A stretch of DNA of 63,591 bases, filler included, from Xylographa opegraphella (lineage: Eukaryota): assembly GCA_022813865.1 (NCBI GenBank). It is 3 parts of 3 records of this genome, joined end to end, with 100 filler letters (N's around TTAATTAATTAA, not from the genome) between each part and the next. Parts side by side here need not be neighbours in the genome. Positions count along the whole stretch, not along the records: positions 1 to 22,487 come from JALDZX010000131.1; 2 more parts are not named here. One strand, written 5' to 3'. The number at the start of each line of letters is the position of its first letter. Positions within the stretch are counted from its first letter, which is position 1. The notes beneath the pieces were generated by a model that saw nothing but the letters and a program-made list of their open reading frames with translations, had not been told where the DNA came from and made no database searches. The position numbers and the translations under genes were made by a program. Of this stretch, positions 1 through 63,591 are shown one piece after another.

Positions 1-209
1 GACTTCTATATAGAGCGGAGGATCTCCTATGTTGTAGAAGGCGTGTTCAACTCATGTTATGATCCTAGACTACTAGGCTTCAATACAATACTGTACGAAG
101 ACTATTAGACTGGAGCATTAAGACTGCATCGTGACTTCCTATCTACTCATCGACGAATCCAACCCAGATCCCTAATCGAACTATACTAGTGAGAGGCAGG
201 ATCGTAACA
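1..209 (+). mobile_element. Solo-LTR-like element family C (truncated by the window start), inserted into a family B copy
   Basis: Near-identical to the 3' part of 10354-10700; ends ...GGATCGTAACA; directly followed by internal family B sequence (CAAGTTTAGTAATACACG). Confidence 0.85.
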
Positions 210-353
210 CAAGTTTAGTAATACACGTAGAAGTTAAAATAACAGTGCTAACGCCAAGACTCCTAACCGCTTTCGAACTAGCCTGAGTCCCGGACGCGCT
301 TTAGTCCCGTTCCGTCTATCACTTATTAAGGTGCCATGTAACACGCCGTTACA
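210..353 (+). mobile_element. 3' part of solo-LTR-like family B
   Basis: Matches the 3' part of 30306-30536; ends ...ACACGCCGTTACA. Confidence 0.85.
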
Positions 354-359
354 CCCTTA

Positions 360-2345
360 CGACGTATAAATAATATAAATAACTTTAAATTAAAAAAGAA
401 GTTTATATTATAATTTATTTATATAAAGATTTTTACAAATTTCTTTAAAGAATTTCTTAATCGCGAATAAACTATAAGATAAAACGTTTAAAAAAATATT
501 TTATTATTATATTTAACGATATATATATTGATTTGTCGCTTTAAATTAAATAGTTATTATTTAAAAAAAATAATACGGTTTATTTTATAATTATAACATC
601 GACACCATATTTTAATTTCATTATTCGCGGTGATATACTATTCTTTAAAAACAATGGAATTTATATTTTATTTATATTACGAAACTATGTTTTAAAGAAA
701 TATAATGATATTTTAATAACGAAATATTTTATTTTATTAAATAATAATATTATTAATTTAAATTAAAAAATTTTATTCAAAATTTCGTAAAAATAAGCGA
801 TACATATTATAAAAAATAAAGGTATTTCGTATAATATCGAATAAAGAACTGCAACTATTGCCTTTTTAATTATTTTTGAAATAATATTTTTACGTTTTAT
901 ATTTTTAGTCGATAAAAGCTATAATTTAAAATATAATTCGACTATAATCGTAGCAAATAAATTAATTTAAACTATTTACTTCGTTTTATATTATACTAAA
1001 ATAAACGCTGTTGAATTCGAATATTTAATAATTAAATTGTTTTAAATATTATATAATATTAATATTAATTATGAGGAGAAAAAATATTTATGTCGAAATT
1101 TTAAAAAATACTATTTGAAGCCCTAAAAATTAAATTCAAACTGTTAACGATATATTATTTTAATTTGATAAATAAATTAAAAAACATAATTAAACTGTAA
1201 AATAATATTTATAAACTTTTATTAATTAAATTTAAAATGACTAGACAAATTATTTATTGTTGATTAAATATATATATAATATATTTATATTTATATTTAT
1301 AGAAATATCGCCTTTTTCGAAAAAAATATCAACGATTATAAACAGTTATAAACGTTAAAATCAATAAAATATTCATAAACGCTATAATATATACGAAAAT
1401 ATTATAAAATATTAATCAAAATTAAAATATATAATTAAAATCGTATAAAATTTAAATAAAATATTATAATAAATATTATTTTTCGATAGAATTCAAAGAA
1501 GGCGATTTAATCTTTTTACGAAATATAAATATTCGAATAATACGTCTATTCAAAAAACTTAACGATCGACATTTTAAATTATTTTGAATTATTAAACGCA
1601 TTAAAAAATAAATTTATAAAAAAATTTACGTAAAATTTTTTAAAATGCGGAAAGCAGATACGCGAGTTTTAAATACTTCACTTTTTATTAAAACAATAAA
1701 TTAATTATATTAAAATTCATAATTAAAAAAAATTTGTAATGAAAATATATAAAAAGCAAACTTAAATATATTTATAGATAATAAGGTTATAAAAATACGA
1801 TTATCGAATTGTTAAAAATTATCGAATAAAGTATATCGACGTTAATAAAAATTTGTTATAAAAAATACTCTTTCGCGCTAAATTTACTATCTAATAAATA
1901 ATTATTGGATTGATTTTATTTTATTAATTTATATTCGTTTAAATTTATATTTCGTTTATATTTATATTTTGCTAATAAAATTACGTTATACCGTATTATA
2001 TTTATTATTTTATATTTCGTTTATATTTATATTTTGCTAATAAATTTACTTTACGTTCGTATTACGCTTATTATTTTATATTTCATTTATAATCGCGGAA
2101 ATTTTATATTACATTAATATTTATATTATTTTATGTTTTGTTTATAATTATTTTATATGATTTCGCTCGTATAAGTAATATTTTATTTATTTATTTATTT
2201 ATCTGTCGGTTTATCGATTTATATTTTAAGCGTAATTTCTGGCTGCTCGCATTTTAGGCGTAACCTTTTGTTTAAAAAATTTAATATATAATGTAAATCT
2301 GCGGTTTTAAACTTCACTTTTTAATTTTAATTTAATAGCCAAATA
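360..2345 (+). mobile_element. RIP-degraded transposon debris including a Ty3/Gypsy integrase relic (~900-1620)
   Basis: Very AT-rich. Mentally reverting transitions at ~1140-1225 gives an LSTAYHPQ.DGQ.E..NQTVEQYL.TF-like integrase motif. No open frame. Confidence 0.6.
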
Positions 2346-2528
2346 TGTGATGGCTATGACATCAGTCACAGGTGATAAGGGTCGGGCTGGATCAGGACTA
2401 GCACCTTTAGTATATATTCTCGCCCATGGAGCAGCCTCACCGCTTCTCCATCTTAATCTAGGTTGAAATCGTCCACCTAAAGCTTACGTTCTAGGCGTGC
2501 TTGTGTGGTGAGTTGATGAGCCGTAACA
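2346..2528 (-). mobile_element. Solo-LTR-like family A copy (183 bp)
   Basis: TGTGA...GTAACA; near-identical to five other full copies; flanks AAATA/TTATT do not form a TSD. Confidence 0.85.
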
Positions 2529-2944
2529 TTATTATATTATTATAATTATATTAAAAATATAAAAAATATTTAATTATAAAAACTCGAAAATTACTATATA
2601 AAAAGGCTGAGTTTATTATATAATCGTCAAATATTATCAAGCGATACGTACAAGCCAGCGTTTGATATTAAACGTAATGATTTTGAATTTATTCGAATTT
2701 TTATTCATCGTAATTTAATCGCTGTCGTATATTATTTTGCTTTTAATCATTATTATTAAAATACGATATAAATGAATTAATTAAGTTAATTTTTTTATAA
2801 TTTTTATATATCGTTAATTCAAAAACGCATATTATACGATTATAACGTTATAAACGATTCATTGTGAATTATTTTATTATTATAAATATTGTTAATATCA
2901 ACGAGCGCGCGACTTTAACTATCGCGATATATATAAAAAATATT

Positions 2945-3135
2945 AAAATAAATTATAAATTTAAATAAGTAGCGTACGGGATTTTTGCGTTAATCGAGCA
3001 AAATAACGATAAAATTTTTAAAATTACGCGAAGTTGGGCTTAAACGTGTTTGCCCCTAATTTCAATTGTTAGTCAGTAATAAGCTAACCCGCAGGGGCTT
3101 AGCGCCCCACACGTCTGAGGAGGTACTGAGGCAAC
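2945..3135 (+). repeat. Repeat terminus plus ACACGTCTGAGGAGGTACTGAGGCAA motif directly upstream of the F-box gene
   Basis: Aligns by eye with 18818-19009 (mostly transitions plus short indels). Confidence 0.75.
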
Positions 3136-3185
3136 ATCAATTCAATGATCCTTAGACACCGCTCCAGACAAAATAACACTCAACA

Positions 3186-4316
3186 ATGAGTCAATCCGTT
3201 GATAGAATGCGGGGAGGACTCATGAGTCTTCCCAATGAGGTGGATCGACCTCCCGAGTAATTTAAAAGTAAGCCACTAATTGAGATAGCTGCTAATAAAC
3301 GTACTGACGCCTTTTTCATCTCGACTGCTATTATCGCTAGCAACCGTATCTTACCGATTTTACAACATCATCTTTCGCATATTTCACACTCGCCTGCAAG
3401 TTGCAGCTTCATTAAAGAATGCCACCTTAATCCTGGAGTGTTATCACCCATCGTCAAGGAACACCGAGCCGTATCTCTTCTGCGACTATCTTGGAACACC
3501 AGATCTGAGCAGTGTCAATGAGGGCGAGCCCACAGTATATGCACATAACAGCCACGTAGGCTATTTTGGAAAGCTTTGCAACATCTACTCAAGGTTTCGG
3601 CCTATCAAGCCAGAAGTTGAGTATAGAGTTTTTCATTCGTACACACTTGGCAACGTTCCTCGACAAAGAGGCACAAGCACCGTGCTTTCACATCAACAAT
3701 CTGTGCCAGACGGAGGATCCGAAGCACTGGTTTCTCATTCATTGAATATGGACTCGCACGAATCATTTTCCCAATTATGTATTGTAATGAATTTGGTGCA
3801 GCTGGGCCCGAGAAGAGGCGTATTCTATGCATTTGTGAACGTCGCAGATGGTGTAGTGCGGATATGGAGGGAATGGCTTGCCCAAGGTGCAGAAATGAAC
3901 CGCGAGAAAATAGCAGAAGCCCCTCGAAGACTTTCAGGCGGAGTAGACTATTCTAAGGAGGAAACAAGGATATCTACCGTTGTCGAGGATGTCGACGAAG
4001 AAGCACGCACTCTTTGGGTCGACAGCCACGAAAATGTTGGCATTCGAGTTAAAGTTAAACAGCGAAGTTGGAAAGAAGATGTACCAGTAATACTCCACTC
4101 TGACGAAGACCCTGGAGTGAGTTATGTTATGGAGTACGAAGGTTCGTTCACGTTACGAAACAGAGTATCCGGCCGGAGTTTGGCTGACTAGTCGTAGAAC
4201 TTTTGGTTCGGACCAACCATCTTCTCCTGGCCATGGAGCGTATGTTATCGGAGCAGAATAACGCATCTAGCAAAGCGTTGGTGTTCTGTTCCTTTGCTTC
4301 CCAGAGTGAAACATAG
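3186..4316 (+). CDS. F-box domain protein (3 exons: 3186-3239, 3289-4141, 4198-4316)
   Basis: MSQSVDRMRGGLMSLPNE|LLINVLTPFSSRLLLSLATVSYRFYNII F-box signature; GT-AG introns with CTAAT/CTGAC branch sites keep the frame through ORF 3682-4191 to a TAG at 4314. Confidence 0.8.
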
Positions 4317-4528
4317 TAAATGTGGAAGTACCAAACATGCCAAGAAAAGTCGGCCATAATGGGGCATCGAAGATAATGTCAGTGAAGTACTACTGCCAAA
4401 GATACCAGTCTCTGTTTGAGACACCCATAGATAATAGGGTGTTAGCTGTCGGTGCAACGGTCAGTGCAACAGGTTTGTCGGACCGCTACTAGTCTCTCGT
4501 AGTTACCACCACGTAGGCGCCATTGTCG

Positions 4529-5142
4529 CTAAAGCATGCCCTTCACCATACGTGCCACCTCAGATTTCTCCACCGGTTTGCCGTCCAAGACACCGCCCGG
4601 ACCTGATACTGCCTTCAGCACACTTCCTATGTTGACAGACACGCTGCTGGTTCGCAATTCTTCGACTGTTTTCGCAATAGCCTCCGTCAGTTCATCTGGT
4701 CCAACCGTTTTTACTTTAGAAGCATATTCTTCAAGCAGCGCTACTTGCGCCTCTTCCTTTTCTTTAAGATCATCTCTTCTCGCCGCACCAAATTCTTGCG
4801 CTGCAGCTTTCGATGCAGCAGCACGTCTCTTCAACAACGAGAGCAATTGGAGGTCGGTCTTGATAGGGGTGGAGGTTTTGGATGCATTGGTGGTTTCCGC
4901 CAGAATTCCACGTAGTACATTAAGCCTTGAAGACACTTTCATCAGCATTTACAGAATTTAGGAGGCAGTAAGCATTAAAGGCACCGATTCGTGTCCTTTG
5001 CCTTCATGGCAGATTTTATATCGGATTTGAACTTCAATAGTAAAGGTGGTGCTGATACATCTAGAGGTAGCGTAGAGTAACCTCTCTGCAAATAACACCA
5101 GTAAGGTGTTTTGATCCATCGGAAAGACATCAAATGCATCAT
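4529..5142 (-). CDS. AIM41: Mitochondrial GatB/YqeY-domain protein Aim41 (one intron ~4928-4981)
   Basis: PPLLLKFKSDIKSAMKAKDTNR|LNVLRGILAE...DLKEKEEAQVALLEEY YqeY motif; N-terminal mitochondrial-type presequence. Confidence 0.85.
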
Positions 5143-6152
5143 ACTTGAAATCGTATGATTATCATTCACGTGCAGAAAGTATTTTAATATAATTCCTCGG
5201 GAATTCGTAGAATTCCATCTTCGAGTACCGTAGTCGCAAGGATAAACATTGTTAATGCCACGCTATAATCCCTGGTGTGATATATATCAAATTTGAAAAT
5301 ATATATATTTTTAAATAACAATGTTGCTGTTCTATATCGTGAATCGTTTCATGGTAATTGAATTATATTTTATAATTTGATTATAATGATATTTTATTAT
5401 AAACACGATTAATAACGAGATAATCAATATATATATAATAATTAATTATTGTAAATAATTAATCGATAACTTTATTTATTGTTGAATATTGAAAATATAA
5501 TAATTATATTTATTGAAAATAAAAATACATTCAGGGCTATTCTATAAACGATAATGAAAATATTCGAAAAAAATTAAAATAAAAATAAAAAAACTCGTAA
5601 AATTTTCGTTTATTTTTAAAAAGTTTATTTCCCAGGTAATAATACTCACTTTAAAGGTTTTTTTTGAGAATATTTTTTAAAAACTCGAGTTTATAAATTT
5701 TTATTTCAATACTTTTATTATAAATAAATATCCAGGTTTATTGCGCAAATAAAATTATAATATTAAAATTGAAATTATTAAATTAACGTTTTTATTAAAA
5801 AGTTAACTGTTTTATCTTTTAATATTTTTGATAAAAATAATTTTATTCCTTATTTTCTACCCTCGAATAACTACGAAATGAATTTTAAAACGACTATATA
5901 TTTTTATTTAAATAAAATATTCAACGCGATTGTTTTATATATTTCATTAAATAAAAATAATAAAAATGATTTTTTTTAAATCGGAACGGTTTTTTACGAA
6001 ATTTAATGTACAACGCGATTAATAAAGTTATAAAAATTTTTAAAGATGAAAAATAAATTACTTGTTAAATCGTTTTTATATAATAAAAATGTAAGGAAAT
6101 TTGCGCTCGAGCCGAATTTTCTTTAATTAAGATTTTAATTTAATAGTTTAAT

Positions 6153-6335
6153 TGTTACGGCTCATCAACTCACCACACAAGCACGCCTAGAACGTAAGCT
6201 TTAGGTGGACGATTTCAACCNAGATTAAGATGGAGAAGCGGTGAGGCTGCTCCATGGGCGAGAATATATACTAAAGGTGCTAGTCCTGATCCAGCCCGAC
6301 CCCTATTACCTGTGACTGATGTCATAGCCGTCACA
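6153..6335 (+). mobile_element. Solo-LTR-like family A copy
   Basis: TGTTACGGCTC...CCGTCACA, 183 bp; flanks TTAAT/AAGGG, no TSD. Confidence 0.85.
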
Positions 6336-6791
6336 AAGGGTGTATTTTATAAGAAAATAACTTTAAAAAATATTCGAGAATATTTAATATTTTTCGAATT
6401 ATTTTAAAAAAAATTTCTTAAAGAATTGGAAGAGTTTTAATTTTATTTATCTTTAAAAATTAAAATTAAAATAATTTTAATTGTTTAACTGCGAACGATT
6501 AAACGATTTATATTATGAAATTAATTCATTTATTTCGATTTTAAGATTTTAAAAAATATTTATATATTAACATAAACATTTAATTTATTTAGTAATTTTT
6601 TCAAAACAAATTAATATATATTCAGGTTTGAAATAGGAATTAAAATTCTTTTTCGCTTTGGTTATATATTCTTTATTATAATAATAAATATATTAATATA
6701 TCTCATAAAATTACGGCAATTTTATATATTTCTTATAATATAACGCCTATTAATGTATTTATTAAAGATTTTATTTAATAACGATCGAAAA

Positions 6792-6974
6792 TGTGACGGC
6801 TATGACATCAGTCACAGGTGATAGGGGTCGGGCTGGATCAGGACTAGCACCTTTAGTATATATTCTCGCCCATGGAGCAGCCTCACCGCTTCTCCATCTT
6901 AATCTNGGTTGAAATCGTCCACCTAAAGCTTACGTTCTAGGCGTGCTTGTGTGGTGAGTTGATGAGCCGTAACA
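6792..6974 (-). mobile_element. Solo-LTR-like family A copy (inverted relative to 6153-6335)
   Basis: 183 bp; flanks GAAAA/TTATT, no TSD. Confidence 0.85.
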
Positions 6975-8088
6975 TTATTAAAGAATTATTTATATTAATA
7001 GTATTAATTAAAAACGCGTACAAAGAATTTCAATGGATAAAAATAAATAAAATTCGTTAAAACGTAAATATACGTATTATTTATTAATAAATCGATAAGT
7101 AATAAATAATAATATTAATTATAAAAAGCCAAACGCGATTATAATTAAAAAGTTTAAATATATTAAATTAAAATTTAAAAAATAAATCGTAGTAGTAAAT
7201 TTTATATTAATAATTACTTTGAGAAATTTTGATTATTTTTTATTCGCTTTTTAAAAAATATAAAACAGTTAAAGATAATTTTAACGTACGAGAAATTTAC
7301 GACGTTATAAAATTCGCTAAATTATTAAAAAAGCTTGTTTTCAAATTTTAAATAATATCGCATTTTAAAGCAAATGGGGCGATCGCGAAAAAAAATCAAA
7401 AATAATATTTTTCGTTATTAAAAAAATTTATTTAATTTTAAATAATTAAAGTTTTATTATAATAAATTAGTAAGTATTTTCTTTGTCGAAAAGAATATTA
7501 TTTAATAAATTATAATAAATTTTTTTCGCTGTAAAATAAATCGATATAAAACCCTCGATTAGTTTTTTTAAATATAAATTATTCAATAACAAAATTGTCG
7601 ATAAAAATAAAATAAATTACGAAATAATCGAAATAAAAACTATCGCGAATATAACGTTAAGAATTAATTAAATAATAATAAATTAACGAATTTTAAATTC
7701 GACTTTGAAAATCAAGCGATTAAAATTGTTATTTTTTTTAAAAAAATCTTTGTTGGTAAATTTTCTAAATTCGATTAAATAATCGATTCTGACGTTTTTT
7801 TATATAATCAATTAATTTAAATTTTTTGATAAATTTTTAGTTAAAATAAAAAAGCGTTAAATAAAAGTTTTAAAAATGATATATTAAATACGCTAATACA
7901 ATTATTATATAAAATCGTAAAAATTATAAAAAAGTTTAATTTTTAATTTTTTAATTTGAATATTAATTTTCTTTTTAATCAACGAATGTGCGAGAAAACT
8001 TTGTATAATAATGTTAATATTAAAATTATATATATACAATTAAAATAAAAAAATAAAAAGTAATTATTCGTAAAAAAATAACGTATAT

Positions 8089-8279
8089 TGTTAATTGGTA
8101 GAAGCATCACTTACTGGTAGGCATAAAGGAATACCTGAAGGCTAGTTCTATTTATGTATAGCGTAGTTCAGTACTAGCGTAGGAGGTATATGTCACGTTC
8201 TCGTGGCCTATACCGAACTTCACCGAATATACGATTACTGTTGCCCCCGCCCTGATCCAAATACACGTGCCTTTTAATA
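8089..8279 (+). mobile_element. Solo-LTR-like family E copy (191 bp)
   Basis: TGTTAA...TTAATA (terminal CA>TA); TSD TATAT; second copy at 25709-25899. Confidence 0.8.
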
Positions 8280-9358
8280 TATATATTATTAAAAAAATAA
8301 TAAAAAAACTTTAATGATTGTATTTTCGTTATTTTTATTTCTAGCAAAACCGAGCGTAAATTATTTATTTAAAATATAAAAACGGTTTAGTTTTTTAAAT
8401 TCATCGATATTTTCATATTTAATTAAAAATAAATTAAATCGTTAATTAATAATATAAATTTTACGCCTAAATAAAAGGAATTTACGTTGTTTAAAAGTAA
8501 TATAATAAAATACGTAAAATATACCCTTTCATAACGTTATTTCGCTTGATTAAAACACGTTAAAATAAGAAATTTATATAAAATAATTAAAATTTAAAAA
8601 TCAATCGCCGTTTTATAAAGCATTAACGATATCTACGATATTTATAATTGTTTTAAATTTCGAAATTAAAAAGATTACGTCGTAAATAAATATAAATTTA
8701 AAGTTTTCGTTTTAATGTTAATTGATATAAATCAATTTCTTTTAGTATTTCGCGAAGGTTATTTTTATCTTTCTTTATTATCAATAATTATTTTACAAAG
8801 ATTTAAAATGTTTCGTTAAAGTAAAGATTAAACGCAATTATCGAATTAAATAAATAAAAATTAATTTTAATCTTTAATTTAAAATAAAATTTATAGCAAT
8901 TTATAATAATAACGCTTTTAAATTTAAATTCATTTTAAACGATCAAAGGATAAATATTGAAATAGTTTTTGAATATATAATATTTTATAAGTTAATATAA
9001 TATAACGTTATTAAACAATTGATATAAATTTTAAATAATTTAATACGCGTTATATTTAAAAATGTAAAGTTTTTCGTTAAATTTTCAATATCCATTATAT
9101 TAAAAATTAAAAACTTAAAAATTATTATTTAAAAAAAATTTATACCGCGCGATTGTACAGGGGTATTTATAAAATACGTTAATAAAATAAATAAATAATA
9201 ATATTTATAAATATTAAATTTGTAACGCGTTATTAAAAGTTACGCGGTAAAATTCAAGAAAAATATATTTAAAAAATTAATCGATTTTAAATTTTTAAAA
9301 TAAATTATAAATATTTTATTTATTAAAAAACTTTACAAAAAAACCTCGTATATATATT

Positions 9359-9541
9359 TGTTACGGCTCATCAACTCACCACGCAAGCACGCCTAGAACG
9401 TAAGCTTTAGGTGGACGATTTCAACCCAGATTAAGATGGAGAAGCGATGAGGCTGCTCCATNNGCAAGACTATATACTCAAGGTGCTAGTCCTGATCCAG
9501 CCCGACCCCTATTACTTGTGACTGATGTCATGATCGTCACA
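9359..9541 (+). mobile_element. Solo-LTR-like family A copy
   Basis: TG...CA, perfect TSD ATATT. Confidence 0.9.
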
Positions 9542-9977
9542 ATATTAATCGAAAAAAAACCCGTTGAAAAATTTCGATTTTTTTAATGTTTATAAAAGAT
9601 TTAAATAATTAATTACATCTAAAAGTTTATCGAATAAATTTTTTCGTTCATTTAAAAATTCTTTTTGTTAGTAATTAATTTTTTTTATATATAACGATTT
9701 TTAAATAAAATTTTTAATTAATTAAAATATTTAAAATACGTTATTAATCGTCGAATTTCTTTTATTTAATTATTTAAACAAATTCAGCAAGGCCAATTTC
9801 GATAATAATAATAATAATATATCGTAATGAGAATTTTTTACAATAAGTTATTTTTTTACTAATTGAGAGTAATATTAATTGAGAAATCTTTAATGCTTTA
9901 TATTTAATGAATTGATTTAAAATCACGATAAATTTTTCTGTTATTATAATATAATTATTATCAAAATAAAAAAAATT

Positions 9978-10950
9978 TCAAATCGAAATTCGATCCTTAA
10001 TGAAATAAAATAACTCGCTTGGATCAATATTTTATTTCCTTTTCAAATTTAATTTTCGAAAGTTTTAACTTTATTTTCACAGCGTTGTATATTTAACGAA
10101 TTTTCTCTATATTAAATTATTTTATTACAGCGTAATTATTACAAAATAATTCAACGTAAAAAATCTCTCATTGAATATATAACGTTATATAAATAAAATT
10201 AAAACTTCGAGAAATTAAATTTCAAGAGGAAATAAATATTAATCAAAGCGAGAATACTACGCTGCAATTAAAATAAAAGGGATTCAAATCAAAATTCGAG
10301 CGTTAATGAAACATATTTTTTCGCTTCGTTCAGTACTTGATTTCCTGTTCAAGTGTTAAGGTTCTCACCTTCATAGGGAATCTCGGGACAGGAGGAACCT
10401 GGCCCCGAGATTGCTCCTGTGGCTTGGCACAGGAGCTCGCCAGTTGCTCCTGTTGCTCCTGTCAGGAGCAAGAGGAGCACCCAGGAACAGGACTTCTATA
10501 TAGAGTGGAGGATCTCTTATGTTGTAGAAGGCGTGTTCAACTCAGGTTATGATCTTAGACTACTAGGCTTCAATACAATACTGTACGAAGACTATTAGAC
10601 TGGAGCATTNNNNNNNNNNNNNNNNNNNNNNNNNNACTCATTGACGAATCCAACCCAGATCCCTAATCGAACTATACTAGTGAGAGGCAGGATCGTAACA
10701 TCAAGTTTAACTTTTTCCACAGCGTTTTAGATTTAATGAAAAATCCCTTTTACGTTGAATCACTTTGTAATAATTACGCTGCAATTAAGATAAAAAGGGT
10801 TCAAATCGAATTTCGATCGCTAATGATGCAAATTATTTCGCTTCGATCAGTACTTTATTCCCTATTTGGGTTTAGCTCCAGGAGGTCTTGGCTTTCCACG
10901 GCGCTGCATATTTAGCGAGAGGTTCTTTCACGCTGGATCACCTTGTAACT
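9978..10950. repeat. Degenerate ~170-bp repeat array with one inverted unit, probably a transposon subterminal region
   Basis: TCAAATC(G/A)AA(A/T)TTCGA...TCGCTT(C/G)G(A/T)TCA(G/A)TA recurs at ~9978, ~10286 and ~10801; a reverse-complement unit lies at ~10128-10255; interrupted by a family C element. Confidence 0.65.
10354..10700 (+). mobile_element. Complete solo-LTR-like family C element (~347 bp)
   Basis: TGTTAAG...CGTAACA, perfect TSD TCAAG, internal TATA-like CTATATAGAG; contains a short N gap. Confidence 0.9.
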
Positions 10951-11417
10951 GAAAATCAGTTCTTTTATATTATATAGAATAATCACTGCCGCATCATTCT
11001 TTACGTACCTGCGAGGCAGGAAATTCAGATTCGGAAAAATCGAACAGTGCTTGAGTTAGGAGATGAATGCGAAATTGCCAATATACAGCTGATCCATGAA
11101 CTTGCTGGGGAGTCAGCAGTAACATTGCTATTTTCCTAAGACGCATTTCAGGTTTTAAATCAAATAGACTTCACTATCATATTGAATCCCCGCTAAAACA
11201 TTATACGCAATCCTCCTAAATGCTACAGCAGCGAGATATTTTCCAACAGCGTTGAAGCCTACTCGCCAATCAGCACCCGTCCATAAATCGTAGGAAATGT
11301 AAGTCATGGTTATTTTGATCCTGGCCCGCTTGATCGACTCACACAGAATCGTTAAAAGTGGAAGCTTTCGCACACAGATCAAAGTGTGATGATCGATTAC
11401 ACAGAGTCAACTGTGCC

Positions 11418-12393
11418 TCACTGATCTTCTGCCTGAGACAGTGCCGAACATGGAGCTTTCGTTATCAGTCGAGCGAGATCAGGCCATGTGCCAGCAGGAC
11501 AAGACACAGCCAACGGCAACGACGGGCAAGTTCGCTGTTCTGGAGGGGTGTATGGCAACTTTGTGAAGCGTTTGAGCCAGATGTTCAGGCCAACCTTTGT
11601 ACCGTCTTTGACCGGCAGACCAGAGTGAGCTGTTTTCCTGTGGCCTGTACCGTCTGGGTGCTCGTTGACCCAAAAAACTGCGCTTCCGGCTACCGGAACG
11701 ACGCCCAAGGCAGAGCGATTGAACGGATCATTAATAATTTCACCGTCGATCATTGAAGGTTGAATCTTAATCCCAGGAAAGTATGTCTCACCGCCAGTAC
11801 AATTGCCATCCAGATAGACGAAGATGGTAGCCAAACGGTTGTAGTACCTGCCTTCAGTGTCTTTCACTGGTTCGTTGAACCAGTCAAAGTGAGTTCGGAA
11901 TGCTTGAGCTGAGCTATAACGTACGACTTGCAATGGTTCAAGGCCATCAGGATCAAGAAAATCAAGGAAGTTGAAGACGCGGTCTGCAACTCGTTGTGCT
12001 ATGGGATCCTCGTAGCCTACGAAATAGGTCTCCGACGTTCTCCAGGCCGAGAAAGATCCATCGAATCCGGTCCCGACGACTTGCGATCGTGAGAATGAGT
12101 TGGAACTACATGAGGCTTGTAAGTCAAAAACACTTGGTCAATACGCTTAGCATAAGGTACCTGATGTTCAAGAAGTGTAAAATTTCGCTTGGGGCTAGGA
12201 AGTTGTGGAGATGAACGAAAAGCGGATCCGTATGAAGGATTCGAGGTGTGTAATCGTGTTTGAGAGTTTTGTCCTCTCTATCGAAGTTTTCAATGCACCC
12301 TGACAGTTCCGCATTGGAATATTTAATAAGAGCGAAAACCCGCAGGATACCTAGTATAGATATGAAAAACTTGGGACATTGCAAGTTTGTCAT
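11418..12393 (-). CDS. Prolyl 4-hydroxylase alpha-type 2OG-Fe(II) dioxygenase with N-terminal signal/anchor (intron ~12110-12160)
   Basis: PRILHTDPLFVHLHNFLAPSE, RTSET, LEPLQVVRY, HFDWF (HxD), RLATIFVYL, GGETYFP, GSAVFWVN, HSGLPVKDGTKVGLNIW. Confidence 0.88.
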
Positions 12394-13956
12394 TCTTGTA
12401 CAGCACGGATTCTGTTCTTGCAGAGAGGATTTATGGAATTCAGGGGAAGAAAAATTGTGTGCCTTCTGAAAGGTGCTCTGGGATGTATAAACGATCCGAC
12501 CCACCTTGAGCTTCAGGAACTCCGCCGCCTCCGCCGCGATGGAGAATCAAACGAGGAGATTGGCTTTTGCGGCAGAACGAGGCTGAGCATATCGTCATCA
12601 AATAGTCAAGTCACAAGTCTACTATTTTTTCGTGCAAGAATCCGACTGCATGATTCACTTGGTGTTACATGATCAAATATGTTGCAAGCTCTCCTGAGAG
12701 GAATATCTGGTAGGGGCATGTGCGGTGGCTGAATTTTCCATGACTGGTCTCTCAACGAAATACACAGCCTTGTTTCCGGCTTTTACTTCAAAGCCATCAA
12801 GCAACCGACAAGTCGAGGCACAGTAAGGCAGTAGAAGCGTCGTCTCGTCCTAATCGTGGTTGTGCTGTAGCCGCTCTACTCCGGAGCGGCTTGGCATAGA
12901 ATGCATATTCAGTCCTACAGGGTCCCATGTCATGTTTTGGTGTCGAACTCCAAAAACTTTGCGGGGAACAGTAAATAATTATTTGTATCTGTTGAAACCG
13001 ATAATTTGCACCAATGTTGTTTTACTACAATTTATCGTAGCTTCCTGGATTCATTGGAGATATTTCGACCACGCCAAAGGTTGTTCGAAGTACACTTTAG
13101 ACTGATTCGGGCGTAACGCGTTTCTTGAAGCGCTTCCATTCCAACCCAACGTTGCAGCGTCGTTGGAAGTGGATCTAGCGGGGTGAGAAGATCTTAATCT
13201 TCAGCATAATCACGTTGCCGGTGCAATAACCCATGTTAAGGTATATGAAGTTGCCATCACAAAAATTGGTTGTAGTCATTTAGGTCTCGCGCCGTTCCTG
13301 TCTGGTCTACACTGTCCTTCCCAGAGGAGGTTAGTTTTTGGTCAACTCCGTGCCCCAATCAACAACAGCTGTGTTCTTATTACACAAACGCTCCCTATCA
13401 TGTTATTTGGGAGACTGTTCGCGGACTTGAGACACGCTAGCGGCAACCGACTATACCTCTATGTAACCATAAGCGTGCGGCAGTGCGGCTCATGGCTTCT
13501 GCTCGATCCGCAATAGCGGTATCAGCTTTGAAGATTCTGGCCTCGAGGCGTAATTGATGTAGGTAAAGACCAGGCCAGGTCGAACGCATTGAGCTGGCCC
13601 ATATTGATCGTTGGCGGCGCTGCTTGCTATGCTTGTTATGCTCGCTATTCTATCGTGGAAGATAACTTCTGCCGAATTATCGATTGTATTATGCGCCCCA
13701 TATTGGACATCGTTAATCCTAGTGATGTTAGATCCATTCAAAATCTGTCGTCAAAACATTGCAACGACACATGAAAGGCTGGGGGCCTGAGTGAGCGACA
13801 TGCTCCCCGATATCTATAAGAAGGATTCTATATCCCAGGGATACCAAAGCAGAACATTCACTCCCAGCTACAAGAGTAATCGGAACCCCAGTCAGAATTG
13901 CGAATTCGTCATACAGCTTTCCAATAGGTGTCTCAATTCTTACCATTCACAACAAA

Positions 13957-14470
13957 ATGCTTTTCACCAAAACCGCACTCGCGACTATGGCGGTATGCCT
14001 GACCTTCGTGGCTGCAAGCGAACCCAATCTTCACGCCCGTGACATCGAGTACGAGATTATGAAACGTGATGCCTATGCAGAAGCCTATGCCGAAGCATAT
14101 GCAGATGCCTCCGACGATATCTGGGCTCGGTCCATCGATGAAGACGAACTCTTTGTTCGGTAAGCATCTTCCCCAGTGTACCCATATAGTACACCACAAG
14201 ATTTCCTACTTCTTCCCGATACTGACTACTCTGTTGGTGATAGTGATCTTTATGCTCGCGCACCACCATTCCATATTCATTCTGATAGTACCGCCACTCA
14301 CACGCCTACCAGTCAGGGTGGCATGTGGGCTGATACCTCATTGACCCCCAAGCCCAACCCACCAGGGCCCAAATCGTCCCGTCATCATCGCCGCTCAGGC
14401 GTCAAATGTACGTTTCTGATGTCGCCCCCGAGCAACTTAAGCTGACTGTGCAGCCTATGATCGTCGTTAA
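13957..14470 (+). CDS. Small secreted prepro-peptide precursor (exons 13957-14159, 14244-14407, 14454-14470)
   Basis: Signal peptide; LHAR/IMKR/IWAR/LFVR/LYAR sites; DA-YA-EA-YA-EA-YA-DA dipeptide run; introns GTAAGC..CTGAC..TAG and GTACGT..CTGAC..CAG join the exons in frame. Confidence 0.8.
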
Positions 14471-15255
14471 ATTCTGCATTCCTGATTGAACGCGGCGAGC
14501 TTGAATCATCGAACGTACCTCGTCTTTCTGTCGTTATTTGCTTTGTCCTCGCAAATAGATCTTCGCGTGTCAGACTATAGTTAGCAGTGTTAGGAATATT
14601 TAGCAAGAAAAGAGAAGTTGTTCTCAACATACACTCTTGGAATCGTCCTATTAGTGCTCAATTATGACAACTCGCACATTCATTGTCGAGAAACAGGGGC
14701 GCTCAACAAACCCAACGACAGAAATAATGACTGAAGCAAATTTCCGAACGAAACAAAGACTTGTTAATATTTTATCGTAGAAAGCACCGTTCGAGCCTTA
14801 CTTCCTCTGAAGATAGCCTGAGTTCCAAAAGTATCATGAAATAAGAAGTGCTGCACATGGGTTTTTTGGTACAGATGAGGTTTCACATGTATCTCAAAAT
14901 AAAAAAAATTGTAGCCCATCTAATGATATCAAATACACTTAGCTATGGTTCGGGAGCACTCCCTTTGGATTTGAATTTGAGATTAGGCTCAGCAACTTGG
15001 TGGTAAATCCATCCGGACTTGCCCTGCTCTGCTTCCCGTCACATTAGCCCGTACAAAATCAACGCATACAAAACCGTAGCCCCGTTCAAGCCAGAAGCCA
15101 TCAAGGGGTATCTTCAAATTTCTTCCAGCACACGCCCATAATTGATAACCCGTTGCCCTAATGAAGCAAAGCAGTTTGAGCTTCTCACAGCATCGCTCCA
15201 ATAGCCCCCGCCATTATTTTGCTTCGTTGGCGTGCATAGACGTGTACTGGAGCGC

Positions 15256-16032
15256 TTAAAATCCGTGAACCTGCGAGGAAGTTAATCTTTCGCTGTGTGT
15301 GGTGAACTAACAGACGGATTACCTTGATGGTCTTGGCATCGAGCCCCAACCCTTCTTTCTTGTCAACAAGGAATTCCTGGACATCTTTGCGCTGGTCTCC
15401 TTGAAGTTGAATCACCTCTCCCATCTCAGTATCGACGACGATGGTACCATTGCAAGCTGGAGTGCTGTGAGTTAGCATCATGAGCAATATCGTTCCTGCA
15501 ACCGGCAGGGTATTAACTTACCAAATTTCTTCTTGATGACCTTGAGGATCTTCTTCTGGTCGAATATCTTCGGCAGTCCTTGGACAGTTGTCAAGGTCTT
15601 ACGACCATTACGTTCTGTGTCGACAATTAGGCTAATTAGCTTCGACGTTCCAGATCCATCATAAAGGCTTGAGCTTGTTCGTGTTTAATGCGCTGGGCTG
15701 TACGCACGCTGGATTCGTATATGAATGTAATTTTGCGATTCTTTACCATCTATGTTGGTATCATCCGCTTCGGCGAAGGGATCTATATGATACGGTCGCA
15801 TTAGCTTGTGATAGCTGTGACACCATTCCAACTTCTCAATTCCGATGACAACCGGGGCTATGACAGGTTATCATCATGATGGACTTAAGAAAGCTGGATT
15901 TATGTTCATTCAGATGTGTAAACAGTTCCTGTCTTATTACCGACTGTGGTACGTGGCTGCTTCGATCTGTGGAAGCGGGGCACGAGAGTGTCTGTCGAAC
16001 TCACCAAATGTTTTCAGGTTTTCGATTGACAT
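15256..16032 (-). CDS. SUI1: Translation initiation factor eIF1 (multi-exon)
   Basis: MSIENLKTF|DPFAEAD...IHIRIQQRNGRKTLTTVQGLP...FACNGTIV...GEVIQLQGDQRKDV...KVHGF*. Confidence 0.95.
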
Positions 16033-16288
16033 AAACTCGTGTGTATTGAAGACTCTATGTAAGAGATTTCTGTGATAGGATACGAGTGTAAAATTGAGGG
16101 AAGGTCTGATATGATGCCTTTGTGAGTCGGTGGATTGTGGAGTGAGGATGCTTGTTAGAGTGAGGTTGTGTTCGGGCGCCTTCGAGTGGACAAAATGGAG
16201 GGGAGACTTGCCTCATTCTCCCAGATGTGGCTCACTAAGCCATTGTGGGTTAGTGCTATGATATTGCTGACTAACGAGCTAGGAGCGA

Positions 16289-16312
16289 ACACGTCTGAGG
16301 TACTGAGGCAAC
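16289..16312 (+). promoter_or_regulatory. ACACGTCTGAGGTACTGAGGCAAC motif upstream of SUI1, at the edge of an AT block
   Basis: Nearly identical to 3109-3135 and similar to 18990-19009. Confidence 0.55.
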
Positions 16313-16349
16313 GTAGAAAAAAGAACTCGTGGCCAGGTGCGTTAAACAG

Positions 16350-18950
16350 TATTAAAATGAAAAACAAATATTTTTAATTAATATGCAAAAAATCTGTCTT
16401 TATAAATTGAACTTTATTAAATTCATTGACTTCAATTTCAGATTACATTTTATATAAATAATTTTTTACAATAAATAAAGTTTAAGATTATATATAATAT
16501 AAAATATTAATTTATATATTTCGTTTAATAATTGGTTGGCAATTGCTTAACGAAAACAGTTTTTTATAATAAAATTAGCTTTAATATATTTTTAAAAAAT
16601 AAATTATATTTAATAATATAATAATATTATTTATAATATTAACTATAAGTTTTTATATACGATTATGATATTATAACATTAAAATTAAAATTTAATTTGA
16701 ATTTGCATTAAACTCAATTTTATACTGGAAAAAATTCGTATTTAATCAAAATTAATATTTAATTAATATTGATATTCAATTAATATTCATATTAAATTTG
16801 AATTTAAATTTCAAGTTCAATAATTACGATTTAAAAATATTTTTGTTAGAAATAGAGTCCCGGCCTGCCTGCAGGATAGCGAGAGCTGCTAAGCGAGAGC
16901 TCGGGNNNNNNTAGGCCCGGTGACGCTAGTGCGCGAGCATATAGTCTCGTAGTTGTTCATAGCTAATACAACACACTTCTTTACCCATATATTCTGCTAG
17001 AATGACCACTGCGCTTCAGTACCCATCGTACCTTTCAACAACTATTACTATTTATTATTTTATTAATAAATTCGACGATAATATTAATATCGTAAAGAAA
17101 CTCGAGGGTTCAACCATTATAAATATAATTAATATTAAAATATTTTCGAAAAATTATATATAATAAATTAGTAGTAATATATTCTCGATTTCAAAAGTTT
17201 TAAAAAGTATAAAATATAGAAAAATTATTTATGAAAAATTTATAATCGATTATATAATTAAATATATTAATGGTCGTCGAATCGAAAAAACAGCGACAAT
17301 TAATATTAAACATAAAAATTTATTAAACGATTTTGCTGGCATCGAAATCAACGATAACGTTGAAAATTGATAATTATACGTTAAAATTTTAAGCTTAAAT
17401 AAACTTATTAAAAGTAAACTTAACGATAATAAAACCTTAAATGATATAAAAATATAATTAACAACGAAAGTATAATAAATCATATCGTAAAATATTATGT
17501 TAACCTTATTTTAATTTAAATTAATTTTTATAATTTTTGGTTAATTTTATATATAGCGACGGATACTTAAATGTTTATTAAAAAATTAAAAAAATTTCGG
17601 GCCGTTTAATTAAAAAAGTTAAACTACGATTATTTTAACGTATAAAAAATCAATTTAAAATTATTAATTATTATTAATTTTAACGAAAAAGTTGATTACT
17701 TTGAGTTTAATTATAATTTATTATATCGCGATTTTATTACTTAGCTAAAGTTGAATATAATAAACGATCAATATTATTATAAAATTAATAATAAATGGAA
17801 AAGGGTATTAAATGTAAAAAATAAATACAACGACCTTTTAAATTATGTAAAAATCAATAACGAATAAATATAAATTAAGTCTAAAAACGATACAAAAAAT
17901 TAAAACCTTTAACGATATAAATAAAAAACTATTTTTATCGAGTCGTTTTTATATTATAATATATTTAATAATAATTAAAAATAAAAAAACGTTAATATTA
18001 TCGAGGGTTGAATATGGTTATTTATTGCATTCGATATTAAAAGCGTATGAATAATATTGAATTTTATAATTATTATATTAAATTCAAAGTAATCGATTCG
18101 ATAAAAAATCGAGTATAATATATAGCTAAATATAATAACGCTTAATTTAAATAAGATAAAAAAAAACAATGCGTTAATTTTATTAAATTTACTATAAATA
18201 ACTATAATAAAAATGTTAATATAACGTAAAATATATTTTAATCGATAATATAATTAAAAATAAAAGAATTAATTTAATTAATAATCGTCAAAATATATAA
18301 TTAATATCAATTAATTATAACATGCGTTCAAAATTAGTTTAAAACATTAATAATTATTTAAAAAATTTATAAATCGAGATTACGATCATTAAAATTTGAA
18401 GTTTTTTAAATCGCTTCAAACTCTTTGAATCAATATTTATTTAAAAATATAAGCAAGATAATTTTACACTTTATATTTAAAATTTAAATAATCGAATATT
18501 TTTTATTTTGCAAAAAAATCGAATACTCGTATACGAGCGTAATACACACACGGGCGCAATATATATATAAATATAATATATATACGGGCGCAAGATTTTA
18601 TATTAAGATATTTTTTTAATTTTGATTTTTCAACTCGCTGCGTTCGACCCTGATTAAATAATTTATTTTAAATAATTTAATCGTTAAATTTTTCAACGCG
18701 TTGTGCTGTTTTTTATTGCAAATACGTACGTGAGGGGGGAATAAATGAATTTTTTGAAAAATTAAAAAGCATTCGGTTCTTGAAATTCTAAATACAAAAT
18801 ATATAATTTTTTTCCCCTAAAATAAATTATAAATTTAAATACATAATGTACGCGATTTTTGTATTAAATAAGCAAAATAACGATAAATTTCCAGAAATAT
18901 ACGAAGTTGAACTCAAACGTGTTTTCAGCAATAAATTAACTCGAAGGGAC
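16350..18950. mobile_element. AT-rich RIP-degraded insertion between SUI1 and IFA38
   Basis: AT-rich, no real ORFs; its right end is homologous to 2945-3104. Confidence 0.75.
16844..17040. mobile_element. Solo-LTR-like family F (single copy)
   Basis: GC-balanced island TGTTAGAAA...TTTCAACA in AT-rich DNA; no clear TSD. Confidence 0.65.
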
Positions 18951-19074
18951 TTAGCGACGAACGCTAATTCGACGGGGCTTGATACACCCCGTCTGAAGGA
19001 CTGAGGCAAGTAACAGGTGCCTCGCTTCTAAGGTGTGAAGTTTACCTGTTTTAACGTACGATATAATCCCCAAT

Positions 19075-20196
19075 ATGAGCAGAGTTATTCAGGAGTTGAC
19101 AATACTGTTTCGGGTGCAATTACAGAACATGTTCAACATTTGGCAAGGTGTAAATCTCGTTGTGATTGCTCTTTCCCTTATTGGGCTCGCTTTTATGGCT
19201 GTCAAGATTTTGAGCTTCGTGCGGTTGCTACTAAGCCTATTTATCATTCCCGGCAAAGCAGTTAGTAAAGCACGAATTCTATCTGTGCAATTATCCTTTT
19301 TGCTGACCATGCTACTCCAGCTCCCCGATTTTGGTCGTGCTGGAAGTTGGGCTTTGGTTACAGGTGCTTCTGATGGTATCGGAAGAGAATTTGCTTTGCA
19401 GCTTGCCCGTAGCGGCTTTAACATTGTGCTTGTCTCACGCACGGCTTCCAAGCTGGAAAATATAGCGAAGGAGATTGAGTCTCTCCAGATGTACTCTGGT
19501 TCAAAGAGCAGTGCCAAAACACTAGCGATGGACTTCGCTGCCGACAACGACTCCGATTACGCACGCTTACAGTCCCTCATCAATGGCCTTGATATTGCCA
19601 TCCTGATCAACAATGTTGGCAAGAGCCATGATATCCCTGTTCCTTTTGCGCAAACCTCCTACACAGAGATGAGTGACATCATAACCATCAACTGCATGGG
19701 TACTCTACGTGTCACATCTCTCGTTTTGTCCGGTATGATATCACGAAAACGAGGCCTGGTTCTCACTATGGGCTCTTTCGGAGGCTTGCTCCCTACCCCT
19801 TTATTGGCAACATATTCTGGAAGCAAAGCATTCTTACAGCAATGGTCCTCTGCATTGGGTGCGGAGGTTGCTCGATACAATATTACAGTGGAGCTTGTCC
19901 AAAGCTATTTAGTTACCTCTGCGATGTCGAAGATCCGCAAACCTACCGCAACCATTCCCACACCGAAAGATTTCGTAGAGGCTGTTCTGGACAAATTGGG
20001 TCGAAGTGGAGGAGCGCAGGGCTGGGCTTACACGAGCACTCCGTACTGGTCTCACGCCATTATGCAGTGGGCTTTGGGATCATCAATAGGTTTCACAAAT
20101 TCGTTGGTGGTTGGCCAGAATAAAGCATTTCATGAAATTATTCGTAGAAAGGCTTTGAAAAAACAAGAACGCGAAACTGAAAAAAAACTGGTATAA
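19075..20196 (+). CDS. IFA38: Very-long-chain 3-oxoacyl-CoA reductase (in-frame intron ~19261-19320)
   Basis: [34 protein letters not shown] (YxxxK), [16 protein letters not shown]. Confidence 0.93.
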
Positions 20197-20463
20197 TATA
20201 GAAAATGAATATAAATTCACATGAAACATTGTTTCATAAATATTTCAAGAATAAATTTATAAAATTATTAAATTAATAAATACGTCGTTATTAACGTAAT
20301 AATATATTTTTATATAATATTGAAAATTATTGATTATTTGAATAAAAAATAAAGTATTAATCAAGGAATACGCGAGACGCGGGTAAAAAATTTATTATAA
20401 TAAATTAAAAATAACGATAAAATATAATAAAATACATATTTTAATTTTTATAATATAAAAATT

Positions 20464-20680
20464 TGTTACAGTCATGGCTTGCAAGGCTTTGATTTGTCTG
20501 TTTACCTGTTTGTTTATTTGTTTGACTACAAAGCTCTTGCCCTATTTCGTTGTTCAATAAAAAAACTTTTTGCCTAATTAAAGAACTTTATATATATAAA
20601 TAAAGTTTTCGGCTTTGTAGATCATTGATTTTTTATTCTATATTATACTTACTTTATTTTTAATCGTAGTTATAATATAT
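20464..20680. mobile_element. Partly RIP-mutated LTR-like island (family G)
   Basis: Starts TGTTACAG; locally higher GC; right end uncertain. Confidence 0.4.
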
Positions 20681-21151
20681 AGTAGTATTATTTAATCATC
20701 AAGAAATTATTTATTTTTTAAAAATACGCCTATTAATATAATCGCTTTAGTTTAATTTATGTTTCGCCGCCTAAATTAAATGCATTAAAATACAATTTTA
20801 TAAAGATTTAACTTTTTAATAAAATTATTTTAATTATATTTAATCGAATTTCTTATTAAATATTTATATTTTTAATACTTTATTCTTAATTATAATACTA
20901 ACTTTATCGTTCCAGCTTTATTATATTAACTGCGATAAAAATTCGCTTTTACAAACTCGATATTAAAATAATTTAATAAAAGTCTTTTTTAAATTTTTAC
21001 TATTAATTTTTTAAATCGATTTTTTTTAATAAACTCGTTGATTTATTTTCGTATTTTTGCAGTTTCGCTTTTATAAATTTATTGAATTTATACGACCTGA
21101 ATTTTTGTTAAATATTTATACTTTTAATAGCTTTATATTTAATTACAGTAT

Positions 21152-21594
21152 TGTTGAATTTAATCACTAGGCACAGGGGTTTTGGCAGCAAATAGCAGTG
21201 CATTGCTTAATCACTAGAAAGATAACGAGTACTCCTGAAACTGAGGCTTCAGAAAACTCTTCGTGTTACGGCTCGCTATCTCACCAGAAAAGCAGGCCTA
21301 GAACCTCAGCTATAGGTGAGCGATTTCAACCTAGAATAATATAAGGAAGCAAGTTTAGTAATACACGTAGAAGTTAAAATAAACAGTGCTAACGCCAAGA
21401 CTCCTANNNNNNNNNNNNNNNNNNNNNNNNNNNNNNNNNNNNNNNNNCCGGACGCGCTTTAGTCCCGTTCCGTCTATCACTTGTTAAGGTGCCATGTAAC
21501 ACGCCGTTACACTTCGAGTCCTGACCTAAGCTAGTCCTAATTGGCTATAGTACAAAAAGACAACACAGGCTGTTAACCCCCTGAATTGTCAACG
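21152..21594 (+). mobile_element. Solo-LTR-like family D copy interrupted by a family B insertion
   Basis: TGTTGAA...GTCAACG; perfect TSD AGTAT; homologous to 23308-23494 and 33933-34122. Confidence 0.88.
21264..21511 (+). mobile_element. Solo-LTR-like family B copy nested in family D
   Basis: TGTTACGG...CCGTTACA with perfect TSD CTTCG. Confidence 0.9.
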
Positions 21595-22427
21595 AGTATT
21601 AATTTTATCGTATTAATTTTACCGTATTAATTTCGATAAAAATCAGTTACTTCGAGTTTAATATTTCGTAAATTTTTTAATTAAATATCAAAATTTTTTA
21701 ATATTTCAGCTAGTTATATAAATTCTGGTTTATTTTATTTATATTTTTTTGAATTAATTACTTTAAATTTTAATTTACCTTATTTAATTACCTTCGTTTT
21801 ATTTCTGTATTAATTACTAAATTTCTAGATATAAAAATCGAGAATCAGTTAATTATTTTAATTTATTTATAACTTTTTTATTGTTCATTTATATTATTAT
21901 TAAATTACTTTCGTTCTACGAAAACGTATTTACTGGAAATTTTTTAATAATTTTAATTATTCTTCTTCTTTTAAATAGCAGCTATTAAATCATTATTACT
22001 ATTTAGAATATTTTTTGCCCCAGAAATAAAATAAAAGATTATATATAATATTCGCGTTGTAATAGCCGTAATTTTTGCAGCTTTAAAATTTTTATTATTA
22101 TATTTATATTTATTAATATTCAATAATTTCTTGTATCGTAAATATTATTTAAATTTTCCTTTCAAAATTTAGCCATTGAAGCATATTCGAGCTCGCTTTT
22201 AATGCAATAAAATTAATATATTTATAACGATTAAATTTAATTTATTACGTTTTAAACCTTTCGTATAAAATTTACTAAAAATTTTTACTTTTAGTATTTT
22301 AAACTTAAGTAAAATAATAATTTGTAATTAGCTTTTATTTGCCTTGAAATTATTACAATTAAATAATAATAATAATAATAATAATAAATATAGATAAAAC
22401 TCGAATTCTTTCTATAAGTTCACCAGG

Positions 22428-22487
22428 TGTTACGATCCTGCCTCTCACTAGTATAGTTCGATTAGGGATCTGGGTTGGATTCGTCAA
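22428..22487 (-). mobile_element. Family C end, truncated at a contig break
   Basis: Reverse complement of the last 60 bp of 10354-10700. Confidence 0.85.
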
Positions 22488-22587
22488 NNNNNNNNNNNNN
22501 NNNNNNNNNNNNNNNNNNNNNNNNNNNNNNNTTAATTAATTAANNNNNNNNNNNNNNNNNNNNNNNNNNNNNNNNNNNNNNNNNNNN
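22488..22587. other. Artificial scaffold spacer N44-TTAATTAATTAA-N44
   Basis: Exactly 100 bp with a six-frame-stop linker; repeated at 44885-44984. Confidence 0.92.
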
Positions 22588-22810
22588 AAAGAAAATAAAG
22601 AAAATAAAGAAAATAAAGAAAATAAAGAAAATAAAGAAAATAAAGAAAATAGAGAAAATAAAGGAAATAAAGAAAATAAAGAAAATGAAGAAAATAAAGA
22701 AAATAAAGGAAATAAAGAAAATGAAGAAAATGAAGAAAATAAAGAAAATGAAGAAAATAAAGAAAATAAAGAAAATAAAGAAAATGAAGAAAATAAAGAA
22801 AATAAATAAA
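22588..22810. repeat. 9-bp minisatellite (AAAGAAAAT)n
   Basis: Direct tandem repeats with occasional G variants. Confidence 0.9.
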
Positions 22811-23307
22811 ATAGCGAAAATTATATATAAATCGTAATTTAATAAAATGCCGGGGCTATTCGATATTTTTGATAAAAGATTTTAAATTGATATTTTGACT
22901 TCAAAATTATTTTTATTTCATTTATTTAACGTATATATTAAAATAGTATATTATTAATTTCGTTATAAAAAACCAATATTATAACCCTTCGTAAATTGAG
23001 GAAAAGAAATTATATAAATTTATCGTTTTTTTAATATAATGAAAAAGGCTTTAAAATTAATTATCGTAATAAAAATTAACGATTTAACAAAAAAATATTT
23101 TTATTTTTAACTTATGAATTAAAGGCGAGACGCGAGCGATTTATTAAAATGAGGCTAAATTACTTTATAAAATCAATCTATACAATATAAAGTAAAAATA
23201 ACGATTACACAGCGACGATATTAAATTTGAATATTAATAGCGTTTTTAATAACGTATTTTATTAACGACTGCTATATAATTTGCGTAAATAAAATTTTAA
23301 AAGATTA

Positions 23308-23494
23308 TATTGAAACTAATCACTAGGCGCAGGTAATGGCAGCAGGTAACAGTGCATTGCTTAATCACTAAGAAGGTGAAGAGTTCTTCTGGAGACGGGG
23401 CTCCAGAAGACTCCTCTAGTTCTGCACTAAGCTAGGCCTAATCGGCTATAGTACAGGACCAACAACACAGACTGCTAACGCCCTGATTTCAACA
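23308..23494 (+). mobile_element. Solo-LTR-like family D (diverged copy)
   Basis: TATTGAAA (TG>TA)...TTTCAACA; perfect TSD GATTA. Confidence 0.85.
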
Positions 23495-25450
23495 GATTAA
23501 TAATTATTTTTAATATTTAATAAATAAATAAACGTTATAAAAAATGACGTTAACGTCGAAATCTTGCAGGGGTTATTAATTTTTATTAATACAATTTTTA
23601 TTTTTAACGTAAATTTATTCGATAATTATAATAAACTAAGTTTAAAAGTTATATTTATAAATTTCGTAAACGACGTTAACATATTAATTTACGATCGTTT
23701 AATTTAAGAAAACATAAAATCTTAATTAAAATATATAAAAAATATACGACGTAAACGAGTAAATATAACGTTATTTTCGCGCTCGAGAAATATAAACTTA
23801 TTTATCTTTTGTATATTTTTAAAATATTTAACAAAGCAGCGACATTATAAACGACGAAAATGATTATTAATTTAAAAAATATTAAAATTTTAGGCGTTTA
23901 AATTAATATAAAATTAAATAAAACGTATATTTACGAAATATAAACATTAAAAACATGATATAAATACTGGCGATATTTAAATTAAATAATTTTATTTAAA
24001 AATAACTTTCGCGAAGGCAAGATAAATATATAATATAATAATTAAATCGATGATTATATATAAAATGACGGTATAATATAAGCGAAACGATATTAAAGAA
24101 TTAGTGAAAATAAAAAACGAGTCGAAATTTTATAAAATCAAGGGCTACGAAATATAATAAAAAAAATTAAAATTAAAAAATTATAATTAAAAATATTCGT
24201 ACCCCCGATTAAATTATATTTTACCAGATCTAAAATTACGCGATTTTACGTATATGAAATATCAATAAAACGTCGAAAATAAATAAAATTTACGATAAAA
24301 CTAAAATAAAAATTAAAATTCGGTCAAAATATACAATTTTAAACAAAAAAACCGAATTTTAAAAGAAATAATTAATAAAAAATATTATACTATTAACTAC
24401 GAAAAACGTATACATAACGTTATCGAAAAAAATTATAATAATCGCTTATTAAATCGAATAAAATAAAAAATAGATTAAAAATTAAAAAAACGAACAAAAT
24501 ACCGTCGTAAGGATATTTTTTCCACAAAAAAGCGATAAAGTTATAAAACGGGTTTTACAAAGTAAAAAATACGTTAACGATATATATTAAAATAAAATAA
24601 TTAATTTAAAAACGTATTTATCGTCGAAATTTTTTTTAATTATAAATTATTATATAAAACGAAAGGCTATGATCAATTACAAATAGTCTAATATATATTA
24701 ACGCAGTACAAAATTTTAACGGCGCTAAGAACGTATAAAAAACGATTTAAATATTATTAAACCTTCAAATTATCGAAATTTAATTAAATTTATTACGCAA
24801 TTTCGAGCGACGATTAAAATATTAATATATACAAAACTGTTAAAATAATTTTTGATAGCGAAAATATTTTTTAACGAAAGCGATTAAATTAATAAATAAA
24901 TGAATATAAATATGTAAGGCAGCGCAATCGCGACAAGAGGTGTTTACATATAAATTAAGAGAATAACTTTTTCCTTAAAGTATTTTGTTCATATAGCCAT
25001 TGAATAAATTTCTTAATAAATCGATTAAAGTCGATATTATGAAAGTGTATGAATATTACTATTGTAAAATTGTTATTTTAATCGTTCTTTAAATCGTTTT
25101 CTTAAATTTAACTGCGTAATTTTTAATATTTTTAATTATAATTAAAGTTTTGAAGTTTTTAGCGAGATTTATAATTTTTTATTATAAATTTTTTAGAAGA
25201 TTATTCAAATTGATTGTTTTTCTTAAACTTTTATTATATTATCGCGGCGTTAATTATACGTAAATTTATCTCCGTTAAAATTATAAAAGATTTAATTTAT
25301 AATATATATATTTTAAATTTATCATTTTTTTAATTTTTTAGTAGATTATTCGTTTATAAATATTAAATTAATAATTATTTTTTATTAATTTATTTATTTC
25401 GTAATTGGTCTTTATAAAAACGGTAATTAAAGTTTCGTCGTCGTAGCGAT

Positions 25451-26337
25451 TATTAGCAAAAAGGAAAAACAATTATTCAATCAAAAATTATACTTATTGC
25501 ATAAAAAGTAAATTTGCAGAAATATTACAAGGTTTTAAATTTTTATATATTTTTTGCATGGTTTTTGCGTATTTAATACGTTTAATACGTTCAGCAATTT
25601 TTTTTATTAAATTAAAGAAATAAAAGAAAATATTCAAAAATAGTTAATTCGATTAAAAAATATATATTTATAAATGATTAAAAATAAATTGAAATTAACT
25701 AAGCAAAATGTTAATTGATAGAAGCATCACTTGCTGATAAACATAAAGGAATACCTGAAGGCTAGTTCTATTTATATATAGCGTAGTTCAGTACTAGCGC
25801 AGGAGGTATATATCACGTTCTCGTGGTCTATACCGAACCTCATCGAATATACGATGACTGTTGCCCCCACCCTGATCCAAATACACGTGCCTTTTAATAC
25901 AAAATATCTTTCAAAAAACCCTTTTAAATCCCTTTAAATAAACCTTTTACTAGGTTTATATAAATAATATAAATACGTAATTAAATCGATTTTATATAAA
26001 AAATTAAAATTCGTTAAAATTTATAAATTGCGTTAAATATTTATAAAGTTACACCGTTAACGAATATTTACGAGTAATATTCGTTAATTTTAACTTTATA
26101 ATTTATTTTATTTTTAGTTATTTTTTATTATATATAGTTATTTTTAATTATATTCAAAAAGGTATTAAAAACTTATTTTATACGTATTTTAAATATAAAA
26201 AATATTTATCAAAAAAGCAAAAAGCAAAAGTTTTTGCTAAACGTATTAAACGTGTTGAATATATTAAATGCGTAAAAAATTTACTTTTTGACCGGCTCGT
26301 GAAACCTTGAATTTTAAAAAACAATCTTTTGTTAATG
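25451..26337 (+). mobile_element. RIP-mutated non-autonomous TIR element (family H) carrying a family E insertion
   Basis: Ends TATTAGCAAAA...TTTTGTTAATG; colinear with 36680-37511. Confidence 0.7.
25709..25899 (+). mobile_element. Solo-LTR-like family E copy
   Basis: TSD CAAAA; near-identical to 8089-8279. Confidence 0.85.
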
Positions 26338-26652
26338 ATATTGATAAATTAAACAAACGCATTATAATTATTTAAATATTTTGATCCCTTTTAGTACGAA
26401 TAATATAAATTAATTTTTTTATTATAATATATTTCTCTTTTGATTATTGTTATATAATTAAATTCAAACAGGGCTAAAAGCCCCTTTGTAAATATTATTA
26501 ATAAAAACGAATTATATACGTTATATAAATATATTACATATTTTAATTTAGCGTTAATTGAAATAGTGATTTTAATATTATAATAATCTTTTTCTGTCGC
26601 GTTTACGCTTTATATATTAATATCGATTTTGTGTTTATATAATATTTATTTG

Positions 26653-26899
26653 TGTAACGGCGTGTTACATGGCACCTTAACAAGTGATAGACGGAACGGG
26701 ACTAAAGCGCGTCCGGGACTNAAGCGCGTCCGGGACTCAGGCTAGTTCGAAAGCGGTTAGGAGTCTTGGCGTTAGCACTGTTTATTTTAACTTCTACGTG
26801 TATTACTAAACTTGCTTCTTATATTATTCTAGGTTGAAATCGCTCACCTATAGCTGTGGTTCTAGGCCTGCTTTTCTGGTGAGATAGCGAGCCGTAACA
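26653..26899 (-). mobile_element. Solo-LTR-like family B copy
   Basis: Perfect TSD ATTTG; the internal 16-bp duplication around an N is likely an assembly artefact. Confidence 0.9.
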
Positions 26900-29800
26900 A
26901 TTTGCGTTATACGATTTCACAGCGCCGAGACTGCACCATAATTTTTATGTTGTTAATATATTTATATTTTAATTCATAAATTTTTTAACAACAATATTGA
27001 AACTGCGTTTGATCGTTTTTGCGTATTATATTATAATATTCGTAAATTTGAATATATATTTATTAAAAATTCATAAAATTAAATTTCGTTTAATTATTTA
27101 AATCTTTGTTTAATTTTCTTATTAACGCTAAAAATATAAATCGCTTAAATTTCCTTATATATAAATTAAAGCGAGTTACGCTTGATTTTAAATAATTGCG
27201 CCGTAATTTTAAAATTGAAATTTTTTATATATTTATTTAACGTTATTTTTTGCTATTAATTCGTAAAATTTGTACTTTTTATCATTTTATTAAATACAAA
27301 ATTTCAACTGTTAAATATTGTTAATCGGCTCGCGTTATACGTTTATATAATATTCTATAAAAAATTTCAATTTATTTTTAAAAATAATATTAAATTTCTT
27401 TTATATCGAGCACGCGTTTATTTACGATTTATTATTATTTTTCGTATATACTGCGTAGTATCTATATTTTTATTTTTATTTTTTACTTTATAACTATTTT
27501 CCTATTTATAGAGAAATAAGGGGTTTTTATAGCCTTTGTTATATATTCGTATTTATAGCAGTTGTAATACTGCAATTTTTTCAATATTTGTATTCGTACT
27601 TATAATACGATTTTAACAATTCGTAATTTAATATACCATTAACTATCGTTTCGCTGATTATTTTTACGATAATCAATAAGAATCTTTTGCCGCTTTCGAG
27701 TATTTTTTTAAATTAAGCTATTTTAAGAATTTTTAGGCCTTGGTGAAGATTTCCGTTTTTTGATAATTTTTTTGCGAGGGTTTTTTAATCTTTAATATTT
27801 AATGTAGTTTAAAATTTATATATTAATAAAAAAGAATTCGGCGTAAAATTTACGCGAACGCGATAAATCTTTTAATTTTATATTTTCTTTATATTTCTTT
27901 TTATTAATATTTATCGCGTCAATCATTACGTTATCGTTAAGAAAACGTTTGATAAAAATTATCAATTTTTTTCATTATTAATTCTTGTTTTTAAAGTTTA
28001 TAATAGTTGAATCGAGTTTTTAAGTTTTAATTCTTTTTTCGCCACTTTATTTTTATTATATTTCCTTTGAATTAAAAAAACGCTAATGAAGCGTTTTTTT
28101 ATTTAATCTTTTTACGATTACATTTATTTAAATACCTATATCAAAATTAATCAACTTTTTGATTCTTTTTACGATTACGTTTATTTAAATACGTATATCA
28201 GAATTTAATCGATTTTATTAAATATTTAAAATCGTTAATAAAAGATTTAATTTAATTAATTTAAATAAATCGAGAACTTGCTTATTTTAAAAAGCGATAT
28301 ATTTAATTAAATTTCTTTTTTTTAAATTTCACGAACTCGACGATATTTTAGCGTTTTATAAAATAATATTTAACGAATATATTTCTAAAAAATTTAAAGT
28401 TATATTTTTTAATTTTTTAATAACGTATTAATTATTTTTGAATATATCACGTATTTCGTATTTTTAATTCAATTAATTTAACGCGTCATAATCAGAGCAT
28501 TTTAAGTATTTTACGTTTTTTATCGTAAAAACCCTATAAATTTTTAAAAACGGCTATTACTGTACGTTTAATAATTAAATTCATTGTAATATCATTGTAT
28601 TTTAAGATTTCATGCGTGATTATTCATAAAATACTAATTTTATTATTTTAATTTCATTTATTTATTTTAATTAATTATCAACCCGAGTTCGCGCAACGAT
28701 TAAAATAATTGATTATATGAAATAATTTAATATTCAATAGTTTACCACGAAACTCGATATAAATAAATACCACGGTTATTTATTACGCCTTTTTTACAAT
28801 AAAACTAAATATATATATATATATATATTACATTATTTTTATTACGTCTTTTCAAAAAGTAAATAAACTTTGCGATTATTTGTTATGCGATTTTTTTAAT
28901 AAAAATGAATAAATATACACACGCGATCATTATTACGCGTTTTTAAAAAATAAAGAAATTTTTCGTAATTTAAAAAGTTTACGATATTAGCCATAGTTGA
29001 TTGCGCGAAATTAATATATATATATATATTTATCGATAATTTAACATGATAATAAATATTTTATTTTAACAATATTATTTCTTTCGTCGCGAGTCGAATT
29101 TTATATTTTTTAAAAAAATTCTGCCTCAATTAATTTACAAATAGATTAAAATTTAGTAAACGATATTATATATTATATTTATATATTTTTACTTTTTATT
29201 TTATTTTTTTATAAAAAGTATATCGTTATAACTTTTATTAAAGTTAATGGTTTCAAGCGTTTTTTCCTTTTGTTAATAAAAATTATTTATTTTTAATAAT
29301 TTATTTTCGCCAAAAAATATTTTATATTTAAATAAATATTTATATAATTAAGCAAATATTTAACGTTTACGTTATAATTATTTTTATAAACTGGAATATT
29401 ATTTTAATTGATAATTTAACTATTTTAATATTTAACTTTTTAACAAGCAACTTAAACTGTATTATTATATTCAATAACGATAAACGGGTTAAATAAATCA
29501 AAAATAATATAAAATCGTATTATTAAATAATTATCTATATTAAAAATATTGATTGAAACGCGTACCAGAATTTCCGACGATTAAAAATAAATAAAATTCG
29601 TCAAAACGTAAATATACGTATTGTTTTATTAGCAAATCGATAAGTAATAGATAATAAGAATAATAATATTTATACATTTTTGTGACATCGATTTTAATCG
29701 ATTCATCAGGGAATTTATTTATTAATTATATAAATAAAACCCTTTATAAATTACCCTTTTAATTTATAAATATATATTTAACGTCTCGATTACGTTATTT

Positions 29801-30305
29801 TATATATTTATACTAATTTATTTATTAGCCTAGTCGCCCTCGTAAAAACATATTTTCATTATTAAAAAATATTTTAATAATTTTGTATATACTAATGTTT
29901 TAACCGTCGTTCAAAATTTTAAAATAAATTAATTAACTTTCGATAGTTTAAAGATTTAATAATATTTAAATCTTTTTTGTGCGTTTTTTTAGCGCGGTTT
30001 AAATTTTATATCATTTTAATACGTATTAAATTATTTGGAATTATTTTTAATATTATATTTTATATTATAATTTATAGCCGGGGATTTTCTTCGATAATAA
30101 ATTTATTTTTGAATGAATTTTTTTATTTGAAATATATCTTTAACGAATTTTTTATTTTATAAAACTTGATTTTTAATTTCGTCGTTTTTTTGTCGAAAGA
30201 ATAACGCAGCGTCGATATTTTACTTATTTTTTATAATATTTTTTTATTTTTTATTTTATTCGCTTCGATAAACGACTATTATAATTTTTTTAATAGCGTT
30301 ATATG

Positions 30306-30536
30306 TGTTACGGCTCGCTATCTCACCAGAAAAGCAGGCCTAGAACCTCAGCTATAGGTGAGCGATTTCAACCTAGAATAATATGAGGAAGCAAGTTTAG
30401 TAATACACGTAGAAGTTAAAATAAACAGTACTAACGCCAAGACTCCTAACCGCTTTCGAACTAGCCTGAGTCCCGGACGCGCTTTAGTCCCGTTCTGTCT
30501 ATCACTTGTTAAGGTGCCATGTAACACGCCGTTACA
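30306..30536 (+). mobile_element. Solo-LTR-like family B copy (231 bp)
   Basis: TGTTACGG...CCGTTACA; flanks ATATG/TAACT, no TSD. Confidence 0.88.
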
Positions 30537-30544
30537 TAACTAGG

Positions 30545-30880
30545 TCAATTTCACGTAAAAAATTTAAACTCGTTAGAATTTTTAAATTACGTTGAATATT
30601 CGTAAAGTTACAGCGTTAGCGAATATTTACGAATAATACCCGTTAATTTAAAATTTTATAATTCATTCTGTTTTTAGCTATTTTTAATTCAATTTTCAAA
30701 ATATGTTAAAAACGTATTTTAAACGTATTTTAAATATATAAAATATTTATTAAAAGAGTAAAAAGCAAAAATCTTTGCTAAACGTGCTGAACGTGTTAAA
30801 TATATTAAATGCGCAAAAGGCATACTTTTTGATCGATTTGTAAAACCTTGAATCTTAAGCAAGATTTCTTTTTGCTGATG
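30545..30880 (+). mobile_element. Right part of a family H TIR element
   Basis: GCTAAACGTGCTGAACGTG...TTTTTGCTGATG end shared with 37408-37511. Confidence 0.7.
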
Positions 30881-31829
30881 ACGCCTTATATTTAAAAATA
30901 TAAAAAATTTCGTCGAATTTTAAACAAAAATTAAATTAATTAACGTTTATTTAAAAAATCGAAACGATATTGATTTTATAATTCATAATCAATTAATATT
31001 GCATAGAATTTTGTAAATAAATATTAATTTTAATATCGAGTATATTAAGGTTTAAAATTATAGATACTATTTTTCTATCGATTCGAAATTATTATTTTTT
31101 AAAAAATAAAAGAAAAATTTATCGCGCGGTCATATATAAATATTTGTAAAATACGTTACCGAAATTGATAATTTATAATAATTATAAATATCGAGTTCTT
31201 AACGCGTTTTTAAAAATCACGCGGTAAAATTCGAGAGAAATGTATTTAAAAAAATAAATCAGTTTTAAATTTTTAAAATAAATTACGAACGTTTTATTTA
31301 CTAAAAACTTTATAAAAACTTTTTACATATTGTTTAGAAATAATAAAAACGTTGTATCGATCAAAGAAAAACTCGTAAAAAATTTAAACAATTGATTATA
31401 TTTAAAAGTTTATTAAATAATTTTTTTCGCTTAATTAAAAAAGTTTTTTATAGATAATAATTCCCATGCGAAAAAATTTATTTAATCAAAGTATTTAAAA
31501 CGCGTTATCGCTCGTCGAAACTCCCTTCATTTAATTATTTAAGAAGAAATTCAGCAAGGTTAATTTCGGCAATAATTAATTATTGCAAAAAAAAGTTAAA
31601 AAAGGTTATTGTTTATAAATTAATTTTTTTTAATTTTACAAAGAAATCCGACGAAATAAACTTTATTACATAAAATTTAAAAATAATAATAATGTTTTAA
31701 GCTAGCTTAAAGAATTTATTATTCGAAATTAAAGAAAAATTTAATAATATAACATAAATAACGCTTTCAGGGAAAAATTATAAAATTAAAAATTATTTCT
31801 ATTTCCTTAATATATAAAAAAAGATTAAT

Positions 31830-32170
31830 AACACGAAATGAAAAAAATTTAAAAAAAATCGTAGACGTAAAAATTTATCAAAAGGCGTTATTATCGTTAT
31901 AAATGAGGAAATATTAAATTTAAAGTTTTACGCCAACGATTTAATGAATAAATTTAAAACTCGTATTGTAACAAAAAAATTCTCTCAAAAATACGATATA
32001 AATTACGAAAATATTTTTACTTTAAAGAGAAAATATAATATATTTTTCGCGTTAATTATTATTAAAATTTCAAAATATAATTAAATAAACGCTAACAACG
32101 TTTTTATTAGTTTCTTTTTAAAAAAGATTTATATATCGTTTTTATAAAGAATTAAAATCAATTTAAAATA
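31830..32170 (+). mobile_element. RIP-degraded Ty1/Copia reverse transcriptase relic
   Basis: AAATTTAAAACTCGTATTGTAACAAAAAAATTCTCTCAAAAATACGATATAAATTACGAAAATATTTTT reverts to a KFKAR.VA.GFSQ.YGIDYE.TF-like Copia RT motif. Confidence 0.7.
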
Positions 32171-32177
32171 TTATTTA

Positions 32178-32828
32178 CATTAGCAAAAAAGATTCTTGCT
32201 TAAAATTCACGGTTCTATAAATCGATCAAAAAGTATGCTTTTTGCGTATTTAATATATTTAACACGTTTAGCACGTTCAGCAAAAGTTTTTGCTTTTATT
32301 TTTTAATAAATTTTTTATATATTTAAAATATGTTCAAAATAAGCTTTAATACCTTTTTAAAATATCGTTAAAAATAACTGAAATTAATTAAAAATAAAAT
32401 GAAATTAATTAAAAATAAAATGAATTTTAAAAAACTTAAATTAACGAAAATTATTTATAAATATTCGTTAACGCGGAGACTCTACGAAGATTCAACGAAA
32501 TTTAATAAATTTAATAAATTTAAATTTTTATAAATTTAATGGAAAACCTGTTTAAAGAAATTCCCCAAAAAATTTCCAAAATCTTTTTTGCTTAATTAGT
32601 TTTTATTTATTTTTAATAATTTTTCAATATATTTTTAAACGATTTAAGTATTTCGAAAAAAATTTTAAAATTTTAAAATTTAATAAAAAAGTTGCTAAAC
32701 GTGTTAAATACGCAAAAAATATTTTTTTATATGCAAAAATTAAAAACTTTATGCTATTTCTGTAAATTTGCTTTTTACGCAAAAAGTGTATTTTTTGATC
32801 GAATTTTCGTCTTTCCTTTTCATTGATT
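32178..32828 (-). mobile_element. Family H TIR element, inverted copy
   Basis: Begins CATTAGCAAAAAAGATTCTTGCTTAAAATTC, the reverse complement of the H right end. Confidence 0.7.
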
Positions 32829-33012
32829 TCAAAATGTTATAAATTTTTTTACAATTTTAAATAAATAGCTCGTAATTAATATAAACGCCATATTTAAAAT
32901 ATCGAATCAATTAATTTTAAATAATTTAACGTTGATTTTTATTTATCAATTAAATAGAAAGAAATTTATCTATTTTATACGTAAACGATATTAAAATCGC
33001 AGTATCGTGTTA

Positions 33013-33245
33013 AATTAAAATTATTCAAATTAAAATTAATCAAATTAAAATTAATCAAATTAAAATTAATCAAATTAAAATTAATCAAATTAAAATTNNN
33101 NNNNNNNNNNNNNNNNNNNNNNNNNNNNNNNNNNNNNNNNNNNNNNNNNNNNNNNNNNNNTCAAATTAAAATTAATCAAATTAAAATTAATCAAATTAAA
33201 ATTAATCAAATTAAAATTAATCAAATTAAAATTAATTAAATTAAA
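33013..33245. repeat. 15-bp minisatellite (AAATTAAAATTAATC)n spanning an N gap
   Basis: Direct tandem repeats. Confidence 0.85.
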
Positions 33246-33932
33246 TTCGCGAAATTTTTTAAAGTTAAAAATTTAAAGAAAATTAAGAAAATCTTTAATA
33301 TTTAATTTACACGCGATTAAAAAATTCGCCTAATTCGTTTAAATTAAATTTATTATTTAAAAAAGTTCGCAATATTGTATATAAAAATCGATAAATATAA
33401 CATAATAAAAATTTTAATAAATAATTATTACCCGCTTCGATTAATCGGCCTCGAAAACAAAAAAATCGATTAACGCGAATGTTAATACGCTATTAAAAAT
33501 TTAATATACGCGATTATATACGTAATTTAATATTATTTTTATTTTAGGAAAAGTAAATTAATGTTTTAATAATTTTATAACATATTACGATCGCGTATTA
33601 AAAACCTTGCTTGGTTACGTTTAATTAATAATTAGTTTTAAATCAATTTATAAAAATAATAATAATAAATAATTTTATTGATTACTTTAATTTCGACTAC
33701 GTAACAAATAAGCAGAATCGAAAATATATTTTTAAATATATATATATATGTATATATTTAACGAAAGATTAATTACTTGATTAAATTGATACCAAAAATT
33801 AATATTTATTTCTATTGATAAAATTAAATATATAATTTTATCAAGTTACACGAAAAAAAACTTTGAATTATATAATTATTTAAAAAATTTCGACTGCAGT
33901 AAATATTCAAATATCGATTTAAATAATGTTAA

Positions 33933-34122
33933 TGTTGAAAATCCAGGGGGTTAGCAGCCTGTGTTGTCGGCTTGTACTATAGCCAATTAGGACTAGCTTA
34001 GTACAGGACTCGAAGAGTCTTCTGAAGCTTNNNNNNNNNNNNNNNNNNNNNNNNNNNNAGTGATTAAGCAATGCACTGCTATCTGCTGCCAAAACCCCTG
34101 TGCCTAGTGATTAAATTCAACA
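33933..34122 (-). mobile_element. Solo-LTR-like family D copy
   Basis: TGTTGAA...TTCAACA; perfect TSD GTTAA. Confidence 0.88.
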
Positions 34123-36048
34123 GTTAATATTATAAAAAATTAATATTAAGAAAATTTGTCAATATAATTAAAAAATTATTAAATATCATTAAAGTTAAAT
34201 AAAAACGATTATATTTACGAAAAGTTAAAATACATTAATATTGATTATTATTTGATAACGAATTTTTAATTAAAAACCCAGATTTAAAATAATTTCAATT
34301 TTACGCAAAATATAATCGCAGATCAATTTATCAAGGTATTATTTAGTTTTAATTTTAAAAGATTTATTATTTAATTAAATTTTAAAAATAACAAAAATTA
34401 ACGATTTAATAAGTATTAAATGAAAATATTAATAATAACATTATTTAAGAAAATATTTTTATATTGTTTAAAGGCAATATAAACATTAATTCGCTTTTAA
34501 ATTAGCGTAATTGTATATAAAAAACTTTTTTACGCATTTTAATAAATAATTTAATGAAGCACTGAGTTTATCATTTTGATTTCATGATTTTCATCCATTT
34601 ATTTCAATTATATTTATAATATTCGTATTAAACTCTCGAATCGTCTACTTCATTCGAGTTTAAATTTATATTCGAATTTAAATTTTTATTCGAATTCGAA
34701 TCTTTATTTAAAATTGAATATTTATTCGAATTTACATTTTTATTCAATTTTACATTTTTATTCAATTTTACATTTTTATTCAAATTTACATTTTTATTCA
34801 AACTTTAATTTTTTTTTAATTTTTTTTAACGATTTCGTAAAATGTACTTATGTTTAAAGGTTTGTTTCGTTATTAAATAATAATAATAAATAGGAATAAA
34901 ATCCGGAATTATAAGAAAATTTATAAATTTTTTTTAATAATTCTGTAAAATGTTCGAAAAGGAAAAAATTTATTAAAATAATTATAATAATAATTATAAT
35001 GATAAAGCAGAATATTAAAATAATAACTATAATAATAAAGCAAAATATTAAAATAATAACTATAATAATAAAGCAAAATATTAAAATAATAAAGATAATA
35101 AATATGATAAAATTAATAATAAAAATAATTATAATAATTATAATGGAAAATGCGAGAATAATTACTACGATAATTACAATTAAAAGAAATAATACTTTTA
35201 TAATTTATTTCTATAAACCTGAATTATGAATAGAATTTTATTTACTATTTTTCTTTTATTTTGCTTTATACAGCAAGAACGTTGCAAACTTTTTTGTTTA
35301 TAATAATTATTACGATTCTTTTACGATTATTGGAATTATTCGAATTATTCAGATTACGCTGATTTTTCTGAGCGTTTTTATTTTAACAAGATTTGCAGCT
35401 TTTATTTACTTTGTTTATATTATCTTTTAAAATTCATATAAATCGATTTTTTATAATAAATGAAAGTATTTTCATTATATATAATATAAAAAACTTGTAT
35501 TGCAACGTGACAAAACGTGTTAAATGCATAACAAAGAAATTTTACGTTATATAAATGACTCGTAAAATTTTAATATTTAAATCAAATTTCTTTTTGCTAA
35601 TGCATTTATTTACTCAATTGAATTTCTGCGCATTTTATACGAATTACTTTAAAACATTGTAAATCATATTATTATATTATTATTTTATATAATTTAATTT
35701 TTGTTGAAAATATGAAAAATAATTTATTGTGAAAACTTGAAAAAATTTATATAAAAAAGCCGAGTTCGTTGGATAATTATCAAGTGATTATTGAGGGAAA
35801 TATATAATTAAATATTTTATACTATACGTAACAATTTAACAATATTATAATAATTATTTAAATCGTTAAAAACGAACTCGAGTATATACTCGTACGTTTT
35901 TCAAAAAGAAATTATAATTTTAAATTTTATGTATATTCATAATTTGAAATTACGTATTTCAATAATCGTAAATTCTTTTATCAAAGAATATTATTACGAT
36001 TTTTGTGGGAAATAACGTTGCCTGACAAAATATTTTTTATATTATTTG

Positions 36049-36231
36049 TGTTACGGCTCATCAACTCACCACACAAGTACGCCTAGAACGTAAGCTTTAG
36101 GTGGACGATTTTAACCCAGATTAAGATGGAGAAGCGATGAGGCTGCTCCATGGGTAAGACTATATACTCAAGGTGCTAGTCCTGATCCAGCCCGACCCCT
36201 ATTACTTGTGACTGATGTCATAATCGTCACA
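36049..36231 (+). mobile_element. Solo-LTR-like family A copy
   Basis: Perfect TSD ATTTG. Confidence 0.9.
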
Positions 36232-36679
36232 ATTTGAAAGTAATATAAACGTTAATTTATTATTAAATTAATATAATTATTAAATTAACTTAACCGCTAA
36301 ACTAATTTAATAATATATAAAAAAAACTTTCTTCCTTAAGAAAAAAGCAATTTTTTACGCATTTTGACAAATAATTCGATGATATATTAATTTCATCATT
36401 TTGATTTCACTTATTCATTTCAACTATTTGTATATTTAAATTTTAAAAATTCAATATTATTATAATTTATCAAAATTAATGAAAACGAATTTAAAATACA
36501 ATATTTTTGATGAAAATTTTTAAATTTATTTCATTTCTCATAAAATTATTCATTTAAACGTTTAATAATAAAATGAACTTTTCAAAATTAAAAATAAATA
36601 AAATAATAATCAATTTTTTATCGAATTCGAATATTATAATACGACGAAAATAAAACGCAATTTTTTCGAGTTTTTATAA

Positions 36680-37511
36680 TTTTAGCAAAAAGGGAAAACG
36701 AAAATTCTATTAAAAATATACTTTTTGCGCAAAAAACAAATCTGCAGAAATAATACAGAATCTTTAATTTTTGCATATAAAAAATATGCTATTTGCGTAT
36801 TTATTACATTTAATACGTTTAACAACTTTTTTATTAAATTAAAAAATTTAAAAAATTAATTCAAAAATTAATTCGCTTAAAAAATATATTTAAAAATCCT
36901 AAAAATAAGTAAAAGCTAATTAAAAAAAATCGAATTTTTTTCAAATCCCTTTAAACAGGCCTTTCATCAAGTTTATATAAATAATATAAATACGTAATTA
37001 AATTAATTTAACGTAAAAAATTTAAATTCCTTAAAATGTTTAAATTACGTTGAATTTCCGTAAAGTTACAGCGTTAATGAATATTTATGAATAATATTTA
37101 TTAATTTGAAACTTTATTGTGACGGCTATGACATCAGTCACAGGTAATAGGGGTCGGGCTGGATCAGGACTAGCACCTTGAGTATATAGTCTCGCCCATG
37201 GAGCAGCCTCACCGCTTCTCCATCTTAATCTGGGTTGAAATCGTCCACCTAAAGCTTACGTTCTAGGCGTGCTTGTGTGGTGAGTTGATGAGCCGTAACA
37301 TTTATAGTTTATTTTTAACTATATTTTAAAAAGATATCAAAAAGGTATTTTAAACCTATTATAAATATAAAAAATATTTATTAAAAAAGTTAAAAGCAAA
37401 ATTTTCTGCTAAATGTGCTGAACGTGCTGAATATGCTGAATGCGCAAAAAGCATACTTTTTGACCGACTTGTAAAACCTTGAATTTTAAGCAAGAATTCT
37501 TTTTGCTGATG
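36680..37511 (+). mobile_element. Family H TIR element with a nested family A copy; its right end abuts the SAH1 upstream region
   Basis: TTTAGCAAAAAGGG...CTTTTGCTGATG; least mutated at the right end. Confidence 0.72.
37118..37300 (-). mobile_element. Solo-LTR-like family A copy
   Basis: Perfect TSD TTTAT. Confidence 0.9.
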
Positions 37512-37906
37512 AACGATATTATATACTTGAATCGAGTTAAAAAAAATTGCCTGTCGCTGACGGCGCTAACGACCCGTTGTATTTCTACCATGTAATGTTC
37601 GTAATTAAACGATATACTCGTTGTGTGTTCTCCATAGGTGGATTGTTCTTTTTGAAAAGATCAGAGTCATCCGGGTTTTCTTTTACCTGATTATTTAAGC
37701 GGCGAGCTAGTGCTAGCGTACTCAACTTCTAACTAAGTTCTATTAGGCTTAGAGCACCAAAACCCATCAGCACAGCGTGACTATTTCATTTACCACAAAC
37801 TAATTTTCACATCTTCTCTTAAAGGCATTCTTCATTCCGCACAATCAGCTTTTGCTCATCGATAGAGACGAAGCTACATAAACTTTTAGAGACTCTTCAG
37901 ACTTGA

Positions 37907-39578
<1,672 letters not shown>

Positions 39579-40152
39579 ATTCGTTTTATAATTTCCAGGT
39601 TCATCATGCATGTACATTCAACACGGGTTATGATGAAATGACTGGGAAAAGTTTTGATCCTTCAACGGTGTGTTCGATGCCTCTGTCTCGACAAATGGGA
39701 TTGGGAGTTATTCTAGATTGGGGTGTGTTCTAAATCCCATCGGGTCTTTCAACCATGGCCTGGTAGGATAGGCTAGCGCAGATCTTTCTTCCATGGCTTT
39801 ATTTCTTGAAATTTATGGATTGATTGACCAGAAGTGATGTCTCTAAATGCGATGTGAACAACAGATCAAATCGTCAAGCGTGGCAATTGGTAGTTGTGAA
39901 TGTGTGCTTATGCAGGATTATGACACAGTTGTGATGAGTCTTTTATTGAAGATGAGTACGCCAGCGCTTACCGCTGAACTATTTCGTCCTTTTGGGGATA
40001 AGATTTATGTAAGGCACTCGCAAAGCATCAGGCCTGGATACTACTTACATTCCTTCCCTATGTTAATACCAGACGACGTTGCCACGTCACACACGTATCA
40101 TTTTTTGTATGAAAAGTCAGACCAGAATTCTAGATCCTACTGACTGCCAAAT

Positions 40153-41160
40153 ATGCCTACCCTCATCGGAAAAGAAGTAGATGCCACTGGCTTTGGCCTA
40201 ATAGGTCAGCAGGCATCTACTATGACTCTGTCGTCATTCATTCAGCATAGGTATAAAACGGCTACATTCTACTCAGGCTTTACATGGCGCCCCAGTCTGT
40301 GCCCTGAATCAGAGGCTTTCGACGCCATTCGCAGCGCTCTGTACCACGGTGCCAATTACTGGAACGGTGGTGAGTTCTACGGCCCGCCCGAATGTAACTC
40401 ATTGCAGCTTCTCAACAGATGCTTCGCCCCATATTCGGGAGACGCCAAGAAAGTAGTTCTAAGTATCAAGGGTAATTTCAATCCCGAAACGCACTCCAGA
40501 GGAGTAAGTTCGCAAGAGTGTTGAAAACTGCATCAAACTGCTGGACCTTGGATACTTTTTAGTGTGCATATGTTGAACGTAGAGTTCCCATGGAGACAAC
40601 AATAGAAGCACTTGGAAAATTAATGAAAAGAAGGAAAGATAGCAGGCATCAGCCTCAGTGAAGGGATTGACGATTTGAAAAGCTGCCGGGAGTGCACCAT
40701 AATTGTGCAGTGGAAGTCGAATTGAGCATGTGGGAAACCAACATCTTGACAAACGGAGTAGCAACTGCGTGCGTCGAACTGGACATTTCCCACGTCGCAT
40801 ATTCGGCTTTGGGGAGAGGCTTGATAACTGGAGATATCGAGAAGCTGGACGGATACCCCAAGATGACATGGGAAGGAAGTTCCTAAGATTCTCGGAGTAC
40901 TTTCCTAAAAATATGGACCTGGTCCACAAAAACGACGCAGTAGCCAAAATGAAGGGGTGCGCAAGTCCTCTTTAGCATGGGCATTGACAAGTCGAGTGAG
41001 AGTTAGGGTCCGCCGACGATCATACCAATACCAAGTGCAATCACGGCAGCTAGAGTCGCAGAAGACATGGGAGTGGTAAGAATAAGCGACAGTGACATGA
41101 AGGATACTGACACAATTCTGGATTCAACAACTGTGAAGGTGATCAGATGTCCTTCGTGTG
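40153..41160 (+). pseudogene. Pyridoxal-reductase-like aldo-keto reductase pseudogene
   Basis: GFGL, GANYWNGGEFYG, VVLSIKG, EGKIAGISLSE, AVEVELSMW and AYSALGRGLITG are spread over different frames; in-frame TAG in F*CA at ~40560. Confidence 0.8.
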
Positions 41161-41521
41161 ACCAGGTCTTCTACAAGCTTAAGTGCCTTTGTGCAGTAAC
41201 ATACGTGATGTAACCAAAGCTTTGTAAACAAATTTCTATGATCACATCTCTATGACTGATACCGTCAGCATATGACTCGTCTGTCGCTTTGTTCGCTCAA
41301 TTGCAGGAACTTGTGACTATCAGATCAAGTGTAGATTGTAACGTCGACATTCGGCTTCAAAGCAGATGAAACCGTCCGAATTGCAGAATTCATTTGTTCA
41401 TCTTGTAGAGAGATTAAGATGCTTGATAGGGCTTACCTCCAGATGATGTTTACAAAGCTACCTAAGATGGCTTCTTTCGTGGACCATAAATCCTCAAAGT
41501 CTTCAGGGCCTTTTTATGATG

Positions 41522-41932
41522 CTACTCTTTATCGTCTTTGAAACCTAAGAGTGTATCGATATCGTCCCATTCATTTGATATGTTGGTCCTGGATTTTCCT
41601 GTCTCACTGAGTTCTCTCATAGCGGCTCTCATATGGGCTATAACACTTGCGGGTTGCAAGTCCTTCGAATCCATCCTTGGGAACTTGGGAGTCTCGATTG
41701 CCAACAGCTCAAGTGACTTCGTCTTAGGGTATTCGCTATCTCTGGTCACCGGCTTTTCGGTTTCAGCATGAGTCAGCTTATCATCTTCAATGCCTTGCTT
41801 GATGATCGATTTGTCAGCTCCAGCAGTTCTCTTGGCCTGTTCTTGCTTGGCTAGTGTTGCCATTAGAAAGTCCATGAAGGGTTGCTTGGCCTTGTTGTAG
41901 GCCTCAACCTCGTCTTTGAACGTGGAGGACAT
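41522..41932 (-). CDS. Hypothetical protein (likely start MSSTFKDEV)
   Basis: Open frame; ATG in GCAACAATG context; no recognised domain. Confidence 0.45.
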   Translation of the reverse strand: MSSTFKDEVEAYNKAKQPFMDFLMATLAKQEQAKRTAGADKSIIKQGIEDDKLTHAETEKPVTRDSEYPKTKSLELLAIETPKFPRMDSKDLQPASVIAHMRAAMRELSETGKSRTNISNEWDDIDTLLGFKDDKE

Positions 41933-42415
41933 TGTTGCAGGTAAGAGATGGGCACAGAGTCTGATGGTCCGCGCGTGATCTTTGGCTAGCTCGGCTAGAT
42001 ACTTACTAAGATAATATAAGCATTCGGCACAGGTAAACGCGGACACTTAGCTCGAGGTACGAAGTAGGACTTACGGCAAGTGTTGGATTTATACTTCTCG
42101 TACTGATCAGTAAAAGACCTGTGGTGATAAAGGGAAAGAGATTGTCAATCTAAAGGTCTTCAAAATTACTCCATGATTTATGAGGGTTTTCGCAGAAGCA
42201 CATTCACTGGAGAGTGTTATAAAGCTGGTGCTTGTACTTGTTGCTAGCCCGCAGGACAAATATTCACAGGACGATCTTTCCTCACGTTTCCATCATTGCG
42301 CAAAATCAGCTTAACTCGAAAAAGCCACAAAACTAGTGCTTATACTTGCTGGCGGCTTGCAGAATCACATTTACGCGAAGGTGTTGCTTTCTTTTGACTT
42401 CTTATTCAAGCCAAA

Positions 42416-43568
42416 ATGGCGGACTCTCCCGGCTCTCCTCTGTCCTCACATGCTTCTAGTGAGTTTACAGAGGATATCAAAACCGAAGATCGAGAACAAA
42501 GCCTGGATGGACTTGCTGAACACGACGATCCTCACTTGAGGCTCACATCAAAAAGACGGAAGCTAGGGATGACGTCGTATCGCTCAACGCCTCAATCTCT
42601 GCCTGATGTTCACCATGACGATACAGATATATCTTCTGATACCTCTGGCGACGTGCCCAACTCACCAGCAACCGGCCCAGCATATACCCAGGATGATGAC
42701 CATCTGGAGCAGATTACTGTCTGTAAATGGCGAAACTGCCCTCTGGGAGATCTGGGGAACATGGATGCTCTGGTCGATCATGTCCATGTGGATCATATTG
42801 GTCAACGGCAGAAGAGATATGCTTGCGAGTGGGAAGGTTGTTCCAGAATAGATGCCAATCATGCCAGTGGCTACGCTCTCAGAGCCCACATGCGAAGTCA
42901 TACTCGTGAGAAACCGTTCTATTGCGCACTTCCTGGTATGGAATGAAGCTCGTCGTTCAGGATATTCCTAACAATAGCCAGAATGCGACCGATCCTTTAC
43001 TCGTTCTGATGCTCTCGCGAAACATATGCGCACTGTACACGAAACGGAAGCGTTGAGGCCATCTGACCCAGTTCCTCGAAGTCATTCCCAAGCTCAAGTG
43101 AAACCTCAGCGCTTGAAGCTCATTGTCAATGCGAAGCCTGCCAACCGAGGAAACAATGGAGATATCCACGAAATCGACGAGGCTTCGACGATTCATCCAA
43201 ACACCCAAGCTGATCATGAAGCTCAATCTATAGCACAACTCGAGTATCCACCAGAACTCCAATTTACTGAAGAAGAGCTTACACTATCACCGGGTCAACT
43301 GTTCAAGCTCTTTCGACGACAAGTCCATTGGGCTGAAGAAGAAAACCAAGAACTGAAGGACGAGATTGAAGCACTGGAGGCCGAGCGCAAGGAAGAGTGG
43401 CAAGCCAAAGAACTGGTTCTGGCGAATTTGATGGAGGCTGAGCTCGCCACAGCTCATGAAGCTAGCATGGATTTCGAGAAGATTATCAGACTCAAGGACG
43501 AAATGCTTCCGCAGCGTGTGCTGCCGATGGTAGGTCAGACACCTTGGTATAGATTTCCGCACGGATAG
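42416..43568 (+). CDS. IEC1: C2H2 zinc-finger INO80 complex subunit Iec1-like (intron 42936-42981)
   Basis: HASGYALRAHMRSHTREKPFYCALP|ECDRSFTRSDALAKHMRTVHETEALRPSDPVP; C-terminal coiled coil RRQVHWAEEE. Confidence 0.85.
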
Positions 43569-44076
43569 GAGGCCTCTATGACGTTTTATCGTAGGAAATC
43601 AAACAAGATCGTTTGAACAATCACTTGAGCGGTATTATCTTACATGGGCATCAAATCTCGGTGCAAATGGGCCTCGCTTACTATCAACCCCTTCAGATGG
43701 TCGTGCTGGCTGCGGATAGGCTCTCAAGTCTAAACCCAGTTCTTGACTTCCAATCTAAGGTCAGGTACTATTCTTTGTGGATGTTAAGCAGTCCAACCTC
43801 TACAGTATCACGAAAAGCTGTTTCATATGAGAGGCGTATGCCGGACATGTTTGGCTATTTTGGCGAGGTCGGAAAAAGAGAAGAGACGGGGCTACATGGC
43901 TACTGTAATTCGACAGGACGTAGCATATGTGTGTTCGTTCCAACGTCTGTACACGGAGACTCTGTGACACAATGATTTGAGCAGGAGATCAACGATAGAA
44001 TTCCTTTCATGATTTACGGAGTACCGTATGGTACATTTCAATAGTGCCCCTAACGAAAATCGACATAATGCCCATA

Positions 44077-44280
44077 TTCGTCCGTTAAAAACCCACTCCG
44101 CTTCGCTCCGTGGGGGGCGAGTATCCAGCCACTCTCGGCGAGCTAGCCACTTTTTGGAACATTATTATATTGATTGTTTTATTGTTTTACAGAGGACAGC
44201 CACGCATAATAATAAAAATATAAATAAAAATTTAGTAATCGAATCGCAATTCATTAATAATAAATTAATTAAATTTTAAT
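44077..44280 (+). mobile_element. Terminus (TIR) of a pogo/Fot1-like DNA transposon
   Basis: Follows TA; internal AGCCACT direct repeat; homologous to 62662-62830; grades into RIP-erased DNA. Confidence 0.65.
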
Positions 44281-44821
44281 TCGTAACATTCGTGGTGCAA
44301 TTAATATACGTCAATATAATATTCAACAAAACTCGCTTAAAATTTAATATATTATTGCGATATTAATGTTAAAATCGTTAAAAATATATTATTAAAATTC
44401 GTTTTTTATTATAATCGCTGATTTTAAAGTTTTCAAGTTTAAAATAATGAAAATATTTAAATAAATTTAAATTTGATAAATTTATTAATTTAATATTAAT
44501 ATTGAAATTTCAATCGCGTTAAAACTCAGAATTAATTAATACTCGTTTTTATTTATTTCGTAATAAATTTAAATTAATATTTATATAAAAATTTTCCGTT
44601 TTATTATTTTAATAATTCTTCAGTCTACTCGTTTAATTTATATTAAATCACGGTTTTAAATTCACGATTTTTTATTTTTAAATTTCTCTCGCTGCAATCT
44701 CGTTTATTTAATTTATTAAATATAATTCTATCGTTTTACAGTTTTATCGACGATTATTATTTTAATTTTTTTAGCGATTTCTTTTACGATTTTTCTATAA
44801 CTTTTAACGGTTTTTTTTACG

Positions 44822-44884
44822 ATTTTTGATTTTTGATTTTTGATTTTTGATTTTTGATTTTTGATTTTTGATTTTTGATTTTTG
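44822..44884. repeat. 7-bp microsatellite (GATTTTT)n
   Basis: Tandem repeat at a contig end. Confidence 0.85.
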
Positions 44885-44984
44885 NNNNNNNNNNNNNNNN
44901 NNNNNNNNNNNNNNNNNNNNNNNNNNNNTTAATTAATTAANNNNNNNNNNNNNNNNNNNNNNNNNNNNNNNNNNNNNNNNNNNN
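44885..44984. other. Artificial scaffold spacer N44-TTAATTAATTAA-N44
   Basis: Same structure as 22488-22587. Confidence 0.92.
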
Positions 44985-45593
44985 TAAATCTTTTAAATCT
45001 TAAATATATATATAAATTTACGATTAAGGATTATATTAATAGCATTTTGAAATTAAAATTCTATTAATATCGAGATATTTTTATACATTAATCATTTTAA
45101 AATTAATTGAATTTCAGAATTATATTACTTCGACAAGGGTTCTAGGACCATCCCGAGACCATGTACGCTACCCCCCAAGCGCCCTTAAGGTACGTAGCTC
45201 GGGAGGTCGCTCACAAACAGGTATTCCTGAAGGGCCAGGGATGTCTGCAGTGGACAAGCCAGGACCAAGGTCTCGATTGCAATCCTCAAGTCCTCATATA
45301 TAGAGCAGGAGCCGCAATCTCAGCTCAGCTTGGGCTTCAAAGTGAAACACTGATACACGTATGGTGCCCAACAGAGAACTATCAACAAATTCGAGGATGA
45401 AAACCTCCCGATTACTTTCAGTCTTGAAATCTTCATGTCACCCATTGCGATTGCGTTGTAAAGCTTTCAAGCAACAATGAGTCTCAGACATGCTTCTTGC
45501 TGCCAGCAAATATCTAAAAATTGACATCGCACTCGTCTTAATAAAGGGCCAGGTTGTTATACCTCAGGGGAAAGCCGGCAGCCACCTAAAGCA

Positions 45594-47954
45594 ATGATTA
45601 CGAGAATCCTCTCAGCACCCCGATGGAGATCATGCCGTTCATTGATATTACTATCCTTTCCTTTGCTTGGGTATGGCGCCCACCAGAAGCAAACCATCAT
45701 CCACAACGACAGTAGCGAGGGCAGAACTCCGCCAGGATGGGAAGTCGACAAAAGCAAACATGCGGTCCTAAAGCTATCAGATGCGCCCGAATCGGAGTCC
45801 GAATCGGTACACAACGACCGTTCTTGGTTCGGTGATGATAACAGTCCAGCATGGGCAATTTTCTCGTCCAGCTTCGCTTCAGCTGGTGCTTCGATCTCTT
45901 CCATCGAGTGGTCAAATATCGGCGACAATATCACGGACTTTATTATGCCGGACTGGGCAAAAGCTCTGCCAGGTTTTGTGAAGAAGCTCCAGCTGGAATT
46001 GGAAATGGCCCCAGGCTCACTTGCAGACGAGATTTGGCAGGAAGCAAGTGATCCGTATATCAATCCTGAGATTACTCGGTCTGCACGCGTTCGGATCGGC
46101 AAGGAACTCTGCCGAGAAGAACAGAATTTTCAACGCCGTAGAAAGGAGTATGTGACTTTGGCTTTGGCACGGTACCTTGGCATCCCCGAGGCCGAGATTG
46201 ATCCCGAAGATGTTCCTACTATTGCTATGTGCGGGTCAGGTGGAGGTCTTCGAGCATTGGTGGCAGGTACTGGCTCCTATCTAAGCGCGCAAGAGGCTGG
46301 CCTCTTCGATTGCATTACCTATACCGCTGGCGTGAGTGGAAGCTGCTGGTTACAGGCACTGTTTCACTCCAGTTTAGCTGGCCAAAACCATCAGAGACTG
46401 GTCGAGCATTTGAAAAGGCGGCTGGGTATACATATCGCTTTCCCGCCTGCGGCATTGAATTTGCTCACGACTGCACCAACGAACAAGTTTCTTCTTTCTG
46501 GTTTCGTGGAGAAACTTAAGGGAGACCCAGATGCAGACTTCGGTGTTGTTGACGCTTATGGGCTGCTTCTGGCCGCCCGATTCCTTGTTCCCAGGGGCGA
46601 GCTAGCGGTCGATGCTCGCGATTTAAAGCTATCTAGTCAGCGTGCCTTCGTCGACGATGGTGCCAACCCGCTTCCGATATATACAGCAGTACGACACGAA
46701 ATCCCCCTGGATGAGGTCAAGACCATTAAGGAGGAATTAGGGGGTGCTGCATCATCCGAAACCAAGGAATTAGCAAAACAGGAATCTTGGTTTCAATGGT
46801 TCGAATTTACCCCGTACGAATTCTGGTGTGAGGAGCTTGATGCAGGCATTCCTACGTGGAGCCTCGGCCGCAAATTCCAAAACGGCACCGATGTTCCTCG
46901 TGAAAATGGGCTTATGCTTCCCGAGCTACGGATCCCCCAGCTTTTGGGCATATTCGGCTCTGCCTTTTGCGCGACCCTCTCTCACTACTATAAAGAGGTC
47001 CGGCCGATCGTCAAAGGTATCGCCATGCTCAATGGGGTCGACGACCTCATCGAAGAGCGCAACGATGATCTCATCAAAGTCCACCCCATCGATCCCGCCT
47101 CCATTCCAAATTTTTGCCTTGGCCTGGAAGGTAAGCTGGCCCCTTCCAGCCCCCAAAACATCTTCAAATCCTCGCACTTGCAGCTCATGGACGCCGGCAT
47201 GTCCAACAACCTGCCCATCTACCCCCTTCTCCGCCCCGGCCGTGATGTCGACATAATAGTCGCCTTCGACGCCTCGGCAGACATCAAGACCGAGAACTGG
47301 CTCTCCGTTGCGGACGGCTACGCCAAGCAGCGCGGAATCAAAGGATGGCCAATCGGTCTCGGCTGGCCGAAGGAAGAAGCCACGCGTGCCGAAACTCGTC
47401 AGGAGCTCGAACTCGCACAAGCCTCATCCCCGCAAGAAGCCGCTGGTCGCGTCGCTGAGGCGCGTGAGCAGCAGCGCGAGAATGCGAATTCGACCGAAGC
47501 CGCCGTCGCAGCCGGTCAGCACACCTCGCCTGACGAGGCAGATCTGGGCTATTGCACCGTATGGATCGGGACCACCCAGGAACGGAGCTCCTCGCCCTCG
47601 GCACCTACATCCAAGCGTCTCAACCCCGATACCGACTGGGAGCTTCTCACGCCCGACGGCATCGCCGTGGTCTACTTCCCCTTCCTGCCCAATCCGAAAG
47701 TGGAGGGCGTGGACCCGAACACGTCCGACTTCATGAGCACGTGGAACTTCGTGTACACGCCGGAGCAGATCGACAAGGTGGTTGCGCTCGCGAGGGCGAA
47801 TTTCGACGAGGGCAAGGAGCAGACGAGGAGGTGTGTCAGAGCGGTGTACGAGCGAAAACGGAATGCGCGGTTGGCGAGGGAGGAGAAGGAGATGGCGGAG
47901 AGGTGGAGACGGAGGATGGAGAGGGGTGGGGATCATTTTGGAGGAGGGGATTGA
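45594..47954 (+). CDS. Cytosolic phospholipase A2 / lysophospholipase (PLA2c domain); true start uncertain
   Basis: GSGGGLRA, AGVSGSCW (catalytic Ser), LMDAG (catalytic Asp), FEFTPYE, RDVDIIVAFDAS. Confidence 0.88.
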   Translation: MITRILSAPRWRSCRSLILLSFPLLGYGAHQKQTIIHNDSSEGRTPPGWEVDKSKHAVLKLSDAPESESESVHNDRSWFGDDNSPAWAIFSSSFASAGASISSIEWSNIGDNITDFIMPDWAKALPGFVKKLQLELEMAPGSLADEIWQEASDPYINPEITRSARVRIGKELCREEQNFQRRRKEYVTLALARYLGIPEAEIDPEDVPTIAMCGSGGGLRALVAGTGSYLSAQEAGLFDCITYTAGVSGSCWLQALFHSSLAGQNHQRLVEHLKRRLGIHIAFPPAALNLLTTAPTNKFLLSGFVEKLKGDPDADFGVVDAYGLLLAARFLVPRGELAVDARDLKLSSQRAFVDDGANPLPIYTAVRHEIPLDEVKTIKEELGGAASSETKELAKQESWFQWFEFTPYEFWCEELDAGIPTWSLGRKFQNGTDVPRENGLMLPELRIPQLLGIFGSAFCATLSHYYKEVRPIVKGIAMLNGVDDLIEERNDDLIKVHPIDPASIPNFCLGLEGKLAPSSPQNIFKSSHLQLMDAGMSNNLPIYPLLRPGRDVDIIVAFDASADIKTENWLSVADGYAKQRGIKGWPIGLGWPKEEATRAETRQELELAQASSPQEAAGRVAEAREQQRENANSTEAAVAAGQHTSPDEADLGYCTVWIGTTQERSSSPSAPTSKRLNPDTDWELLTPDGIAVVYFPFLPNPKVEGVDPNTSDFMSTWNFVYTPEQIDKVVALARANFDEGKEQTRRCVRAVYERKRNARLAREEKEMAERWRRRMERGGDHFGGGD

Positions 47955-48582
47955 AGTGACGCTTTATAATACCCCATAGACTTAACTTGGTTTTCGCGGA
48001 GGTTCAAAGGCGAAATTTCGAGAACACCGCTTTTTGTATTATGGCACTACCGTCTTTTCAAGCACGATAAAGTAGTTTTTCAGAAATATATAGAATATTT
48101 CCGCCTGCAACAATATGTTCTATTGTAAATTAGTCCCTTCACATCTTCTGCCGCCAATGACCACTACCCTTGACGAAATGATGCACGAGTGGTAGCCTGA
48201 CTACGCTGCTCCTTTGCCACAAGGCCTGAACGACCAAGTATGCAACACGAGAGGAGAGATCCGAAGTTACCCCATCTTGATGTTGCTGATTCTCAGTCAC
48301 TTGGGTGATTTGGTCGATAGACTTCTTCCACGCCCAAGCCAGGCTCCAGAACGTGGTCCAAATGATACGAAATCCTCCGCTGTTGTAGCTTGATGGTATG
48401 CCAGCTACAGTTATGATCCGCTCTCTCAATGAACCGACTTTCATCTTCCTCTTGGCCTTGGAGGACCGGGTGGAGTGAAAAGGTAACTGATACCCGGTCA
48501 TCGAGAGAAGCACCCTGACGGAAACGGCTGGCTGCAACTTGCCATGTTACCTAGATTTGTGGTGCGCAAAATTTTCAGTTCC

Positions 48583-49967
48583 TCAGCCTCTCCTCCTCTC
48601 TCGCTCGACCTCAACCTCGTACTCCTCCTCCTCGACCTTGAAGTATTCGGCAACGATCTTCTTCTCCTCTCGTGCTCGCTCAAGGTCAAGCATGAATCTG
48701 ACGGTCCCCTCTTTCAGCCCGGCGCGTACTCGCGCTCCAGCTGCTGCCTCTGGACTTAGCGTTACGCTCGACTTGCCATCACTGAGTGGTGTATCTTGCG
48801 GGCTCAATGGTGACTTCGCAGACCTGGTGTCTTTGGTCCCGTTTGCAACTTTGGTAGCGTTGGTTAAACTCCTCTTCATGACGCTATTCGTGTATCTTGG
48901 ATAGTCGTTCGCAGACGCCTCTTGATTGAGGGTTATGCGAATGGCGATATATGTTTCAATAGGGTATTCTTGACCGACTGTCGTAAGAGTCCGATGGTGA
49001 GTATATAAATCGAGAAGGTCCAGGAGAGTCTCTGCCGGCTTGTGAGCCGAACCCGTTAAGTGACTGTGAAGCAATACCTACCCATAACTTCTGCCCGCGA
49101 CGTCAGCCACTTCTTGAAGCCTTTTCCAGCCTCTAGTTCCTGCACATTTCGTTCATGTAAGCGAGCCGCTAAATCAACACAAGCAATAGCCATTGTTGAT
49201 GTCGTCTGCTTCAGTGGAGCAAAGGTGCGGTACAAATCAACGGACATGTTGTAGGCTGTCTTTCCAACAGTGTCTCTGTCTAGATGATAATACTTTGCTA
49301 GTTTCAGCAGTAGCTTCTGAGGATATCGACTTCGGTAATCGAATCCGGAAGCCTCTAACATTAAGCGTTCAAGGCCAACAATCGCTTTGGAGGGATTGTC
49401 AAACATCTGGAATTTTAGTAATTGCAGTAGAAGTCCCCTCTACGCAAGGATTACTGACCGGATCATCTTGACTGACATGTTCCGCTAACGTGACTTTCTG
49501 GTTATACGCAGCGCAGAGGATTTCCCGAGACTTTTTGAGCGTATCCTCAATCTTGCATGCTGTGAACAGAGCAGCCGTAGCAGCGTCCTGACAATGGTCA
49601 GTATCTATACAGGCTAATACAAGTGCTCACTACCATAAAACCATACTCGGTGTCAACATGCACTAGACGAAACCGGTGATAGTAGACACATGCTGTGTTG
49701 AACGTCCGCACTGGTCTGATCATTTTAGTAAGGTAATTCATAGATCTTATTTGAGATTTCGTACAGATGCAGTGCTTTTCTAAGACTGTCAATCCATGCA
49801 ACGCCTTGAAGGCGGATATTATCTTCTTTTGCTTCTGTCACGCCTGTAGCGGCCATACATTCTTGCAATTTCTGCTCAAAAATATATGGTTTTGCAAGCT
49901 GTATATAAGATGGATGAGGACCAACATGGCCGTTTTCAGCAGCAATATCTGATTGCGTATAAGCCAT
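48583..49967 (-). CDS. CTK2: Cyclin subunit of CTD kinase I (cyclin K-like), multi-exon
   Basis: GPHPSYIQLAKPYIFEQ, RLQGVAWID, PVRTFNTACVYYHRFRL, AALFTACKIEDTLKKSREIL, GLERLMLEASGFD. Confidence 0.85.
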
Positions 49968-50214
49968 GTTTCTGTTTCTTTTACTGATTGAGAACAGATG
50001 ATATGGGAGCAGCATTAACCCTCAGGGTTGAATTCATGCTCGGGCTCGGAGCAGACAGTTGATCCGAAATCCGCGGTATAGATTCTAATAGAGCTAGCTC
50101 GATGTAGCGGTATGCGCCGCATCATGCTGCCCATGATCCTCTAACGATTCTGGCTACAGTCCTTCCTCAAGATGACCTTTTCTGGCTATCCATTTCGCAG
50201 ATTTCATAGCTAAA

Positions 50215-51220
50215 ATGATTGCTACATTGATAGTCTCTCTAGCTATATTCTGTATCTCAACAAGCGCATCAGTGATACCGCAGCAGCCACTCGCGCCCCA
50301 AAGTTCACCCACATGGACGCCTAATCCTCTCCCTCTCGTCATATGGCACGGATTGGGGGATAAGTAAGTCTGCTTTATAACAGCTTATGGAAATATACTA
50401 AAATCGAGGAAGTTACAAAGCCGAGGGTCTTCGCTCCATCGGCGACCTTGCACAAGAAATCAACCCGGGCACCTTCCCTTATTATGTTCGCCTGGATGCA
50501 GATCCCTCATCGGACCGCAAAGCCACCTACTTCGGCAATCTGACACTTCAAGTAGCCAAAGTCTGCGCTGATCTTGCTGCCCATCCCATACTGTCGACAG
50601 CACCTGCCATCAACGCTATTGGCTTTTCCCAAGGAGGCCAGTTCATTCGTGCCTACGTTGAGCGCTGTAATAAGCCGCCCGTTGCAAATCTTATAACATT
50701 TGGAGCTCAGCATAATGGTATCAGCAAGTTTCAGAACTGTGCTGCAACCGACTGGGTCTGCCAAGGTGCCCAGGCTTTGCTGAAAGGCAACATTTGGAGT
50801 CAATTCGTACAAAATGGTGTGGTGCCTCCGCAGTACTTTCGGGATCCCGCAGATTTAGAAGCCTATCTCGAACACAGCAATTTCCTAGCGGATGTTAATA
50901 ACGAAAGAGTGTCAAAGAACGAGACCTACAAGCAGAATCTTCTTAAGTTGGAAAAGTTTGTCATGTATCTGTTCTCTGATGACACAGTAGTACTGCCGAA
51001 AGAAAGTTCGTGGTTCAGCGATGTGAACGCCACAACCGGGGAGGAGATAAAGTTGAAAGACCGACCAATGTATAAAAAGGATTGGTTGGGATTGAAGACA
51101 TTGGACGAGCAGCACAAGTTGGAGTTCAAGATTGCGGAGGGAGGGCATATGCAGCTTTCCGACAAGCTTTTAGAGGAGGTGTTCAAGCAATACTTTACGC
51201 CGAAAACAAAGGGTCACTGA
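50215..51220 (+). CDS. Palmitoyl-protein thioesterase precursor (intron ~50363-50413)
   Basis: Signal peptide; PLPLVIWHGLGD; IGFSQGGQF (GxSxG); ITFGAQHNG; SNFLADVNNE; DWLGLKTLD. Confidence 0.9.
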
Positions 51221-51750
51221 ATCCTGTTTAGGATATTAGAGAAAAGCAGGTTGATTTGAGATATCTAAAACAATCCACGTCTCATACAGCTAGGTCCCGT
51301 AGGCGCAGTAGCTCTAAGGCATCCAATGATGTGACGACTCAGTCAAAGCATTCGCATGATAATGAAGGGATTTTAAGTAGCTTTTGGACCCTCAATTTTG
51401 AACTGAAGCTCATTAAAATGGAGACCAGAGTTGGAGAGCCGCATTGATCATTCCCAGCTTGTTCATATTTTTAGTTTCGAGGGTTACCGTCCAGATCAAG
51501 AACACCGGATGGAGCCTGCACTGGTCCAGAACTGCCGTCCGATGTTCAACCATAGCTGAGACCGTATATATGCAACATGCTTGCATCTTAATTTTAATGT
51601 CCCACCGTTGCAACATCGGCCACCCAGGCTCGACCGGGAGACTTGACTGCGTACTCGACATCTTCCTGGCATTTGACCAATACAAGTCATTGAGTAGTAA
51701 AGGAACACGGTGAAACACGCAAATGCACCCCGAATGACATTGCTGGAACT

Positions 51751-53023
51751 TTACGCCGAAGCTAGGATAGCCTCGACCTTCTTCCTCTTCACCTTAACCT
51801 GGCCTGCATCTGGGTCAAGTTTCTTCGGCTTCTTCTTCCTCTCAATGTCCCCATCAACCTCGGACTTTGCCTCTTTCTTCTGTTGCCTTAGCTTGGCTCT
51901 CCTCTCTGCCATTTCCGCACTCAGATCCGTATCCTCCACCCGTTTCGTTTGCTTGGCCTTCTTTTCTGGCGGTTCAGCTGCATCCTCCCTTCCCTTCCGT
52001 TTCCGACCTTTCTGATTTGCAAGCTCCAGTGCTGCTTTAGCTTCTTCGTCTCCGAGCACATCTCCCTCATCTTGCCATAATTCGCTGGCCAACCAGAGCG
52101 GTAGAGCCATTGTGTTCGGTCCCTTGACATGAATAGAGCGTATGTTCCTCCACCCCTTTGACACGTACTTCTTTACCATCCCTTCCACTACTGCATCAAC
52201 GTTCTCCGCTATTTGTTGCGCGGTAAATGTTGACGATCCTACTCGTATTGAAGTCGTTGTTGATGGAGATAGATGTACTTGCGCACAAGATATGGCAGTC
52301 TCTACCTCTTTCGCAACCTGAATTGGCAAAGCTACTACTTTATTACCAGAGGCTTTCGGTATTGTGCTTGCAGCTTCTCCTTTGGGTTTGTATGGTTGAA
52401 GGTTGACAGGGACCGGACGTTTACTTCCTCCGTAGAAGATCTTCCCAAGCAACTTAGGCAATCGAGTAATAATTCGGTCGTCGGCAAGGAATACGTCGTG
52501 CTCACTTAGAAGCTGTCGCCGACTTTCAAAACTCTTGTAGCGCTTGGCGACTTTCCCTACACCAATTACTCGAGTAATCTGTGAAGCAAGAGTGACTGGA
52601 AACGAGGGGTGGGCAATGGTATCTTTGAAAGCGCGCTGAGGATCTGCAGTAATGAGACATATCGTAGAAGACGCAGATTTGTGTAGCGAGTGGGGCAATA
52701 ATATCTTTCCAGGCTTCAATCGCTTATTATCGACGACGTGCTTTTTCGTGGTCAGCACAAGCCACACTGGTTCTGACTCGACCGAGTCGCTTTCATCGGA
52801 GCTTTCGTCACTTGTGGGGAGTAGGATTTTCGTATTCGACTCTAAAGCTTTGCGCTTAGATTCGGATTTTATGTGCTGGAGGAGTGCTGCTGAAGCTTTC
52901 AATACCTAGGATTGTTAGTCAAGCTCTTGGAAGAACATATGGTGGTCGGACCTGAGTATCCTCGAGCTGATACGGCGAACCCGATTCGACCCTGGTGGTC
53001 AAGGTGGTGCTGTCGGACGCCAT
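51751..53023 (-). CDS. Ribosomal L1-domain ribosome biogenesis protein (Cic1/Utp30-like)
   Basis: VWLVLTTKK, ICLITADPQR, YKSFESRRQLL..HDVFLADDRI, GWRNIRSIHVKGP; first exon MASDSTT...EDTQ. Confidence 0.88.
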
Positions 53024-54669
53024 GCCAATTCTGTATGCTGTAATTCGTCCGTCGCAAAATAATTTCGAATGTAGTTGAGAAGTGCAGGATCGGTCAAACT
53101 TAATTCCGACTGTCCGATACGATATAATCGACTTCTCCTTGCTCCACTCAAATATTCTATGTGTCAACTATTGACCCTTTCTCCAATGTCGGTCAATCGA
53201 CCTACCGGCTTAGCCGTATGTGCGTATCAGTTCAAGTGAGCCTTGGACTACGCCATTAAAGTACTTCTAATGGATGCGAACGATTGTGCTACTTGCCGGG
53301 TATCCCATGCTTCAGGCCACTGTGGCATACCTCAAACAGGATTTTGGCTCCGCTTTAACTTTTCAGACCCCTTTCAACCCTATCACGAAGATATGAAACC
53401 ACAAGTTCAGACTGCTAGTACACTGAGTCCTACTACCCATCTCGTTATAACTTCAGCCTGTTTATTCAACCTTTTTCAAACACTATTTGTGTCGTGTTTT
53501 AAGCAGCGTCTGTCGTACTTGATAAGACGACGTCCTGCACACTTCAATGCCACCGGTGTATATTCCTTTTTCGGCGGAGGAATCCCAACAGATTTCAGGA
53601 AATGATTGACAGCCTAATTGACTGTGCTGCAGCTATCAACCAAGTACCAAGGACACCTAGCCACGTGCACTGAACAATGGGTGCTCTGGGAATTATACTA
53701 CGCATCCCCATGAGAGATGTAACTTCTGGGTGCTGGCAACACTGTGGACGCTTCTCAAATCGTAAAGCGTCTCAAAGAAGAACAAGAATGAAGCCAACGG
53801 ATATTTGTTTCTCTCGCCTGGTCATCACCGAACCCGGAACTCATCCTTTTGATCTGTCCAGTCAATCGAATGCTACAAATCAGTGCCAATTCATGGTCCT
53901 CGCTTCCAAAGACATTGGCTATTACTTGTGGCTTGTGTTGGTTATGCGGTACGACGAATTGATGCGCTCAATCGAAGTGACTGTTTTACAAATCACGCCC
54001 GTGAAAGATAATGCGACCGATCATGTTCTTATGGATGGAGAATACAGTTATACCATAAGTGGGGTTCGCTTATCTTAACACCTGTTCAGCGTTCCTAGAG
54101 GAGGAGAGATAAGATGCGCATTGGCTTCCTGAAGATCCACTATTCTCCGAAGCACGATAACAAGTAAATGAAAGTAAATGACTGCTTTGGAATTGGCATT
54201 ATTCGGGACACTCAGTGATAGCAGTATTCGTTCCAAAACGAGACCGAGCCCCAAACCGTTGATAGGCTCGATAGGACAGGCATCGGAGCATAGTATTTCC
54301 GGCACTAAGACCAAGATCGTTAGAGTTAGGGTTTATGATGTGCTTGGCGGCAGGCGATGTGTTATAGATTGCTTCATCCGCAAATTCACCCTGTCGAGTG
54401 GGTTGGAACTGTCATGCATGTCTCTGGATGTTGTTAATCCTTCGGCTGGCTTTGGAGTGGCTTGAAAAGTGTCCGGGAATGTGGACCCACGTGCATGACT
54501 GCGAAGGCGCCTAGACTGCATGGAACAGTTCCTTTGAGCGGATTCATGAGCTATGGATCTCCATGAGTAGAAGTCAGATGAACCGAATGACTCTCGACCA
54601 AGCCACGTACTCTAATGTAGAAAGTGAGCGGCGACTTATGATTTTTATGACGTGTGGTTTTATGCTGCG

Positions 54670-54935
54670 GAGAAGACGCGCCAAGGCTGGATAACGTGGT
54701 GGTGTGGGTTGGACCACGCCATTATCGTGACCGCGTCTCGACCCGTACATCCCAGCCTCTTTCCTGACACCCTACACGTCTTCAAATTCCACTTCAACTC
54801 TCCCAGAATCTTTCCATGATGACTTCTCCGATAGCTTAAGCACAGAGGTCAACTGTGTCGTAGAGCACGTCCGCTGCAGGAGGCTTCGAGAGCCACATTC
54901 CTGTTCGCGTCCTACCAAGCAGGACGTCGCGGTAA
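54670..54935 (+). promoter_or_regulatory. MCB-like CGCG elements upstream of TOS4
   Basis: GACGCG (~54676), ACCGCGTC (~54730), TCGCGT (~54905); Tos4 orthologues are MBF targets in yeasts. Confidence 0.45.
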
Positions 54936-54936
54936 G

Positions 54937-56569
54937 ATGACTACTTCACCAGGCGGGCACATACGTGCAGTGCCATCTGCTGCTGGTACCAAACGACCGG
55001 CTCCGGTCCCAACACTACTACCAGCTTTTGAGCCGTACACTTCATCACCGCCCCTCCCGCGGCCGCTCAAACGCGTGCGTAGCTGTTCTCCCAGCCAGCG
55101 TTCGCCCAAGAAGGCTTCTCCGCTCAAATACTGCAATGACAAACTCAAATATCCGACACCTAATCCCACATCCAGTACCACTGGTATTCTCTCGTCCTCT
55201 CCGCCCCGTGCTACACGATCGCGTCGTCCCGCGATGCAGCGGACCTTTTCAACAGCGTCCGAACGAGCCCCACTCAGCAGTGTGCCCACAATTGAGCTTG
55301 ACGCAGGTGGAGAACCAACATTGATGGGTAGATCAGGGAAAGCGGCTCATTATCAGCTGTCCAACAATAAATTGATTTCTCGTGTCCATGTGCGAGCTGT
55401 CTACCTACCCTCGAACCCTCCCAATCCTTGCAAGGTCGAGATTCTGTGTATGGGGTGGAATGGCGTCAAGATACACTGTCAGGGGAAGGCGTGGGAATTG
55501 GGAAAGGACAGTAGCTTCACATCGGAGTCTCAAGATGCGGATATCATGATCGATGTGCAGGATGCTCGGGTTCTTGTGCGATGGCCCAAAGTTGAGAAAA
55601 AGGCTACGACTCCTGCCGATACGGACTCGGCTCCCGATAGCGAGAACTCACCCAGAAGGCTCATTGCTGCACATTCTCGTTCTCCCTTCACGAGTCCGCT
55701 CAGACAGCGTCATCGAATGCAGTCTCCTGTTTCTCCTTCTCCTGCAGTGAACATGACGACATCTTCACTGCTGTTTTCGGATCTTCATTCTATACCATTA
55801 GTGAAAGTTTACGAAGATCCAGAGCCCGCAGACGAGAATCACAATACAGTTGAAATGCAAGAAGCTACTCAATCCACTCAGTATCTCTCGCAACCTCTCG
55901 GCGCCAGTTTGAGCATATCTCAATCCAGTCTTCAGAGCATCACAGAAGAATTCTCTGATCGGGATGAAGAGAACGACCCGATCATCCACTCGTTTGGCCC
56001 TTTTGGTGCCAACCTTCTCCCCAGAATGGCATCATTCACCACTGGAGCTACACCGGCGAGGAGCTTTCATGTCCACTCTGAAAATAACACTCGTACTTCG
56101 CAGCACCATCATGCCAGCTTGGAATCTCCTCAAAAATCCGCTGAGAGCCCAGTTGTGAATCACGTGGTCAACCAGCTAGCTTATTCCCGACTCTCGTCTA
56201 CACCATTATCAACGATCATGGGCAATCTTCCTAATGATCTCACAAGCGATTCTCTTGATAACAAGGACAATAAAGGACTGACAACGGATATGCTCAAGCT
56301 AATGCTGGACAAGACAGAGTGTATTGGTGAAGTCTGCCGGGAAGGAAAAGATGCGGCAGGCAAGCCGCTGGAGAGTGAGTACTATTATATTCCTGATAGG
56401 GATCTGGATGAGAAGAGACGTGATGCTGTGGTCGAGGGATTGAGAAAGCCTGGTTTGAGGGCATGCCGGAAGCAACACAAAGTAAGATCCTATCGTGTGG
56501 GAACATACCTGAGCGCACGACTGACTGGGACACTACCAATAGCAATACTACTGGCGTAAGCCAAAATAG
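54937..56569 (+). CDS. TOS4: FHA-domain transcription factor Tos4/Plm2-like (terminal intron 56482-56542)
   Basis: MGRSG..HYQLSNNKLISRVHV, GWNGVKIHC, REGKDAAGKPLESEYYY, GLRACRKQHK|QYYWRKPK*. Confidence 0.88.
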
Positions 56570-57035
56570 AGATGGTTGAGATTCCATTACGTCCTCAGGT
56601 ATCTGAACCTTTCATTTCAAATGAGCGCTCTACGACAGCTTCGATCGTCTCGTCAGCATAATCTCCTTTTGTCATGTTTGCACTGTGTTCGTCCAGTACC
56701 CATACCCTTTATGTCTTGATGTGCAATACGTTCTGCATAGCGAGGAAGTCTAGACCTTGGTTACTGCATTTCTGTAGCAGCATCAACTACATTAGCTGAA
56801 CCATAAGAGCTGTGATATACCACCTGAACTCTCCTAGCTACCTTATACATGATACTCCGAGGAGCTCTAGCGCCTTCCCCTATCCAGCCTAATGATAAAA
56901 ACCTTTAATTCTCACGGACCTCTGGATTCCCTTTTCTTATACCCAGCTCATCTTCGGCCCGTCACTACCGATGACGCGAGTACTAGCGGCTTCTTATTGC
57001 TTCACAATAATTGAATTTAAGAATGTGACCTTTCG

Positions 57036-57089
57036 TCTTGTGTTGCTCAGTTCCTCTTGTGTTGCTCAGTTCCTCTTGTGTTGCTCAGT
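57036..57089. repeat. 19-bp tandem repeat (TCTTGTGTTGCTCAGTTCC) x ~2.8
   Basis: Seen directly. Confidence 0.8.
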
Positions 57090-58579
57090 GCTTGGTTCTA
57101 CACGGTCACCATCATCTTCCCCTGATACAGCCCAACCCAGCATAAGAAAACGTCTCAATCAAGAACCACAGCAATCAGCATACAGACATCGTCGATCGCT
57201 GTGGCCGAATCCTTCCAGTCCCGAACAAAACGCGCTCTGAAACCAGTCCGGAATAGCGTGTTCGCGCTCAAAAACCTCATGCATTTCTTAGACCTGGTCA
57301 TTTTTTCTATATACTTTAGCCTCACTTTCCCAGTCGTCGGATATGCCATCTTTAGAGTCCTTCCTCCTTTAACCATTCCTTGCTTGGTCATGACCCTGCT
57401 GTGCACGTCCACCATCACACCCATTCCGCAGCTGGGCGTCGTCTGTCTGCCATCGACGTTCTTCTGCACTTCGCAGCATTATCTGACCTTACCCCAACTC
57501 ATCCACACTGCTCCTGTGCTTCAGTTCGATCATCATGGGCAGCTCTTCCAGGAAGCGCGTGGCGAAGAAGCTGTACAAGAACCTATAGGAAATTGATGCC
57601 TCTGGACCATCGATCCCTCCTGTCGTTGATCGTGAGCCGGTACTGCTTGAGTTGAAACGGGCGGACGGTCCAGGGATACGTTCGACTTCGGCTGTGCAAC
57701 CGAATACTGCTTTATACCCAGTTGCTCGTGGAAGAAAGGAAGAGGGAGGTTCAATCGGGCGGTGACAACGCCAAGTTGACCACGGACCCTCCCGCAGCTG
57801 CAGAGTTGGATTCGCTGAAACGGCTTGCAATGATGTTGAGCTTATACTGCGCACACGAGGAGGCAGTCGGAAAGCGTCCAGTCATGTTCGGCAAATGCGT
57901 GGATAGTCCAGCACCGGAGAAGCGGGTCAAGCGTTTTCGATGCCTCGTGAGTCCTCTGAAGTCCCGTCCTTGGTGCCAGATGATCTGATTATGGCAGCGT
58001 ACCATGAAAAAAGCCTGAAGGTTGGGAGTGCTGATTAGTCGTGTTGCTTCTCTCTTGTTATGTCTTGGTACATGAGGAATGGTGCTTGTTTGTTTCAGAG
58101 ATAATGTGTCTCTTATGGAAAGCCTTAGTGGTGGTAATGCTGTCGTGAATTGAAAGCCGGGCTACACCAGACTCCCTCTCGGGCTGCACAGCTTGCACCC
58201 CGGACAGGCCGATGTGCAGAGCTTGAGACCTCCGATGCTCCGTGTAAACGGTGTCTTTAGTTACCTAGCGATTAAAAGCATTCGAGAACACGTTCACAGC
58301 GTGATGGCTGCGTATTTCATGACAGACTGATAGCAACGACCGCGGTTAACTTTACCCTGAAAGTACTACCTAGTTTGCCGAGGCGCTCAACCCCAGGAAC
58401 GTTCACACCACCCAACCCAAACCCAACCTCACTCCCCCTCAGCACCCCCGATCACTCACTATTTCTGGAATAAACTCGATCAAGGGCTGTAAACCGACAT
58501 TACCATCATAACCATCACTTCCTACTGCACAAACATCTCACCCAGCCCATCAGCCAACCCACCACCCCACCCACCCGCA

Positions 58580-58990
58580 ATGTCCACCCCCTTCTCCACC
58601 CTCGCCTCCAAACCGCCCCAACCCCCCTCCCTCACCAACACCTCACCCAACACCTCCACCACGAGCACCACCACCCCGCTCTCCTCGCGCCCCGCCCCGC
58701 TGCGCTCCCCCTCCTCCAACAACTACGCCTCGGCCCTCGCCTCCGCGCAAGCGCGCTCACCCAGCACGCCCACTCCCAACAACGCAGCCGGGAGCGCGGA
58801 CGGGAAGGTCGTGGGGACCGGGGAGCTGGGTGAGAGCTTCCGCCCCGGTATCGACCGCATGCAGAGCTGGAGCGAGCAGGATATGAAGCGCGCGATGCAG
58901 GAGCGGCTGTTGAGCCCGTGGGGGGAGGGGGTGGGGGAGGGGAGGGAGATGGGGTTTAGTAGTCGGCAGGGTGGGGGGGAGGGGGATTGA
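58580..58990 (+). CDS. Small low-complexity hypothetical protein
   Basis: 136-aa ORF with high GC3, CCCGCAATG start context and an RMQSWSEQDMKRAMQERLL motif. Confidence 0.6.
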   Translation: MSTPFSTLASKPPQPPSLTNTSPNTSTTSTTTPLSSRPAPLRSPSSNNYASALASAQARSPSTPTPNNAAGSADGKVVGTGELGESFRPGIDRMQSWSEQDMKRAMQERLLSPWGEGVGEGREMGFSSRQGGGEGD

Positions 58991-61429
58991 GAAGGGTTAA
59001 CGGAGAGAGTTGGGGTCGATTGAGGTCGAGGAGAGAGGGAGAATTGGGAGATGTCGGGACGGTGGGAGTCCTGCGGGGATGCTGAGGACTTTCGTGGGCA
59101 TGGCAAAAGGGTGAGGTACTGGGACTGGGAGGGTGGGCTTGCTGGATTAATAAAAGGAACTGGCTTTAGGAGCAGGTAGCATCTACACGGAGAGAGTTCC
59201 CAGTGCTAGCAGAGGCTCATGAGACTGGTTAAGGATATTACTTCTATTGCTGCTACCAATACTGAGCCATATCCACTGAGGGGTGAGGACTACCTAAAAT
59301 CTAGGTTGCCGTTTGAGAAGAACATGACTTGAAAGATACACACTCATGGAAATGTCGTCTGTATTCTACCCGTAGGTAGGTTGGTTTGGCCTAGATGTGG
59401 CTAGTGTTCATGAATGGTGCATTATCAATAAATCCTCGAAAATCGACGAAAGCTTCTTCCCGGCCGGATCGGAAGTGTTCGAGTTGATGATTCATTCCAC
59501 CTCTTTCTTGCAATTTATCCTCCTCGACATTGTCAGCATCAATGATGGACCCCAAAGAATCATACCCCGTGCAATCCAACGAAATCAGCTCCTCGTCAAT
59601 AGCGTCCCTCTTGGCCCTGAGCCGTGCTAACAAGGTCTGGTGGCCAAAAGCCATCTCCCGCGCTTCTTCCTCTATCAGCATTTTCATTGTGTTCATAAGT
59701 GTAATTTCCAATGTCTTCACAATACCGCGGCAGTACGTTCAAATGCAAGACTTCGTCCCGCAGAATTCTCGCCCTCCTAACATCTTTATAAATCTCGTCG
59801 GGTGCCGACGAGATTTGGCTTAACCCGTAATTCACAGCTTCAACCAAGGTCATATTATTTCGACGACTATAGGAAAATGGCGATAGTGTATTGTGAGCAA
59901 TCTCCCGGTCAAGCTAGGTTTATCAGCTTGTTTTCTAAAGAGCCGAACCGAAACGACCGACTAAAGTATCTTTTTCTGAATTTTTTGCCACCTCTCCTTC
60001 TTCACACAAGAGCCTGCTGAATGTCCTTTTCCAATTACAGTGAAGAAGCGGGGATCTGCTCCCTACGATCTGACAATGCGGAACGCCTGTGTCGTTGGCA
60101 AATCGTCGGATTTGGATGACAATAGCTTTGTCAGGAACTTATAAATTCTCTCGTTGCTCCCGTAGAGGCAATTTTGGTAGATGATTGTGTCGACAATGGC
60201 TCATGCATTGGAGCAGTAGTAAAGAGTGCATTCTCGTTGTCTCTGTCCACAAAGGTACTGCTAAACGAGAATGGGATCATGGACATGCTTAAACTTCTGT
60301 TCCCATCGTGAGACCATCTACTGAGCAAATTTGCTGGATGAAGTCGCGCTTCGAACTCAGCACCTGAAGTAGTAGGATAAACATGCAATGCCTATCGATT
60401 CTGGTTACGAGGTATGACATATATCTTTGTATGCGGAAGCAGTTCCCCTTCGAAAATAAGCTCAACAATAGCCTTCCATGTTCGTGACACATGACGACAA
60501 GTATTCCACAGATACAGAATTCCATCGTCACCTGTCTGGGATCGTAGGATAGTGGGTAATGGTTTCCAGAGGCAGAATCGGCATTGTAGAAGACAGTGGA
60601 GTGGCCATGTTGTTCAAAGAAGGTAAAATCAAGATATTCAACAATAGCCGTGCATCTGCAGACTCATGACCGGTGCTCTTGGCATCAAGCAAGCACTGTC
60701 AAGTGGGTATGAAATGGAGACAGATTTGACCCATTATGGAAATTCCAAGCCTGTCATTTATGACAACTAACCCGAAACAAGGGGATCGATTGAAAATACG
60801 ACCACCGAGAGGCTTTGTTTAGAGCCGAGTTGCGGAATATGCTGCAGGATAGGATAGACGGATCTCCCCATGGAAAGAGGCACGGCACCAAGGCCATTCT
60901 TCTCTTCCAAAATCGGTGCCTCGACAACCGCATTTCGATACCAGGCGGGTTTGTTAGACAACGGCGTCCCAGATGCAGCCTACGGCACGCAATATGTTTC
61001 TCACAAGGAAAGTTCGATCCCAGAGCCGGAAGGGGAAAATATCGAGAACGACCATTGCTGGTAAGCCATCAAGATAGTGGCTTTCCCATGAAAGTTATTG
61101 CAGCTCATGTGAAAGTTTGACTCCAATACAACCGACCCTGAATCAGTTGAATGATGAGCCTATCGACGATTCGTCAAAGTTGGGGGCCGCTGTGATGTTG
61201 TGGTTGGGGGTGCTTCAGGAGGGTATATCACGGATTAGAACCAGAAATTCAGAGCCCTACAGCTTGTCCCATGACATGGCGTAGTGCATTAAGATCGAGA
61301 TGTATGAATGCTCAGTATATATTGCTGCCTCCACATGACCTTCGTATAACTCCAGCTGGATACGGCTCATCGTGGTACTCGAATGAAGAGCTCCCATAGT
61401 GACGTGCCCGGAAGAGTCGGCCACCACCA

Positions 61430-62428
61430 TCAACCTTCTTCCGCTCTCGTCCCCATCAGTTCCGCATCCTCTCGATCAAAGACTGCCAGTCCCGCATCGC
61501 TTCGTTTTGCCATTGCTTTTCTTTTCCACTCTCTGAAAAAGGGCACGCGACCTTCCCGTGGCCAGATGTTGCCAAAGGTTGCGCTGGGGTTGTTGCGGCT
61601 GAGATGAGCCAAATTCTTGCCAAGATCGTATTCCTGCTTCAGTACACCATCCTCACAGAGTCGTATAGTGCCAATCCGCTCGTACAGGATCATCCCCAAG
61701 CGCGCTGTGTGATACGACATCAACAGTAAGCGAGTAATGAACATGTCCAGAAAGCGGACCAGCCATTCTGGATGTATGGTACAATTGGACAACGCGTCAT
61801 CGAGGGCATTGCTGAATCGTGTGTGATGCCAATCGAGGAAAGTTGGCGCTGGCTTGGGTAAAGACACAGTGTCCAAAGTCAGTGTCCTGATGGTAATATT
61901 ACGGTCTTGGGATCCCACTTTCCGTACGGCCACCGGCCCGTACATCAAGAAACGCTCCAATAAGCTGTAAAAGCACCATACAATCTGCGGAGGTCAGTGG
62001 GCGCCTCCATCCAATCCGGAGCGTCGGGGACCTTTACGGCCGCAGATTCGGAACGTCGCGGTCGCGCTGTCCAGATGAGTCCCCAACGCTGGCACCGACA
62101 GCCACGCTGGCCAAAGTTCTCGCTCACGGACGAGCATGACGTCGAGGCTGTATGAATGCTTGGCCGGAAGACTTTGGAGCACTGACCGGGTCTCGGCCCA
62201 GAGCTGACGGTTGGTCAGAAGCAGACGGAGAATGTTCGTGGTATAGCCATCACGCTCGTACAGGTTGTGTTTTGGCCCATACCTCCACGATGCCTAGTCC
62301 ACATCGTGCAGTTCAATTCGATCCCGAGGCGTCATGGCAGGATGCAGAGGCGGAGCTCGGCGATGGCACAGGACGAGTTCAATGATTAGGAAGCGGATCT
62401 CATGAGGAATGTCGAGTAGAGAGGGCAT
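61430..62428 (-). pseudogene. F-box-like hypothetical gene with two in-frame stops
   Basis: A single frame runs MPSLLDIPHEIRFLIIELVL...LLLTNRQLWAETR...LWPAWLSVP...FYSLLERFL...LYERIG, with TAG at 62294-62296 and TGA at 61994-61996. Confidence 0.75.
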
Positions 62429-62661
62429 GACGGGTAGGTAAGTGTCGAGTCTGAGGCGCAATGGACGAACAGAGGCTAAGTACCATTGATTGGCTGGTGT
62501 CGATAGTGTGGTCCTTGCTATGGTATTCTAGTACTATGTAATATGTATACGATTTACATTACATAGTCGAGCCAAGCATTCATATTAAAGGTAAAGAATG
62601 GCTGCTTATATAGGACTATACCACTGGACTAGCAAATCCTTCAAGAGCGCTGCCAAGCCTA

Positions 62662-62830
62662 TCCGTCGGTTAAAAACCCACTCCGCTTCGGTCCATGGAG
62701 GGCGGGTATCCAGCCACTCTCGGCGATTTAGCCACTTTTTGGAACATTATTATTTTGATTATTTTATTGTTTTACAGCCACGAATAATAATAATAATATA
62801 AATAAATTAATTTAATAACCGAATCGTGAT
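62662..62830 (+). mobile_element. Second pogo/Fot1-like transposon terminus
   Basis: TA|TCCGTCGGTTAAAAACCCACTCCG; homologous to 44077-44280. Confidence 0.65.
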
Positions 62831-62840
62831 TTATATATAT

Positions 62841-62900
62841 TGTTATGATTCTGCCTTTTATTAATATAGTTCAATTAGGGATCTGGGTTGAATTCGTTAA
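62841..62900 (-). mobile_element. RIP-mutated family C end
   Basis: Nine differences from 63532-63591, all C>T or G>A. Confidence 0.8.
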
Positions 62901-63470
62901 CAAATAAATAAAAAAGCACAGTAATAAATTTATCGTTCTTAAAGAGATAATAATTTTCGTACAGAATTGTATTAATGGTTCTTATTTTATAAATTAAATT
63001 ATAATATAAATTGAACACGCTTTTTATAATAAAGGAAATTTTTTATTTTATATAAAAATTGTATTTTAAAATGCTTTTTTTGCCTTCGTAAAAAGGTATT
63101 TAAAGGAAAAAAATTATGCCTTTTATACCTCCGCAAAAGGGCAAAAAGACATTCGAAATAAAGTTTTCCCGACCCTTATTTTATATAATATTGATTCAAA
63201 TTTTATTACTAATTTCCTCTGTCAGATATTTGCTTTTAAAAGAATTTTAGCAATTTTTTTATATTATATTAAAATATAAATTATTTAGTGCTCTCCGCCG
63301 AAAGGTTTAATCGTATAATATTCGTAATAAAAAAAGTTTACGATGCACCTTTACGATCGCTGTATTAAAAATATTTAATTTATACGGTTTTTTCGAAGTC
63401 GAAATTCTGCGTAAATTATATTACCGTTAAAGTTCGTTATATTTTAATTATTATAAATACCGATCGTCGT

Positions 63471-63591
63471 TGTAACGGCGTGTTACATGGTGTTACGGCT
63501 CATCAACTCACCACACAAGCACGCCTAGAACTGTTACGATCCTGCCTCTCACTAGTATAGTTCGATTAGGGATCTGGGTTGGATTCGTCAA
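63471..63591. mobile_element. Triple nest: family B end (63471-63490), family A start (63491-63531), family C end (63532-63591)
   Basis: Three successive TGT(T)A termini, each matching the other copies of its family. Confidence 0.85.

Follow-up and report, generated by a model that had tools for sequence, protein, structure and literature searches.

The monomeric prolyl 4-hydroxylases (P4Hs) of plants and algae accept coil-like, proline-rich substrates, and the precursors of yeast alpha-factor and of honeybee apidaecin and melittin share a layout in which a dibasic KR is followed by X-Ala dipeptides. To our knowledge, very few secreted effectors have been characterized in the lichen symbiosis, and we are aware of no fungal ribosomal peptide, among those described, that has P4H-made hydroxyproline as its defining modification. 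For the algal P4H, one source describes crystallization with a (Ser-Pro)5 peptide, names Glu127, Arg161, Trp243, and the Fe ligands among the active-site or substrate-positioning residues, and reports inactivation of the enzyme when Tyr140 is changed to Ala (PMC5684110). For secreted fungal proteins, another source describes class 1 Kex2-processed peptide precursors, searches for Kex2-processed pro-domains by the criterion of KR, RR, or LxxR ahead of residues that promote disorder, within the protein's first half, and presents the mature domain of the effector SnTox3 as folded, with a solved structure (PDB 6WES) (PMC8528282).

We analyzed a window of 63,591 nucleotides (the whole stretch of DNA, filler included) from the lichen-forming fungus Xylographa opegraphella (GCA_022813865.1), in which a P4H gene on the minus strand and a small prepropeptide gene on the plus strand lie head-to-head (Table 1). 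Both genes were found where the preliminary description had placed them, with stop codons that form the outer ends of the pair at 11418 and 14470, and the shared upstream region that it had estimated at ~1.5 kb measured 1563 bp from ATG to ATG. This spacer held no direct or inverted repeats, a search of 10700..16200 (spacer included) against Rfam at gathering score returned no families, and none of five scanned ORFs internal to the spacer matched Pfam at the cut-off. On these scans, we rejected an extra gene within the spacer.

Together with a gene for eIF1/SUI1, the P4H and peptide genes occupy a three-gene island of ~5 kb (10.7-16 kb), flanked by AT-rich blocks whose GC content is 21-23% and whose dinucleotide indices are RIP-like. 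The left block is bordered by a gap of 26 N (10610..10635), with the P4H stop codon 783 bp away. The locus had earlier been placed at the edge of a transposon block, which is only approximately correct; the island does sit between AT-rich, RIP-like blocks, but no transposon genes were identified. The region is a clear case, from a lichen fungus, of gene islands lying amid AT-rich blocks of RIP-like character. Across the window, 12 of the 18 large ORFs scanned had a Pfam family and 6 had no match, and the matching ORFs elsewhere in the window were of housekeeping type (SUI1, YqeY, SDR, AdoHcy hydrolase, C2H2 zinc finger, PLA2_B, palmitoyl thioesterase, and L1). Head-to-head neighbors are frequent in fungal genomes, and because of this the layout alone does not go beyond what chance would give. 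As a separate observation that counts against independence of the two genes, each is either lineage-restricted or divergent and they stand alone with eIF1 on the 5-kb island; a dedicated pair could look alike.

Table 1. Features of the divergent P4H and peptide genes, in positions of the window
Feature	Position	Strand	Description
P4H exon 2	11418..12105	-	residues 78-306, stop codon 11420..11418; 2OG-Fe(II) oxygenase domain and C-terminal extension
P4H intron	12106..12160	-	55 nt, GT..AG; intron-free model identical to P0003
P4H exon 1	12161..12393	-	residues 1-77 and two bases of codon 78; N-terminal hydrophobic segment
Divergent intergenic region between both start codons	12394..13956	.	1563 bp, 47% GC
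Peptide exon 1	13957..14159	+	predicted signal peptide (~1-20/21), then the larger part of the acidic pro-region; LHAR, IMKR, DAYAEAYAEAYADA, IWAR, LFVR
Peptide intron 1	14160..14243	+	84 nt, GTAAGC..TGATAG; P0030 continuous across the joint (..ELFVR-DLYAR..)
Peptide exon 2	14244..14407	+	last Kex2-type site DLYAR; basic Pro/Ser/Thr/His-rich tail with TPKPNPPGPK and internal RR
Peptide intron 2	14408..14453	+	46 nt, GTACGT..GTGCAG; P0030 end ..KSYDRR
Peptide exon 3	14454..14470	+	five last residues SYDRR and stop codon

The two-exon P4H gene encodes a product of 306 amino acids, and our model was 100% identical to the annotated protein P0003. Its assignment as a secretory-pathway P4H gene is supported by a match of exon 2 (residues 58-177) to PF13640 above the cut-off (41.9 bits against 27; E, 2.1e-10), by an N-terminal hydrophobic segment predicted to be a signal peptide or a type II anchor, and by aligned Fe and 2-oxoglutarate (2OG) residues. 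Similar N-terminal hydrophobic stretches were present in full-length fungal homologues (alignment A3). The closest solved relative was the type I P4H of Chlamydomonas reinhardtii (3GZE/2JIG; E, 1.2e-15), with which residues 44-255 aligned, and residue equivalents were taken from this alignment with an offset of 28 derived by hand. The Fe(II) triad HxD...H is represented by H150, D152, and H238, which align with His143, Asp145, and His227 of 3GZE; E134, R168, and W254 align with Glu127, Arg161, and Trp243; and K248 aligns with a Lys ten residues past the distal His of the algal enzyme, which we take, in role and number, to be the 2OG-binding residue. In an alignment of 27 homologues, H150, D152, and R168 were invariant and H238 and K248 nearly so. 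From these alignments, the enzyme looks catalytically intact. The equivalent of algal Tyr140 is Phe147, and P4H activity is therefore assumed; Phe occupies this column in several of the closer fungal homologues as well, and Tyr in another group (A3).

The Xylographa enzyme has in common with the Chlamydomonas P4H (2JIG, 2V4A, 3GZE) and the monomeric P4Hs of plants and algae the HxD...H...K signature and, with the Chlamydomonas enzyme, the aligned equivalents of Glu127, Arg161, and Trp243 and a single domain behind an N-terminal hydrophobic segment, but it differs in its low identity over the 212 aligned residues, in the Phe at the Tyr140 position, and in an extra Cys-bearing C terminus. This extension, of ~45-50 residues with three Cys, was found in only two of the 27 aligned proteins, both from Xylographa. 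The orthologue in X. parallela was 87% identical and represents a cluster of 8 member sequences, and beyond this pair the next match was at most 44% identical. More distant members of the family were present in Sordariomycetes, Dothideomycetes, and Eurotiomycetes. Proteins of Diaporthe, Podospora, Thozetella, and Talaromyces that are named, by family only, as PF13640 "prolyl 4-hydroxylase alpha subunit-like" share the NCTGG[EG]T.FP motif, a similar length, and the N-terminal hydrophobic segment with the Xylographa enzyme, but their identity to it, across 54-77% of the query, is only 34-44%, and they lack the C-terminal extension.

The peptide gene (13957..14470) comprises three exons that encode a precursor of 127 amino acids with no internal stops. 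Two database proteins matched it. P0030 (JGI, 117 amino acids) was ~90% identical to the precursor, with 12 differences in 117 positions (88% identity over exon 1 and 91% over exon 2), and was colinear with it across both splice joints, so that the splice model has independent support. Intron 2 is supported in particular because the ending ..KSYDRR arises only if the intron is removed, the unspliced end being ..KCTFLMSPPSNLS. P0031 (ENA, 68 amino acids; 76% identical to P0030) matched exon 1 and ended exactly at the border of intron 1. It was the only relative of the peptide found in a HMMER search of 1.84 billion representatives, a protein search started from P0031 returned that protein alone, and searches of JGI metagenome contigs with P0030 and with a three-row alignment (A2) returned no relatives. 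On these comparisons, the peptide gene is real, spliced, and restricted to close relatives. The small prepropeptide gene that had been proposed is upheld by the spliced model, colinear P0030, and P0031, and the model reproduced the C-terminal sequence previously reported after DLYAR, P-K-P-N-P-P-G-P included. A well-supported model of three exons is now available for the gene, together with two relatives.

The precursor begins with a hydrophobic core (Kyte-Doolittle maximum of 2.48, window of 9) followed by V-A-A-S, from which residues ~1-20/21 are predicted to form an N-terminal signal peptide. The pro-region that follows (residues 22-73) is acidic, with a net charge of -9 and a pI of 4.2, and the precursor carries an unusual abundance of Kex2-type sites. 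Five [LI]xxR sites, including one with a dibasic KR (LHAR, IMKR, IWAR, LFVR, and LYAR), fall within residues 25-73 of 127, and at least five such sites were reached in 8 of 20,000 shuffles. A 14-residue run of seven X-Ala dipeptides directly follows KR. The X-Ala run, IW[AV]R, and LHAR were present in all three homologues. Since KR is replaced by KL and LFVR by HFVR in P0031, the Kex2-type sites are not all conserved. The tail after DLYAR consists of 54 residues with a net charge of +5, a pI of 10.95, 8 Pro, 5 His, and no Cys. As read from the alignment with P0030, 25 residues surrounding the Pro-rich stretch were unchanged, and no other visible block of the tail was as conserved; because this block is the Pro-rich one, the prolines may matter. 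A single-sequence AF2 model of low confidence (pTM, 0.20) rendered the pro-region as helix and residues 63-117 of P0030 as coil.

These features resemble several described classes of precursor in part. Like the K2PP effectors SnTox3 and ToxA (PMC8528282), the Xylographa precursor has a predicted signal peptide and a pro-region closed by LxxR/KR sites that fall in the first ~60% of the protein, and it is small, predicted to be secreted, and lineage-specific. The position of its sites agrees with the search criterion for Kex2-processed pro-domains, although the stretch was modeled as helical and not disordered in the low-confidence single-sequence model. In contrast to K2PP effectors, the tail has no Cys and no predicted fold, being modeled as coil in the same low-confidence model, and several sites stand in a row instead of one. 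Because the tail looks disordered and K2PP effectors are folded, the fit to this class is only partial. Repeated core peptides between Kex2 sites, as found in fungal RiPP precursors, were absent from the precursor, which in this respect also differs from class 1 precursors, and the host is a lichen-forming fungus and not a plant pathogen.

The resemblance to the alpha-factor, apidaecin, and melittin precursors lies in the dibasic site followed by an X-Ala run and in the combination of an acidic pro-piece with a basic Pro-rich product, but the Xylographa precursor contains one unit and no tandem copies, and its X-Ala run precedes more pro-region and not a basic peptide. A precursor of an alpha-factor-like pheromone was rejected, given the single KR and X-Ala unit, the lack of a repeated peptide, and the KL that replaces KR in P0031. 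Protease sites, a short Pro-rich stretch, and an adjoining candidate tailoring enzyme recall CLE, CEP, and HypSys peptides and the ustiloxin/dikaritin RiPPs. We rejected a CLE/CEP mimic, as exon 2 matched no Pfam family at E <= 1 and a comparison by eye showed no agreement of the Pro-rich stretch with the CLE or CEP consensus. Among the 18 large window ORFs scanned against Pfam there were no fungal RiPP tailoring genes of the DUF3328/UstYa, prolyl oligopeptidase, methyltransferase, or tyrosinase types, leaving the P4H as the only candidate.

We favor, at a probability of roughly 0.55, the reading that the locus holds two real and probably independent secretory-pathway genes, a Kex2-processed peptide beside an ordinary secretory P4H, with an adjacency that would not reflect a dedicated pairing. 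The hydrophobic N-terminal segment would either direct the P4H to the ER/Golgi lumen or anchor it there, and the enzyme could then hydroxylate prolines of unfolded Pro-rich secretory proteins generally. The predicted signal peptide would bring the peptide precursor into the ER, and a Golgi Kex2-type convertase would then cut after DLYAR to free the 54-residue basic tail, which the internal RR and C-terminal RR may allow to be trimmed to ~41-43 residues. The product would be a linear cationic extracellular peptide, possibly directed against microbes or toward the symbiotic partner.

A dedicated pairing, in which the neighboring P4H hydroxylates prolines of the peptide (TPT and TPKPNPPGPK) in the ER/Golgi to give a secreted, possibly O-glycosylated hydroxyproline peptide from a two-gene unit with a shared divergent promoter, seems unlikely to us, though it draws on a range of observations. 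The genes share a three-gene island, on which they lie head-to-head with 1563 bp between them, and both are restricted or divergent; the P4H retains the Fe and 2OG residues and the Glu127, Arg161, and Trp243 equivalents of the algal enzyme that was crystallized with a (Ser-Pro)5 peptide; both products carry N-terminal hydrophobic segments predicted to serve in targeting; and the tail, modeled as coil, has 8 Pro in 54 residues within which the Pro-rich block is identical in the precursor and P0030. However, the sole link between the two genes is adjacency in one genome. Members of the P4H family occur in three fungal classes, yet HMMER found a single relative of the peptide (P0031), and a family so much wider than the peptide must therefore have other substrates. 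The close P4H orthologues that we found all came from NCBI genome annotations and none from JGI or ENA, the sources of both peptide homologues, but this is a weak argument because that protein search was word-indexed and length-filtered. A complex prediction with P4H residues 40-265 and the 54-residue tail, run without controls, scored 0.01 against a mark of 0.34, a result that speaks neither for nor against the pairing. The literature that we found on P4Hs with secreted-peptide substrates comprises plant, nematode, and biotechnology work and yielded no precedent for such activity of a fungal P4H on a secreted peptide from a fungus; the accessible part of an Aspergillus niger collagen paper says nothing on native fungal P4H substrates (PMC12333218).

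If functional, such a pairing would represent a new modification route for fungal ribosomal peptides, namely, P4H-catalyzed hydroxylation within the secretory pathway, and a concrete candidate for a signaling molecule in the lichen symbiosis. In its most specific form, which we regard as very unlikely, the locus would be a minimal two-gene lichen-fungal system in which a dedicated, lineage-specific P4H with its Cys-bearing extension hydroxylates the invariant TPKPNPPGPK of a Kex2-released peptide, and the hydroxyproline product, possibly glycosylated, targets the algal partner or microbes associated with wood or the thallus.

A different reading of the peptide gene is that short pro-region peptides are the real products, as in class 1 Kex2-processed precursors or the alpha-factor pheromone: Kex2 would cut at the [LI]xxR/KR sites, a Ste13-type dipeptidyl aminopeptidase would trim the seven X-Ala pairs, and the resulting oligopeptides would signal, with the tail as a by-product. 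The crowding of five sites into 52 residues, a count matched in so few shuffles, the KR followed by X-Ala dipeptides, and the retention of the X-Ala run, IW[AV]R, and LHAR in three homologues all point in this direction. We nevertheless consider it distinctly improbable, since the released pieces would not be repeats of one core, the KR is KL in P0031, and by eye the sequence seems unlike the ascomycete pheromone consensus. Furthermore, differences from P0030, counted by hand, numbered 5 in the 54 residues of the tail versus 6 in the 52 of the pro-region; divergence is thus no more rapid in the tail, which argues that it too is under constraint.

That no gene underlies the peptide ORF, which would then be a chance reading, is scarcely credible; in favor of that view, the ORF was absent from the named NCBI proteins returned for X. 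opegraphella and X. parallela, had no Pfam family, and gave no ESM Atlas hit of at least 0.8 with P0030 (the best, at 0.78, fell in bacterial lipoprotein clusters and was treated as noise), but this view is contradicted by the matches to two independent database proteins (P0030, ~90%; P0031, 76%) and by the colinearity of P0030 across two canonical GT..AG introns.

Finally, of three sequencing runs of one study (X1, X2, and X3), X1 contains the stretch in full and is possibly where it came from. When reads were mapped onto 10750..16000 at 80% likeness, matches of X2 and X3 were confined to the conserved SUI1 exons, except for one piece at low depth in X2 (bin 11454..11629).

Both genes were recovered at the places that the preliminary description had assigned to them, and its splice model for the peptide gene and the C-terminal sequence quoted from it were reproduced. 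The exon 2 ORF of the peptide gene had a sole match in a collection of 5.8 billion proteins, P0030 (JGI, 117 aa), whose cluster holds four members on two contigs, each of at most 2372 nt. P0030 is colinear with the spliced model over both exon joints and differs from it at 12 of 117 positions. Because this gene call lacks both introns, it derives most simply from spliced RNA or a eukaryotic gene model, and either origin independently supports the exon structure of the peptide gene; P0030 also suggests that the gene is expressed in a relative. The sole HMMER match to P0030 among 1.84 billion representatives was P0031, an ENA protein of 68 aa (76% identity) that corresponds to exon 1 and ends at the exon 1/intron 1 border, like the window's own frame. 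Since P0030 is colinear and P0031 matches exon 1, the peptide belongs to a real, otherwise undescribed family of at least three members. Pfam contained no family for the peptide, the ESM Atlas contained no neighbor at or above 0.8, and the peptide was absent from the named NCBI proteins returned by the protein search, so that the gene seems to be unannotated in the deposited Xylographa genomes.

Features of the window and of the two gene products
Feature	Position	Strand	Details
P4H gene	ATG 12393, stop 11418	minus	one 55-nt GT..AG intron, 12160..12106
P4H C-terminal extension	11421-11560	minus	residues ~260-306; three conserved Cys
Peptide gene	ATG 13957, stop 14470	plus	introns of 84 and 46 nt, canonical ends; 127 residues
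Precursor N terminus	residues 1-21		hydrophobic, V-A-A-S at end
Precursor pro-region	residues 22-73		acidic, net -9, pI 4.2; LHAR, IMKR, IWAR, LFVR, LYAR
Precursor tail	residues 74-127		basic, net +5, pI 10.95; 8 Pro, 14 Ser+Thr, 5 His, no Cys
eIF1/SUI1 gene	15185-15900	minus	with introns; third gene of island
AT-rich blocks	1-3000, 5000-10590, 16100-19000, 20300-37300, 44000-45000		~21-23% GC; RIP-like dinucleotide indices
N runs	10610-10635, 21407-21447, 33098-33160		inside or bordering AT-rich blocks
Paired 44-N runs	22488-22531 and 22544-22587; 44885-44928 and 44941-44984		12 bases between
ORFs without Pfam family	3289-4191, 54835-56559, 58493-58990, 61430-61993, 40459-40971, 41522-42046	+, +, +, -, -, - (in order)

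The precursor contains five [LI]xxR sites, a number reached in only 8 of 20,000 shuffles, and seven X-Ala dipeptides directly after KR, while the tail has one internal and one C-terminal RR. PMC8528282 gives as criteria for Kex2-processed pro-domains that KR, RR, and LxxR sites lie within the N-terminal half of the secreted protein, and it states a preference for Arg at P1 and an aliphatic residue at P4. A single-sequence AlphaFold model (pTM 0.20) rendered the pro-region helical and the tail as coil. Conservation of the sites is incomplete, with P0031 carrying KL for KR and HFVR for LFVR. By alignment count, differences to P0030 are spread evenly over the pro-region (6/52) and tail (5/54), but none falls within a block of 25 residues spanning the Pro-rich stretch. 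The peptide gene is a genuine orphan gene whose basic, Pro-rich product is predicted to be secreted and to undergo Kex2-type processing.

P0003, a database protein of X. opegraphella, is identical to the computed spliced P4H translation. The exon 2 translation was 100% identical to this 306-aa NCBI protein and 87% identical to a 315-aa NCBI protein of X. parallela, which identifies the window as lichen-forming ascomycete DNA; beyond this Xylographa pair, identity was at most 44% (Sordariomycetes, Dothideomycetes, Eurotiomycetes, and unnamed metagenome proteins). Exon 2 matched PF13640 (Pfam) with a score above the cut-off. The nearest of all PDB sequences were those of Chlamydomonas P4H (3GZE, 2JIG, and 2JIJ; E ~1e-15), followed by Bacillus, human C-P4H alpha-2, viral, and transmembrane P4Hs.

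Residues were matched to Chlamydomonas P4H with an offset of 28 derived from the alignment itself. K248 falls on the 2OG-binding Lys of the algal enzyme. H150, D152, and H238 align with the Fe ligands His143, Asp145, and His227, and E134, R168, and W254 align with Glu127, Arg161, and Trp243, which PMC5684110 names as ligands or substrate-positioning residues. Unlike the algal enzyme, which has Tyr140, the P4H of the window has Phe147 at the equivalent position, as do several closer fungal homologues, with Tyr in another group. A hydrophobic N-terminal segment, likewise found in full-length fungal homologues, would fit either a lumenal location of the enzyme or type II membrane anchoring. The C-terminal extension of ~45-50 residues with its three Cys occurred only in the two Xylographa proteins among 27 aligned and might serve in substrate binding or retention. 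The P4H is an ordinary new representative of its family that carries a private C-terminal extension.

The enzyme and the peptide are linked by adjacency alone. We slightly favor a model, at a probability of roughly 55%, where the two genes work independently and the peptide is processed as described. The preliminary description had suggested that the P4H may hydroxylate its neighbor, while allowing that the pairing could be chance. In favor of this link, plant and algal P4Hs accept unfolded Pro-rich chains, and the peptide tail is a chain of this type; both gene products look secretory, and both genes are lineage-restricted or divergent. However, P4Hs of this family occur widely among fungi where searches found no peptide relative, and the other Pfam-matching genes among the large ORFs scanned in the window are of housekeeping type, with no known RiPP tailoring enzyme; these points are against the proposal or neutral, as is, weakly, the lack of a close P4H orthologue from JGI or ENA, the sources of the peptide homologues, in a limited search. 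We consider it unlikely that this P4H forms Hyp on the peptide. A dedicated, co-inherited two-gene system is less likely still.

The two genes lie on a 5-kb island (10.7-16 kb) together with an eIF1/SUI1 gene. Their start codons are 1563 bp apart; no repeat was found in this spacer, none of five ORFs scanned there scored in Pfam, and an Rfam scan of 10700..16200, spacer included, returned no family. Along the window, AT-rich blocks (15-25% GC) interrupt gene islands of ~45-50% GC; the blocks make up roughly half of the sequence and produce, in this lichen fungus, a compartmented "isochore" layout. The indices of these blocks are RIP-like, with TpA/ApT of ~1.0 versus 0.7 in genic DNA and (CpA+TpG)/(ApC+GpT) of 0.71-0.87 versus ~1.25. 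Six large ORFs, one of 574 aa, had no Pfam family at E <= 0.001. In the same sequencing study, two other organisms have contigs that match the SUI1 exons at 80-90% likeness. The three single N runs may reflect gaps in the assembly or masking; the first, 26 N long, is found 783 bp past the stop codon of the P4H gene.
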